Of a stretch of DNA of 64,000 bases, positions 1-64,000 are shown in pieces. The translations under genes and the position numbers were made by a program. Under the pieces are notes generated by a model, which worked only from the letters and a program-made list of their open reading frames with translations, was not told where the DNA came from and did not search any database. The stretch's first letter is position 1, and each line of letters starts with the position of its first letter. Origin of the DNA: Eutreptiella sp. 'Long Island Sound 2002' (lineage: Eukaryota; Protista; Euglenida); assembly GCA_964036045.1 (NCBI GenBank), contig OZ038378.1, positions 56,296,001 to 56,360,000 on the forward strand, written 5' to 3'.

Positions 1-285
1 CCCCCCCCCCGCACCCCCCGTGGTGCGAACTCCAAGTGCACATGCCCGCCCGTGCGGCCCAAGCGAGGCTGTGGGGAGGCGGATGTGTCGTGCATGGCCT
101 CCGGCACAATAGTGCGGCACCCCCATGCCCACTTCAGCACGAATGGCACATTGTCTATGTTGGGGTGCATAGTGCACAACCATAGCCACGGAAGCCGCGG
201 TAGAGTTTCTTGGCGCCTAGCCTTTGCTCTATGTTGGGGCGGCGTAAACAATGCCGCCCCTCCGCATGATGCAGGACCCACCACA

Positions 286-2530
286 TCATCGTCTGGCTCC
301 TACACCTTGTATTGTTGGCCTCTGTGGACTCCGTTCCGTACCATGGGGCATGATAGAAATCCAGTGGCATCCGCCTTCATCGCCGTCTTTGCAACTCCTT
401 TGCCTAGACACTTCTCCCGCCAATGTGGGTCGCCGCCACGCGCGGCTGCGGGTGTTACTTGGGCTCGCTGCGGCTTGTGTTTTTGTCACGCCCCACTCGA
501 ATGGTAGTGCCCTGCCCATGGTTTTGAATAATATTTGCGCACCCGCTGCAGATGATACCATACCGCCATCTGTCTAGTGGGGAGGGGTCGCCCCTTCACC
601 TCCACAAGTGTGCCGGTTGCTAGCGTCACCGACAAGCGGCACTAAGCAGTGATAGCAGCCGGCAAAATGGACTGTTGTCCCGCCGTTTTCCCAGCATGGT
701 AGCTGCCAGACGAACCACTCGGCCTTTTTCCTATAGGGAGATATCTTTGCCTGTGAATCCTAATTGCGGGTTGGGCAGGAGGGCTTGCCCCGCATGGGAC
801 TAAAAGTTTATGACTACCTCCATGAAGCATGTTCGCTTGTGCCTATTTGGTAGGCTGTCATCCGGTTGTAGCAATTGAAGCTCTCGCACCAGCTATAGTA
901 TAGCCGGTAGGAAGTGTGCTCGCCATTCCGGTCTCTAGGCATTGCTCCCATTGCTGGCACTTCCGTCAGTCGTGTTTTCCGGCAGGGGAGCTGCAGTTGA
1001 TACCAGGGGTAGCCTTGGCGTTGTAATGTGTGTTTCTCCGCTAGGAGAAAAAGACCAACCTCCTCCTCATTCCGCATTTTGGTGCCGAGCACCGTAAAGA
1101 ACATACCGTGCATATTGTGGATATGCTACTCTAGCGCGTCGTGTCTTCTGTTGCCCATCGTTGCCCCTTCAAGGCAAGCTCTGCCGGTTGCCGGCAAGCC
1201 TCATCCTTGTTCTCCCCCGAGCGCAGCACCCAATGCCGGGAGACCCGGTTCACTTCCTGCCTTCTTTTCTTCCATCCTAATCATCGCGCCAACCCACTGC
1301 GAGCCACCAGAGACCCCCACAGCAGCCCACATAGGCAAAGGCACGGTGGCCATTTGGACGCTACCAACCTTTTGAGAGGACTTGCCAGGAGCATGACATC
1401 TTACAAAAAAAGCTGTTGGGCTATGCTCCACGCCTCGCACCAGCACCACAGGTGCTGTTCATTCTCGTGTCCCCGTTGACGCAATATGGGCAGCAGTCAT
1501 CAAGGCGGAGCCCTCTTCGGGGAGCCCTATCAGCCGTCTAGATGGCTTCCGCCGAGGCCCCCCTAAGCAGTAACGTGTCTAAGTCTATGGCACACAGCAA
1601 GCTAGCCAAGCATCGTCTCTTTGCCTCGGCGTGCTCCCATTCCTCCGAAGGTGCGTAACCTTCTCTTTTCTAGCGACGCCAGCTTGTTTCCTCGGAGCGC
1701 TACTCTGAAGAGGTGCTCCACGTACTCTTTAGGGGCATGTACCGGGTGTACCGCCCTCCCCATGCGCGGCAAATTCCACTGCCACCACGCCCGCGTGCAT
1801 TGCCATCCTAGTCTGCCAAATTCATGTAGTGCCCTTCGGAGCAGGCCAGCTGCCTTAGGCGAGTCCGTTTGTTCCCATATCGCGTGCCCCACAGTCTGTG
1901 CCGTGCTAGGGCTCCACGCAAGCTGCGCCAACGGACACATCCTGTTGTAGGACACCACCATGGAGCGGGCCACTCTGTGCCCTAGTAGCAGCAGCGAGAA
2001 TGCTACTTGCTTTGCCCTGCAAGGCCTGCTTGGGCCCAAGACTGCTACCAAGATGGCACACTCAAGGCCGTGTGCTTCCAGTTGTGGTACGTCCGCTACC
2101 TCCATTCCAAAAAAAATGTGCTACTACTATCATGATACCCGTCTTGGTGGCCTTGCAGTGAAACCCTCCAAGTTTGCTGTAGGTCTTGTTCCGTGCCTTC
2201 TTGCCCTCAGTGAAGTGGCGCAAAAGTAGCGATGGTGCCCCGCTCCGTGGCACTGTGCTTACTCGTAGCCCCCGTTGCCGAAACTCTCGTTGTAGCGCAT
2301 CTACACTCCATCTAGGGTCGCCTCTAGGGCCTCCGGCTTCCTACATGCTGCGGTGGTCAGCGAAAAGGCAAGCAACTTTTTTGTGTTTACTTCCTCACGT
2401 GTAAGCCTCAGCAACTTGCCGGTTGCAACCGGCATGGCCCGGAGCAAGAGCAGGCAGAAGATCACCATGTAGGTGTCGTCTGCATATCCCTCTACTGGTC
2501 GGTGGGGTTGCACTTTGCATGCAGACGTGT
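286..2530 (-). mobile_element. Heavily decayed 3' part of a non-LTR retrotransposon (RT C-terminus, then RNase H-like remnant)
   Basis: ORF 2301-2513 reads EGYADDTYMV...LLRLTREEVNTKK (YADD at 2475-2486, then the vNxxK motif of LINE RTs). Downstream on the same strand, GSSGSYHAGKTAGQQSILPAAITA (642-830) resembles the RNase H GxQT..RAE region. Many stops and frameshifts. Confidence 0.5.
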
Positions 2531-3480
2531 TACTCCGGTGGGGGTGCTACCAGGGGGGCGGGGGGGGGGGTTAGTGGTGAAAACTCAAGATAGTTGTATT
2601 GGGGCTGGCCATGCTTAAAATTGCGGGACCACGGGAATTCTATGTTGGGCCATTGTGTCTATGGTCGGTCAGAATATCTCTGCTGACATGTGTTGGTGTG
2701 CGATTAGAAAATTGTGTAAGAACAAAACACGCAAACCTTTTCCCTAGCCCCTCCTTGCACATCTGACGTCTCCTGCCGGCGAGGTCATGTTGGGAGTTGA
2801 TAGACCACCCTGACATTTTGATTGTGCTTATGTATAGCAGTTCTAGAAGAAGTGGAACACCATTGCGCAGTAGCGTGAGCACCTGCTGGTGCAGAGGCAT
2901 GTTAATTGGGATGCAGCGAAAACCGCTTTACAAGAGTCTAATACACTCTTGCGGCAATCACGTGATAGATCCTTGCAACGCAATAGTCCGCGTAGCCCGG
3001 CTACCGCTAGAGTGGGATTGAGCTTAGGAGGCCCATAGTGGCCCCTATCGTTTTTTCAAAAAAAAATCATGTCGTGCACAGAGCCTAGCCTCTCTGCTGC
3101 ATAGCCAAGCGTAATGGAGGGGTGGTTCCCAGCCAAGGTGTATGGGGAGGAGGAACGACACGCAATTTAGGGTTGCGAAGCAGCAAAAAGGCACCATTTT
3201 GGGCCCCCACAGCACATGAGCGCAGCCACTGTTTTTTGCCATTTTGGAGGTCTGAAATACGGAAAATGGACCAGCCGCACCATATAACTATGTTTCACAA
3301 TCTGGTATCACAAATGGAGCACGTATTTGGCAATAGCACGTGCTGCGGTTCTTCTAGCACTCGTGGTATTGTGACGGCAATGATGACCTTATATGCACCG
3401 CCTGTGAAGAGAGTGTCCGGTATCACAACAGAGAAAAGCACCTGTATGAAAGGAGGGTGCAAAGTAGCATTCCTGAAAGG

Positions 3481-4560
3481 CCGGGCTCTGCAGAGCCCAG
3501 AAACATGAAATTCACTAGAAATAATGGTAATAATACAGGGTTGTACACAAACACAACAAGGTACAGGCAAGTAGGTAGTAACAGGGCGTGAAATAGGGAA
3601 TTCCTACTGGCTGGGGTCTGCAGAGCCCAGCTCGTTACAAACAACATACAACACCAATGAATTACGCTACTGATAAACAAGCCAAACCACCAACGTACTT
3701 AATATATGGGACATATGACCAGATAGTAAATGTACGAGCACTGCACAGCATGCATAAAAGTCGACTGCAATAGATTAGGGTATGTTGTAAACAATGTGTC
3801 CTGAAACTCCCATAGAATCAGACGCACCACAGCAATAGAAACATTACCTCACCGAGCTTGGAATACACTTGCGTGCAAACAGTCTAAGGCTTGTTGTATC
3901 GTACTCCTCAATGGCTACCGACTGTCATACTTACACAATGCCACGGTGGCACCAGTGTAAAACACGATGAAGAGGAACGCGGCAGAAAGGCATAGAAAAA
4001 CATACTACCAGACCACATGTAGAATAGGTTTCACAGTGTCATAGCGCTATTATGTCACACAAAAGGGGGCAAAATGGGAAATTGTGAAGGTTTGGGCTCT
4101 GCAGAGCCCAGCCAACAGAGAAACCCTAATAAGCACCCCTCAAGTACCAAGATTATGAATGCTGGGCTCTGCAGGGCCCAGGTTGTTGAAAAATCCTCAT
4201 ATAGGCCGTGTTTTGGCAGTTCCATCTAGATTATGTGATGCCTGGTGTGGCACCCGTCTTTGATCATTGCCCACCGGTAATGTAGGTAGGAGTTGTATCC
4301 TTGATTCCTGTTGCTGCTGATCTATTCGGGGACAATGTTTAGGCTGAATATTCTAGAGTGTCGGCAAGAGTATACCACTTAACCCAGCGCCATGTAGCGT
4401 GGCCACTTGACCACTGTATACATGAGCCAAATGTTGTACCGGGGGTAGGTACAAAGGGTATAACTTGTAACCTGGGCTTTGCAGAGCCCAGAGATCTAAA
4501 ATGTGTAATATTGGGGCCTAAAATGAGTTACACAGCTAATCTGGGCTCTGCAGAGCCCAG
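3481..4560. repeat. Cluster of six copies of the 20-bp palindrome CTGGGCTCTGCAGAGCCCAG (probable non-autonomous DNA transposon)
   Basis: Copies at 3481, 3611, 4092, 4162, 4472 and 4541 (0-1 mismatch each), arranged as three pairs. No ORF of note between them. Confidence 0.8.
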
Positions 4561-4659
4561 CCTGATGCAAAAATGCAGATTTGCACCCCCTTTTTACCAT
4601 ACGCGAAACACCACCCCTCACCCCTTTTTTCGCTAAAACGATAGGGGGCACTATGCTTA

Positions 4660-4672
4660 GGCCACGCTAACT
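4660..4672 (+). repeat. Left terminal inverted repeat GGCCACGCTAACT, preceded by TA
   Basis: Exact reverse complement of 46800-46812 (16/16 including the flanking TTA/TAA); imperfect similarity continues inward. Confidence 0.65.
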
Positions 4673-5029
4673 GCCCACCCCCCTACCCACAGACTGGGCT
4701 CCGCGGGGCCATACTGTACCCCCCCAGCCCCAAAACAAGGTATGAATTATGCACCTAGGGGACCCCTTGCACCTGGTAGGAAAAAATGAGTACCTCTATT
4801 TACCTGAAATGACATTCTCATGTAACCACAGTTACCAAAACACAATAAGCATGCATGTTTACTGCAAAAGCAGAGGCACAAAGAAGGTTTCTTAAATACA
4901 ATAAACCTTTCCAGTGTTACACACAAATGTATCATTCTGCGAGGCGATCCAGTGCAAGAAGTAGGGTAGCACACACTTGGCAAGGGTTCCTACACCCTGT
5001 GTGTGCCCAAAAGCTGTCAATTGACTGTC

Positions 5030-5170
5030 CGTCAAATTCATGCATCATAACCAAGGTCTCTATTTGCCATTAATGGGACCTTTGGGCGAAATTTCTTCCA
5101 GCTTTACAAAAATGCAAACACGATCCGTGTATTCCGGGAAATACTTGAGCCTGGGCGAAATTTCCTCCAG
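5030..5170. repeat. Subterminal repeat block with CTGGGCGAAATTTCGCCCAG-type motifs
   Basis: Motif copies at 5082 and 5151. The block tcaaattca...gtctctatttgcca...gacct.gg.cgaaatttc is the inverted homologue of 46520-46640. Confidence 0.7.
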
Positions 5171-5348
5171 CTTTAGTAAAACACAGAAAAACAGTGCGCA
5201 AAACGTCAATAGTATCTGCACAGACCGCGTAGAACAGCATTCTGACGTGTAACAGGGGAAACATACAACACAGCAGTCAAAGATTACACCACTGGCACTC
5301 TCTCGCCGCTTCCTGGGGCTACGTGCCTTTGGTTTTGCACCCTTACGA

Positions 5349-7986
5349 CTAAACCGCCAACCATTTGCTGTGGTGCCTGGTCACCAGGCATCTCACTATT
5401 GGCACTACCAGCGGCACCACGTCAATTCTGTGTCTGCTGGGACGGTGTGAGGTGGGCTGCAAACATGCCCAGCGCCTTGTTGGGTGGAGGCTCTGCTGTG
5501 AGGGGCTTGCTCCAGCCTTTGATTTTTTGGCCTTGGCGGGGGTGCCGTCCCCCTGCTTGCCGGTTGACTTTGGGGGGGGGGGGGGGGGTTCCTGTGACTC
5601 ACCGTCCTCTTCCTCTGGTTGGGTAGCCTCCCCTTCTTGCTCTACATACCTCCTTCCTGTACAATCTACTAGAAACCCATCTGCAAGGTCTTCACACACT
5701 GGGTCCCACTGGATTGGTGCCACAGTGTCGCAGTTCGACACAGCAGCCCTCAAATCAATAACAAATGACTCAGGAATAGACTTCTCCTCGGACAAGTAGG
5801 CAACTGCCATGTTCCCAGGGGACATGCCTTAGATGGACAGGGCTGCAGAAAAATCTGGATGATGTCGGTAGACCATTACCCATGTACTACTATTCTGCTG
5901 AATCAAATCCAAAGCATACAGCAAATAACAGAACACTTCAATAGGAATGGCAATCGTCAGGGGGCCCTGAATATAAGAAAGATATCGGGGTAGGCGTGCA
6001 AAAAACTGGTGCAGACTACACGGTGCAAGAGAAGTTTGTCCCATGCTGTACAGTGCTGATAGCTTGGGCAGGTTGTACACACATACATCAGCATGGAAAA
6101 ATTCCTCAGCACAGGCAGATTTCAGGTTGCTAACGCAGGCTCGAACATCAGCAGTCTAACCAGTGACTACCACCAAAACACCATTCAATACATTTTGTGC
6201 CACAATATTGTGCAGGGCCAATGTCCACATACGTGGGACCTCAATCAGGATGCAGACCAATGGCAGTGCACTAATAAAGCTGGGAGCAGGGCAGCCTGCC
6301 CACAAAGGGAGTAGCTCAACTCTACCCTCATCCTTCCGAACTTTTCCTGTCTCTGTCTCAATAATGGTATCACCCAACTTAAGACTCGGATGCCCACCAT
6401 CAGCCTTTTCAATACTTGGTGTCACACGGGGCTTGCGAAGCCTATCACGTAACCCGTGGTAAAGGTCGGAGGTGCAAAAGACTGCCTTGAGAACAGAAGC
6501 CCATGGTGGCCAAGGTGACTCGGGACTCCACACCCAGCTGCCATACGGGCCATAATACGACATTCTTCTTTGCACATGGTCACGGTACCTAGATTTGCTG
6601 CAGAGGGTATACACAGCACACAAATGAGGCAGTTGAAAAATGGTATGCTTATGAACGAAAATAGAGAGACCTGGGCGAAAGTTCGCCCAACTCATCGTCA
6701 GCAAAGAAATAAAGACCACGAAATCACTACCACTTAGAGTGTAGAATAATGAAGCATACCCCTTGACGCGTGCACAAACCCCTCCGTGACTGCATCCGGA
6801 TGGAGCACATGCCAACCCCACAACTGCTCAACTTTGGCCAACTTTATTTCACGTTTGATTCCCAGTACTGTGCTTTTCGTACCCGAGATGTAGAGTACAA
6901 TGCTTGACAGTCTGTATTGCATTAATCCTTCGCACTCTTTGAATACCCCAAGCGCCGGTTCAACATCTCGCTTCTCCATCCCATAGATAGCGTCAACAGC
7001 TGGCTGCCCGATGAATTTGACAAGTTTGCCCAACCCTGCCCAACGCTTGGCTACACTGACCTTAAGACAGCAAGAGACATGTAAAAAAAAAGGCTTATAG
7101 TACTGTGTAACGGATACAGTCGAAACTTTGAACACACCACGTTGCCTTCATCAGCTGTAATACCAATTTCAGCCAACATGTTCCGAGTATGGGTGAGCAG
7201 GGGGGCATCTGGATCCTCCGCAATATGCCCTAGTAAGAGTGCCATCCGTTCACTGGTTGTTGACACACTGCTGCTTGTGGTGTGCACTTGATGAAGCCCT
7301 GCTAGCTTTGTTCGTATGGGCAAAGGGGTGTCTCTTCTAACCTCGAAGCCTTCAAACTCTCGGGTCCATGTAGGCAGGGGGTGATTTTTGGATTCCTTGC
7401 CCTTGCGATGTTGCATAGCAGCCGTGTAGATGTGCTGACCCCCAATGGCATACCAAAACCCAGCTGTACATGAGGTAACAGGCAGTACATAGTAAAATCA
7501 AATGGCACTAAAGATCGAGTACAATCAAAACAGGACAAGGCAGAACATACGCACGCCAAGTACCAACAGTAAATCGTCAATACAATCAGGTGGCGGTGCC
7601 CTTAATAAATTGTCAAAGCGGGCTTGGACTCGGTCGGGGTTCAGCCCACGAACCTGGCCTTCAGAGCGGTCTCTATCAATTAAGATCTGATCCCATCGCA
7701 GACGAATGTGTTTTGTGGAGGTGAGGTAATTTGCCAGATTGACTTCTGCTTTTCCTTCGGGTTTTGGCTTTGGCTTGGGTTTGGCGGCTTGTTTGGGCTG
7801 TGGTTCTCGTGCGGGGGCTTCAGCAGCAGCGGTTCCCTCACTTCCATTAAGATGATCTTCATCATTGGCCAGGTTTTCGGGCGATGTACCAACATTTTGA
7901 GAGATTTCCATAGAAGACATTGCTTGGAAAGTAACAAAACAGCGGGTGCAGAGTGCAGAAATGGTGATATCCAGGTGCTCAGACAA
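5349..7986 (-). pseudogene. Decayed minus-strand ORF pieces of unknown function, probably transposon-internal
   Basis: Run of same-strand ORFs (7525-7986, 7051-7416, 6734-7135, 6156-6821, 5829-6080, 5349-5825) lying between palindrome blocks; no domain recognised. Confidence 0.35.
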
Positions 7987-8099
7987 AAATATATGCCAAA
8001 TTAGATCAAATTTGGAGAACCCAAGTTCAAAAACAGAAACTGCCGTACAACAGGGATGACACAGTGCTGAAGGATACCAAATTCACATTGACTGGAAAG

Positions 8100-8189
8100 C
8101 TGGGCGAAATTTCGCCCAGGTCTGGTAGTTTTAAATAATACCACGCTCAAAATCATGAAAGCCGGGCGCGTGTGCGAAATTTCGCCCAG
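8100..8189. repeat. Perfect 20-bp palindrome CTGGGCGAAATTTCGCCCAG plus a second near-copy
   Basis: Perfect at 8100-8119, near-copy at 8170-8189, another near-copy at 6671-6690. Confidence 0.85.
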
Positions 8190-8221
8190 CTGGAAGCACA
8201 ATAGCATACAACAAAGTCAAA

Positions 8222-9950
8222 TCAGTCCCAACCTTGGGTACTCCGTCCCAACTCCTCTTCCTCATCAAGCATTTCCAAGGACGAGTCACTACGCACCTCT
8301 TCTGGGCCCTCACTGGCACTGTCAACAGAATTGAAATCATCTACCACCGGTATAGCAGCAGGCATGGGGTGTAGGGCGGGGGGTTTGGGGGGGGGGGGGG
8401 TCTCGGGGAGGGGAGGGGGGGCTGGGGGGACGACCACCAGCACACCGCGCGCTGGGGGTTTGGCGGGTGGTTTTGGAGCGTTACCACCGGCTGTGTTCAT
8501 ACTCTGGTAGTGTGCACTTCGCTGCCTCTGATCGTTTCACACTGTATGCATTCAGAAAATCCTCCGGACCATTGGGTACTTTAGTCTTGGCAATTAGACA
8601 CCGTAGGCTATGCCGAACAAGGCTCAAAAATTGCCGCTGTGCAACCCTTGTATGCGACAACAATCCCAGAAATTGTATGCGGGGGGCTTCATCAAGACGT
8701 TTGACCACATACATATCCTCTTCCAGACCAGCAATGGGGAACCGGCCATGTGATATGTTTTGAATCAACAAACGCACGTGCTTTTTGTACTTGTCCATAG
8801 ACTTCTGCGTCGGGACACCCTCGCATTTTTTCTCTGCTGGAAGTGTGGGGGGGAGAGTTAAAAAAATATTGGTTGTCTGCTGCACTGACTGGGCATTACC
8901 AACCTCCTTTGACCTCATGAGTAGGCGACTAAGCATTGCTTTGCACTCATCCTCAGAAAACAGGCAACCAAGTGCCCGGGTGTGCCAGGCGGACCAGAAA
9001 AGCAGTGCTACAGTATTGGTACGCAGGTATTCAGTGCTCAGCCACTTTTCAGAACGTATGACATTCATCATCAAGACAGTACTCATTCCAATGCATTCTT
9101 TTGCAGCTGCACTGGAATGCAGAGAGCGACCGTTCTAGTTACATTCACGCACAAAAACCCCTAGTGCGAGGAGTGTTGGGCAGTACGAGTATAACAGGGC
9201 CTTCAGGGCTAACAGACATTTCAGACCCAGTCTTTGGGCATCAGAGAACTCAGCAAGATTACTCATAAGGAACTGGGCGGTACTATTAAGCGGTGCTTTG
9301 TTAGCAGCTGTAGCCTGGAAGAAACCAACAATGGTTTTTTCCATGTGACGCAGTTTGACTTTCATGGGCACCACAGCTCCTGCCTTCAGGTCCCGACCCT
9401 GCTCAAGAAATTTAATAATAGGGGCAAATGCCGTATAGGTTATTTCCACGGAATACTGATATGGGTGCCGGACACCGTAAAGCAACGGGTGTCCCAACAG
9501 GAAGTGGTCTACGTGCCAGGGGGCATAGCTTGCTCGAGCGACATTTTCAGGAGTGCGTAAAAGACCTTCATGTCAAACAGAAATGGCACAATCCGTCTCG
9601 TCTTCACCTGCAAGCATTCTAGCCCCCTGGCAAACTCCAACGTGACTTCCGCATTTCGGGTGTGATAACAAAAAGGGCCTGCAGTTGAGGGATACCATAG
9701 CATTGCCAGCATAGTCCAGAGGTGCACGAACCCAGATCCGCACAATAGGCCCATCTAAGACTGTACTTCTTTGCAACAACAACCCAACAAAGCGAACAAG
9801 GTAGTCAACAACCCCGGGTATACTTTGTGCAACAGCATTTGTTTTTATCAAAAGGGCCAGTTCACAAAGTGCCAAGGGCCACTGTGGGCCAAGTTTGATG
9901 TAAGATACAGATTTCGGCTAGGCCAGGGTGTGCATACGGGCTGCAGCTCA
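8222..9950 (-). pseudogene. Decayed transposase-like ORF, C-terminal part
   Basis: Frame-broken pieces 9573-9875, 9509-9754, 9135-9497, 8481-9086 and 8222-8500, with motifs VPFLFDMKVFYALLKM and LLYGVRHPY. Shares atgctgttgcacaa.gtat (AVAQxI) with the N-terminal piece at 45651-46244. Family assignment is uncertain. Confidence 0.4.
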
Positions 9951-9989
9951 TGACTGCGCCCCCATGGTTTCCTGTTGAGGTGGGTGTAG

Positions 9990-10979
9990 TCATGTCATTG
10001 GAATTTCCCACTCATTCGGATCCCAGTGCGTTTTGTGGCGTTTTGGTAGCGGTTGCAACGGGACTTCCCACAAAGTGGGGTCCCAATGTTCGCGCGGCCG
10101 CTTCCGTATCACGTACATTGTCTGTCGGGCTGGTCGTGTTGTTTGCCAGTAGTGTGTTGTCTTATCTTTGCAGGCGTCGTGGTACCACTGTGTCATGTTT
10201 GTCAGGTATTTCTGCTGGCGCCACATGTAGGTTGCCTGTCGTTGGTACAGGTCAAGTAGTTTCTGGGTGCCAGCACTCGATCTCCGGTATCGGTCGCTGA
10301 TCAGCAGCAGCAGTTCTGCATCTTCATACCATAGCCCTGTGTCATGTTTTGCCTGATCATACCGTTGCCTACGTATTTGGCACAAGTGTGCGTGTGTGTC
10401 CTTCAGTTGTTGCGCTTGCATCTGTTCCTCGACTAGCTTGGTGACGAGCCTGTGGTAGTCTGTTTTAGCCGTCAGTGTGTTGGTGTAGCACATGTGCAGG
10501 GTGCGTAGGTGTTGCCTTGCCACCGCATCGGCGTGTGCTCTGTGGTATATGTCGTGTGCTTGCTGTGCGTGTTCTTGTGCCAACCTGTCTGCTGTCGTAC
10601 TGTACTGTTTCCATCGCTGTGTGTCAACGCTGAGACGCTGACATTTCTTGGTGTGTTCGTCTTGTGCTGTGATAGTTGCTCGTGTTGCAAACGATGCCAC
10701 TGCCTCATCGTCGCCTGCGCCGCGCGCATCACGTAACCATTGGTCGGGGTCGATGGCCTCCTCCGTCGCGACCTCGGTCTTACGTTTGGGTTTCGTGCCG
10801 CACCACATGGGCGCCCCGACGTGGTTCCGTAGGTTTTGTGGCGTTTCACGCGGCGGAAGTGCCTGAGCGACGTATTTGGTTAGCCACAGGGGTGACGGTG
10901 GTTGTTGTGGCGTAGGGTCGGCGTACTTTCGTCTTAGATTTTGGACGGGCTGCATCATGTGAAACTGGAACAGGCCCAC
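9990..10979 (-). CDS. 329-aa C-terminal extension ORF of the LINE (Q/H/R-rich, helical)
   Basis: Open frame directly 3' of the RNase H and Cys-rich segments, same strand and composition; no known domain recognised. Confidence 0.5.
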   Translation of the reverse strand: MGLFQFHMMQPVQNLRRKYADPTPQQPPSPLWLTKYVAQALPPRETPQNLRNHVGAPMWCGTKPKRKTEVATEEAIDPDQWLRDARGAGDDEAVASFATRATITAQDEHTKKCQRLSVDTQRWKQYSTTADRLAQEHAQQAHDIYHRAHADAVARQHLRTLHMCYTNTLTAKTDYHRLVTKLVEEQMQAQQLKDTHAHLCQIRRQRYDQAKHDTGLWYEDAELLLLISDRYRRSSAGTQKLLDLYQRQATYMWRQQKYLTNMTQWYHDACKDKTTHYWQTTRPARQTMYVIRKRPREHWDPTLWEVPLQPLPKRHKTHWDPNEWEIPMT

Positions 10980-11084
10980 CTCTGTCCGTAGTTTATGCCG
11001 TTCTGTAGTGGGTATAGCGTCGATGAGAGAAAGTGGTACGAGCAGTCTGGCACAGAGCCATAGCTCTTGGCTGTTGGCCGTTCG

Positions 11085-11396
11085 CTACCATTGGTACGTG
11101 TATCGGGCCCAATCAGTCCAGCTCTTGCACCACAAGTCCCAGAAATCGCTCCAGGTGGGACAGTAAGCCAGTCTCGACTGCACTGATGCTCCGTGTTGTT
11201 GGCCACACTGGGAGCAGAGGGTGGGTGTTCGTCCCCAGGGGGCACCCACTCCCCACCAACGCACCTGCCCCCACAGCCAGGGTGTCCACGCGTTTCGTCT
11301 GTAATGCTTCATAGGGAGCCAGCTCACCCAGTGTACCTCTAGTGTTTGTTTTTGTCTACGCACTTGCATGATCCATGCCTTGGCAGGCGTGGGCAT
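11085..11396 (-). pseudogene. LINE C-terminal Trp-rich / Cys-His zinc-binding-like segment
   Basis: CSQCGQQHGASVQSRLAYCP just downstream of RNase H, the usual position of the LINE C-terminal zinc motif. Confidence 0.5.
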
Positions 11397-11429
11397 GATT
11401 TGTCCTGTGATGACAATATCATCGGGTTG

Positions 11430-11850
11430 TGGTTGTTAGGAGTCCATGGGCAGGTTGTCGCCTATATTGGCAAGGACGTCGGAGTCCTGTATATCCTGGT
11501 AGTCTTTATACGTGGTGGCTTGTTCTATATTACGGTGTCCCGGTGTCCATCGTATCGTCGGTCGTTTCGAGGTGGAGTTGAGGTACCCTATGTAGCGGTA
11601 GTCGTGGTCGTTGACCACTCCTTTGCGTTTTATAGGTGTGGCTTTCACCACACTCTGGTTGTCAAGTATAATGTCGTCTCCAGGTTTAGCCAGTTCGGAG
11701 GCCAAGGCGCAGGCGATCGTCTCGGCCCGATACACCTATTGAGGCCCGTGCACCCGGAAGGCCGCGCGGTAGGTCCCGTTGTAAAAGCCACCTCCTGCGC
11801 GTCCGTGTCGTTTCCACCCGTCTGTGTACCACCGGGTGGTGGTGGGTTCT
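11430..11850 (-). pseudogene. RNase H domain of the LINE (one in-frame stop)
   Basis: WYTDGW...AGGG...GPQ*VYRAETIA...IILDNQSVV...IRWTPGH...SDVLAN contains the D-E-D-D catalytic pattern. Confidence 0.85.
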
Positions 11851-12604
11851 CCCGTGTAGTGTACGGTGATCCCGTGGATCTTCCGCTGGTGGGGCACTGC
11901 CTGACATACCTCGTGGGATTCTTTAGGGGTTGGCTCATCTGGAGGGTTCATCAAGCCGTAGTCTAGGCGGTTGGTTGCCGGCCGCGTCTTCCCTGCATGT
12001 GACTCTAAGTCCTCCTCTGAGCTCTCCGAGTCATAAAGTCCCGCGGACAAGGGTGGATGTTGCCTGGGTTGGGATATACGCTGACCCACCGTGCCCCCTA
12101 GGGCTCGGACGGCGTCAATGTATTTATATTGAGTTGCTGTGAGTTGTTGTGTAGGGCCGGTGTGCTGCAGCTCTTGTTGGCCAATGGTGACCCACCGGGT
12201 GATGTAGGACCACCACAACTAGCGGAGGCCAAGTCCCCCTTGGCTGAGGTTGGTGGTCAGCCGCTGTTTGTTCATTTGCTGTTGTATCCCGGGTGTGTCC
12301 CTGATGTACTGCAGCAGTATGTCGTCCCAGCGCGCCATCCGAGTCCTGTTTCCGAGGAAAAGCCACCTATAAGTCCACCGGGGGATGAGGACGGCGTTTA
12401 TGATGGCCACCTTTTCGTAGGCGTTAAGCGGCAGGGTCCTATATATGCCGCTACGTCGTGGTGCAGTTGTGTGGTGACCATGTCCCATGCTGTGTCTTCT
12501 TGTGTGGGATGGGCGAGCACGTGCCGCAGGTACGTCATTATGGGTGGACGCACAGGGATGAGCTGGTGCTGCCAAGTGATGGGTGTTAGGTCGTAGTCCT
12601 TAGC

Positions 12605-13618
12605 CTAGTGGTACACTTCAATTTTGTCCTTATTGAAGCGTAGCCCCATTGTGTAGGCCACGTCGTGGAGTGTATCTAATGTGTGTAGCAGTGCTTCCTT
12701 TGTGGGTGCACGCACAGCTATGTCGTCAACGAACACGTATAGTTGGGCTCCCGGGCATCGCTCTTTGGTTTCGCGTAGGAGTATGTTGTAGTGTAGTAAA
12801 AATAGTGTCGGGGAGAGGGGGCACCCCTCCTTCATACCCCTGGTGGGGCGTATGGGTAGGTCCTTTCCGTGTAGGGTCAGTACAGCCGGTGTATGATGGT
12901 ATATTTCCCCCAACATCCGTATGATGTTTTCTGGTGCCGCTACCTCTTTGACGATCCCAGTCAGCATGGGTCGGGGGACTGATGGGAAAGCTTTGGCCAC
13001 ATCGAGTAGTGCCACGTACCATTCCTCTGTGTGTAGGTCGTTTAACAGTTTTGTGGCTAACGTTGTGGCGTTTCGGCCCTGTGTGGCGCCGTGTTGTATG
13101 TCTAGTAGTCCCGGGGTCATGGCCCTCGATATACGCGTCAGGAGGAGGAGTGTGAGTATGCTATATATGGCTGTGGATACGTAGATCGGTCGGTAGTTTC
13201 TTGGGTCTTGGGGGTCTTTCTTTTTATATGTGAGCACTACCGTGGACTGCAGCCAAGCCACTGGGATGTTCTGTCCGTTCCAGACTGCAATGATTGCCTG
13301 GTACAGTTGTTGTTGTATGTGGTTCGGTAGGTGCCGGAGCAGGTGCGGGGGGACACCGGCAGGCCCGGCTGATTTATTCTTTGGTGCCCGAAGGCACCGC
13401 ACGTACTCCTCGTATGTGGGGGTTGTGGTGTTCCATGTGTAGTGCCGTACATGCTTCTGTATAAGTCGTGGGCACGCGTCCTCGTCGTATGTTGGGTCGC
13501 CCGCAAAGTGGTTGAGGACGTACTGTGCCCCTCCTATCGGGGGTTGTGGTGTGTCTTGGGCTATAAGTCCGGTGCGCCATCTTTTGACCATTTTATAGAA
13601 GTAGCCTGATCTGTGCAC
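12605..13618 (-). pseudogene. Non-LTR reverse transcriptase domain
   Basis: KSAGPAGVP, KKKDPQDPRNYRPI, LLDVAKAFPSV, RGMKEGCPLSPTLF, VFVDDI, GLRFNKDK; flanked by in-frame stops. Confidence 0.95.
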
Positions 13619-13894
13619 AGCTGCTCGGCGCAGTTTGCCGATTTATCTCCGTATGTGTTGCTCTTGTGTCTCCCCGTATTCACGTAATCGTGCCTTGGGG
13701 TCCGTGGTTTCCGACCAAGTTGCGGTGCCCGCTGTCTTGACGCGCGTGGGTTGTCGTGGTCGCGCCGTGTGTGCTACTGCCGATAGGATGCGCCGTGCCG
13801 TGTGTAGGGGTGGGTCGTTGTTCTTTACGGGTATTGTGGATATGGAATGCGTAAACCGTTGAAAGTGTGTGGTATACCACTTCGTGACTGTGGG

Positions 13895-15136
13895 CTATGG
13901 TTTCTTGCGAGGTGGGTCGGGGGCCCCTATCCTCCAGCGGACCCCAAGTAGGACCAAAGCATGATCCGATATGGGCATTTGTATGGTGTCATAGTAAGTC
14001 CAGGGTATGTTGGGTATTTGTTGCCTAATCAAAATGGCGTCCAGGCGACGTGGACGTCCATGCCTAGGTATGCGGATATAGTACTGCCGGGGTTCCGGAG
14101 GCTGGCTACTCGCATGCAATGGGTTGAGGAATACTCGATTGGCCAAGTCTTCTTGCCATGGGCGTGTCGGGTTAGGAGACCAAATGTCATCATTGTAGTC
14201 CCCCATTACGATGTCGTAAGGTCCAAGGGACTGCAGGAATAGGTCTACCTCCTGCTTGTCCTGGCGGTTGAATTTGGAGTATACACACGCTATGGTGCGG
14301 CGGGGGCTGTTGGGGAGCTGGATCGTGACGGCCCCTGCTACGCCGTTTGGTGAGTATAACGTTTCGAGAATGTGAGGGACCACAGTGTTGCGGACAATGA
14401 ATGCTACCCGTGGTTCGGTCCTAGACGCAGCGTAGCACTTGTAGTCGTTGTTGAGTGCTGTTGTGGCTGCCTCAGGCTTAGGGAAACACGGGTTATATTC
14501 CTGGATGCCGCAAAGGTCGATACGGCACTGGCTGATTAGGTGGAGGGTATTGGCCCAGCGTTGAAGGCTGACGGAGCCTTGTGCTCCTTGTATGTTCCAG
14601 GAGGCCAGTTTCATGTCGTGGTCCTTTGCGGTGGTTGTGTCATCTAGGCTGTCATACCGTCGATTTGTGTTGACCACCAGGTGTTGTGCATATTCCTCTA
14701 TGTCGAGCAACGGAACGGGGGATCCCAGCACATCCCGGCACCCGCGCCGGAGCTGGTATATCCTGCGCTGTCCGGGGTTGGGGTGTACGTCTCCGCATTG
14801 GAGGACCCAGTTGTTGTTGTACCGTGTGTTGTGCGGGCTGGTCACCGTGGTGTTGGACACAGGTGCATGGTAGTAGCGGCTTGGCACCCCCGTGATAGGG
14901 GCGGTAAGAAACAGGCGACATAGAGGAGGAGCAGGCCGGGCCGCCATGTACGGTAACTGTGGAGGTTGAGGCCCCGTGAGTAACCGTGTCGGTGCCGTAG
15001 CGGCGGGGCGTGTTGCCTGCGGATTCTCCGGTTCACAGGGAGCAGATATACCAGCCCCTCTGTATACGTAGTGGGTGCCAGAAGTACGAGGAGGGCCGTA
15101 ATGGAGATACAGGGCAGAACGGAACAGGCACCTCAC
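13895..15136 (-). pseudogene. ORF with a 2A-like motif followed by an apurinic-type (APE/EEP) endonuclease
   Basis: LQCGDVHPNPGQ at 14768-14791, then KLASWNIQG, CGIQE, VMGDYND, RLDAIL and ISDHALV (canonical EEP motifs, ~13905-14620). Confidence 0.92.
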
Positions 15137-15699
15137 TTTTTCCCTTTGCCATGCGGGTTTTTTGACGGCCCCTTTCCTTTCCCCTTGCGTTTGGTGTCGG
15201 CGGTGAAAGCAGCCATACCGTCTACTTGTTGGCTGGTTTGTGGTGACGTAGGTGTTGCCTTCTTCTTTTTTGGTGGTGGCGTGGTTTTTGTGGGGTTTTT
15301 TTGTGGTGTTTTGTTGTGGGCCTTGGTTTTCTGCGCTTGGTGTGGCTGTCGTGCGTGTGTTGTGGTGGGATTTGCTGGTTTGCCTGGTTGTTGGTCGGGG
15401 GGTTCATCCGTGTCCATGGTGGCCAAGCGTGGCTGGAGGTCCGTTGGTGTGTCGTCGTTGTTGGTATGGCCGAGTTCGTTCAGGATGGCCTCATCCCAGT
15501 CTGCCACGTCGATGGGTTCAGGCTCTGCGAGCAGCTGCTTTTCCCTGTTGATTTCTTTGATGACGCGTTGAGTCGTCATGTCTGCGCGCAGCTGCTTCCC
15601 TGCCTTTATTCGTCTCCGGAAGGCCGCGTCGTCGCCCGTTTCTTGTGGCATTTTTTGTGAGAGCATCTGATCGATGCGCTCTGTCACTTTGTGCGTCCG

Positions 15700-15935
15700 T
15701 GTCATCGTCTCCTAGCGTTATGTGGAAGTATTCACCGGCTGCCACTCCGATGTATTGTCCGGCACTGAGGGCCACTGCCGTGGCCTGTTGGTATTGGAGC
15801 GAGGCGTAGGTGCAGCCTGCATCGCTCCACATGTTGGGTTCTGGTTTCCAGCTGCTCCAGCATCCAAAGAAGGATGCCACGACTTTCGCCGTATCGTCTC
15901 CTGCGCCCTACCTCCACCCTACGAACACCGTCGTG
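15700..15935 (-). pseudogene. Probable RRM domain (ORF1-like), one in-frame stop
   Basis: In the frame continuing the 1293-aa ORF: TTVFVGWR*GAGDDTAKVVASFFGCW...AGCTYASLQYQQATAVALSAG...YFHITLG. Fits the RNP2/helix/RNP1/helix/beta4 pattern by eye. Confidence 0.55.
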
Positions 15936-16135
15936 GCGTCGTTTCTGGTCGGTTTTGGTGGCCGCTTGATGTCCCTGGAGCGGCTTGTGGACTGTGTCCA
16001 ATTGTTGCGGTTGAGGATGACGTTGGTCATCACGTGGACCAGTTTGTAGCTTTTCATGCCCTTCAGTAGCTGGGCAATCAAGCGTCGGTCTGTGTCTGGG
16101 TGGAATTGTATCAGTAGACGATATGAGTCCACTGG

Positions 16136-19100
16136 TCAGAAACCCTTGAGGAAGGATGCGATGCTCCTTCCTAGCTCTAGTTCTTCCTTGTCCAGGTCGT
16201 CCAGGATTTCCTGTACGGACGTTATTCTATCTTCTTTATGTTCCGTGTATTGTTGTCTCAGTATGTATAGGCTCTCGTAGTCTGTTTCGGTGAGCCGGTA
16301 GGGTCCGGGGTTGCGGGCGTTTTCCTCCTCTTGCTTTATGGTCTGTAGTGCTGGTGTCAGACGAGGCAGCAGTTGCATGGGCAGCTGTAGTCTCCATGCG
16401 TGTGACCCACTTTGCCCTGCGGTGTGCTCTGAGGCGCACTTCCACCGGAATGTGTTGCGTGGGTCCTTGCTTGCCATGGTGGATGCGACGTCAGGCTGGT
16501 GGCCGTTGATTCGCTTCATAAACGCGTCCCGCGTCCTAATGCCAGTTTCTGGTGGGCACTCCACTACGATTGTTGTTTTGGCCCGTTCTGGTTGTAGTGT
16601 GTCTGTGCGGTCCTCCAGTCCCACTTGTATGGGTGTGCCCTTCGTGAGTGCGTAAGTTTTGTGCGTGGGCTCGTGTCCCATCTTTATGGTGTTGTCCGGG
16701 TGGAGAACCATGATGGGCTTGGGTTGTAGGTGGTCGACCAGGGTATCGTGTTCTGGGGACCACTTCCGTACAGGGAATTTGTCGAACTGGTATACGCCCC
16801 TGACATAGCGGGCCAGCTTACGCAGAGGGGCGCGGTGGAGGCAGTCCATGTGGTAGGTCTGCAGTGCGGTGGTGTCCTGTCGGTCTGCCTCGTATGCCAG
16901 GATCAGTTCCTTGGCCCCTGGATCGCCGAGTGCCCGTAGGACTTGGTCGACCCGTTCGTCCTCGCTTCCGCCACATTCCGTTTGTATGGCACCGCGTTGC
17001 ATCCGTCGGTCATGGTTGCGGCGGGTCCCGGTCGCCTGTGGTAGTAGTAGGTATGTCTTGTTCCGGATGTATGGGTTCCCTTGATGGTCGGCTTCCGTAT
17101 GGATTGTGTACTGTTGTGCCTCGGCCATCTCGGATACTGTGTGTATACCTTCAGAGTCTGCCTCGTGCCTCACCGTCATGACGCCGCGCAGTTTGTGTTG
17201 CGCAAACAGGGGGAGTTGGTAGGTGTTCCTTTCATACCATACCCCTTCTTGTGTTTGTCTCCTTATGTGTTCCGTGGTTACTGTACGGTTTGGGTGCTTT
17301 GTTAAGTATGCTTTCAACCTGGTTTGTGCGTCGTACACAACTGAAGCTTTCAATGTGTCTTGTTCTGCTGTTGTCATTGGTTGTTGTGACGTGCCTGTGT
17401 TGAGTTTTACGAGTTCTTCTATGAGCTGATATTCCGTTGGTGTGTGTATGGGTAGTTTGTCCAGGGGGTTGTTGCCGTCTTCGTGGAATGTGTATGCCTG
17501 TGTATCCTCTTGGGGGGGAGGAGGGGCGTAACTAAACCCTTCTGTGTGGTGGTCGGGTGGTGTACCAGGTTCCCCGTTCCGGGGGGGTTCCCGTTCGGTG
17601 GTATCCTCTGATGGGGGGTGTGACGTTGACTCAAGGGCGTCCGCGGGATTTTCCCTTGCGTCCCCTTGGTCGTGCACATCAGTATGCAGTCCGGACGTAT
17701 TCCTTTCGTAGTTTTCTGTCAGGGTGCGCACCAGGCCATGGGGTGGAGCGTTGCTGTCTGGGCCTGGGTTTGATTGCACATCGCCATCCTGCGTGGCATC
17801 CGGAACCCATTGGGTGCGTTGTGGGTAGGCTACATCCGGGGTACCGGATGAGATCATATCGTGGCGCACATCCGGTGGGTGGTCAGCTGGTACCCAATCG
17901 GTGATGTCATACTCCAGGAGCAGGTCGTGTTGCAAGGGTTGGACCAGGAAGAGCCAGTAGCGTATGGATATGGCCCTTTGGAAACCTTCTCTCGTGCCCG
18001 TGAGGACATGCAGTCTGTGTCTTGCGATGTGGCAGTAGGGGAGGTCAGTTCTAAGGTGTACCTCCCACAGTTGGCCTGTTGTGCTGGTAAGCCTCCTCCA
18101 TAAGTTGTATGCCAACTGCGACGGCGGGTTGAGATTCGCACAGTAATCGGTGTATGTGAGGAGTCGGTTGTTGTAGATTTGTATGTGGAAATATGCATAT
18201 GTTGGGTCATCCGGGGGTGGGGGGGGTATCCTTGGATGCAGCGTGCTGCGGCACAGTGGGCATCTCAGCAGTCTTGGGTCATTGGCGCAGTCCTGACACA
18301 GCCTGTGCCTGGGGTCGCAACTGAGGTGTGTATCCGCGGGGCTGTCCAAGCATACGGGGCCGTCCTCTGGGACCTGTTCACCGTCATCCGTGTTTCCCGC
18401 GTGTTTGTGTACGTCGTCATCGGGCTGGTGGGGTGGTGGTGTCGTCAGCAAGAGCGGCAGCAGAGCGTTGTGGACCTCATTCTCCGTGTCCCCCTGTGGT
18501 GTGGTTTGGGCTGCTCGTTCCACTGTGGGTGTAGCTCGCCCCGGGTTGGGCTCCGTGTCCCCGTCCTGAGTTGGGTCGTGGACCCAGCTCGTTGGTCTTG
18601 GGTAGGGGCGCCTGCGTAGACGTTCTGTTCGGCGAATCTTTCTTTGTGGTGAGTCATCCGTGTCATGCTCAGTGGTGTTCTCATATGTCCACTTCGGGCG
18701 TGGGTTTCCTTGGTTTCCGGGGGGGTGCTGTTCGTCCCAGTGGGACGTGCTCTGGTGTCTTTTGGATGTAGGTGGATGGGAAGGTTCGCCTTCCGCTTTT
18801 CGTTTGTGGTGGTGGTGCGCTAGCGTTGGCGATTGGTGTTCCTGGTATGCCATGTGCAAGTGGTCTGTGCGCCGCCGTTTGTGCCCGGCTGGTGTGTTTT
18901 CCGTGGTGCGTTTGCGCAGCATCCTGGGCGTTTGGTACGTAAGTGGAGTGTCTGGGTTGTATTGTGTGCGTTTCGCAGGGGGTGCTAATGGGCTGGGCCC
19001 GGAGTTGGGTTCCACATCTCCGTCACTGGTGACGTCGCGTATCCATCTGTCCGGGGTGTCTACCGTGGTCGGTCGGGGGCCCGTCGTGTGTGGTGTTGGC

Positions 19101-20017
19101 GTATGGTAGGTTTGCGAGGTAGTGGCACGTATGGCCCCTTGCCAGGATCCTTGTCGTGGGTACAGGGGGTCTGGAGACTTTACGTTGTAGAGTCGCCGTG
19201 GTACTAAGTCTGGGGTGTCCGGTTGGTGTATGGCAAAATACTTGCACGTGGTGCAGCGGAAGTACACAAAGTCGGCCATGTTGCATCGGGGGCACACTAC
19301 ATCGATGGCTGTGGTCATATTTAATCCTAACGGTGAGCTGTGTTTTTGTGTTTTCATAGACAACTCGGATGTGTCCAAGGGGGTTGGGCGCGGTGTGCCT
19401 GGGCCATGTGCCCCGCGCACTGGAGATGCTTCTGGTGATGGTACCTCCAAAGTGCCATGTGGAGACGACGATTCTGCACGTGGTGCGGGTGTGTTGTGTT
19501 TTAAGGGGGGGGTGGATGCTCGTCGCTTTTTCTGCAGTGCCTCCGTGAGTGCCTGTGCTGCGTATTTGTATAGTTTAGCGGGGTAGTGGGGGTTGGAGGC
19601 CGTTTCGATTTCACTTGCAAGCCGGGTGACCATCTCTCTGTGCTGGGGGGGGATGTCGTTATCCGCGGTCTGTGCATCTACGGGTCCCGGGTTCTTTTCA
19701 ACATCTCCGTCGGCTGTGCGGTCCCGCACTACCCTAGTGAGGGCGGGGTGGAGTCGTCGTTTGTTGCAGGGTATCCGCCTAGATGGTGGATCATAGGGCA
19801 GTCCCTTTCCCATGGGGGGGGGGGGGTGCTGTCCCGGGGGGAAGGGGGGCTCCTCACGATCTTGTAGCAAACACACGAGCAAATATGGTCCAGAAAGTGC
19901 GTGTACGTTGGTCACTGTCACATATGCCTGTCCGGTCCGATGCCCGTCAGTTGGGACCTGTGCGGCCATGTCTGTGCTGGGTGCGGCGGACGAGTGGCCC
20001 TCGGTTCGTCCGTGCAT
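16136..20017 (-). CDS. 1293-aa LINE polyprotein segment with four 2A-like motifs, a CxxC-x9-CxxC zinc ribbon and a RING-like domain
   Basis: Uninterrupted ORF. Motifs: DVEKNPGP 19682-19705, DVEPNSGP 18995-19018, DTEPNPGR 18536-18559, DVQSNPGP 17759-17782; CPRC-x9-CTTC ~19243-19296; GPVC...CDPRHRLCQDC...CPLC ~18243-18360. Confidence 0.8.
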   Translation of the reverse strand: MHGRTEGHSSAAPSTDMAAQVPTDGHRTGQAYVTVTNVHALSGPYLLVCLLQDREEPPFPPGQHPPPPMGKGLPYDPPSRRIPCNKRRLHPALTRVVRDRTADGDVEKNPGPVDAQTADNDIPPQHREMVTRLASEIETASNPHYPAKLYKYAAQALTEALQKKRRASTPPLKHNTPAPRAESSSPHGTLEVPSPEASPVRGAHGPGTPRPTPLDTSELSMKTQKHSSPLGLNMTTAIDVVCPRCNMADFVYFRCTTCKYFAIHQPDTPDLVPRRLYNVKSPDPLYPRQGSWQGAIRATTSQTYHTPTPHTTGPRPTTVDTPDRWIRDVTSDGDVEPNSGPSPLAPPAKRTQYNPDTPLTYQTPRMLRKRTTENTPAGHKRRRTDHLHMAYQEHQSPTLAHHHHKRKAEGEPSHPPTSKRHQSTSHWDEQHPPGNQGNPRPKWTYENTTEHDTDDSPQRKIRRTERLRRRPYPRPTSWVHDPTQDGDTEPNPGRATPTVERAAQTTPQGDTENEVHNALLPLLLTTPPPHQPDDDVHKHAGNTDDGEQVPEDGPVCLDSPADTHLSCDPRHRLCQDCANDPRLLRCPLCRSTLHPRIPPPPPDDPTYAYFHIQIYNNRLLTYTDYCANLNPPSQLAYNLWRRLTSTTGQLWEVHLRTDLPYCHIARHRLHVLTGTREGFQRAISIRYWLFLVQPLQHDLLLEYDITDWVPADHPPDVRHDMISSGTPDVAYPQRTQWVPDATQDGDVQSNPGPDSNAPPHGLVRTLTENYERNTSGLHTDVHDQGDARENPADALESTSHPPSEDTTEREPPRNGEPGTPPDHHTEGFSYAPPPPQEDTQAYTFHEDGNNPLDKLPIHTPTEYQLIEELVKLNTGTSQQPMTTAEQDTLKASVVYDAQTRLKAYLTKHPNRTVTTEHIRRQTQEGVWYERNTYQLPLFAQHKLRGVMTVRHEADSEGIHTVSEMAEAQQYTIHTEADHQGNPYIRNKTYLLLPQATGTRRNHDRRMQRGAIQTECGGSEDERVDQVLRALGDPGAKELILAYEADRQDTTALQTYHMDCLHRAPLRKLARYVRGVYQFDKFPVRKWSPEHDTLVDHLQPKPIMVLHPDNTIKMGHEPTHKTYALTKGTPIQVGLEDRTDTLQPERAKTTIVVECPPETGIRTRDAFMKRINGHQPDVASTMASKDPRNTFRWKCASEHTAGQSGSHAWRLQLPMQLLPRLTPALQTIKQEEENARNPGPYRLTETDYESLYILRQQYTEHKEDRITSVQEILDDLDKEELELGRSIASFLKGF

Positions 20018-20480
20018 GCCGATGGCCGGGTTGAGGCCATATATGACGTTCCTGTCTGCTTGTCGTGTGCTGCCTGTCGCTGGTCAGCCAACTGAGCATC
20101 ACCGGGGGCAACAAGCGCGACCACACCAGTGTGGATAGTGGGAGGGTAGGCGGTGGCCAAGAGCCCGGCCGAGTAGGCGCCGGTGGTACCAGCCATCCAC
20201 ATGCATGATTGGAAGGCAGGCACGCTCTCACGGCCTACCGCCTTCTCAGTCCGTTGCCTGTCTATCTGGCCCTGTGCTGTCTGAGCCTGCGCCGTCAGCG
20301 GCGGGCGATGGGCCGTCGGGTGGCCCGTGCGTGCTGTTGATGGCCGGGTTAGGGCCATATATGATGTTCCTGTCTGGCTGTCCTGTGCTGCCTGTCGCTG
20401 GTCAGCACAATGAGCATCACCGGGGGCAAAAAATTCGCCCACACCAGTGTGCCCGGCAAAGTAAAATGTGGCAGGGTAGG
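19990..20480. repeat. Diverged ~315-bp tandem duplication inside the LINE
   Basis: Two copies translating on the minus strand as HTGVGEFFAPGDAHCADQRQAAQDSQTGTSYMALTRPS and HTGVVALVAPGDAQLADQRQAAHDKQTGTSYMASTRPS. Confidence 0.85.
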
Positions 20481-21179
20481 CGGTGGCCAAGGTCCCAGCC
20501 GAGTGGGTGCGAGCGGCACCAGTCAATTGCGTGCATGTCTGAGGAGCAAAATCCTTACGGCCGGCCAGCCACCGTGCTGTCGGGTCGTCCGTACGCGGGT
20601 CGACGCGGTCGTCCGCTCCAGGTTGCCCATTGCGGCTGCTCACTACAAAGAAGGACGCAAGACAGATGTTGGGAAGGTCAACAAGTTCTCCCGTTGTTCC
20701 CTTCATGCACATGCATGCGCATACCAGCACGTCAGTAGACGCGGAATCTCGTTGGTCGGGGGGAGGAACGGTGGGGATGTTGGGGATGACCGTCCCCAGT
20801 TCCCCTTTGTGGGTCGTGGGTCGGCGCTTTCTCCCTCGCGGCTGCCGGGGGCGTGCCTATTATTCTTGCTGTGCGGCCACCACGTCCCAGCTCCAGTGAA
20901 GAGGAAGACCCCAGCCTGTCCCCACCCGGATGGTTCCGGTCCCTGTTCCGGTGCCTGTTCCGCGTGTGCATCGTGCCACGGTGCCCTTTCCGCGTGGATC
21001 TGGGGGGGTCCGGGCTAGTGCACGGGGTGCTGGGGGTCTGGTGCGTCCGGTGTGTAGTACAGTTGCTAGTGCTGTTGTAGGTGTCCCGTTTCCAGCGCCG
21101 GCTCGGGGGCCGGGTAGCCACCCCTGTCCGTTGGTTGGTGACGGGGGGCGTGCGGGTCCGCCAGTGGTCGTGTGCGATC

Positions 21180-22718
21180 TCACGAGAGCCACATGTCCAG
21201 GTATCCCACTGCCGGTTCGGTGTCTGTGCGTCGCTGCATCGGTGGGTCGGTGCGCATGATCTCAAGCGCGGCTGCGTTTTGCTCGCTGAACCTGGCCCAG
21301 GTTCCTGGCCTGTCCTCTGGCAGTCTGTGCTGTCCATGGCGGTCGACGACTGCCCCATACTGCACGTGAGGTTCGTGCTGCATCTGCGGTACGCATAGTG
21401 GCTCACTGTGGTACGCCAGCTCTGCCGCTGTGTGTTCCATGTGAGTGGCCGCCTGCTGTGGAGGAGGCTGTCGGTTCACGTCCCTGTGTCCGTGTTGGAG
21501 GGCAGGGACTGCACATGGTACCTCCGGGTTGTGTGGGTTGCGGTAGAAACGCAGCGGTTCTGCCACAGGGGTTGGGGGGTAGGGGGGTGGGTGTTGAGGC
21601 TGATGTCCGGGTTCATGCAGGAGGACCTGCTGTTCCCCTTGGCGCGTGTCGATGCTCACGCAGTAGCGACTGCGTGCCTGTGGTTCCGCGTCGCCTTGTG
21701 ACAGCTCTGCTTTGATGCGGGTCTGGTCACTGTGTCTGCCAGCGCTGCGCTGTGGTGCTGAGGCCTCGGCTGTCACGGTTTGCTGTGGTTGCTCGATCGC
21801 CCGGCAGATTCCTGCTAAAGAGTCCGCAAGGGACGTCATGGCCCGCAGGGCTTGGGTGAGTTCGCCCTTGGAGCTGCGCTTCCGGGACTTTTTCGGACGA
21901 CTGCAGCTGTCACTGTCACTGTCGTTGGTGCTGTCTCTGTGTGTGTCTCTCCGTGACCTTCTACCTCCTCCCTTCGGAAACACCAGTCGCAACGTCAGGT
22001 GGATGGGTCCGGTTGCGGTCGCAGCCGGGGTCGGGTCCGGGTCTCCGCTGTTCGTCGTGATGGGTCGTGGTACGTGAACAGTGCTGCCCCGGGGCAGGCT
22101 GTGTGTGTGTGTCTCCCCGGTAACGGGGGGTACGTCCAGGAGACAACATCCGAATCGTCCTGGTGCAGGGTACTGAGGCGAGGGCTCCAAAACAGTCCCA
22201 TACCCGGGCATGGTGCATGAGTGACCCCTGGTTTTGCCCTTCGCAGGCCCTTGGCTTAGCGCTCTGCGCGGCTGCCGAGGGCTGGAGACGGTCATGATCC
22301 GGGGACAGGATGTGCCACGTCCCTCTACCTTGTACTGCAGAAAGGCACCTAGCCGACATGCTCTTTCATTCCCTCTTCTACTGTTTTTCGGCCGACGAGA
22401 TTCGTTAACGTCCAGTGCTGTGCTCCGCTTGATCACGCCTGGTTGATCTCCCCAGTGCGCCACGTGATGTTTTCCTCGTGCGGCTGGGTGGGGGTCGGGC
22501 GGGGTTTCCGGGGGGGGTCTGTCATCTGCGTGGTGGTGTTGCACAGTGGCGCGGCATGCGGGGTGGTGCCAGACAGAGATCCCATCCATTGAGTGTGTGA
22601 GCCGCCGTTGGATATGCAACGGGGGCATCGGAACAACTGATTCGCTGTTATTCGCTGGGGGTCTCGGTGCCGCGGGCATATTCAAAAGTTGCTCAGTGCC
22701 TTTGTGGAAGGTCAGCAC
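21180..22718 (-). CDS. 512-aa low-complexity ORF at the 5' end of the LINE, function unknown
   Basis: Long open frame with the same strand bias as the element; no domain recognised; start codon doubtful. Confidence 0.4.
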   Translation of the reverse strand: MLTFHKGTEQLLNMPAAPRPPANNSESVVPMPPLHIQRRLTHSMDGISVWHHPACRATVQHHHADDRPPPETPPDPHPAARGKHHVAHWGDQPGVIKRSTALDVNESRRPKNSRRGNERACRLGAFLQYKVEGRGTSCPRIMTVSSPRQPRRALSQGPAKGKTRGHSCTMPGYGTVLEPSPQYPAPGRFGCCLLDVPPVTGETHTHSLPRGSTVHVPRPITTNSGDPDPTPAATATGPIHLTLRLVFPKGGGRRSRRDTHRDSTNDSDSDSCSRPKKSRKRSSKGELTQALRAMTSLADSLAGICRAIEQPQQTVTAEASAPQRSAGRHSDQTRIKAELSQGDAEPQARSRYCVSIDTRQGEQQVLLHEPGHQPQHPPPYPPTPVAEPLRFYRNPHNPEVPCAVPALQHGHRDVNRQPPPQQAATHMEHTAAELAYHSEPLCVPQMQHEPHVQYGAVVDRHGQHRLPEDRPGTWARFSEQNAAALEIMRTDPPMQRRTDTEPAVGYLDMWLS

Positions 22719-22737
22719 ACCCTCACCCGCTCACGCA

Positions 22738-22880
<143 letters not shown>

Positions 22881-23364
22881 GTTGTTGTTATTGTTGTTGT
22901 TGGGGACGGTATACACGCAGGCCCCGTAGCCCTCTTACCCGGAGGCGCATCATTCCGTTCTGGTAGGACGTCTTGCCGATGGACCTGCGTATGTGGACTG
23001 CGTGTGGCAGAATGCAAAAAAAAATTTGGTAAAAAACAAAAAAAAAAAAACTTTCGTGAAATTGTACCGGCCCTACCCTGCCCTATGATGGATTCATGCA
23101 GGGCAACAACAACACAACAACAACTGCTGATTGCGCATCGCCGGTACTGGTTGCCGCTGTGTGCTGATTGTTTGTGAGGCCACTGATTGCAGTGGCCCTC
23201 GACAGACTCATATATGCCGCTGCCTGCAGCAGCAATGCTGTCGCCGGACTTACCATTTGCCCTTGGCCTTCCCTTTACCTAATGCGTTATGATGTGGCTG
23301 CCATTGGCCTTTTCCCGTCCACTTCGCCTGGTGGTACGTGCGCTGCTGAGACCCTGTGAGACAA

Positions 23365-23862
23365 TTACAGGGCCGGTAGGGATTTTGCATAGGTGGCTGC
23401 GGGTAAGGTCGAGTTTGGGTCATGCACCAGGAGATATGCCACAAACCCTTGTTGCTGGATTCGGGCGTATTGCAGCCCCACATAGGTGTCATCGATACTG
23501 GTGGTTATCAACACCCACAGTACCGGCATGCGCCCTCCCCTGTATGTTGCCATCACTGCTTGCACCTGCGCCCCTTTCCCTATTGCTTGAAAGACTCCTA
23601 TTCTGTGCACCCTTGGCAGCCATTCATTTACTCGTGCCCGGCCCTGTGTCTGGACCTGTATGGATGGTGGTGGGTGCTCCGTTTGAGCTCCCACCAGCAC
23701 TGCCCTGACCCTCCATAGCCAGTGCAGAGGCACTGGTATGTGCTGGACACCTACAAAGAACCCCTGGTGTTGTGGCTGTCTTATGATGGTGTATGGGGAC
23801 ACCAGCGGTGTGAACTGTATGTCCGCTGGGATGACCCCTGTTGCCTGCTGTTGATATGCCAC
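23365..23862 (-). CDS. 165-aa ORF of unknown function, probably TE-derived
   Basis: Open frame with globular-looking composition; no motif recognised. Confidence 0.25.
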   Translation of the reverse strand: MAYQQQATGVIPADIQFTPLVSPYTIIRQPQHQGFFVGVQHIPVPLHWLWRVRAVLVGAQTEHPPPSIQVQTQGRARVNEWLPRVHRIGVFQAIGKGAQVQAVMATYRGGRMPVLWVLITTSIDDTYVGLQYARIQQQGFVAYLLVHDPNSTLPAATYAKSLPAL

Positions 23863-24234
23863 GTGCAGGTCTTCAAGCAGGGGGGGCCATTTACCCGTTT
23901 AAGCATTACTTATAGCAATAAGCACTATTTATTAAGTTATTTGTTTACGCAGCGCATGTTCTTACCCCGCAGACATGCCCCGTCCAGTGGTGCGCGCACC
24001 TTTGGGGCTGCCTTTGGGGGGTCCGGGGCTTTTACCCGGACCTCCGGCCCTCTCTGCTGTTGGCCGGAGGCGTACATTATACAATACTGAGGTTCTTTCA
24101 TTGACGTACTTACATTACTTGATACATACACATCGAAGTCACAACAGCTCCTGGGGGGGATGGCGCCCCCCCTGCTTCCAAAGACGGGTAAAGTGGTAAC
24201 GCCTTCGTTGGCGTTACCCACGGGACGGTCTCGG

Positions 24235-24437
24235 GGGGCCTCCTCCTCCGCCGGTTCTTGGGTGCGGTCGCCCACCAATTGCAAACCAGGGGCCTCCTCC
24301 TCCGCCGGTTCTTGGGTGCGGTCGCCCACCACTTGTAAATCAGGGGCCTCCTCCTCCGCCGGTTCTTGGGTGCGGTCGCCCACCAATTGCAAACCAGGGG
24401 CCTCCTCCTCCGCCGGTTCTAGGGTGCGGTCGCCCAC
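24235..24437. repeat. 54-bp tandem repeat, about 3.7 copies
   Basis: Unit ggggcctcctcctccgccggttcttgggtgcggtcgcccaccaattgcaaacca; encodes VGDRTQEPAEEEAPGLQL on the minus strand. Confidence 0.95.
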
Positions 24438-25357
24438 AATTCTCAAGTTCCTAGGGGAGCGAGAAAGGGGGAGATGAATGGAGAGACCCATTAACCTAGG
24501 GGTGAGCGGGAGGGAGGGAGGGACCCGTGTTCCTAGGGAGACATGAGAGGGAGACACGTGTTGTGCATTTGCTTACCGTTTGTTGTATGTACGTGAGTGG
24601 TTTGTGAAATCTCTTGTTTGTGTGAGCGTGCTCCACCACGTGCTCCACGGCCGCCACCGCGAGGCCCACACTCTGTGACGCCCTCCGGGCGAGTGTGCAC
24701 CTCCGGGCCCTGCCATTGGATGTGCGGGCACAAGTGTGCCGTGTGTTTGTAAGTGTGCCTTTGTCTCTGCATGTTGTATACCCCTGTGTTACTTCCCTTG
24801 TTCTCCACCCTGCCTCTACTTGCCTCAGAGATTTCACCCCACATTTTTCCAGTAGTGCACGCGTATGGTGTTGTGACCCAGTACAAGCGACCACGGGGTC
24901 AAGAGGCTCTAACCTACACCCAAGACCGACGGGGCCCGTTGTCAAAGTTGTCCCGCATTGCATCGCAGGGCAGGACCGGTAGCCCCCCTTGACAACGAAC
25001 CCCTCCAAGCAGGGGGGTGTGATTGAGTAGACCCGTGTACCTACAAAAAACTTTTGTGTAAAATGGAATTACGTTTGCGGGGTGAATCTCTAGGCTAGGG
25101 TGGGGTGTGGGGCTGAAATCTGCCCTTTCTGGTTGGGCTGAAAATGGCCCTGTTTTATGTCACCCCCTTTTTTTTTTATTTTTGTTTCCTGTTTCTGTAC
25201 TCAACTTCTGGTTTGTGTCTAGTTGAAACATGTTCATTTTGTATTCCCTTTGTGTTTGTTGTGTACTTTATTTTTTTCAACAAACCTGTTTCCACCGTAG
25301 GTCCATCGGCTTATCGATTGTCCACCTGTGCAGCGAAGCGGAATGCCCCTCTAGGCA

Positions 25358-25358
25358 G

Positions 25359-25391
<33 letters not shown>

Positions 25392-25695
25392 CACATACAC
25401 GCGCGCGCACACACACACACACCCATACACACCCATACACACCCATACACACAAACACACGCACACACACACACATACACGCACAAACACACACACACAC
25501 ACATACACGCGCGCGCGCTCACACACAGACACACGGATACACACACACACACAGACACACACACACATACACACACACACGCACACACGTATACCAAGGC
25601 TTCCATTCGAATCCTGCTCAAATTGCGAGGTTCAACACGCACACACGTATACACGCGCGCGCACACACACACACAAACACACACACATACACACA
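25358..25695. repeat. Degenerate (CA)n / CA-rich tract
   Basis: Direct observation. Confidence 0.95.
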
Positions 25696-26160
25696 CAATT
25701 TGCGATGCACAGCACAAATGATTGTTGGCTGAGCGAAAAATCCTCGTCAGTTGGTCATTAGACAAGACAATCAGAGCATGTCCGACGCCAATAGGCGCCT
25801 TTCTGCAGGTGCATGAAGAAGGAGATGTTCGGCTGCAGCCCGCCTCAGCGTCAGCCGTGGAAACGGGACATGCTGCACTGCCTTGCCCAGCAGTGCCAGC
25901 TGTCTTGGGGTTAGATAGGCCCTGCCCTGTCCAGCCAAGCCTAGCTCAGCCCAGCCCGGGCCCGCTCGCTCGGTTCTCACGAGCCCAGCCCAGCCCAACC
26001 CAGCTCAGCCCAGCCCAAGCCCGCCGCTGCATCTCTTCGCTTGCACCCGGTTTAGCCCCCCGAGGAGTGTGGTTCACGGAGTTTTTGACCTGCCGATTAA
26101 GTTTCACTTACAGACACACACAACTGGCTGCAGTGCACCGTAACCGGTGCACTACACACA
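25690..26160. repeat. ~450-bp direct repeat, copy 1 (pseudo-LTR-like)
   Basis: Highly similar to 29643-30085; ends in the hairpin AGTGCACCG-taac-CGGTGCACT (26132-26153) followed by (CA)n. Confidence 0.95.
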
Positions 26161-29100
26161 CACATTAAGCAGCTGTTGGCAGGGGCATGTAAGGTCACTG
26201 CAGCTTGCTTCACGCAGGCCTTGAATGCATGCCATGTCATCATTCCACGCTCCATTGATACCATCTATGCTGAGGTCCGGGGGCAGCACCCATGATGGGT
26301 ATCTCTTGCCCTCCTGGACGGCATGTTTGTGGAGCCACATGTGCACCTTGGACAGTACGACACACCGCTTTGCAGGCATATGATGCACCACACAATGCAC
26401 ACATTTTACCATGGCTTGCACTGTGTGTGGGCTGGTTCTGACAACCCTCATCACTTTCTTGATGGCTTGTTTTTCCCATGCTTTGAGTGTTGTGGATCTC
26501 AGGATAAACCGCATGACTCTGAGGATGGCAGATTTTTGAGGCGGCGTGACATTAGGCACCTGGACAATCGCACCATGAACTAGAGGGATATTGAGTTCCG
26601 CAACCAGTTCCGTGAGTTCCGCGCGCATGGCTTTTGCACGTGCGTGGTCTGCATCGTGTTGAGCCTGTTTCATCTCTTTGATAAGTTGTAGTACCTTCTG
26701 ATTTAGCCAGTTGTTTGGCCGCTCCGTGCCCTGTTGGGGGATTCCTCGAGGTACATCGTTTACCGCCCATCTTTTCAGCACAAACCACCAGTGTCTCTCT
26801 CAAATTCTTGTCCACTACCTATCCTGCACGTATTCCAGCACTGCTATTCCCCAAGCTGCAGAGTTAGCGTGCTGCATGTGCGTGTGAAGCGAGGAGATGT
26901 CCACTGCCGCAGCAACGTCTGCCATATGCTTCCACAACCGTTGAATGGGAGCCATGTGTGTCTACCCTACATACAATATTCCTAGGGTGATATGATACAC
27001 AACATATATAACAAATCCTGTCACACTGACCCTCCAGTGGTGAACAAAAGAGAGATGACGTAACTCTTGTAGTGCCTTGTGAGTGGCATACGGCAGGTAG
27101 GTGTTCCGCTGTTGCATGAGTGTAGCCCACTTGCCCAAGTTTTTACTCTCCAATGCTATGGACATCTGTAGCGTTAGCGCACTGCGAATGCTCATAGCCC
27201 GCGTGATCTGGAGCAGCTAGAAGTGGCTTCACCCGTATTCCTGGAATAACAAATGCAGCCGCAAACATTGCAACGCGTCCAGGTGAGTATACACAGTACT
27301 GTTAGCGAACACGGACCAACTTTTACCTGCATGCCCCAAGTATCTCCATGTTGTCATCTCACGGTGTTAGAGAAAATGATTTTGGTCTGACTCCTGAAAC
27401 CAAAACCAGTGGTGAATCAGGGTGGTCGGCAAGTTCAAGGTGTCGTGGTGTGTCTCCTGCCTTGCAGCCCGAGCATCTATCCATTGGGTAACCATGTGTG
27501 GACTGGTGTTGGGGTTGCTGTGAATATATGTATCACATAGGGGATGATGGTTGGCAGTGACCAAACCTGCTAGGCTGTACCCAGGGCAAGTGCGTGCAAT
27601 AGTGTGAAGAACCCTCCGCTGAATGTGTAATGGTATTGCTGAAAAGGCGGGGGAGCGCACCTCTTCTTGCCGAAACGTGAAAGTGCCTAAAGGTAAGTTG
27701 CCTGTGTTTTGAGATAGCATATCTTCGTCACGTTGGGTGGAAACACTTGTCAGTCGCTCAAGGCGGTGCTGTAGGTTGGTCAAGCTGTCATTTGAGTGAC
27801 CATAGTGCACGGGGGAATACGTGTAATCACGAATCAAGTTGGCTGGGTGAACTGACTGTCCTAACACGTGGGAGGCTAAGCCTAATTTCTCCTGTACAAA
27901 TCTGACAGACAGCAACGTATCCAGGGTTTGGTCCTGCATAACATGAGTGTGATCATTTGGCACTGGTGGGGAGGGGGCAGCAGAACGGCGGAACAGCATC
28001 GCCCCCCCGGGTGGATCTAAGATCCCTCCGGAGGTGCTGTTAAAAAAACCTCGTGGGGGGATCTGGCTTCCGTGCAAAACTGCAGATAGGCCCTCGTGCC
28101 AGGCCTCCGTAACACGCTGTCGTTTGAGCCGTCGAATGGTAGTACACATTTCTGCTCCGCAATGTTCTTGGCCCCAGCCCTCAAGTCGCTCCATCCGGGC
28201 ACCATTCCAGTCATCCAGAATAAGCTTTATGGCGTGCTCGCTCCACTGGCTGTGCTCCGTTGGTGGAAGCTCTTTCCAGAATTCCAAGGATCTGGGAGTT
28301 GCGGATTTCGAGCGGGTGGCTCGGCTCCGGTGCGTGCTTTCAGTCTCTGCAAATGCATCTGCACCTGGCGTCTTGGAGGACGGTGGAGTCTTTGGTGGAA
28401 CACTGTGAGTTGGTGGTTGCGGTGAGGTCGGCGTTGGTGGTGTGCTCGCTCGAGAGGACGCTCCATGGCGTCGCTTGGCGGCCTATCCCGGTGAGCCACA
28501 GTCGTCTTCATCGTCCGGTTCGTCTCCCTGGCCAGCTCGTTTGCCCGCATAGCCGCCCCTGCCCATGTGGGCATCTCCCCTGTCCGCAATTTTCTGTGAG
28601 ATCTCCGTTTGCTATATCTCAGCTATGTATTTGTCGAACTCCGTTCGTGGCAGGCCCCCGTGGCAAGTTGCTTGACGGTACTGAATTCCTTTTCTAGCCA
28701 CATGTCAAATGCCGACACCCGCAGTACTCCATGCAACTTCTCTTCGATAGTGGGCTTCCATGTGTTCATGTTACTGATGTCACATTGCAGGGACGTTACA
28801 GATTTTTCGACCTCCTTAGCGGTATGGAGTGCTGGAGTAACAACTTCTGGTTGCCATTTAATGAGTGACACCAATTGTCCATCCATCCCGTCAACTGTTC
28901 CGCGCAATTCCTCGACATTCCCCAGAGATTTCTTAATCGATGCGATTTCGTTCTTCATATCTCTGATGTCCCCCGTGTGCTCTTGAGTCAAAGCCGTACC
29001 TCGCTTCATGCATTTTGAGCTTGTGTGACCCATGAATCCACGGTAGCAGCAGAAGTTTGACATGCGTGCCACGTCAGCCTAGGTTGCTGGAAATAGTACT

Positions 29101-29570
29101 TGTGGTGATGTGGACTTGCATTCCGACGTAGCTTGCTCACCATGGCCACATCTCAAACACCACAGCTCTCGTTTTCGCGGGGCATCTCTGTTGAAATAGG
29201 TCACCCCCGCCCCCGTTGGTCCATTTCTCCTGTTGCGTGGAGTGCGTACAGCTGGATCATACTTCGAGCAGGCCCAGAGCCAATGCCGTTCATCGCCGCA
29301 GAGCATGCACTGCCCTACATCACGGCGCGCCTTTCCCAAGGGGGCATTCATGAGACCAGTGGAGTTCCCCACAGCTCCACCATGCCTCAGGGGGCGGATT
29401 GGATGATGGCCCAGAAGAACTGCCAGAATTGGACCCCCTCGCTAGGCATTGTGCCGCCGTGTGCCCTGCTTTATGGCAGGACATGCAAATGATGATCTTT
29501 TCCGCAGTGGCTGCACTTGGCGGTGCTGGTGCAGCAGATGAGCTCGATGATCCCGTGCTTGTCATAGTAT
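26160..29570 (-). mobile_element. Decayed Penelope-like element 5' part: CCHC knuckles, coiled coil, unknown domain, GIY-YIG, linker, CxC; RT missing
   Basis: ORFs 27367-28287, 26962-27195 and 26152-26781 share one frame, and 29079-29372, 28623-29072 and 28227-28589 share another. FVIYVVYHITLGILYVG*T...RLWKH is GIY-YIG; TCPC is the CxC; CMSCHKAGHTAAQC and CMLCGDERHWLWAC are perfect CX2CX4HX4C. Confidence 0.75.
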
Positions 29571-29642
29571 GTCCGTGAGGTCAAAGTTCAGTGTAACCAC
29601 GTCAATTGCTCAACACTTAGCTCGATTGGCAAGAGCAGTTCA

Positions 29643-30081
29643 CACACAATTTGCGATGCACAGCACAAATGATTGTTGGCTGAGTGAAAAATCCTCGTCA
29701 GTTGGTCATTAGACAAGACAATCAGAGCATGTCCGACGCCAATAGGCGCCTTTCTGCAGGTGCATGAAGAAGGAGATGTTCGGCTGCAGCCGGCCTCAGC
29801 GTCAGCCGTGGAAACGGAACATGCTGCACTGCCTTGCCCAGCAGTGCCAGCTGTCTTGGGGTTAGATAGGCCCTGCCCTGTCCAGCCCAGCCCAGCTCAG
29901 CCCAGGCCCGCTCGCTCGGTTCTGACCAGCCCAGTCCAGCCCAGCTCAGGCCCGCCGCTGCATCTCTTCTCATGCACCCACTTTAGCCCCCGGAGGAGTG
30001 TGGTTCACTGACTTTTGACCTGTCAATTAAATTTCACTCACAGGCACATGGAACGGGCTGCAGTGCACCGGAACCGGTGCA

Positions 30082-30085
<4 letters not shown>
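29643..30085. repeat. ~450-bp direct repeat, copy 2
   Basis: Matches 25690-26160; hairpin at 30062-30083, then (CA)n to ~30190. Confidence 0.95.
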
Positions 30086-30149
<64 letters not shown>

Positions 30150-30649
30150 GCACGCACGCACGCACGCAAACACGCACAACACACACACTTGTGCAGGAAC
30201 CAACAAGAAAACCACTGACCGCGAGCGCAGTGGAGAACGATGTTAGCACCAGGAACACCTCGTGAGGCCAGTGAGCATCAAAACAAGAACAAAGCAGAGA
30301 GCATTGTGAATGTCATGATGTCAAGGCTAGGCGCCTTTCTGAAGTGAAGTGATAGAGGAGACAGTCGTGATATCATCCTGGCATAGTGCTGGAGTCATGT
30401 ACGACAACTACTCTAGGCACCCACTGACCATGGGGAGGGGAAACAATCGCATGTTCGCACTACGCAGCAGTCCTTTCATGCCCACGAGATATCCCTGTCG
30501 GTATCGTTTGCATTTGCGCGGGAGAGAGGCGGGGAGAAGGAGTAGGCCTGTATTACCCAAACCCATCGGTGTTGACGCCAGAAGCCGGTGGCTGGTAGTG
30601 CCTGGCCCCTCGCCTGCAAGAGACAAGAAAAAGGAAAAACAGGCAGGGA

Positions 30650-32956
30650 GGACCAGAAGAAACATGGAGCCGGGTGTAACCACCCGCTCACACACACACA
30701 ATGACTGAACTGGGATGGCTGCTCGGAGCGGGGGGGGGACAGGGGGGTGGCAGGGGGGACAGAGGGGACAGAGGGGTGGGAGGGAGCTGGGCGGCGACAG
30801 TCGTCGGAACATTGGTGACCCGGGGGGGATATTGACTGGCGGTGATAATCCAGCGCATGCCAATCTCCGTTCCAGGCGCCCGAGATTCCCGACACGCGCA
30901 AATGAGGTGGCAGAGCCCAGCTGCTGTATTGGTCCCCCACCCATATTGCCCGGTGGCGGATCCATTGGAGACAGAGGTGCAGGATGCAGCAGCGGCGTCT
31001 TGGGAGGTGGGGTAGGAGGTGGTACATGAAGTGGACGGTCTGTGAAAAATCGTGTTGGCTTGCGGACAACCCCCTGGCGATCGCTGAGTGCGCTGCTCTG
31101 CGTATCAGCGTCAGCGGCCATCCGGACAGGGCCGCCACCTGGAGCCAAGCCACCACGGACAATAACTCCCCCGCCCACGTCACGCACCATCGTTTGCTAT
31201 TACTGAGGACGCCGGTTAAAAGGCACGGGAGGTAAGAGGGGTGGGCCAGGGCAGGGGATAGAAGAGGGGGGCCGAGTTTCAGGAACCACGATGAATCTAC
31301 GGCGCTAGGGTGGGTGTAACAGGACCCCTGTCCATCGAGGCCACGGACAAGGCAATAACCGAGGGCCTAGGTGGAGTGGTGGTGGCACCGAAAAAGACAA
31401 GCATCTGAGTGTTCCGTGGCACAGTCACAGAGAACACGCATTCCCCAGCATTGGCGTAAAATATTGCAGATTGTCTGAGTCAGTTGCACCTGGGGGGAGT
31501 CAGGGTAACTGGAGGCTACGAGGATGTTGTCTCTGAATTGCTGCATCGAGACTCGCCCGTGGCTGTTCTCCCAGTACGGAAAACCCGAGTCGGTGACGCG
31601 GAGAGTACCCAGGCGGCGAAAAAGGCCCCTGTGGATGTAAACGGACCATAGGCTGTGGAGGTCTGCAGCCTGTGCCGAAAAAGAACCCCCCATCGGTATA
31701 CAGCCATGCCTGCACCAGAGATTTCCTGCGCTGAGAATGAAATTGTTGTATTTCATCTCCCACGTCACAGTGTCCTCTAAGGAGCCCTGGGTAAGATACC
31801 AAAACTTGGCTGAATTCCCCCTCCCCGCTCTGTCAAGTTTTTTACTCTCTTTATGTACCGACCACACAACCTCCGACATGCGCCAGCGCTTCTTTTTTAC
31901 GAGCCACTCGCAGGCAGAGGTGAGATGTGAGATGACGTCTTCGGGTTTGATGTTGTTGAATTGGTCTTTGCAGTCCACTTCACTAATGTACCGGCAACCC
32001 AGGGAATCAAGATCATGGAACCATGATGTAACATCGTTGATGCTGTGGGCCAGTAGGGGGCAGGGAAGTTCATCACTTAAACACCGCAGGAAAGTGGTCT
32101 TGGCTCTAGCGGCAACCTTGAGATTTCGTTTGGGGAGGAAGGGGTGGGGCAGGGCGGTGATTCCGCGCCAGAGCCAGGTACCTTTGGTGAGGCTTTTGGC
32201 TTTCCCTATAAGGTACAGTATGGCCAATTGGCCCGCCTCGTTCATTTCCCAGCCGCGGCGCATGATGTCGCTGCGAATGGCGGACAAACTCGAGGAAGGG
32301 TCTCCGGGGGCAGGTGTGTAGCCTTCATCGGCAAGAAACTTTTGTAAGACCCCCCACACCCAGTGGCGGCAGAATCCCCACATGACCCCAACCCCCTTGT
32401 CCACAATTCGGACATAGAAATGTTTTGTGACTTGGTCTGCGAGATGCACAACTGACCGGAGGCGAGCTCCGGACTCGGGCCAAAGGGCAGGAGGCAAGTA
32501 TGTGAGGGGAGGAGGGAGGGTAGCACCAATCTGTTGAGCCATAGTGGTTAAGTCCTGAAGGAGTTGTTGGCCGACTTTCTGACCGTTGAGGGGGAGGGGG
32601 TCATTGGGGCGAGCTGTGGAGCCGTCGTGGTAGGGGATGGCGATGGGGCAAAGGGCAATATGACCATCGATGATTGTGCGCGTGCCTGGTATGTTAGATG
32701 CCTTGTGGCAGGAGCAAGGCGGCTGAGCCTGCAGCTTATCGTATTGTCGCGCCTTTCTCTCAAAAACTCTTCGGACCGTTTGCGGTGTGCTTCTGGTGAT
32801 GCGGATTGCTTTGTTTAACGCTTGTTTTTCCCACGCTGCACCGACAACAGACCCTACTAGCTTCCTACAGACACGGTGGATGGCTGTTTTCTGGTTGGGA
32901 GTCAGGTTGGGAACCACGACCGTACCAACTACGTACAAGGGAACACTGAGTTTGCG
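30650..32956 (-). mobile_element. Penelope-like element 3' part: linker, CxC, RT and thumb
   Basis: ORF 31367-33046 has PPCSCH, VRIVDKG, EVDCKDQFNNI, GCIPMGGSFSAQAADL and QQFRDNILV (PLE-type RT motifs). A frameshifted continuation (LKLGP...LTGVLSNSKRW...AWLQVAALSGW) runs to ~30650. Confidence 0.88.
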
Positions 32957-33479
32957 CTCTTCACCACTGCCACAAGAACCGGGAAGGTCCCCCTCAAGGT
33001 CCCCTCCAGTCCAGTTCGGATCGCCTAAATCTAAGGGCGTTTCCAAGGGGCGTGCCCGGGGGCTCTTCGGGGGGGAACATAAACCCCCCCCCCTTTGAAA
33101 CCCGGCGCTTGCTTTTATATTTGCTAGCTTTTATTTTTACCATCCATGCTTTTGCTATGTTCTGAAGATGCTTAGCTTGGATGCTTCTCTTGCAACTGTT
33201 GCTGAGGCTCGAGAACATGATGACTGCCTTGTTGATGATGCCTGGGCTGCAGAAACTGATCCAGGGGAATCAGATGAAGGTGAGGATGAGAACCCTTATA
33301 CTTCCGAAGATGGTGATTGTGGTGATGCTGATGCTGCTGCTGAGATTGATGATGTTGCTCCTTTTGCAGCAAATCCCCCTAATGTTAATGCGGATGTTCC
33401 TGATGTTTGTGATGTTGCTGATCGTGTTGCAGCAGATGCCCCTATTCCTGGCTGCACCTCAGCAGCTATCTATGGCTTC

Positions 33480-34302
33480 TTTTCTGAAGAAAAACTAAAC
33501 CACGAGGTGGTTAAACTGCATGTGTTTGGCAATCAATTTCATGTTCTTGAGTCTTTCATTTGAGGGATGGTGAGGCTGGGATGGTGCTGCGTGCTTTTAC
33601 TGTGACGCAGTTAATAAACGCCGGCTTGCTCGGTTACACGTCCTCCTCCAACACGAGGGTACCAGCCAACTGTCCCCCGAGTCCCACCCCCAATCCCACC
33701 TCGTCCTACGAGCCCTCGCCACTCAAACCGGCGTGGCCCTGGATCAAAAAAACCTGGGCGCCTGGGCCTCTTTGCTTCAGCAGCGCATGGCCCACCTCCC
33801 ATTTGCCTCTCACCCCGCCCACCGTATGGCTCGACGCCTCAGTCACGTCCACACATGGTATGTTGCTGTCACCCTCCCGGGGTCCATTATCTACTGCATT
33901 TTTCACCTGGCTCTGCACCTAATTTACATAGGGGTTACCACGTCCGCCCTAGTTTCTCGATTGAGAAAACATATGACAGATGCGACGAGCCACCAAGACT
34001 GCGCTACCCTCCATCGTCTCATGCTCCAAGTAGATATGGGAGGGTGGGGGATTCTCCCCTTGCAGTACGTTCTTGACCCCTGGTACGCCAGTGTGAGGGA
34101 GAGGCACTGGTGGTTCGTGTTTAAGAAATGGGCTTGTAACGACATACCACCGGGGATCTGCTCCCCAGACAGCCCACAGAGGTCGAGAGGTTGGCTCAAC
34201 CAGAGGGTATTAGCAATCCTGCAGGGTATTAGAGACGCCAAACGAATCAGGGATTTTGCCAGGTTAAAATGGCTTCAACACGATCTGCGGGATTTGGCCA
34301 CC
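33480..34302 (+). mobile_element. Penelope-like element 5' part with GIY-YIG endonuclease, inverted relative to its RT
   Basis: ORF 33733-34443: SIIYCIFHLALHLIYIGVT...RLRKH...RERHWW...WACND. Aligns along its length with the copy at 26700-27400. Confidence 0.85.
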
Positions 34303-34429
34303 CTATCCTCAATACTGGGATCCATGGAGAAAGTGGGCCTGAGAAATGAGGAGGGAAGTATGATGTCCTGTAGCAGGCACCCTCAAAGTGTATCACCATA
34401 TCAATCCACCGAGAAAAAGAGTAGATGCG

Positions 34430-34650
34430 GTGGAAATGGGTAAAAATGTGTGCAAAAAGGTAGAAATGGGTGAAACAGGGTGAACATCCAAAATTGCCAG
34501 ATCCACAATGCATCAAAACCTACTACCAAACAACAATGATGCCCAAAATACCCCAAAGTACGGGTTTCTACTACCGCCACACACCCAAATAGTTGCACTG
34601 CGCGCGCACTGCACGTGCACTGCGCTTAAGGCGCCCCCAAGGAGTGGGGC
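34430..34650 (+). repeat. Dispersed element end (gcatcaaaacc...cccaaatagttgcactgcgc); inverted copy at 38375-38510, direct copy at 52195-52400
   Basis: Shared blocks visible in all three copies. The first two face inward and could be TIR-like ends of a ~4.1-kb element. Confidence 0.75.
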
Positions 34651-35257
34651 ATGGGGTGGGGGGTTGCCATCAATGCTGAGAACAGTGGGGGGGATTCCGA
34701 CTATTGCGCGGTGGGAAATTTCGTGGAGGTTGCTGAAAAAGGTGTGGGAAACTTCGCGGACCATCTCCAGTGCAATGGTGGACCCAAATACTCATTGATC
34801 ATTATGCCAGTTGCCAAAAAGTGTTGAGCCACTCATTATGCAAGGGAGACCTAAGGGTGGGCAGGGCACTGTGTGCCACAATCAACAGAGCGCAAAGGCA
34901 GGATACTGCACCACCTTGCCGAAGGGTGTGCAGGGCACATTGTGCCACAGCGTTCCTTTCATTTACGCATCACCCCCGCCATCACTTGCCTGTCACCAAT
35001 CGATGGACATTCTGTTGATGTGAAGCACGGGGCAGAAAGGGGGAAGAAACGGAGACAGACAGGCACAAAGTTCATGACATGGGCCTCTTTTCCTAAAGAA
35101 AGGCGTACACAGGCTTTTTTTTTCCACAACACCCCCCCCCCGGGGAGTGGGTGGAAAAAGGACCCACAGCCAAAAAACAATCCCCCCCCCCACCCACCCA
35201 TCCCCCCTGCCCACAAGGCGCCGAAGAAAGTTTTGTGGCACGTACAACACGGTATTT

Positions 35258-35395
35258 GGTAAAACTTAGTACCGGATGAGGTAAAACTTAGTAAAATTTG
35301 GTAAAACTTAGTAAAATTTGGTAAAACTTAGTAAAAAAAATTTTAAATTTTTTTTAAAGCAAAATTTTTTTACCAAGTTTTACCTCGGTCCAGTA
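35258..35395. repeat. AT-rich 20-bp tandem (ggtaaaacttagtaaaattt) with an inverted partial copy
   Basis: 3-4 tandem units, then taccaagttttacc in the opposite orientation. Confidence 0.85.
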
Positions 35396-36223
35396 AGCCC
35401 CCCCCCCGCTTTTGTTTTTACTAAGTAAATTAATTAGTAAAAAAAAAGCATGGGAAATTTCGCAGAGATCCCCCCAAATTTTGCGGTCAATTTGAGACAC
35501 CACATTTCCCACGCAAAACTAAGCCCCTATGAGGGACGTCGAGGGGCAGAAGCAGCACCTGTAAGCAGAGGGACGGCAATTCCACTCTCACTGAATCATA
35601 CACGTACCTCCAGGGGCTTTGGACAAGCAATGCCAAGAGTCTCCTCCTGAAGACCCAACCCAGTGCGAACACCCGGAAGGAGGCGCTTAGCACACGTACA
35701 GGGGTGCAGGGGGATTGCCCATTCCGGCACTGGGTGGAGCACGCACTGCCTCCCCCTCCCCCTTTCCGCGCGTGCCCCTGCACAAGGCTGAAGGGAAGAT
35801 GCAAGGGCGTCTGCCACGGCGGGTGTTGGCGGTTGGATATGTGGCCGAGGGGCAGCCTCAGTTACGAAACGGTTGGTGTGCTCCCCAAAGCCCCCCGCCC
35901 CCCCTGGAGTAGTCAAACAGGACAAGTCATCCGGAGGCTCCGTTAACACAATCAAAACACGTTCGGGCCCAAAGAGGGTCAGAATGAGCAGTGGCGAGAG
36001 GCCAATAGGCGCCGCCAGAGGCAAACAATCAGATACCTGGGCCTTGTGCCAACCCCCCCCCCCCCCCCCCCTGTGTGGCATTCTGTTGGATTGCAGTTTC
36101 TTGACGGGTCCCAGGACAGTCGCACGTTCGTGCCTTTGCGTGCTGCGTCGGGTCTGTGCGTCCTTACGGCTGCTGGGGCCAGCGTTCGTTGTGGTGTCGT
36201 TTCCACGTTGGGGGCCCAGCAGT

Positions 36224-36226
36224 ACA

Positions 36227-36258
<32 letters not shown>

Positions 36259-36286
36259 ACACACACACATACACGCACACACACAT

Positions 36287-36322
<36 letters not shown>

Positions 36323-36357
36323 ACACACACACACACATACACACACACACACACATC

Positions 36358-36397
<40 letters not shown>

Positions 36398-36403
36398 CAC
36401 ATA

Positions 36404-36446
<43 letters not shown>

Positions 36447-36492
36447 CCACACCCATACACATACACACACATACACACACACACACACACAC
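36224..36492. repeat. Long imperfect (CA)n microsatellite
   Basis: Direct observation. Confidence 0.99.
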
Positions 36493-37470
36493 GTTGGGAA
36501 CCGCGAGACAAGAACGAAGCAAGAAAAGCGGTTGAAAGAAAACTCCTCAGGAACAGCAGAGCTGTCCTAGACGTCTTTCGGTCTGTTGGTAGAGAATGAG
36601 CAAGTGCAGTTCCGGACAGTGGACCTTTCCTATCCCAATTCAGTTCTGCGTCGCCCAACAGACCACAAAAACCGCCCGCGGAGGAGCTCGTGCACTACCG
36701 TTGCCATTGCCTAGGTTTATCGTGTGCTGGGTGCCACCACCCCGCCACACACACACAGGAAAACATTCACGGAGGGCGGGGATTGCGCAGCGTGGTACAG
36801 CGGCCGTGCAGCCGGCTTGCACCTTGAAGACCCGAGTTCGAGTCCTCCTCTGCCGGCAAGCAGAGGAGGACTACGAGGAGGAAATGCGCCACCCGGCGGA
36901 CGCCAGTACCAGTGACGGGGCGCTGTTGCCGGTGTGCCGTGCTTGGTGTCTCGTTTTTTTGTGTGTTATTGCAGACATACCAGGGAAACATTCATGGAGG
37001 GGGAGGCAGGGAGGAAGCAGGGGTAGAGGAACCAGACTTTCGCTGGGTTTTGCGCAGCGTGGCGGAGCGGTTGCGCAGCAGACCCCCGCCTTGAAGACCC
37101 CGGTTCGAGTCCTCTTCCGCGGGCAAGCGGAAGAGGAATATGAGGAGGACGTGCGCCACCCGGCGGACGGCGATAGCAGTGACGGAGCGCGCTGCTGCAT
37201 GTGCGCTGTGCCTGGTGCTTCGTTTTTTTTGTGTGTGGGTCTAACCTCTGGGGGGTGGGTGGGTGGTGGGTGGGTGGGAAAACTGGAGGAGACAGGCACG
37301 TCCAGGGTATGCGCCAAGGCTGGCTGCTCGGGCGTGGCGGGGGTCGAACGCCGTGGCGGGGGCCTCACCGACGGGCCCCTGGACGGACGGACGAACTGGG
37401 GTTCGAACCCCCGACCACGACGAGCGCAAGCCATGGCGCATACCACTAGACCGTCCATGCCTCTTACCAG
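36490..37470 (+). mobile_element. SINE-like composite: two tandem tRNA-headed units (+) and a different tRNA-headed unit (-)
   Basis: A box TGGTACAGCGG 36793 / B box GTTCGAGTC 36836; A box TGGCGGAGCGG 37060 / B box 37103; minus-strand head 37388-37460 (CGGTCTAGTGG...GGTTCGAACCC). Flanked by (CA)n on both sides. Confidence 0.75.
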
Positions 37471-37479
37471 TTTGGGTGC

Positions 37480-37514
<35 letters not shown>

Positions 37515-39369
37515 ACACTCACACACACCCACCACACACACACACACACACACACACCGCTTTTATTTCTGTTGCGTGCTTTTAAAAGGGGGGGGGGGTT
37601 TAGTCTGAAAGTACTGCGCAGTGAGTGCACAGTGCAAGGATTCCCCCCTTAGCCTGCGCTGCGCCCCCTCGGCAGCCCTGTGCTCCCCGGTACAAAGAGG
37701 CAATCGGGATCAGCCCCCTCGGCAGCCCAGTGCTCCCCAGTACAAAGAGGCAATCGGGGTCAGCATGTGCCACCACCTGTGCCCTTCTGCTCTTCTGAAG
37801 CCCTTCTTTCCGTGAAGCATTGTCAACCCTCGCGCACTTCTTGTTTGGGGGCGGGGGGTGGATCCAACCAAATATGGACCCTCCTTGTAGAGCCAATAAC
37901 CTCCACATCTGATCACAATGACAAGTCTTCGAGTCCCTCTGTCATAGCGGCTTCGTCTCTACGGCACCAAGGACGTGGACCCCTGCCCACCCCCAATCCA
38001 ACAGCTGGGCAACCAGCCCCTCCATCCGCGTGTAGAGGACACCCTCCTCTAAAGGCGCACACGTACGTACACCCGGAAGTACCAACTGGGATACTCGTTC
38101 GGCCTTGGTAGCAGCCTCCCCTCCCCCCATCCCTCGTAGCCTCCGGCCACAGCTGGTTGCCAAAGGCCACCGGGCTCCGCTGGGATTGGGCCTGACTTGG
38201 CAACAAGCCTCCAAAGAAAAATATACAATCCACCTCCATGGCTGCCTACAGCAACACCACTGCTCGCCACTTTGGAGACCCCTAGAAGGGGGGAGCAGGG
38301 GGGAGGAGGTTCTAGCTCCCAAAGTTAGGGTGGAATTGGGGCTGTGCAGTGATGTTGATTCCACTCCGGTTTTGGGACATGGGGGGCGCACTCAGCGCAG
38401 TGCGGGCGCAGTGCAACTATTTGGGCATGTGGCCGTACTAGAGACCCATACTTTGAGATACTAGGGGCATCATGTTGCCCCTAGCATAGGTTTTGATGCT
38501 TCTTCTGGACCCCCAAGACCCCCCCCTCTTGAAACCCACCTTTTGGGGGGGGTACGTGGGGGGGGGGGGGGGGCTGATGCCTGATGATACGTGAATCAAC
38601 CAGATTTAGTTCATAGGGCTTAGGTGCAATGGAACCGCTTTGCACTCTCTGTGTTTGCTTCTACTGCAGCGACAGGCGCCTATGACATGTCACTGAAGAG
38701 CCTCTTTCTTCAACTTTTGCTTTGCACTTCTGCTTTGTGCTGGACGGTACCGGTCGAGCACACACGTCCGTATCCCATAGCGGGGGATGCCGCAGCCGTT
38801 GGATTTCGTTACAACTACTGTTTGGCGCGTACTACTGGTTTCAGCCTTGGGGACCCACATAGTAGCCACCAGGCCCATGTTGCTTTGGCCATGGCCCCCC
38901 CAAAAGCCCTGTAATTGCTGTTTTGTAGGTCATTTAGTGGCACTTGCTAGTCTCTAGCCGTGTATCTCTTCCCTCTTCGAGCTGCCTTGCCGAAGGCAAT
39001 AGAATTTTTCTGACCTCTACCCCCCCCCCCCACCGTGGCTGCTCGGACCGGGCCCCCGCATGGGGGACTTTTTTTTCGAAAACCCCAACAAATGTGTGTT
39101 CAAAATGATCAGTGGGACGAGGGGATCCTTTTTGAGGTATGTATGTTGGGGTACCGGGGACCCCATCCTGGCTGCCCTCCCCCCCCCCCAGGGCCCAAAT
39201 AGTTGAGAGGGGGTTTGGGTTATGACCTGAGCCTGAGTTCTGCCCCAGACTGTGACCCCATGTGAATGTAACATGCATCACATGTCACCTCAGAGATTAG
39301 GGCTCCAAGGTTCGTCGTCCTGGTGACCTTTTCCTGCCCTCACCCCTGACCCCCTGCCTCACGGGGCTG

Positions 39370-39690
39370 CCGGCGTGACCAGGAGTCATTGGCCGCGGAC
39401 GTGCACTCCCGGGCGGACGACAAGTTCTGGTTGGCGGACGCGATGCAGAACTGCGCGGTGTCCCTCTAGTGCAAACTGGGGCACTGGATCTTTTGGCGCA
39501 CGTCGACATGCAGAAGACGCTGTCGGCAGAGGAGAAGCCCGAGGCCGCGCACGGGGCCCGGCACATCTGGTTTGGGGGGGACGACGAGGGCAAGCGGCCC
39601 TCGGCCCTCGTGGCGGATGAGGACGAGGCGTGTGCGGCCTTTCGTGGAGCGGGCTATGGGTGGCGCCCATATCGATTCGATTAATGAGTT
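39370..39690 (+). other. Isolated GC3-rich coding-like segment (orphan exon or gene fragment, apparent frameshift)
   Basis: RRDQESLAADVHSRADDKFWLADAMQNCAVSL, then VQTGALDLLAHVDMQKTLSAEEKPEAAHGARHIWFGGDDEG in another frame; codon style resembles the exon at 61.3-61.8 kb; no domain recognised. Confidence 0.3.
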
Positions 39691-40098
39691 TGTGTTTGTG
39701 CATGTGGGTGGGTGGGTGTGGGTGCGCATCATGTTTCGCTGTTGTCACTTAGAAATGTTCCATTTATGTGTCTGCCCATGTTTTGATGGTCTCATCATTC
39801 TCTCTCAACAATTTCCCAAGAGTGCTCCACCTGAATCTAGCAATCAACACTTCGGTGCACAGACGGTGCACACCCGGGGCGGCGGCCGGGCTCGGTCCTT
39901 GTATGCGACCCCCCCCTCACCCCCCCCCCCCCCCGGGTTTTGAAAGATAGTGGTGCCGGGTCGGCCACCAGCAAGTGTCCCTAGAGAAAACTGTCCGGCG
40001 CCGAAGGCGCCAATTTTTTTTTTCATACCATGTGTTTATACTCAAAATGCTCAAAATTTTGTAGAGCATTCATATTTGGGCTACAAGAGGGCTGCAGG

Positions 40099-40878
40099 CC
40101 CTAACAGCAACCCTAGCCCTAATCAAGACTGAATATTGAGACCGAGCTGGTGGGGGAGGGAACATCAGCTATGACTGGTGAGGGACATCAAGAATGATTC
40201 ACACATTGATGGCTCTTGACAAAATGAAATTAGCTTGCAAGTGAACCCCATCACCACGAGGCCCACTTTCAAGGCTTTTTGGACTTCTAAGGGGCCAAAA
40301 TGCCCCAAAATGGGTTCAAAATGGGCTCATTTCACCCGTTTGTGCACCCCAAATGGTCTCGGATGAGGTTTGGAAAAATGCGTTTTTGACCCATTTTTGA
40401 CCCATTTTTGGTCCCAAAACAGCCCATTTTCAAGGCATTTTGGGATTTTCGGAGGACCAAAATGGGCCACCACAAGCTCAAAATAGTCCAAAAACTCTTG
40501 TTTTAGCGTCGCACATGGTCTAGAATCATTTTTGAGAAAAGTCATCTTTTTGCCCCTACTGGACCCTGTTAACCCATTTGGGCTCCCACCTTGTTGGGCT
40601 TGAGCTTGCAGCTTGCAGCCTACTGGGCCTAGGTATTGGGGTCTAGGCGTCCGTTTGGGCAGTTGTGAGGGGTGGAAACCACAACAAGTGGGGGATTGTG
40701 GGTGGAGAAGGTGCCCTCGGAATCGCATTTTGAGCCATATAGCCAAAGATATGGCCTATTCCTAGTTTGTGGCTGTCGGCATTTGGGGCTTCTGGGGGCC
40801 TTTTTGGGCCGTTTCCGGGACATATCATGGTGTTAGAGGGCCGCAAAGAGCTTGTTGACACGGGGAAGTCAAGCCGCA
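40099..40878. repeat. ~780-bp repeat beginning with degenerate CCCTAA units, copy 1
   Basis: ccctaacagcaaccctagccctaa-tcaagactgaatatt...; matches 41267-42078. Confidence 0.9.
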
Positions 40879-41149
40879 CGTGGAGTGTACCCACCGTTTC
40901 CCTTCGCTTGGCCGTTTTGAATGTGTTCCAGGGCTTTTTTGGCCCAAAAATGGCTGTTTTTGGCCCTAAACTGCAGTTTTTGAAACCGAGGTCCGCCACT
41001 TGCGAATCCCGTTCCCGGCCGCCACCGTTGAGTTTCTTGCTCAAACTTTGTGTGATTGTACTTCACACCCATAGGTATCATCCACCAAAATTTCACCGGA
41101 ATCGGAAGCACCACGACGGAGTTCTGATTTTTACCCATTTCGCGCGTGC

Positions 41150-41196
<47 letters not shown>

Positions 41197-41266
41197 GCTA
41201 AACCTGGTAGGTCCACCCTAGACACTAAAAAGGGTTATAAAACCAAGACTGGTTCCACCAGCTCGG

Positions 41267-42078
41267 TGACCCTAACCCTAACCCTGGCCCTAACCCTAAC
41301 CCTAATCAAGACTGAATATTGGGACCGAGCTGGTGGGAGAGGGAACATCAGCTATGACTGGTGAAGACATCAGGAATGATTCACACATTGATGGCTCTTA
41401 ACAAAATGAAATCAGCTTGCAAGTGAACCCCATCACCACGAGGCCCACTTTCAAGGCCTTTTGGACTTTTGAGGTGCCAAAATACCCCAAAATGGACTCA
41501 AAATGGGCTCAAAGTGGGCTCATTTCACCCGTTTGTGCACCCCAAATGGTCTAGGATGAGGTTTGGAAAAATGTGTTTTTGACCCATTTTTGACCCATTT
41601 TTGGTCGCAAAACAGCCCATTTTCAAGGCATTTTGGGATTTTGGGAGGACCAAAATGGGCCACCACCACCTGAAAACGGTCCAAAAACACTTGTTTTTAG
41701 CGTCGCACATGGTCTAGGATCATTTTTGAGAAAAGTCATCTTTTTGCCCCTACTGGACCCTGTTGACCCATTTGGGCACCCACCTGTTTGGGCTTGAGCT
41801 TGCAGCTTGCCGCAGCCTAGTGGGCCTAGGTATTGGGGTCTAGGCATCCGTTTGGGCAATTTTGAGGGGTGGAAACCACAAAAAGTGGGGGGTTGCGGGT
41901 GGAGTAGGTGCCCTCGGAATCGCATTTTGAGCCATGTAGCCAAAGATATGGCCTATTCTTGGTTTGTGGCTGTCGGCATTTGGAGCTTCCAAGGGCCTTT
42001 TTGGGCCGTTTCCCGGACATATCATTGAGTTAGAGGGCCGCAAAGAGCTCGTTGACACGGGGAAGTCAAGCCGCACGT
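41267..42078. repeat. ~800-bp repeat beginning with an interstitial telomeric tract (CCCTAA)n, copy 2
   Basis: tgaccctaaccctaaccctggccctaaccctaaccctaa at 41267-41305; body matches 40099-40878; a (GCTT)n tract at ~41148-41197 lies between the copies. Confidence 0.9.
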
Positions 42079-42776
42079 CCGTCCGCCGGGTGGCGCATGT
42101 CCTCCTCATAGTCCTCTTCCGCTTGCTCGCGGAAGAGGACTCGAACTCGGGTCTTCAGGGCGGCGGCCGGCTGCACGGCCGCTCCACCACGCTGCGGGAA
42201 ACCCAGGCAAACACCGGTCTCACCACCTGTGCTGCGCCCCCTGTGTTGAATGTTTCTTGTCGGTTGTACAACTGGGGTTTCACAAAAACGAGGCACCGGG
42301 CACAGCACACCTGCAGCAGCGCGCCCCGTCACTGCTACCGGCGTCCGCCGGGTGGCGCATTTCCTCCTCGTATTCCTCCTCCGCTTGCCTGCGGAAGAGG
42401 GCTCGAACTCGGGTCTTCAGGGTGCCAGCCAGCTGCACGGCCGCTGCACCACGCTGCGCAAACCTCGGGCCCCCTTCCACACCTCCTGCCCTCCCTGAAT
42501 GCTCTCCTGTGTGTGTGTGGCGGGGGGGTGGCACCCAGCACACGATAAATCTAGGCTATGGCAACGGCAGTGCACGAGCTCCTCCGCGGGCGGTTTTATG
42601 GTCTGTTGCGGGGTGCAGAAATGAACTCGGGAAATGGTAAGGTCCACTGTCCGGAACTGCATTTGCTCATTCTCTACCAACAGACCGAAAGACGTCTAGG
42701 ACAGCTCTGCTGTTCCTGAGGAGTTTTCTTTCAACCGCTTTTCTTGCTTCGTTCTTGTCTCGCGGTTCCCAACGTG
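42078..42776 (-). mobile_element. Inverted copy of the tRNA-headed SINE-like repeat at 36490-37240
   Basis: Heads at 42130-42197 and 42392-42459 with A/B boxes on the minus strand; body matches 36490-36780; partial duplicate of its end at 42810-42905. Confidence 0.8.
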
Positions 42777-42907
42777 TGTGTGTGTGTAAAGTGCAGCACA
42801 TTGCCGCGTTTTCTGACAGACCGAAAGACGTCTAGGACAGCTCTGCTGTCTTTGAGGAGTTTTCTTTCACCGCTTTTCTTGCTCTGTTCTTGTTTTTGCG
42901 GTTCTCT

Positions 42908-42989
<82 letters not shown>

Positions 42990-42990
<1 letters not shown>

Positions 42991-43650
42991 TTTGGGGCCT
43001 GCCGGTGGAATGCAACTGTGCGGACAGGCAAGGGAACTGTCAGGGCGCATGTTTGGGACCAATTCTCCGATGTATGGGTTTTTGCATTTCACTGGGAGGG
43101 GAAGGGAAAGGATTAAACCACGTTCAACCGGCAGCATTAACAGATACGTGGGATCTTCGCCTGGGGCCGTCCCTTATGAATCCCAGGCACGCGTACAAAG
43201 CATACCTCAGTGGTATTTTCACAGGGGCCTTAGCAAATGGACGGGCCTGGGTGAGCACATGGGCGGGGGAGATCCTGAGTGCGCTGGCATGGCTGCAAGC
43301 AGGGATGAGGGCAGGGTACACCAGGCAAGAGAGTATGCGTGCGATGCACAGAGCGCTACATCGGGCGTTCGCTGGGGAGCCACATTTTCTGCCCGCTACA
43401 GTAAAGGCTGTGTATACCCTGTTCCACAGACTTCCTGCTCCAAAGTGTGTAATCGTCGCAGCTCTGCAGAAACACTTGAAACAGTTTGCACACTGGGAAG
43501 GGGAAAGATACACATCAGGGGCACGCAGGGGGTGCCCAGGGCGGCACGCATATGAGGTAATCTGGAATTATGACTGGCGGGCTGCTGGGCCCCTGGACGT
43601 CAAGTCTGTCGAGAACCCACAAGGGTGCGTTGGCACCTGTCCCCGGTGAT
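42990..43650 (+). mobile_element. 5'-truncated Penelope-like element fragment (RT C-terminus/thumb) directly after (TG)n
   Basis: CLWGLPVECNC...DLRLGPSL...FTGALANGRAWVSTWAGEILSALAWLQ aligns with the 30650-31450 copy; (TG)n at 42909-42988. Confidence 0.8.
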
Positions 43651-43714
43651 TTGCAGTGGGTTGGGGGGGGCACAACACTGACTGTCCAATTTTTCCGAAT
43701 ACAATTTTTCACAC

Positions 43715-44010
43715 GAACAGGTAAGAGGCATGGACGGTCTAGTGGTATGCGCCATGGCTGGCGCTCGTCGTGGTCGGGGGTTCGAATCCCGGTTCGTCCG
43801 TCCGTCCAGGGGCCCGTCGGTGAGGCCCCCGCCACCGCCCCCGTCATCATCCCGCTCCACCACCGGTACCGCCGGTGCGACGGGTGGCGTGTCTCCTCCA
43901 TTTTTTCCAACCCCAACCCCAGCCCCTGGGCCCCGGAGACCAGAAAAACGAAGCACCAAAGAACAGCACACCTGCAGCAGCGCGCTCCGTCACTGCTACC
44001 GCGGACGTCC
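43715..44010 (+). mobile_element. Second tRNA-headed SINE-like unit, joined to the inverted tail of the first type
   Basis: A box CGGTCTAGTGG 43735, B box GGTTCGAATCC 43779; ends in cacctgcagcagcgcgctccgtcactgctacc, the reverse complement of the tail at 37170-37205. Confidence 0.75.
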
Positions 44011-44184
44011 TTGGTAGAACAGTCGCTGGTGGTGTGGTGGGGGTAGGTGTGGCGTGAGGTGATGGAGGGCATGTTTGATGCCTTTGACTGACCCGGCTGC
44101 CGGAAGGCAAACCAGGGGTCCGGCGCCGCTCACGATCACCGACCTACAGCGCCCCGCAGGGTGGGGTTGGGAGGGGGGGGTGGG

Positions 44185-45426
44185 TCAATGCGAGAACGCC
44201 GTTTTGCGGCAATTCCTAGTTCGCGGGCATTGCGGTATATGCGATGGCAGCGGTGTTATATTCAACACAGGGTGTATGCCCACTCGTTGGTGTAGCTCCT
44301 TCGCGGAGTCGTGCATGGCATTTACAGTGTGGTTTGGGTAGTGACATGGACGGGGAGCAGGGCTCCTCGCCGTCGTGATGGTTGGCATTGTTGGCGGGGA
44401 GCACCGCTCCGCTCCGCCGTTGGCCATTGCATAGTGTGTCGTTGTGTTTTGGTATGTTGTCAGGTTGGCGGTGTTGGCTGGCGGGGAGCAGGGCTCCACT
44501 CCGCTGTCTCCGTTGTGTAGTAGGAGCACGATGATGTGTGTCATCAATCCTATGAAACACAGAGGTCGTGGCCTCCATGGGGTTGTTCCGTTGCGTCGTA
44601 CGGTGGTGTGCCAAGGGCGGGGAGCGAGGCTCCGCACCGCCGTCATGTTGTTCTCTGTCCTGTCGGTCGTGTCTGGTGGTTGGTTGTCGGTGTCTTGGCG
44701 GGGAGTTGAGCTCCACACCGCCGTTTGGGGGATGTTTGGGAGGGAGGCAAACCTGGCTCGCGGCGGTGCGTCATCCGGCAGTCTCAGGCCATCTGAACGG
44801 CGAGCATGTGCAGCACCGGTGTCCATAACAGGCGGGCCGACGTCGGTCTCCGGGGGCCTCAAAGCCTCAGTGTCGTCGGCCGCGACGGATGCCAACCCAC
44901 CATTGTACTCGCTGTCAGGGTCATTGACCTGGACGTCAAGATCTCCGGCTGTCACAGGGGTCGTAGTCAGGCGGTGGCGTGCAGCCTCATGTCCCTTGTG
45001 TACAGCAGTAGCCTTGGTGACCTCCGCGTGATCTGGGACAGTCGTTTCAGTCGTGCTCTTGACTCGCCGTGGTGTTCGCATGTCTCCAGGTCCATCCTCG
45101 GTCAGCCTGTTGTACCCCGTCCATTCGGCAGCGGCTTTGAGGGCCTGCACATAGTAATCCAGCCAGGGGGCTTCTGCCGAGCGGGCGGCTGCCTTTGGGT
45201 CGCCCGGGAGCTCCTGGGGGTCTTGGTTGTCGGTCAGCTTGTTGATCTCTCGGCCAGAAGCGATGCCGGTGTCAGCGTTCTTGTCGATGCTCAATGTCTG
45301 CTTGTTGGTGTCCAGCGTGGAGGTCTTCACTGCGTGGGCGTATCTGCTCTCCTTTGCCTGCGACATAACGGCAGCTTCGCGCTCGTTGAAATCGCTGAGC
45401 TCCTTATCGTTGTTGTCGGTGTTCAA
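44185..45426 (-). CDS. 413-aa low-complexity ORF with internal repeats, probably TE-derived
   Basis: ~129-bp duplication (AKENGYAHAAKTSTLDT / AKESRYAHAVKTSTLDT); RSLAPRPWH / RSPAPRPCH repeats; same strand bias as the LINE. Confidence 0.35.
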   Translation of the reverse strand: MNTDNNDKELSDFNEREAAVMSQAKESRYAHAVKTSTLDTNKQTLSIDKNADTGIASGREINKLTDNQDPQELPGDPKAAARSAEAPWLDYYVQALKAAAEWTGYNRLTEDGPGDMRTPRRVKSTTETTVPDHAEVTKATAVHKGHEAARHRLTTTPVTAGDLDVQVNDPDSEYNGGLASVAADDTEALRPPETDVGPPVMDTGAAHARRSDGLRLPDDAPPRARFASLPNIPQTAVWSSTPRQDTDNQPPDTTDRTENNMTAVRSLAPRPWHTTVRRNGTTPWRPRPLCFIGLMTHIIVLLLHNGDSGVEPCSPPANTANLTTYQNTTTHYAMANGGAERCSPPTMPTITTARSPAPRPCHYPNHTVNAMHDSAKELHQRVGIHPVLNITPLPSHIPQCPRTRNCRKTAFSH

Positions 45427-45650
45427 TGCCCGCTTGAAGGTGTCCAGCGTGGAGGTCTTCGCCGCGTGGGCGTATCCGTTCTCCTTCGCCTACGGCAGAG
45501 CGGCAGCTTCGTGATTGTGGAAATCGTTGTTGAGCTTCTTGTCAGCGGGATTGTTGTTCGCGGTCTCGGGCCGTCGTAGCACATCAGCTCGACGGGGCAT
45601 GGTCCCAGGGGAGCAGCAGAGGCACAAGAAGTCGAAAAAAAAATAGACAC

Positions 45651-46244
45651 TCAGAAAGTGATACGTTGTGCAACAGCATCCAGACCGGGCAGACCGTGGT
45701 ACTGGGGCAGCTCAGTAGTGTGCAACACACCGACAGCAGTCACATTTAAAGTGTGATCAGGGCTATGGGGGTCCACCCCATTGATGTAGCGACGATAATT
45801 GTCGAACCACAGTGTAATTTGCTGTCTCTCAAATGAATCCCACAAGCATGAAGCTTGAACACAGGCCTGGGCCGAGATAGCAGGGGCATTGATAGTGCAT
45901 TCCCCTGACATTGCTGGCTTACAGCGAATGGACTTGGTCATTGTACCGCGATACGAGGCTCCAGTGGCTCTCTCAGCACGGGGATATGCCAGCACTCGCA
46001 CAATGTTATACGGTGAGAAAACTTGCTCCCGCAGGACAAACAACCATCTTGGTGGACGACTAGAACCCCAGGCAGCCCGCACATACCCAACATTACGTCT
46101 AGTCTTTCTATTGTGACGCAAATCAAGTGCCAGCTGCAGCAGCCGGAGTGTCCTCCCTTTTTTCAATGCCACCCGAATGACAGCCTTCGGGGTGCGAACA
46201 CGAGTACCACCCACGGCTGTTTGAAGAAAGCGCACATCAATCAA
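45651..46244 (-). pseudogene. Transposase-like ORF, N-terminal part
   Basis: QQITLWFDNYRRY...HTLNVTAVGVL has a candidate first catalytic Asp (WxDN); lies just inside the palindrome block and TIR. Confidence 0.4.
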
Positions 46245-46337
46245 GTCTCACAGCCACATTGGCAAAAGCACCGCTAAGAGTTAGTGAATAGAACCCAACA
46301 GAGGTACCACCCCGTAGGTAAAGGGTGTCAAGGCAAG

Positions 46338-46812
46338 CTGGAAGAAATTTTGCCGAGGTTCAACTTTATTGACTGCCCGGCCTAAGTGACAATGAGGGAA
46401 AGGGCAACATATCAGGCACAAGAGAAGCAAAGAAACAACACGGGGGGGGGGGGCTGGAAGAAATTTCGCCCAGGTTCACTGATTGCTGTTTTTGACCTAT
46501 ACATTTTGCAGTAGAGGCGGAGCTGGGGGAAATTTCGCCCAAGGTCATCAAGACTTAAAAACATGTATACCTTTTTTGCTATCCGGGAGGGCTGGGGGAA
46601 ATTTCGTCCAGGTCTTGGCAAATTGGCAAATAGAGACAGTGAATTTGAGTTGCAAAGTGTGTATGCATAGGACACGCAACAAATGTAGAATTATTCTTCA
46701 CCACCTATTTCAGTACAGGCGACACATGGAAAAGATAGGTAAAAAACAAGACACAGAAAAGGCGACAAAGTGCACATGTTTGGGTCGTAAGAGGCGGGTA
46801 GTTAGCGTGGCC
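46338..46812. repeat. Right subterminal block: four CTGGGCGAAATTTCGCCCAG-like motifs and the TIR AGTTAGCGTGGCC followed by TA
   Basis: Motifs at 46338, 46454, 46523 and 46592, inverted relative to 5082/5151; TIR at 46800-46812. Confidence 0.7.
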
Positions 46813-49604
46813 TAAACTATGGGCCTCCTAAGTTGAGATACCCCTGATAGGCTAATATACGTAATATGCGGCCCCTACCCCCCGTACGTTAGCCAAAAGG
46901 GTGTATTTCCCTTGTGCACTGGCTCCTGATAAGGTACTGGGAAACTTTATGTTCTGCCAAGGCGCTGGCAAACCATTTCCTTGGCCTACGCCATCGTAGG
47001 GTTAAAAGCATGCTATCCTTTAATAAGCTTCCTAGCCTCGCTAGCATGCTAGCTAAACCTCGGCCTGTCTTGGTAACAATTTTGGGCCTTCAAACGGTAT
47101 TCAAAAGTATGCACGGGGGCCAACCACAACGTTGCTAGGCCTGTGTCCTCGACCCTACCCTAAACAAGGTGTTGCCCTTTGGGGGTGTGGACCGTACACG
47201 ATGGGAGGCCATGATCCATGGAAGGGATTTTCCTACCAATGCGCGCTCTGTCACTTTATTTTGCCGGACCTCACCAACTAAATGGTGGCGTCAAAATGCT
47301 GGCCCTGGCCACAGCCTGTGTGGGACATGTAGGATCGAAATTATTCCATTCCTTTTTTGTTCACGTGCCACGTGTCATGCTTAGTCAGCTCGGCCTTCAC
47401 CTGCCGCGTCAGTATGTGATACGTGTCCCCACGTATTACCCACACACGGTAGGGTGATTGTAAAGCCATTGCATCGTTGCGGTTGCCTCCAATTGTGATT
47501 ACGCGGTACCACAACATGCTAACGGTGCTTCCTTCCCCCTCACCTCAGGCGTCTTGCACCAGCAGGTCTAGGGGGGGGGAGGGAGCATCAGCCCCATATT
47601 TTTTGCAAATGCTGTGCGGCATTGTGTTCCGAAGACTATGCTTGATGAGTGGACTGTTCCTATTACAAACCGCACCTCATTCTACTTCTCTCGTGATGGC
47701 TTTGATCTTCGGCAAATCTAATCGCTTGTAATGCAGCAGATTGACTCCTTTCACTGTGGTTGTTTTGGGTGATTGCAACAGCCCCTACTTGCGAACAACG
47801 TTGGCCACATTGTAATCAGGCATCCTTGGCAGTGGAGTTTGGTGGTGGGAGAACCACATGCGCATGTGTTGGGGTCTAATGCTAGGAACAGGTTGTGGCA
47901 CTCCCCTTCCTCCCTCTGGGACGCCTAGGAAGTGTCTACATCATAGTTGCACTCCTATCGGAGGACGTGCCCCTACCGGATTCGTCCGGTTTGTTCGATG
48001 CTACAAGTGCCGTTGTACAATGCGGCACGCCTGCGTGGTACCTCCCATTTCTCTCTACAAGTTGTGTATGTGGCTACTGCCCTATTGCGTGACCCGGGCA
48101 TTGTAGGAGGGGTATTTGATAAGTTTTTGACAAAACAATATGGAATATGTCATGCAAAGTTTTGCGTGAAGGTTTGCGGTCCACTTTGGTCGACTTGGGG
48201 GGCTCCTCTAGGGGACGGTGAATTCCGGGTGAAAGTTGGGATAGTTGATACAAAAGTAGCGCACCCGGCCAACCTACCCCCCCCCCCCCCTAAGGACACC
48301 GGCATACTTCTCCCGAAAAAATTTCCACGCTGCTGAAAAGCTGCTAGCATATCAAAAATTCTTGACTTATAATTTTTAGTCTCATGCTCGTCACAGATCC
48401 GAGGGTCCTCATTCCTACACCTTGCAGCTCCTGCTCGTATACCAAGAACAGGGCAACTCTAATTCAGGCATTGTGGATCTCGAGAACAAACAATACCCTA
48501 AAAGATGCATGGTGCGCACAGTGCGTGCACGGTTCAGGCAACACCCCCTATGTGCATAGAGAACTCAAAAAACTGAATTCCTCCATCATCTAAATAAAAG
48601 CACACAAAATTGACCATTTCTGCCCTTGCTATTTTGGCCATTCCAGAATGCATGATCACAATGGAGACATTTGTAAGGCCCATAAGGCCCAATGATGGCG
48701 ATGTGGGCGCTCAGCATGTTTTGGTTTGATCCCCTTGTAATGCAACATGCACAACTCATTCATTCGTGCATGCAATCGTGTCTTGTTTCTCCTCTATTTG
48801 TCCTGCCTACATGCACACCAAACATACATGAGTTCTGAATGCAAGACCAAAGCTATTGTGTACGTGTGCATTTAACAATGGTTTTGGACCAGTGTGGTAT
48901 ACTAGCCCTCTAGGACCAGAACATATTGAATCCAAAGAATGTGTCTTGCCTCAAGGCACTGCATTTCTTTTGGTCTTGGTAAATCTACGACTCCAATGTA
49001 CACCAGACCCCCAATATGACAATTCCTTCCACAAATGCCGTTCTCGTTTTTTTTTCCGTACCAATGTACCAAAGAAACACCCAACCGCCGATGACCAAGC
49101 AGAACACCACTGAACCATCTTCCATCAAGGCGTGAGTACCAGCATGGGCTCCAACATCAACTTGTTTTCGAGGCAAGAGAATGCATCTCATGAGTACATA
49201 GCACAGTCATGCCTAACTCGTGCGTAGAAAGGCGCTTTGGAGACGCACAAGGGGAGGGGCTGGAGGTGGGGCTCATTTGAGAATTTTGAAAGATATGGTC
49301 CTCTCGCTCATCTTTCGTGCGGCGGAGTTGCTTTTATCAGCCAGCAGCCCAGAGCGTACGGTGCCTAGTTCAGAGTTTGCAAGCTGCAAGAACTGCCGAA
49401 AGCAGGCCCGTTCACCACAGCCACTGCTGTTGCTGGTGGTGCCACTAATACTCCGGTGCATGGGGACAGATTTATTGTGTTGTGCAGTTACTGTTTTGCT
49501 CAATTACCATTCCCTGTTAAAAACTGGTGCATCTTCTACTTGCTTAAACCATAGGGGGAATGTCAGCGCGCCGGGTATTTTTTGGGGCCACTTTTGATCT
49601 GGAG

Positions 49605-49905
49605 CCCTAATCCACACTTTTTGCATGGCGCCTTTCCGGTTGGGGAGATGGACTGGCCCCTTTCTATTTGGGAATATAGATTGGCCCCTTTCTGGTTGGG
49701 GATATGGACTAGCCCCTTTCTAGTCGGGGATTTGGATTGGCCCCTTTCCGGTTGGGGATATGGAGCGACCACTTTCTAGTTGGGAATATAGATTGGCCCC
49801 TTTCTGGTTGGGGATATGGACTGGCCCCTTTCTAGTCGGGGATTTGGATTGGACCCTTTCTGGTTGGAGATGAGGACCGACCACTTTCCAATTGGAGATA
49901 TGGAC
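49605..49905. repeat. ~27-bp minisatellite with a ~110-bp higher-order period
   Basis: Unit attggcccctttctggttggggatatgg, about 10 diverged copies; 49681-49790 is repeated at 49793-49900. Confidence 0.9.
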
Positions 49906-50039
49906 ACACCCCACCCACAGAAACCAGAAACCAGTGCTTACATGTCGGGCACCAAAGGGTGTTCGGAGGTAGCTTGGCATTAAAGCGTTGCCCGTGTTCG
50001 CGAATATCTTGTACAAGAAATTTGCTAGGCTGACAGGTT

Positions 50040-50560
50040 GCATCCTTTCAACCATTGTCCCCATTTTCCCATTTCACAAACTCCATGCCCATCAATTCCA
50101 TCGGTGGCATGTGGAGAGCCGACCTGTGGAATCTAAGTATGTGTCACATGTATACAAGGTAGCTGTTGCCATTGATATGTTGGGCAACATTGTATGGATT
50201 TGCCTCTGGGTCCCCGCAACATCTGCAGATGTTTTGATTTGAGATGGGTATGGACCGTCTCGTACCCGCAATTATGTCTTTGATTTTGAGGTTGGGGGCC
50301 ATGACCGCGCTTATAAAGGCCCGGTTCATATCATTGTGCCATTCATTGGAAGAAAGAATGGAACTTTGACGGCCCGGCAACAGTCGTACAATGATGTGCG
50401 TGGGTGGTATAGGGCACACATTGAGCGTTTGTTTGGACAATTGTGGCATTGCTAGTTGGTTAGGAACATCTTGCGTGGCAACCCTAATGAGTTGCCCCAG
50501 TCCGTGCGTGTTTTGTTGCATTTCAAGCAATTTTTGCAATTGGAGGCTAGTCCGTCACCC
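50040..50560 (+). pseudogene. PIF/Harbinger (DDE_Tnp_4-like) transposase fragment
   Basis: HVYKVAVAIDMLGNIVW...TSADVLI*DG...GGHDRAYKG...IVPFIGRKNGTLTARQQSYNDVRGWYRAHIERLFGQL: D, D and N..h...R..IE motifs. Confidence 0.8.
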
Positions 50561-51754
50561 TGCTTGTGGGCCATGGGACCATGCCCCGCATTATTTTTGG
50601 GCTGCTATATACACTCTCAATGCCTTACAGGCCACGTCCAGCCATGTGACATTTATCAACACCGAGCAGCCAGTTTGGTGCTGCAGCTTAGGCATACTGT
50701 ACTCCTTTGTCCTCTGAGGGTCGCTGCACAAGGGGTTGGGGGCACTCCCGGCGTCACGCACTTGGTTTTGCTGGCTGTGGAGGGCAGGGCAGGGGCGGGA
50801 TCTGCCCAAGAGCAAAGTCGGGCAAGAAGGCAGCCTGCACTTACACTGAGCCGACACTGGGTACGTTGAGGTCCAGTTGCAAATACCGGGGGATGGCTGC
50901 AGGGCCCAGGAGAGGGGAAGTATGTTGGAGGGAGGAACAGATGTTTGCACACCTTTATACATTGGACACTGTGGCCTTAGCTTTGGATCAGCTCAGCTCA
51001 GCCTCCCTCACAGGGGGCGGGCGGATGGTACACAGCTGGAGTTTGTCATCAACTCTGAAGTTTTTCAGTTGCACCTGTCACTTCCTGCTCAGCGTTGAGG
51101 GGACTACCACGAGCACGCCACTGCACATGATCATCCCTGGTGTCTGCTCTGCTGAATCCAACCCTGGACTCAACCACATGAACGACATGAATGTGTTGTG
51201 TCACCACCACTGTATACAGGTCTCCTCTGCTCTGGAACGTACTGCCCCAAAAGCCCCCCGAAGGCTGGGCATCCATGCCTCCCAACGGCTGGAGGATGAT
51301 TGCAGTCAGTGATCCTTACATGCACACCCACACCCCAGAGTTCGTTGCTGTCCAGAGACGCAGAATATGGCTGCACGCTGGTGGTCGCCACCTCTACATG
51401 GCACCAGAGGAATGGATTCGGCCGCAGGCACTGGGCATGTGGGGCATGTAGGGCCTTTGGTTTCAACTCAGGGGTAGCCCGCGCACTGCGCGCTACTTTT
51501 AGACTAGGTTCTCCCCGAAGAGCCTGCAGGCACACCCCTTCCAAACGCCCCTAAGTTTAGGTCACCCAACCTAGCCTAGCAGAAGACAAATGCATGCTAC
51601 CTTCCCTTCACATAAGACATCATGCAAAATGCGGAAAGCCTAGGGTGTGTCCCTACACACAGAGCCCAATGCTTGCCATAACCCACCATAGGTCAAAGAT
51701 ATGAAAGGAGAAGGAGTGAGTCTCGAGGGCGAGACTCTCAAATAGCGCCAATCC

Positions 51755-52090
51755 TTAGGCTTTCTGTGCAAGCCACTCAGCTGGCCTCAGCAGTTCACCT
51801 ATGTTGTTCTGGGACAAGTATTCAACCACAACAGAGTTCAAACACCCATCAGACAAAAGAATTGCTGAGCAGGACTCCGAGGTGGCCTGATCCACGCCAT
51901 ACCCTTCCCAGAGGGTAAGGAAGCGCCAACCCTGACGGTAGCAATGGCGGAATACTGACTTCACCAAGTCGAAGCCTTCCTTAGCCATTTCTCCGGCGTT
52001 CCTGTCATGGAGAGTTTCTTCCACTTCATTAGGGCTAGCGGCACCCTGTAAGTCCAGCGCCGCTACCTCCTCATCATTCAGCTCCCATTC
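51755..52090 (-). pseudogene. Chromodomain remnant, probably the integrase C-terminus of a chromovirus-type LTR element
   Basis: FDLVKSVFRHCYRQGWRFLTLWEGYGVDQATSE matches the chromodomain pattern veki..hr....YLvkWeGY...eaTWE; no integrase core visible upstream. Confidence 0.65.
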
Positions 52091-54289
52091 TTCCCCCCAT
52101 CACCCCGACTCAAGAGGCCACACCGAAGTGTGGCAATCCATCACCCCAACTCAAGGTGCCGCACCAAAGTGTGGGAGTCCATGGTGGAGATGAGCAAAAA
52201 AGTGTGAAAAGGGGTGAAATTAGTGAAAATCCAAAATGCTATACCCCCAATGTGGAAGAAGCATCAAAACCTATGCTAGGGGCAACAATGATGCCCCTAG
52301 TATCACAAATTATGGGTCTCCAGTACGGCTAGACGCCCAAATAGTTGCACTGCGCCCACACTGCGCGCGCACTGCGCTAAGGGCGCCCCCTCAAGGCATG
52401 CGCCACCAAATCCACTCAAATTCGCAATACTTTTTTAGTTGCGGCGCAATATGAGTCCGAAGGTACGAACAAATCCAGGCGCACGTCGGCGCGATTGCGT
52501 AGCAAAATGTGAAGCCGCTGTTGCCATAGCTGCAGACGTCGTGCAGGTGATGCCCGTCCAAGAAGGAGCTTGCAGGGACAGGGACACTCCCACTTCAGCT
52601 GGTCTGTAGTGGCATCAACTCAAATTCACAATGGCAGGAGCCACTCCAGGCCAGGCTGCCCTCTGTCTAACCTCACGACTAACAGAAACCTACTGTGGCA
52701 GAGCAATCAGCACGTGTGGTAAATCTACTGTACAACACTGCCAATGGTGGGACCATCAGTTACAGCAAGCAGGAGCAGCAAGCAGTAGCAGGATGGTTTG
52801 GGATATGCAACTGAAGTGGCAGTCCAGTGGTCTGCAGGAAGTGAGAGACAGGGAAGGAAAATACATGACAAAGCTCAGGCCCGCCAACATCAGGGTTCAG
52901 GATTCTCCCCATGCCAGGCAGCAAGAGTTGTACTGAATGTAGAGGGATCCCCTGCATTTGGCGATTAAAAGTCCCCCTCTCTTGGCTCAATTACCTGAGC
53001 TTGTCTGTCCCTTGCCCATGATGACATCGGGGCGTTTGGGTGGGCAGATGACACTGGCTGCAGTGGCACGCACCCCAGTAACCCTGCAATGGACCATTCA
53101 ATCCATTGTGGAACTGCTGGCCAAGGGTGCAATGCGCTAGCTCACAAACGGAGCTAGATTGGGCACACAGACAGCAGCGTGGTAGAGCTGGTGAATTCCA
53201 GGCGACCAGGACAAGTTGGGCCCAACAGCAGCTCCCAAAAGGCAAGATCATCACCAGAGAAATGCTGCAAAGGAAAGCCCTGATGGACATCACTAAGCTT
53301 TGCAGGGCTAAGTGGTGCAGTGTATGCCTTAGTGCCCTGTCTGAGGCACAGAGATGGAGCAATTGCTGATCAGGAGATGAATAGCAGTGGAGGCTAGATA
53401 TGGACAGCCCAGTGTGCCTATGGACAACAGCGGAGGAGTTCAGAGGTCTGTGCCCACTGGATCGCCATGTCCTCCCTTGGGCATGGGGCTTCAGAACGGA
53501 GGTGAGGCAGTGGCAGAAAAACATCCAAGTGGGGAATTTGGGTGTGCTCGCTGATTCCATTGTTGGAAAGTGGGTCGACAAAATGTCATGGCAAGGAGAG
53601 TTTTTTTGGGCGGCCTTGGTAAGCTGGCGAAGCCCTCTTACCAGATGGTACTGGAGAAATCTCTTGGAATCAATGATCAGATCTGTCCCATGCAACGACA
53701 ATCCCACAAAGCAATGTGGTAGCAGACGTCATGGGACTCCCCCCCCCCTTGTCCTAACACCGGGCAAGTTCTGGTTTAGGGGGCAAAACTGCGGAACCAC
53801 AGGGTTGCCGTGTTTGGACAAGCCCATGCATGTTACTACGCGGCACGTACCTTCCCACCCCTTGTAATCCCCTAGCATATGTCAGGCCGCACCCCCCCCC
53901 CCCATGGGAGGGGGGGGACGGTCATGAAGTGACGGTCCCCCCCTCATTGCACCACACAATGGTAGCACTAAAATTGCTACAGTTCCAATATAAGCTACAG
54001 AACTTTTTCTTTGGTGCCTTTGGTGCCTAGTATTTCCTATGCTTTTTTGTCAAGGTGACGGTGCCCCGCATTGGGAGGGGGGGGGGGGGGTAGGGGGGAC
54101 AAGCTTATGCTGTTACCCCAACGTGGCTACCACGGAGGCAAGCACGAATATAGGAGACGGCATAGTTCCCATCAAGTTGTACCTGAACATACCCTGAGGC
54201 CGGGGGGAGGGTTTGCTCCACATTGCTCCCTAGGAGCATCCCGGCATACAAGCATGGGCATCTACGGTTGGGACGTAGGACTCCCATCC

Positions 54290-54450
54290 TATGCCAAGTG
54301 CCCCAGATTGCTGCGTACTGCATGGTCATCCTAAAGTACTAGGTCTAGGTTCCTTAGCTTCACCCCATCCAAGTCACGAAGCGTAGTCACAGCAAGCGGC
54401 AGAGGACTCCAACTGCATCCAAATTCAACAAAATTACAGCCGAGTTCAAT
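54290..54450 (-). pseudogene. Possible RT remnant (LTR/DIRS-type)
   Basis: FGCSWSP...LRNLDLVL*DDH resembles PFG...SP...YxDD; very degenerate. Confidence 0.35.
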
Positions 54451-55099
54451 AATTGCAACCCACACGACCCCGGGCCGATCATTGATGAAGGTCAATGGCC
54501 ACCATGACATCCGTACAAGTTGAGCAGGGAGTATGCCCCACTAGTGCCAAACCTCGCTGAAACATCACACGTAGCGCTGCCAGACGGTGAGTCACCAAGA
54601 TACCCGAGAGCACCCAACAGTGCACATACCTAGATGGATAACTGTACGCCAACGACCAAACCATCTGACCTACTTGGCCTAGAGCAAGAACATCTGCCTG
54701 ACATAAGCAAGCCTTAAATAAACAGTGGCGTAAGGCCATTTGACCAGTGACCAGCTCCTTGTGTAGTTTGCTGTAAATTTTTGTTTTTTCCCCAACTTTT
54801 TCAACAAAATGTTTGCAAAAATGGACCCTTTTGATGATTCTTGTGTCCCCTGTTAGGATCCTTCCATGGCAAAATAATGGGAAACATTTATCTGCATGCC
54901 ATAGGTGCTATTGGAGGAATGTTTGCCCGGCCCCCGCCCGGAGCGCTACTTTTCTATTAACTATCCCGACTTCAGCCCCAGGTTTACCCTCTCATGGAGA
55001 AGCCCCCCAAGTAGACCACGTTGCACTGCACACCTTCCCTACAAAGCATGTTGCATAATAAAGCAATATCTGTGAATTCAGCAACTCCAACTGTCATTT

Positions 55100-55560
55100 G
55101 TATTCTACTTAACAAACAACATTGGTCCCACAAGTGTGGGTGTCAATACATTCAGTACAATAGTGCCCCTTACACTCATCACAAACTGCGACGGTGGAGC
55201 GCTTCTGGCAACACAACACACACACTTCTGCCTCATCCTCTGCCTCATCTTGCGTGCCACAACCGAGCAAACAACTGCTCAATGCGTGCCCTATACCACC
55301 TGTGCACGTCATTGTAACATTGTTGGCGGGCTGTCAAAGAGCCATTCTTTCTTCCAATAAATGGCACTTTGACATGGATTCCGGCCTGTATAAGCACCAT
55401 CATGGCCCCCAACTTCAAAATCAAAGAAATCACCTCAGGTACGAGAAGGTCCATACCCATCCCAAATCAAAACATCTGTTGATGTCCCGGGGGCCAAGGG
55501 GCAAATCCATATAATGTTGCCCAACATATCAACGGCAACAGTCCACCGGTGGGGCACGGG
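55100..55560 (-). pseudogene. Second, inverted PIF/Harbinger-like transposase fragment joined to a Cys/His zinc-finger-like segment
   Basis: TVAVDMLGNIIWICPLAPGTSTDVLIWDGYGPSRT is nearly identical to the 50160-50270 copy; followed by CVLCCQKRSTVAVCDECKGHYCTECIDTHTC. 54900-55060 is inversely similar to 48130-48270. Confidence 0.75.
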
Positions 55561-58500
55561 TCACAAAGGATGCTCGGTGCGCGCCCGCCGCGCTAACGTT
55601 CCCCCATTGATCACCATATATTCTCTGCAGATATGCTTTGAGTGTTTATTTCTGCTTCTTTTTTGCCATCACTCTTTTGTTCTGGGAAAACTCTGATGGT
55701 ATGTAAATTTTGTTGTGATGGCTGTGATGTTTGCATGTGGCTGTTTATTTTTGTGACATTTTCCAGCGATCCCGCATATTTTTGGGATGCCACTGTTCAT
55801 GCTCTATTGTGTTTACATGTTGTTGTTTATTTTTGGGACATTCCCCAAAGAGCCTTGTATATATCTAGGGAGACAGCTGTTGTGCGTCGGTTCGGCGTTG
55901 CTGCTTATTTTGGGACTGTTTCGGAGCTGCCGTAGGTTTTTTGATATCACCGTACGTTCTTTGCTATTGTGTGCATGTTGTCGTTTGCTTTTTTTTTTGT
56001 GACCACTGCATTGTGTTTTTTCTGGTGCCACGGCGTATTGCTCCCGTTGCACTCTTCACTGCTACCCACAGTTGCACCCACACCCCAAGCCATGAAATTG
56101 ATGTACAACAACACATTGAACTCTTTGCTTAATGAAATGTGAAGATTGGAGCAACCACCACCGGGTTGACCAGGGACAGGTTCTCCATGGTGAACGCCCA
56201 ACCATCGCACGTGGTGTTGGACTTGGCGGCCCGAGTAACCTGGGTGTGCTGCAGCTTCTTCAAGGAACCACCCGCTGGCGAATGCAAGTGGCGAAGAGTG
56301 GCAGCGACACTCGGGAAGTGCATCCAAGTAGCACCTTCGGGTGCAACTGGGCCGAGTGGACACATCCATAGATTACCACCCATCCCGAGGACTGGGATAG
56401 GAAAAAGGGTCTGAAAGGCACCCAGGATGAGAAGAGAGGGTGAAATTGTGAGTTGCACAACCAAGGGGCGTACAACCTTCCATAAACAATGCACGGAGCA
56501 CCAAGGAACATCAATAGACAACGGTGGTTGCTAAAAACCAACAGTGACAAGGCGTCTACAAAGAACTATTGTGCTCACCAATGTTGGACGGAATGGACAG
56601 AGAAAAACGACACGAACACCTACCCAAAATGGCAAGAAACACACAAAATGCACAACAATGCACGAATGTGAAAAAACACAAATATACATCAATATACATC
56701 GATATACAATAGTGGGTACCCAAAATGTTTTCGGAAAATATACGTAAATATACGTATATTTTTGATTTGACCAGTGCCACGCCACCACTTAATCAAAGCT
56801 TGGACATAAGGCCATAGGTAAGGCCATACCTCGCCATGTTTAGACAGGCCCCTCTTATGACAAGGAGGGGGGGGGGTGAGGAACTGTCATGGCAAGCACA
56901 CATTACATCATATGGACGTGTCTTGCCTAGGACTCCATTTAGAGCATCCCCCTTGGCGCAAGGACCACTGCTTGACCAAAGGGTGGTCCTTAGACAGTGT
57001 TTAAAGGTACGCCGCTTGACCAGGAGGTGGTCGTTGCGTGCGGTCGTTGCGCAAGAGGAGGGGGGGGGTCAAAAATTATGGCACTGAAGCAAAAGGCTAC
57101 AGCACGAGGTATGGGAGAGGATCCCATGCATCCCCCCGCCTTTTGTCATCCTCAACCTTCCTGCGTTCAAAGGTCCCCCTATCCACGCCCCCCACCCAGG
57201 AGGACAGTTGCCAAATGAGCCCCCCCCCCAAAAAAAACCTGCCGGATGGCAAAGACGCGGTCAAGTGGATCACCATGTCCTCCGTGTTCATGGGGCTTTA
57301 GAACAGAGATGGGATGAGACCCAATGAAAGTGAACGTAGGTGGAGCCTTTGGTAGACTCACCCTGTGTAACACAGCCACCCACCAAGAGCTACTGGATTG
57401 CAACCCCTCAAAGGCACATACCTTCCCAGAGGAGTGGGAATGAATACCGACGGGGGGGCAGGGGGGCAGACAAGCATCTCCGTACGGAATCTGGGTGTGC
57501 TGCCAGATTCCATGGCAGTAATAAGCAAGACAGGAGGTCTACTTGTGAATTCACCCCTCGTGCCATGGGGAACACCCATGGCAGTGGGAATTGCAGCTCG
57601 GGATGTTGTGCCAGGCACCTGGAGTTACTACCGATGCTTGCAGCATCTGCGGCAGCACTGTGATGAGAAATGAATCCCTGGAAACAGATTGGGACGTATG
57701 CCCACAGCAGAGGGACGAGAGCAGCGTAAAGAAGGAGCAGCCCTGAAATTTTCGACGTGCTGTGCAAGCGGTACCACATTCATGAGAACATAGGGGCCAC
57801 ATATCTGGGGCCCTCTGAGCAAGGGGATGCTTCGATAGGGGCTTGTGCCGTGGTGCCGAACCTGGTTCCAATCGTCCTTGCTGCCGCGTTCTGTGGCCTA
57901 GTGCTTCTTGCCGGCCATTCCTCTGATATGGTGTGCGTTTAAGGCTGTAACGTCCTTCGGAAACGAAGCAGGGGATTCACCGGAGCTGCTGACTCACACC
58001 AGAGCAGCCTGGCACTGAGTGGAGGGGGAGACTACGGGGGACTCCCAGCTGCCCGACCAGGACTGGAAGGTTCTGTCCCGCAAGCCACAGGAGCCCTGGT
58101 ACCCGGGGGGGGGGGGGGGGGTCAGCTTGGTTGCGGTGTCCTGCCCACGCAAGAGGCGAGGCTTCTGGAGGTGCGTTGACGTTGAGGTGCTGCATCATAC
58201 CTGTCCCATACCTCTGAGGTCCCAGTCTGAACTCGGCTGGACACAAGCCCAACCACAGCATAAGAAAGACGACTGTGCACTGGGTGTAAAGACCCCACCT
58301 CTTCTCTTTCTGGTACATGCCCCCGTGCAAACTGTTCGGACAAGGCTGTTTTTCACGCATGTCCCTGTAACAGACATGCTCCGAAAATTGTACCAGACGA
58401 TGTGGTTTGTAACTTTGTGCAGGCTGCTGGAAGGGTCAATGGGTTTCAAAGTGTTGGTGTAGTTGTAATTCCATGTGCTCTTGTGATCCGGGTTGTATGC

Positions 58501-61280
58501 TGGCTTGTTTGACGCATGCATGCTGCCCCGTTGTATTGTGCCACCTTCCCCATATGATCACCTTCGCCCTCAGACGGGGAACCCTCACCGCCAGCCCCGA
58601 CAAAAGCATTCCGCAGACCTCTACATAGACCAAAATGTAAAGCGAGAGCAAACTAATCCCGTGCTCAACCACCAAACCATTGCCACACCATTGCCACACA
58701 GCCAACACACTCAAGGAGCCCTTGGAGCCCCTGGACTTGTCTGGAGTGCTCAGAATCAGCTTCTTTTCGGGGGGCTATATTGCCATGTCAGTGTCCAGTG
58801 CGTGCGCTGCATTGTCCGGCATGTTTCCCCGGCACCCAAACAGTGAAATAAGTTCGTTGCCTTTGAAACCCGTTTCAAAGTATGCGGATGGAGGAAGCCA
58901 CCCAGTGGCCCTTGGAGCCCCTACCCCCCCACACCCCTGTCCATTTCGCTACACTGTGTAGGCAGCTTTCTCTGGTCCCGAGGCACTGCGGGCAAACTTG
59001 ACAAATCTCTGCACAAACCTCGTTTCGGCACCTGCAGCATCACGTGGACAGATTCCCACTGCCTGGCCCAGACTACCCAACACCAAAAACAACAACACAG
59101 GCGTGGCTGACTGTGTCAGAAAATACTGCATCTACTGGAGGTTAAGAACGGCTAAGCAGGGAGCAAAACAGATGCTGTAAGTAGTGTACTCTAGTATCCT
59201 CTGGTGTGGGGCTTGGTAGAGGGGATGGTTGGGTGAAGGTGTCATGGTCACATTCGCAACGTGGGAAAGAGAACAAGGGTCGGATGTGATGGCAGCGAAT
59301 ATTTTGTTTTTCAGTCTGGCGCCAGATGAGCGTCCAGCATGTCACAGGGCACGCCGCACCGGCGCACGTAGGCAAACGCCCAGGTAAACATACAGTGCAC
59401 GTTCTGTGACCACGAGCTTCATGCAGGTGAGGGTCCTGCGGGCCATGACAGGCTAGCGCAGATATATGCAGAACCACGCACAGCTGCAGCGGACCGCTTT
59501 CGCTCTGTTGTTCTGGTCTTTTCTGTCTCCGTTCTGATGTGAGGAGCAACAATACGCAGCACACTAGTGGACTCCATCGCGGTCAGCAAAAGGCTGGGAT
59601 GGCATCACAGCAATGGATGAAGCGACGCTCCCGCAGGACCCTTTTGCAAGTTGGGACTCAGGTGGTTTGAAGGCCCGATTGGACAGCCCAGACGAGTCAT
59701 AAACTGGCAGCTGGAGGCTGGTGAATTGCGAATCGCAGTTGGACGGGGACTGATGGCAATTGGAGCGGAACCCGCGGCGGTTGGACGGTCAATGATGGTG
59801 TGCAGGACCAGGGCGATCACACATACATGAAGGGGGTTAGCTTTAGTGATCTCTGTAATATGCGGATCACTCTACATCGTGGGATGAAGACCAATCGGGC
59901 AAAACTGCCCAGTTTGACCCACTCAATGAATGTTACACCTGCACCATCGCGCACTGTACTGAGCGCTTTGAATAGCCTGGGTCAGCATCCTGTAGCACGG
60001 CCACATTAGTACTGGTGCTCACTGGTGGCTTCGAGAATGTTGTTTCGGTATGTAATGCAACACAGCGACTTCGGCCATATGCCGGGATTAGTTTTGTTGT
60101 GCTGAGTGCCGCGTATGCAGGCTTCTCTGTGTGTCTCGCTATCCGCTTCGTGGTGTTCTTGCAGCCCACGTGTGGCCTAGGATGAAGGACACGCGGCATC
60201 AAATGTGTGCAATTATGCCCGCGTATGCATTGATGTCACACGCAGTCGCACAGAGACGCTGGTTCTCAGGCCACCCCACAGAAGACACAAGGTGGGGTTG
60301 TATTCATGGTGCCCAAGGAATAATGTACATGGGGCAATGGCAGCTCCCAGCGAAGGAGGGAGGAGGAGGGAGGAGAAGTGGAGCGGATAACCCGAGTGGG
60401 GTGAACCCCTTACACACCTGCCGGTCCAGCTTGCAGTGTGGTAGGACAGCGCAATGATCAAGCAACGCAACGCATGCGTAATAGTGGCCATCCCATGCCC
60501 CACTTTGCTTTGGACACTGCCATAGGGTTCCCTCCTCGCAGCACCCGCATACACGACTACATGAACCCCAGGCGCACAGATGCCGACGCAGGGGTGGGGT
60601 TGGGGTTGGAGAGGAACAGCACCATGCGCGAGCGCTGTCAATCCATGCAGGTATCCGGAACATGTCTGTCTGAAAACACTGGCTGAACACTGTGCCCACT
60701 TCTTGTTTCCAGTGGCTGTTGCAGTCACACTGGAATTGTTGCCTGGATTCGTTCCTGTTCAGACTTGCCACTAGTGTCTGCCAGCTCGGACGTGATGAGA
60801 TGGAGCAGGATGCTGCTGAGCCACACACTGGAAGTAGCGCGTGCCTACTGAGTTCTGGTGGTGCAGGGGGCGGGAAGTACTGAGTGGCCTTTGGCGCGGG
60901 GCCGTTTGCTATTGAGAACCCGTTTCCCTGCCAAGCGCTAGTGCTAGTGGCATGTCTGTTCCCTTTTATTCGCAGGTGGTCACGGGGGCATTCATGCAGG
61001 CACTGCACTGATTCAGCCAGGTGGGATATCAACCATGGGGGGTATCGGTTTTTTTTGGGGGGGGGCAGGCCTGCGCTTGAGGGAGAGGGGGGCCAACGGT
61101 AGGGCGGCAAACACCTGCGAAACTGGTTGGCTACGGTTGGGAAAGTGGTTGGGGAGCAGAAGGCAGCAGTTGTAAACTCCTTGCAACCGCAGCCGGAGTT
61201 TGAAGTGGGCGGTTAGAGCGTAACTGGCGGTTACGGCTGGAGGCAACTCAACCGGCCCCTTTCGACCCGGGCTAAGTCAC

Positions 61281-61850
61281 GATGTCCAGAGGGTGTTTCA
61301 TTTCCTGAATCTGCTTGCTGTAGTGGCTTGCGCGCAGGGCCTTCTGGCGCTCCGCGGCCCGGAGCCGGAACTCCTCCTTCCGTTGGAATTCTGTCTGTGA
61401 GTGCAGCAGGCCAGTGATCTGGTTCAGCAGCAGCCGCGCTGCGCCCGTCGCGTCCGTGTCCTCCGACAGCCCTTTCGCGGCCTCCGTGAGAGGCAGCACC
61501 CAGCACTCGGTGTACTCCGTGGTCTGCACTGTGTGCCGCCACATGAGTGCTCCCGCGTTCACGCTCTCAATCCCCAGGCACTCGTCCCCAAGGAAGTAGA
61601 TGGCCTTCACGGGCTCGCCCCGGGTCACGATGGGTGCACGCGGCTCGTACACCGCCGGCTGCAGGAGTGTGTGCAGGCGGTCCAGGACCGGGCGGGGCAA
61701 CGCCTGCAGGAAGGGGTGGTCCCGGGTCAGCACTGTGAGGGACGGCTTGATCAGGCCCTGGGCGAACTCCTGGTTCAGGTGCCGCTTGATGTTGAGCATG
61801 CCCGCGGGGGTGTGCAGCAGGATGTCCGTCAGGGCCTTCTTGCTGAGCTT
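61281..61850 (-). CDS. Host exon encoding a cyclic-nucleotide-binding (CAP_ED)-like domain plus a coiled tail
   Basis: GC3-rich. HPFLQALPRPVLDRLHTLLQPAVYEPRAPIVTRGEPVKAIYFL...GDECLG...RHTVQTTEYTECWVL. Bounded by cag| at 61851 and |gtgact at 61280, giving 570 nt in phase 0-0; alternatively the frame ends at the TAG at 61272. Confidence 0.75.
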
Positions 61851-62139
61851 CTGGTGCGGAGTGCGTGCAGGAGGTGCGGGGGCACTGGGAAATACCAGGG
61901 GTGAGGGGCAAGGGCTGTCTTCGGAGCATAGTGAACACACGAGGCACATGTGGATCCTCTCACGATTTGCACGGGCGCATGCACTCTTTGGCGGAAACCA
62001 CTGACTGCCATCAAAGCAGGCATCAAATGCCGTCCGTTGGCATCAGCCGACCTCTGCTGGGCATGGGGGTACAGGGGCATAGGGGTACAGGGGCACGAGG
62101 AAAAAGGCATGGGGTGCACGGGGGCATAGCGTTCAAGAG

Positions 62140-62450
62140 GCAATGGGCATGAGTTAATTGAATTTTTAGCACTTTGTGAACACTTTGTGGCCATTCATGG
62201 GATATTTGGGTTCGTGAGATGCTAAAAACGGACCTAACTTGCTGCTAATGCAACCTTAAAGGTTCTTTCTTTTGCTAGTGTCCATTGGTGCATGCTTGCA
62301 ACATAGCAAGGTGATTCCAAGGGTTCAAGAGGCAATGGGGATGCGTCATTCTAGTTTTTAGCACTTTATGAACACCTTTGTGGCCATTCCCGGGAGATTT
62401 GGGTCCGTGAGGTGCTAAAAACGGACCTAACATGCTGCTAGTGCAACCCA
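62140..62450. repeat. Diverged ~190-bp tandem duplication
   Basis: ggcaatggg...tttttagcacttt.tgaacac...gctaaaaacggacctaac.tgctgcta.tgcaacc at 62140-62255 and 62331-62448. Confidence 0.85.
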
Positions 62451-64000
62451 AAAAGTTAGTTTCTTTTGCAAATGTCCAATAGCACCGCACCACACCGAAC
62501 ACCACAAGGCAAGCTCAGCAGCACAGCATAGCATAGCACAACAAGAAAACCACACGCAGGGCACATCAACACACTGCACGACAGGACACGAGACCCCACA
62601 CCACACCAAGGGCAGCGGCTAAGGGGGGGGGGGGGGGTAAGCACAACATCGCAACGCAACAGAACAGCACAGCACAGCACCACTGTGAGGAGCATGATGC
62701 AAGCAAGCCAGCGTAGCACAGCAGGCCAAAACACCACACGCAACGCACAACATATGGCACAACAGAACAGGACATGGGGCCACGCACAACGCCAAGGGCC
62801 GTAGGAGGGGCGAAGGGGCGAGAAAACACACACCACAGGGCAAGACAACACATCGCCACACCAAACAGCAACGCGCACCACGTCACCACACAGTACCACA
62901 GGAAACGGCACAACACACAACAGTGCACAACACCACCAGAAAACACAAACAGGACAGCAGCACGCGCAGCACACCACCGCACGATGCGACCAAAGAACGT
63001 CACCACAACACCGCTCACCACACATATACCTGCGGCACGTGGCCTCATTGCCCGCAGAAGAACCAGCCGCATTCCTTAAGCTGCTGATCTAGCAGCCGTA
63101 AAGCCCCCACAAATCCACAAGGAACACCTGGGTACCTGTCACGCCGGGGCGCAGCGGGAGACCCGGGGCCGCGCGCCACCCAGCACCAACTTCATCATGA
63201 ACCACAAGCCACCCAAGCTAGCACACCACTGGCACGGCACACACAGTCACCGACACCACGCACACACCCGCCAGCATGCACGCGCAACAAAGCCCTCACA
63301 CACTGACACCACGGTCCGTCCACAGGCCAGCCGCCAGCCACCGCATGCTTCCTCTGCTCCAACCAACAGCTGTCGCAAGCGGCCCTAGCTTGTATCTCGG
63401 ACCACTGGGTGTGCCTAGGAGCCGCCAACCGCCTCACCCACTGCCGCCACTACGGAGCGCCGAACCCCTGTCACTGCGCACGATCAACAGCTCTGGCACC
63501 TCCCAGCCCCGCAAGGCACTGAGCCGGCTCTGACCAAGCAAAGGACCCTTAGGGCCCTCCAGGGGGGATATTACGCGGCCAGCGCGGAGCACTACACATG
63601 GGCAACAGCCGTTGATAACAGCAACACACCCCTGCCCCCCCTTAGCACGCCTAGTATAGGGGCATAGGGGTACAGGGGCCACATGTGTCGAAGGGGAATT
63701 TTTATGACTTGTCGGGCCCCTGAGTAGGAGTTTGTTATCAGTGATGTCATGCCCTATTGTTAGCCCATCCAAACCCTTAGTACCTATTCATCTACACACC
63801 TTTCCAAAATATGTTTTTATGAGTTCTCCCCCCTCAAAATGGGGGGGGGGGGTGTCCTTACTTCCCCTTCAACACCCACCCTCTGATGGGGTGGGGTGGG
63901 GGGCTGAAAGCATAATAGCACCATCTATATATTACTACACCCCTCTCCCGTTGAATCTAGTTACCAAGCAACAACAATCAACAATAAGCATGTCTGCTTT

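Follow-up and report, generated by a model that had tools for sequence, protein, structure and literature searches.

The 64,000-nucleotide window, the whole stretch analysed of contig OZ038378.1 from Eutreptiella sp., carries on its minus strand a dead copy of a LINE belonging to a two-ORF APE-RT-RNase H family. ORF1 of this family spans about 2,830 codons and bears four conserved 2A motifs, which likely cut the nascent chain into five proteins, a reading to which we give a probability of roughly 0.68 (Table 1). Family counts were drawn from predicted sibling proteins (numbered with P) and from one set of contigs from 4 runs, excluding from every count the window copy's own protein (P0038) and assigning each motif to its best-matching site before counting. 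The sibling copies are related rather than independent, and their selection, made partly by words that include the motifs, biases the counts toward motif-keeping copies.

Table 1. Features of the element, in window coordinates and in the order of its own reading direction.
Feature	Position	Strand	Evidence
ORF1 5' part of ~533 codons, comprising a short internal repeat, a low-complexity region and the ubiquitin-like domain's first half	44002..45600	-	tblastn: P0075 residues 94-639 at 82% identity, P0028 residues 1-42 at 90%; ATG at 45600
Insertion of ~22 kb of other repeats within the ubiquitin-like domain, specific to this copy	22047..44001	.	P0075 match halts at residue 639 (44002), restarts at residue 641 (22046)
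ORF1 3' part (~2,300 codons); stops and frameshifts copy-specific	15133..22046	-	tiled in open frames by siblings P0028 (2,194 aa open), P0020, P0026, P0048
Ubiquitin-like domain, second half, ending HLTLR...KGG (first half 44002-44142); weak	21966..22046	-	Pfam ubiquitin below cut-off: E 0.016 (P0020), 0.028 (P0075), 0.1 (P0028); di-Gly end in 3/3 siblings covering the region
2A site 1, VVRDRTADG-DVEKNPGP; siblings mostly DIEKNPGP	19682..19732	-	canonical in 24/32 sibling proteins
Predicted product 2, 229 aa; zinc-ribbon-like CxxC-x10-CxxC at 19244-19297	18998..19684	-	module length; divergent P0121 and P0126 retain the Cys motif, P0109 and P0160 its second pair
2A site 2, WIRDVTSDG-DVEPNSGP; Ser copy-specific, family NPGP	18995..19045	-	19003 A>G at full listed depth in 4/4 runs; canonical in 27/35 siblings
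Predicted product 3, 153 aa, basic, several K/R clusters resembling NLSs (putative role)	18539..18997	-	sibling P0031: 28 K/R vs 16 D/E
2A site 3, WVHDPTQDG-DTEPNPGR; Arg copy-specific, Thr at position 13 family-wide	18536..18586	-	18537 C>G at full listed depth in 4/4 runs; DTEPNPGP 23/30, Thr 30/30
Predicted product 4, 259 aa (shorter variant 217); RING-like zinc finger 18251-18358	17762..18538	-	Pfam zf-C3HC4_3 below cut-off: E 7.7e-4 (P0044), 9e-4 (P0122), 1.9e-3 (P0243)
2A site 4, WVPDATQDG-DVQSNPGP; family DVEPNPGP	17759..17809	-	canonical in 32/37 siblings
Predicted product 5, ~875 aa: helical region, three ferredoxin/RRM-like domains (about 16580-15770), basic tail	15136..17761	-	AlphaFold pLDDT 59.6, three beta-alpha-beta units
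ORF1 stop (TGA 15135-15133), overlapped by GTG of the ORF2 frame (-1 relative to ORF1)	15133..15136	-	window translation; 17/20 sibling proteins end at the same residue, plus P0055
ORF2 leader, ~115-120 aa, hydrophobic start, ending in 2A-like site 5 WVLQCG-DVHPNPGQ (family NPGH)	14768..15136	-	9 sibling proteins begin here
APE endonuclease	13961..14605	-	Pfam PF03372 E 2.6e-9
Reverse transcriptase, YVFVDD	12611..13225	-	PF00078 E 1.7e-24
RNase H-like domain (WYTDG, YRAE, LDN)	11535..11834	-	PF00075 E 8.3e-4 in relative P0010, below cut-off; motifs in siblings
ORF2 C-terminal part, CxxC motif 11193-11219, stop TGA 9992-9990	9990..11534	-	tblastn P0007 down to 10224; ORF list
Possible 5-bp target-site duplication (tentative element ends)	9904..9908, partner 45660-45664	-	read in sequence; match may be chance, automated search gave a different 6-mer

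The preliminary description had placed five 2A-like octamers on the minus strand, at 19682-19705, 18995-19018, 18536-18559, 17759-17782 and 14768-14791, and we recovered all of them there with the upstream residues it had quoted. The relaxed pattern D.T.DGD[VIT][EQ].N[PS]G[PR] matched four times in the window and GD[VIT][EQH].N[PS]G five times, against no match to either in 60 order-3 Markov resamples. Pairwise DNA identity among sites 1-4 was 53-63% over 17 codons, and since it fell to 24-47% at third positions and to 21-34% in the 90-nt flanks, the likeness of the four sites lies at the protein level, as had been proposed. The core (D/G/C/N)(V/I)ExNPGP is present in most siblings at sites 1, 2 and 4, and in the window copy is intact only at site 1. 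Site 3 departs from it at position 13 throughout the family, with NPGP kept in 24/30 copies. At sites 2, 3 (last residue only) and 4 the window copy shows decay of a canonical form, and the idea of decay by single-base changes held in DNA for sites 2 and 3 (4/4 runs) and in sibling proteins for site 4, but not for the CAG/CCG pair at site 5, where siblings carry His (10) or Asp (2) and never Pro.

All sites are located between predicted domains and never inside them. They stand in place in the far relatives P0160 (sites 2 and 3) and P0281, P0287 and P0243 (site 4, ending NPGC in P0243), and are degenerate in the divergent copies P0127, P0210 and P0227. Site 4 is doubled in P0208, with two motifs 29 aa apart, and P0277, from a short-contig sample, has a 2A ahead of its ORF1p core. 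An additional NPGP at 16301-16324 was not accepted as a 2A: it does not fit the core, and it is conserved in close copies and lost in the far relatives P0173, P0184 and P0234. The stretch 'LLLLHNGD.GVEPCSPP' at 44479-44517 resembles an old 2A relic and was left out of the counts.

The extent of the element was established by tblastn with sibling proteins, which placed the ORF1 start at 45600 instead of near 20017, and tiled the whole of ORF1 with open sibling frames. Within the insertion that splits ORF1, no other family matches were found except a flank repeat at 40887-41147. The siblings lie on many different contigs, as an interspersed multi-copy family, and summed contig depth, a figure that is not a copy number, was higher for ORF2 than for ORF1 in 4/4 runs, which fits 5' truncation of LINE copies. 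No poly(A) or simple-repeat tail was seen at the 3' end of the element, and an Rfam search of the window found nothing. A metagenome scan with the ORF2 alignment returned a single LINE locus (L070), unrelated, and no intact family relative as DNA.

The minus-strand frame that had been described as almost continuous from 20017 through APE and RT is open only from 20083 to 16139, with stops at 16138, 15910, 15520, 15493, 15406, 13897, 13645, 12607 and 12400, and ORF1 exits it at one extra base near 15688. The appearance of a single ORF arises because copy-specific indels near 15688, 15120 and about 14890 align the frames. The shared true stop of ORF1, an outcome that the preliminary description had itself named as refuting, contradicts the proposed replacement of the ORF1/ORF2 layout by one giant ORF: instead of six or more proteins from one frame, the family encodes an ORF1 polyprotein with four sites and a conventional ORF2 whose N-terminal 2A-like motif is altered. 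The three of 20 sibling proteins lacking the shared ORF1 end join ORF2, at three different breakpoints. Site 5 ends in Pro in 0/12 siblings, mostly reading NPGH, and is therefore not a decayed canonical 2A; with His at position 14 and His or Asp at position 19 in 12/12, it lies outside the core. The expected reversion of all five sites to DxExNPGP consequently fails at site 5 (E to H, P to H) and at position 13 of site 3 (T), where non-canonical residues are kept family-wide. The ORF2 leader is 32% identical over 122 columns to that of P0010, which ends DVHRNPGP, and both P0010 and its fellow relative P0013 retain the final Pro of this motif.

The order of APE and then a non-LTR-type RT in one ORF identifies an APE-type LINE. 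The best PDB matches of the RT were L1 ORF2p (E 4e-29) and R2 (E 9e-21), with group II (E 7e-4) and retroviral RTs far behind. Pfam gave no RNase H match for the window's own copy. Ingi elements are given as lacking ORF1 in the available text of PMC3894237; this family has RNase H and a separate ORF1, and the latter sets it apart from the single-ORF L1Tc/Ingi-like layout.

The ubiquitin-like, RING and RRM labels of the ORF1 modules all lie below curated cut-offs. Predicted product 2 has no Pfam family. For predicted product 4, Atlas gave RING clusters at 0.84, as a lead only. An AlphaFold model of P0044 failed, at pLDDT 28. The fold search with predicted product 5 was headed by ferredoxin/RRM folds at Z 5-6 (none with Z >= 8), with no solved ORF1p prominent, and Atlas added RRM leads at 0.75-0.78; the ORF1 core profile had no match among PDB sequences. 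Judged from these modelled folds, product 5 is likely the RNA-binding ORF1p proper.

Sites 1-4 were also compared with viral 2As. The preliminary description had likened them to those of iflaviruses, and the resemblance to viral WxxDLTxDGDVESNPGP stands, but this class is widespread in chordate and arthropod viruses and is not iflavirus-specific (PMC12846837). The D, T, D and G of the DLTxDG class are present at all four sites and Leu is replaced: position 7 is Leu in 43/48 distinct viral sites of the class versus Arg/His, Val, Pro and Ala in sites 1-4, and position 13 is Thr in 0/48. DPTQDG occurs in the viral motif-4 rows, from which DATQDG, DVTSDG and DRTADG are absent, and viral WQKDPTQDG sites are assigned to this motif 4 class (PMC12846837 Dataset S1). 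Members of the class skip at almost 100% in reticulocyte lysate, and upstream changes can abolish 2A activity (PMC12846837). Among five GDTExNPGP peptides screened in cells, two skipped, one gave fall-off only and two did not skip (PMC13405545), and in another screen only 43/580 retroelement contigs had a highly active 2A (bioRxiv 2026.09.24.754024). No RT or APE relative was found on viral contigs bearing the motif, among 69 loci.

According to our preferred reading, ribosomal skipping of the Gly-Pro bond would be efficient at sites 1, 2 and 4, and site 3 may allow it in part. Against this reading stand the replacement of Leu at position 7, the Thr at position 13 of site 3, the outcomes of the two screens and the degenerate divergent copies. 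Serial StopGo would release an N-terminal protein of ~1,320 aa that contains the ubiquitin-like domain, three smaller products (a zinc-ribbon protein of 229 aa, a basic peptide of 153 aa and a RING-like protein of 259 aa) and an RRM-like ORF1p of ~875 aa, and the accessory proteins would be carried without fusion to the RNA-coating protein. ORF2 would probably be made separately and at low level by re-initiation just past the ORF1 stop, at an AUG that lies six codons beyond the GUG overlapping this stop. In this family, skipping at the ORF2 leader motif DVHPNPGH is likely weak or absent.

The strongest alternative, which we consider unlikely though it deserves weight, is that the motifs are kept not mainly as clean separators but as signals for ribosome stalling or fall-off, by which the supply of downstream products is rationed; ORF1 would then give a nested set of partial products, with the last module scarce. 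Among retrotransposon 2A-like peptides that have been assayed, most cut protein levels (in 70% of cases for ORF1p and 59% for ORF2p, in the available part of bioRxiv 2026.06.17.732966), some picornaviral 2As terminate translation, as the available text of PMC11512398 states, and the fixed non-canonical Thr of site 3 points the same way. However, the likely RNA-binding ORF1p sits last and should be needed in quantity (PMC3894237, available text), which would make four strong fall-off sites upstream of it costly, and sites 1, 2 and 4 have canonical cores of a class near fully active in vitro (PMC12846837). Chance survival of inactive relics or linkers in a recently expanded family is scarcely credible. 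Close copies are about 90% alike throughout, so that their agreement alone says little, but the motifs are near-invariant even where flanks drop to 36-70% identity (in copies with <70% flank identity, the 11 key motif positions match 285/297 versus 1108/1902 for the flanks) and persist in relatives of 31-49% identity, whereas the NPGP at 16301-16324, serving as a control, is lost in far relatives.

A programmed -1 frameshift might occur where ORF1 ends in A-rich sequence and join ORF1 and ORF2 at low frequency into a gag-pol-like polyprotein including RT; this would be compatible with StopGo in ORF1, and we regard it as distinctly improbable. The ORF2 frame is -1 and open across the ORF1 stop, G_AAA_AAG precedes that stop and three siblings show read-through. 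A perfect slippery heptamer has the form X_XXY_YYZ, which G_AAA_AAG does not match; moreover, the frame changes at a different place in each of the three fused proteins, as expected of mutations, and ORF2 possesses an AUG of its own and begins with a hydrophobic, signal-like stretch. A single ORF from the 5' end through RT, with five active sites yielding six or more proteins, is already largely refuted, and we hold it to be very unlikely. The motifs are real, the ORF2 frame equals the upstream frame in the window copy, three sibling proteins are fused, and site 5 need not be dead, given that some non-Pro residues at position 19 may retain activity (Asp, Gln and Trp >70% in F2A; PMC12846837). 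Nevertheless, the stop residue shared by most siblings, the nine that begin ORF2 separately and the lack of Pro at site 5 stand against it, and the frame coincidence comes from the copy-specific indels.

Beyond StopGo itself, we put forward, as a tentative proposal that is more doubtful than probable, that ORF1 is a virus-style polyprotein delivering accessory proteins aimed at the host ubiquitin system (the ubiquitin-like domain and the RING E3-like protein) beside the RNA-coating protein. Its processing would take place at the four StopGo sites, host deubiquitinases might also act on the di-Gly end, and the W..D.T.DG cassette would be a mobile part swapped and duplicated by unrelated retrotransposons of the same hosts to add cargo genes. 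The doubled site of P0208 and the 28-aa cassette of P0293, 79% identical and lying beside a Dam-like methyltransferase, are cases that could be read in this way.

Natural StopGo is thought rare outside viruses, with a survey maximum of three 2As per eukaryotic gene (PMC12338488), and a LINE ORF1 of ~2,800 aa with four conserved sites would, if true, represent a cellular mobile element using the full viral polyprotein strategy for accessory genes. Among the testable peptides that the family offers are a DTExNPGP variant fixed in nature and motif-4 variants with a residue other than Leu. The family also bears on the proposal, found in the available text of PMC3894237, that RT can be limited by a 2A in ORF2 in place of ORF1: this family does have an ORF1, and its ORF2 motif has lost the Pro that relatives P0010 and P0013 keep.

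As in the LINEs described in 2013 (PMC3708506), a 2A-like motif ends the leader directly before APE, and Crack-15_BF of that study shares the E-to-H core of site 5, with very low activity there. Those LINEs have one motif and mostly no ORF1. Here, by contrast, ORF1 is present and very long, the four additional motifs inside it belong to another upstream class, and the ORF2 motif has lost its final Pro. A 2A immediately before an RRM-containing ORF1p core is shared with L2A-1_NVe (PMC3708506) and with tick and limpet L1-type ORF1p (bioRxiv 10.64898/2026.06.17.732966, available part). In those proteins the peptide precedes a coiled-coil/RRM/CTD ORF1p and serial sites are not described in the available parts of the sources, whereas here ~2,830 aa, including modules of ubiquitin-like, zinc-ribbon and RING-like type, are divided by four sites. 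Serial sites with peptides of 150-260 aa between them recall RNA-virus polyproteins with multiple 2As, such as those of Paavivirinae (up to six in DERSV, according to the available text of PMC11512398) and of the iflaviruses PnPV and EoPV, with two each (PMC8623073), and the W..D.T.DG upstream signature resembles that of the DLTxDG motif 4 viral class (PMC12846837). The family differs from these viruses in being a cellular retrotransposon, in having a residue other than Leu at position 7 and Pro or Lys at position 15, where Ser is commonest in the viral class, and in the Thr at position 13 of site 3.

All five 2A/StopGo-like motifs of the LINE (sites 1-5, see table) were found in the window as the preliminary description had claimed; two relaxed motif patterns gave 4 and 5 matches in the window versus 0 in 60 resampled windows, and the five motifs are not due to chance. 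The likeness of sites 1-4 at the protein level amid unrelated flanks was borne out as well, with third-position identity of 24-47%, and both APE and an RT of the non-LTR type lie downstream of the motifs. The copy is indeed dead, with stops and frameshifts in the long first frame bearing sites 1-4 (ORF1) and in the APE/RT frame (ORF2) alike.

The proposal of a single giant ORF running through APE and RT fails, and with it the five-site single-ORF reading does not survive. The frame followed originally is open from 20083 to 16139 only, with nine stops thereafter down to 12400. Comparison with contigs of four sequencing runs revealed an extra base near 15688 in the window copy, past which the true ORF1 continues in another frame to ...GKGKK and a TGA at 15135-15133. 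This terminal residue is common to 17 of the 20 sibling proteins (predicted from other copies; P-numbers denote siblings or more distant relatives) that reach the region, with P0055 as one more; the remaining three continue into ORF2, and these fusions look like mutations because their breakpoints all differ. ORF2 starts at the junction in nine siblings, in the -1 frame relative to ORF1, with a GTG overlapping the ORF1 stop and a Met six codons further on. It comprises a leader of ~115-120 aa that contains site 5, APE, RT, an RNase H-like domain and a C-terminal region, ~1,700 aa in total, similar to the relative P0010 (37% identical).

At its other end, ORF1 had been drawn too short and begins at ATG 45600. 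The sibling P0075 aligns to window 45642-44002 and then from 22046 onward, with one residue absent at the break, and therefore a ~22-kb insertion splits ORF1 of the window copy into about 533 + 2,303 codons. None of the siblings spans the whole ORF1 in one protein; it is tiled in open frames by P0075, P0020, P0028 (2,194 aa) and P0026/P0048. After these corrections the reading that stands is a LINE of two ORFs whose ~2,830-aa ORF1 bears four apparently selected 2A motifs, of which three are canonical and the fourth is a fixed variant.

Features of the window LINE, its insertion and its flanks
Feature	Position	Strand	Remark
Site 1	19682-19705	-	ORF1
Site 2	18995-19018	-	ORF1
Site 3	18536-18559	-	ORF1
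Site 4	17759-17782	-	ORF1
Site 5	14768-14791	-	ORF2 leader
ORF with RT-like motifs	31367-33130	-	inside insertion; PMGGSFS, FRDNI
GIY-YIG-like ORF	33574-34443	+	inside insertion; E 5.9e-4
Long inverted and direct repeat pairs	36479-37481 with 42079-43838; 40184-40881 with 41366-42078		inside insertion
Short TTAGGG-type array	41269-41305		inside insertion
Fragment-like stretch	26152-26799		inside insertion; appears to be a related fragment
Flanking coding repeat	45651-46247; below 9904	-	read as one interrupted, decayed repeat

The motifs of the RT-like ORF are of Penelope-like type; HMM searches with this ORF gave no match, and no family match was found for the presumed flanking coding repeat.

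Per-site counts were taken from an alignment of all 167 proteins, leaving out the window's own. Sites 1, 2 and 4 are canonical in 24/32, 27/35 and 32/37 sibling proteins, site 3 reads DTEPNPGP in 23 of 30 with Thr in all 30, and the last position of site 5 is His or Asp in 12/12, counts to be read knowing that the copies are related and that word-based searches favour motif-bearing copies. The expected reversion to canonical 2A was seen in part: 19003 A>G (site 2) and 18537 C>G (site 3) restore Pro codons in all four runs, DNA evidence free of protein-search bias, whereas the site 3 Thr and site 5 His/Asp stay in the sibling proteins. Across 27 site-copies with <70% flank identity, agreement with the family is 285/297 at 11 key positions of the motifs, versus 1108/1902 in the flanks.

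A full HMMER search (133 hits) extended the set to relatives at 28-49% identity. Site 4 is intact in P0281 and P0287 and present in P0243 with a final Cys, and sites 2 and 3 persist in P0160, where site 3 still has its Thr. In P0277, which comes from a short-contig sample, a canonical 2A sits directly ahead of a shortened ORF1 core; the motifs of P0127, P0210 and P0227, by contrast, are degenerate. The far relative P0208 carries two canonical W-type 2As 29 aa apart at site 4. An NPGP at 16301-16324, rejected as a candidate and used as control, is constant among close copies and gone in far relatives. Members of the family occur in an estuary metagenome as well.

The number of sites varies within the lineage, as the doubled site of P0208 illustrates, and blocks containing entire sites are missing from P0053 and P0014. 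P0277 and P0299 are 284-aa internally deleted ORF1-core relatives on three small contigs, with the 2A at residue ~30, possibly a non-autonomous derivative. In P0293 (1,957-nt contig), two 2A motifs flank a methyltransferase of Dam-like type (PF05869, E 8.3e-6). Across 28 aa, the second of the two cassettes shares 79% identity with site 3 plus the residues upstream of it, which hints that cassettes are shared or exchanged between different elements. A sequence reminiscent of a degenerate class A 2A lies towards the 5' end of ORF1 (44479-44517, minus strand): it consists of a Leu-rich stretch and then GD.GVEPCSPP, and P0020 and P0075 retain it.

Skipping at the four ORF1 sites would yield products of ~1,320, 229, 153, 259 (or 217) and 875 aa. 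Product 1 has a weak ubiquitin match with a di-Gly end (E 0.016-0.1), product 2 a four-Cys motif, product 3 is basic, and product 4 contains a RING-like finger whose match (E about 1e-3) falls short of the cut-off. Two lengths of product 4 exist, a long form (P0026, P0028) and one 42 aa shorter (P0031, P0048). A 319-residue model of product 5 (pLDDT 59.6) contains three ferredoxin-like units and its matches include RRMs at Z 5-6, scores that can reflect common fold alone; Atlas cluster matches, taken as leads, agree with an RRM-type match. We infer that product 5 would be the RNA-binding ORF1p.

The conservation of the motifs suggests that they are functional on host ribosomes. The DLTxDG upstream class has almost 100% activity, which upstream changes can abolish (Li et al. 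2026, PMC12846837). The LINE sites differ from this viral class at position 7, which is Leu in 43 of the 48 distinct viral sites scanned, while position 13 is Thr in 0/48; some viral sites do read DPTQDG, however, and are assigned to the DLTxDG class (PMC12846837). In a cell screen, 2/5 GDTExNPGP and 2/7 GDVHPNPGP peptides skipped (PMC13405545). Some substitutions are tolerated at 2A position 19 (PMC12846837), and therefore site 5 may keep partial activity, though it has two departures from the canonical form.

Multiple 2As are known: Rao et al. 2025 (PMC12338488) give a maximum of three in a eukaryotic gene and of six in a viral one, and 581 peptides are reported on 580 retroelement contigs (preprint 10.64898/2026.09.24.754024). 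No LINE with four 2A sites in ORF1 came up in the literature searches; the supplements of that preprint could contain multi-site cases. 2As also precede tick and limpet ORF1p (2026 preprint, 10.64898/2026.06.17.732966). Odon et al. 2013 (PMC3708506) described one case within ORF1p and otherwise single 2As near the ORF2 start, mostly in elements without ORF1, whereas the window LINE has an ORF1 with four.
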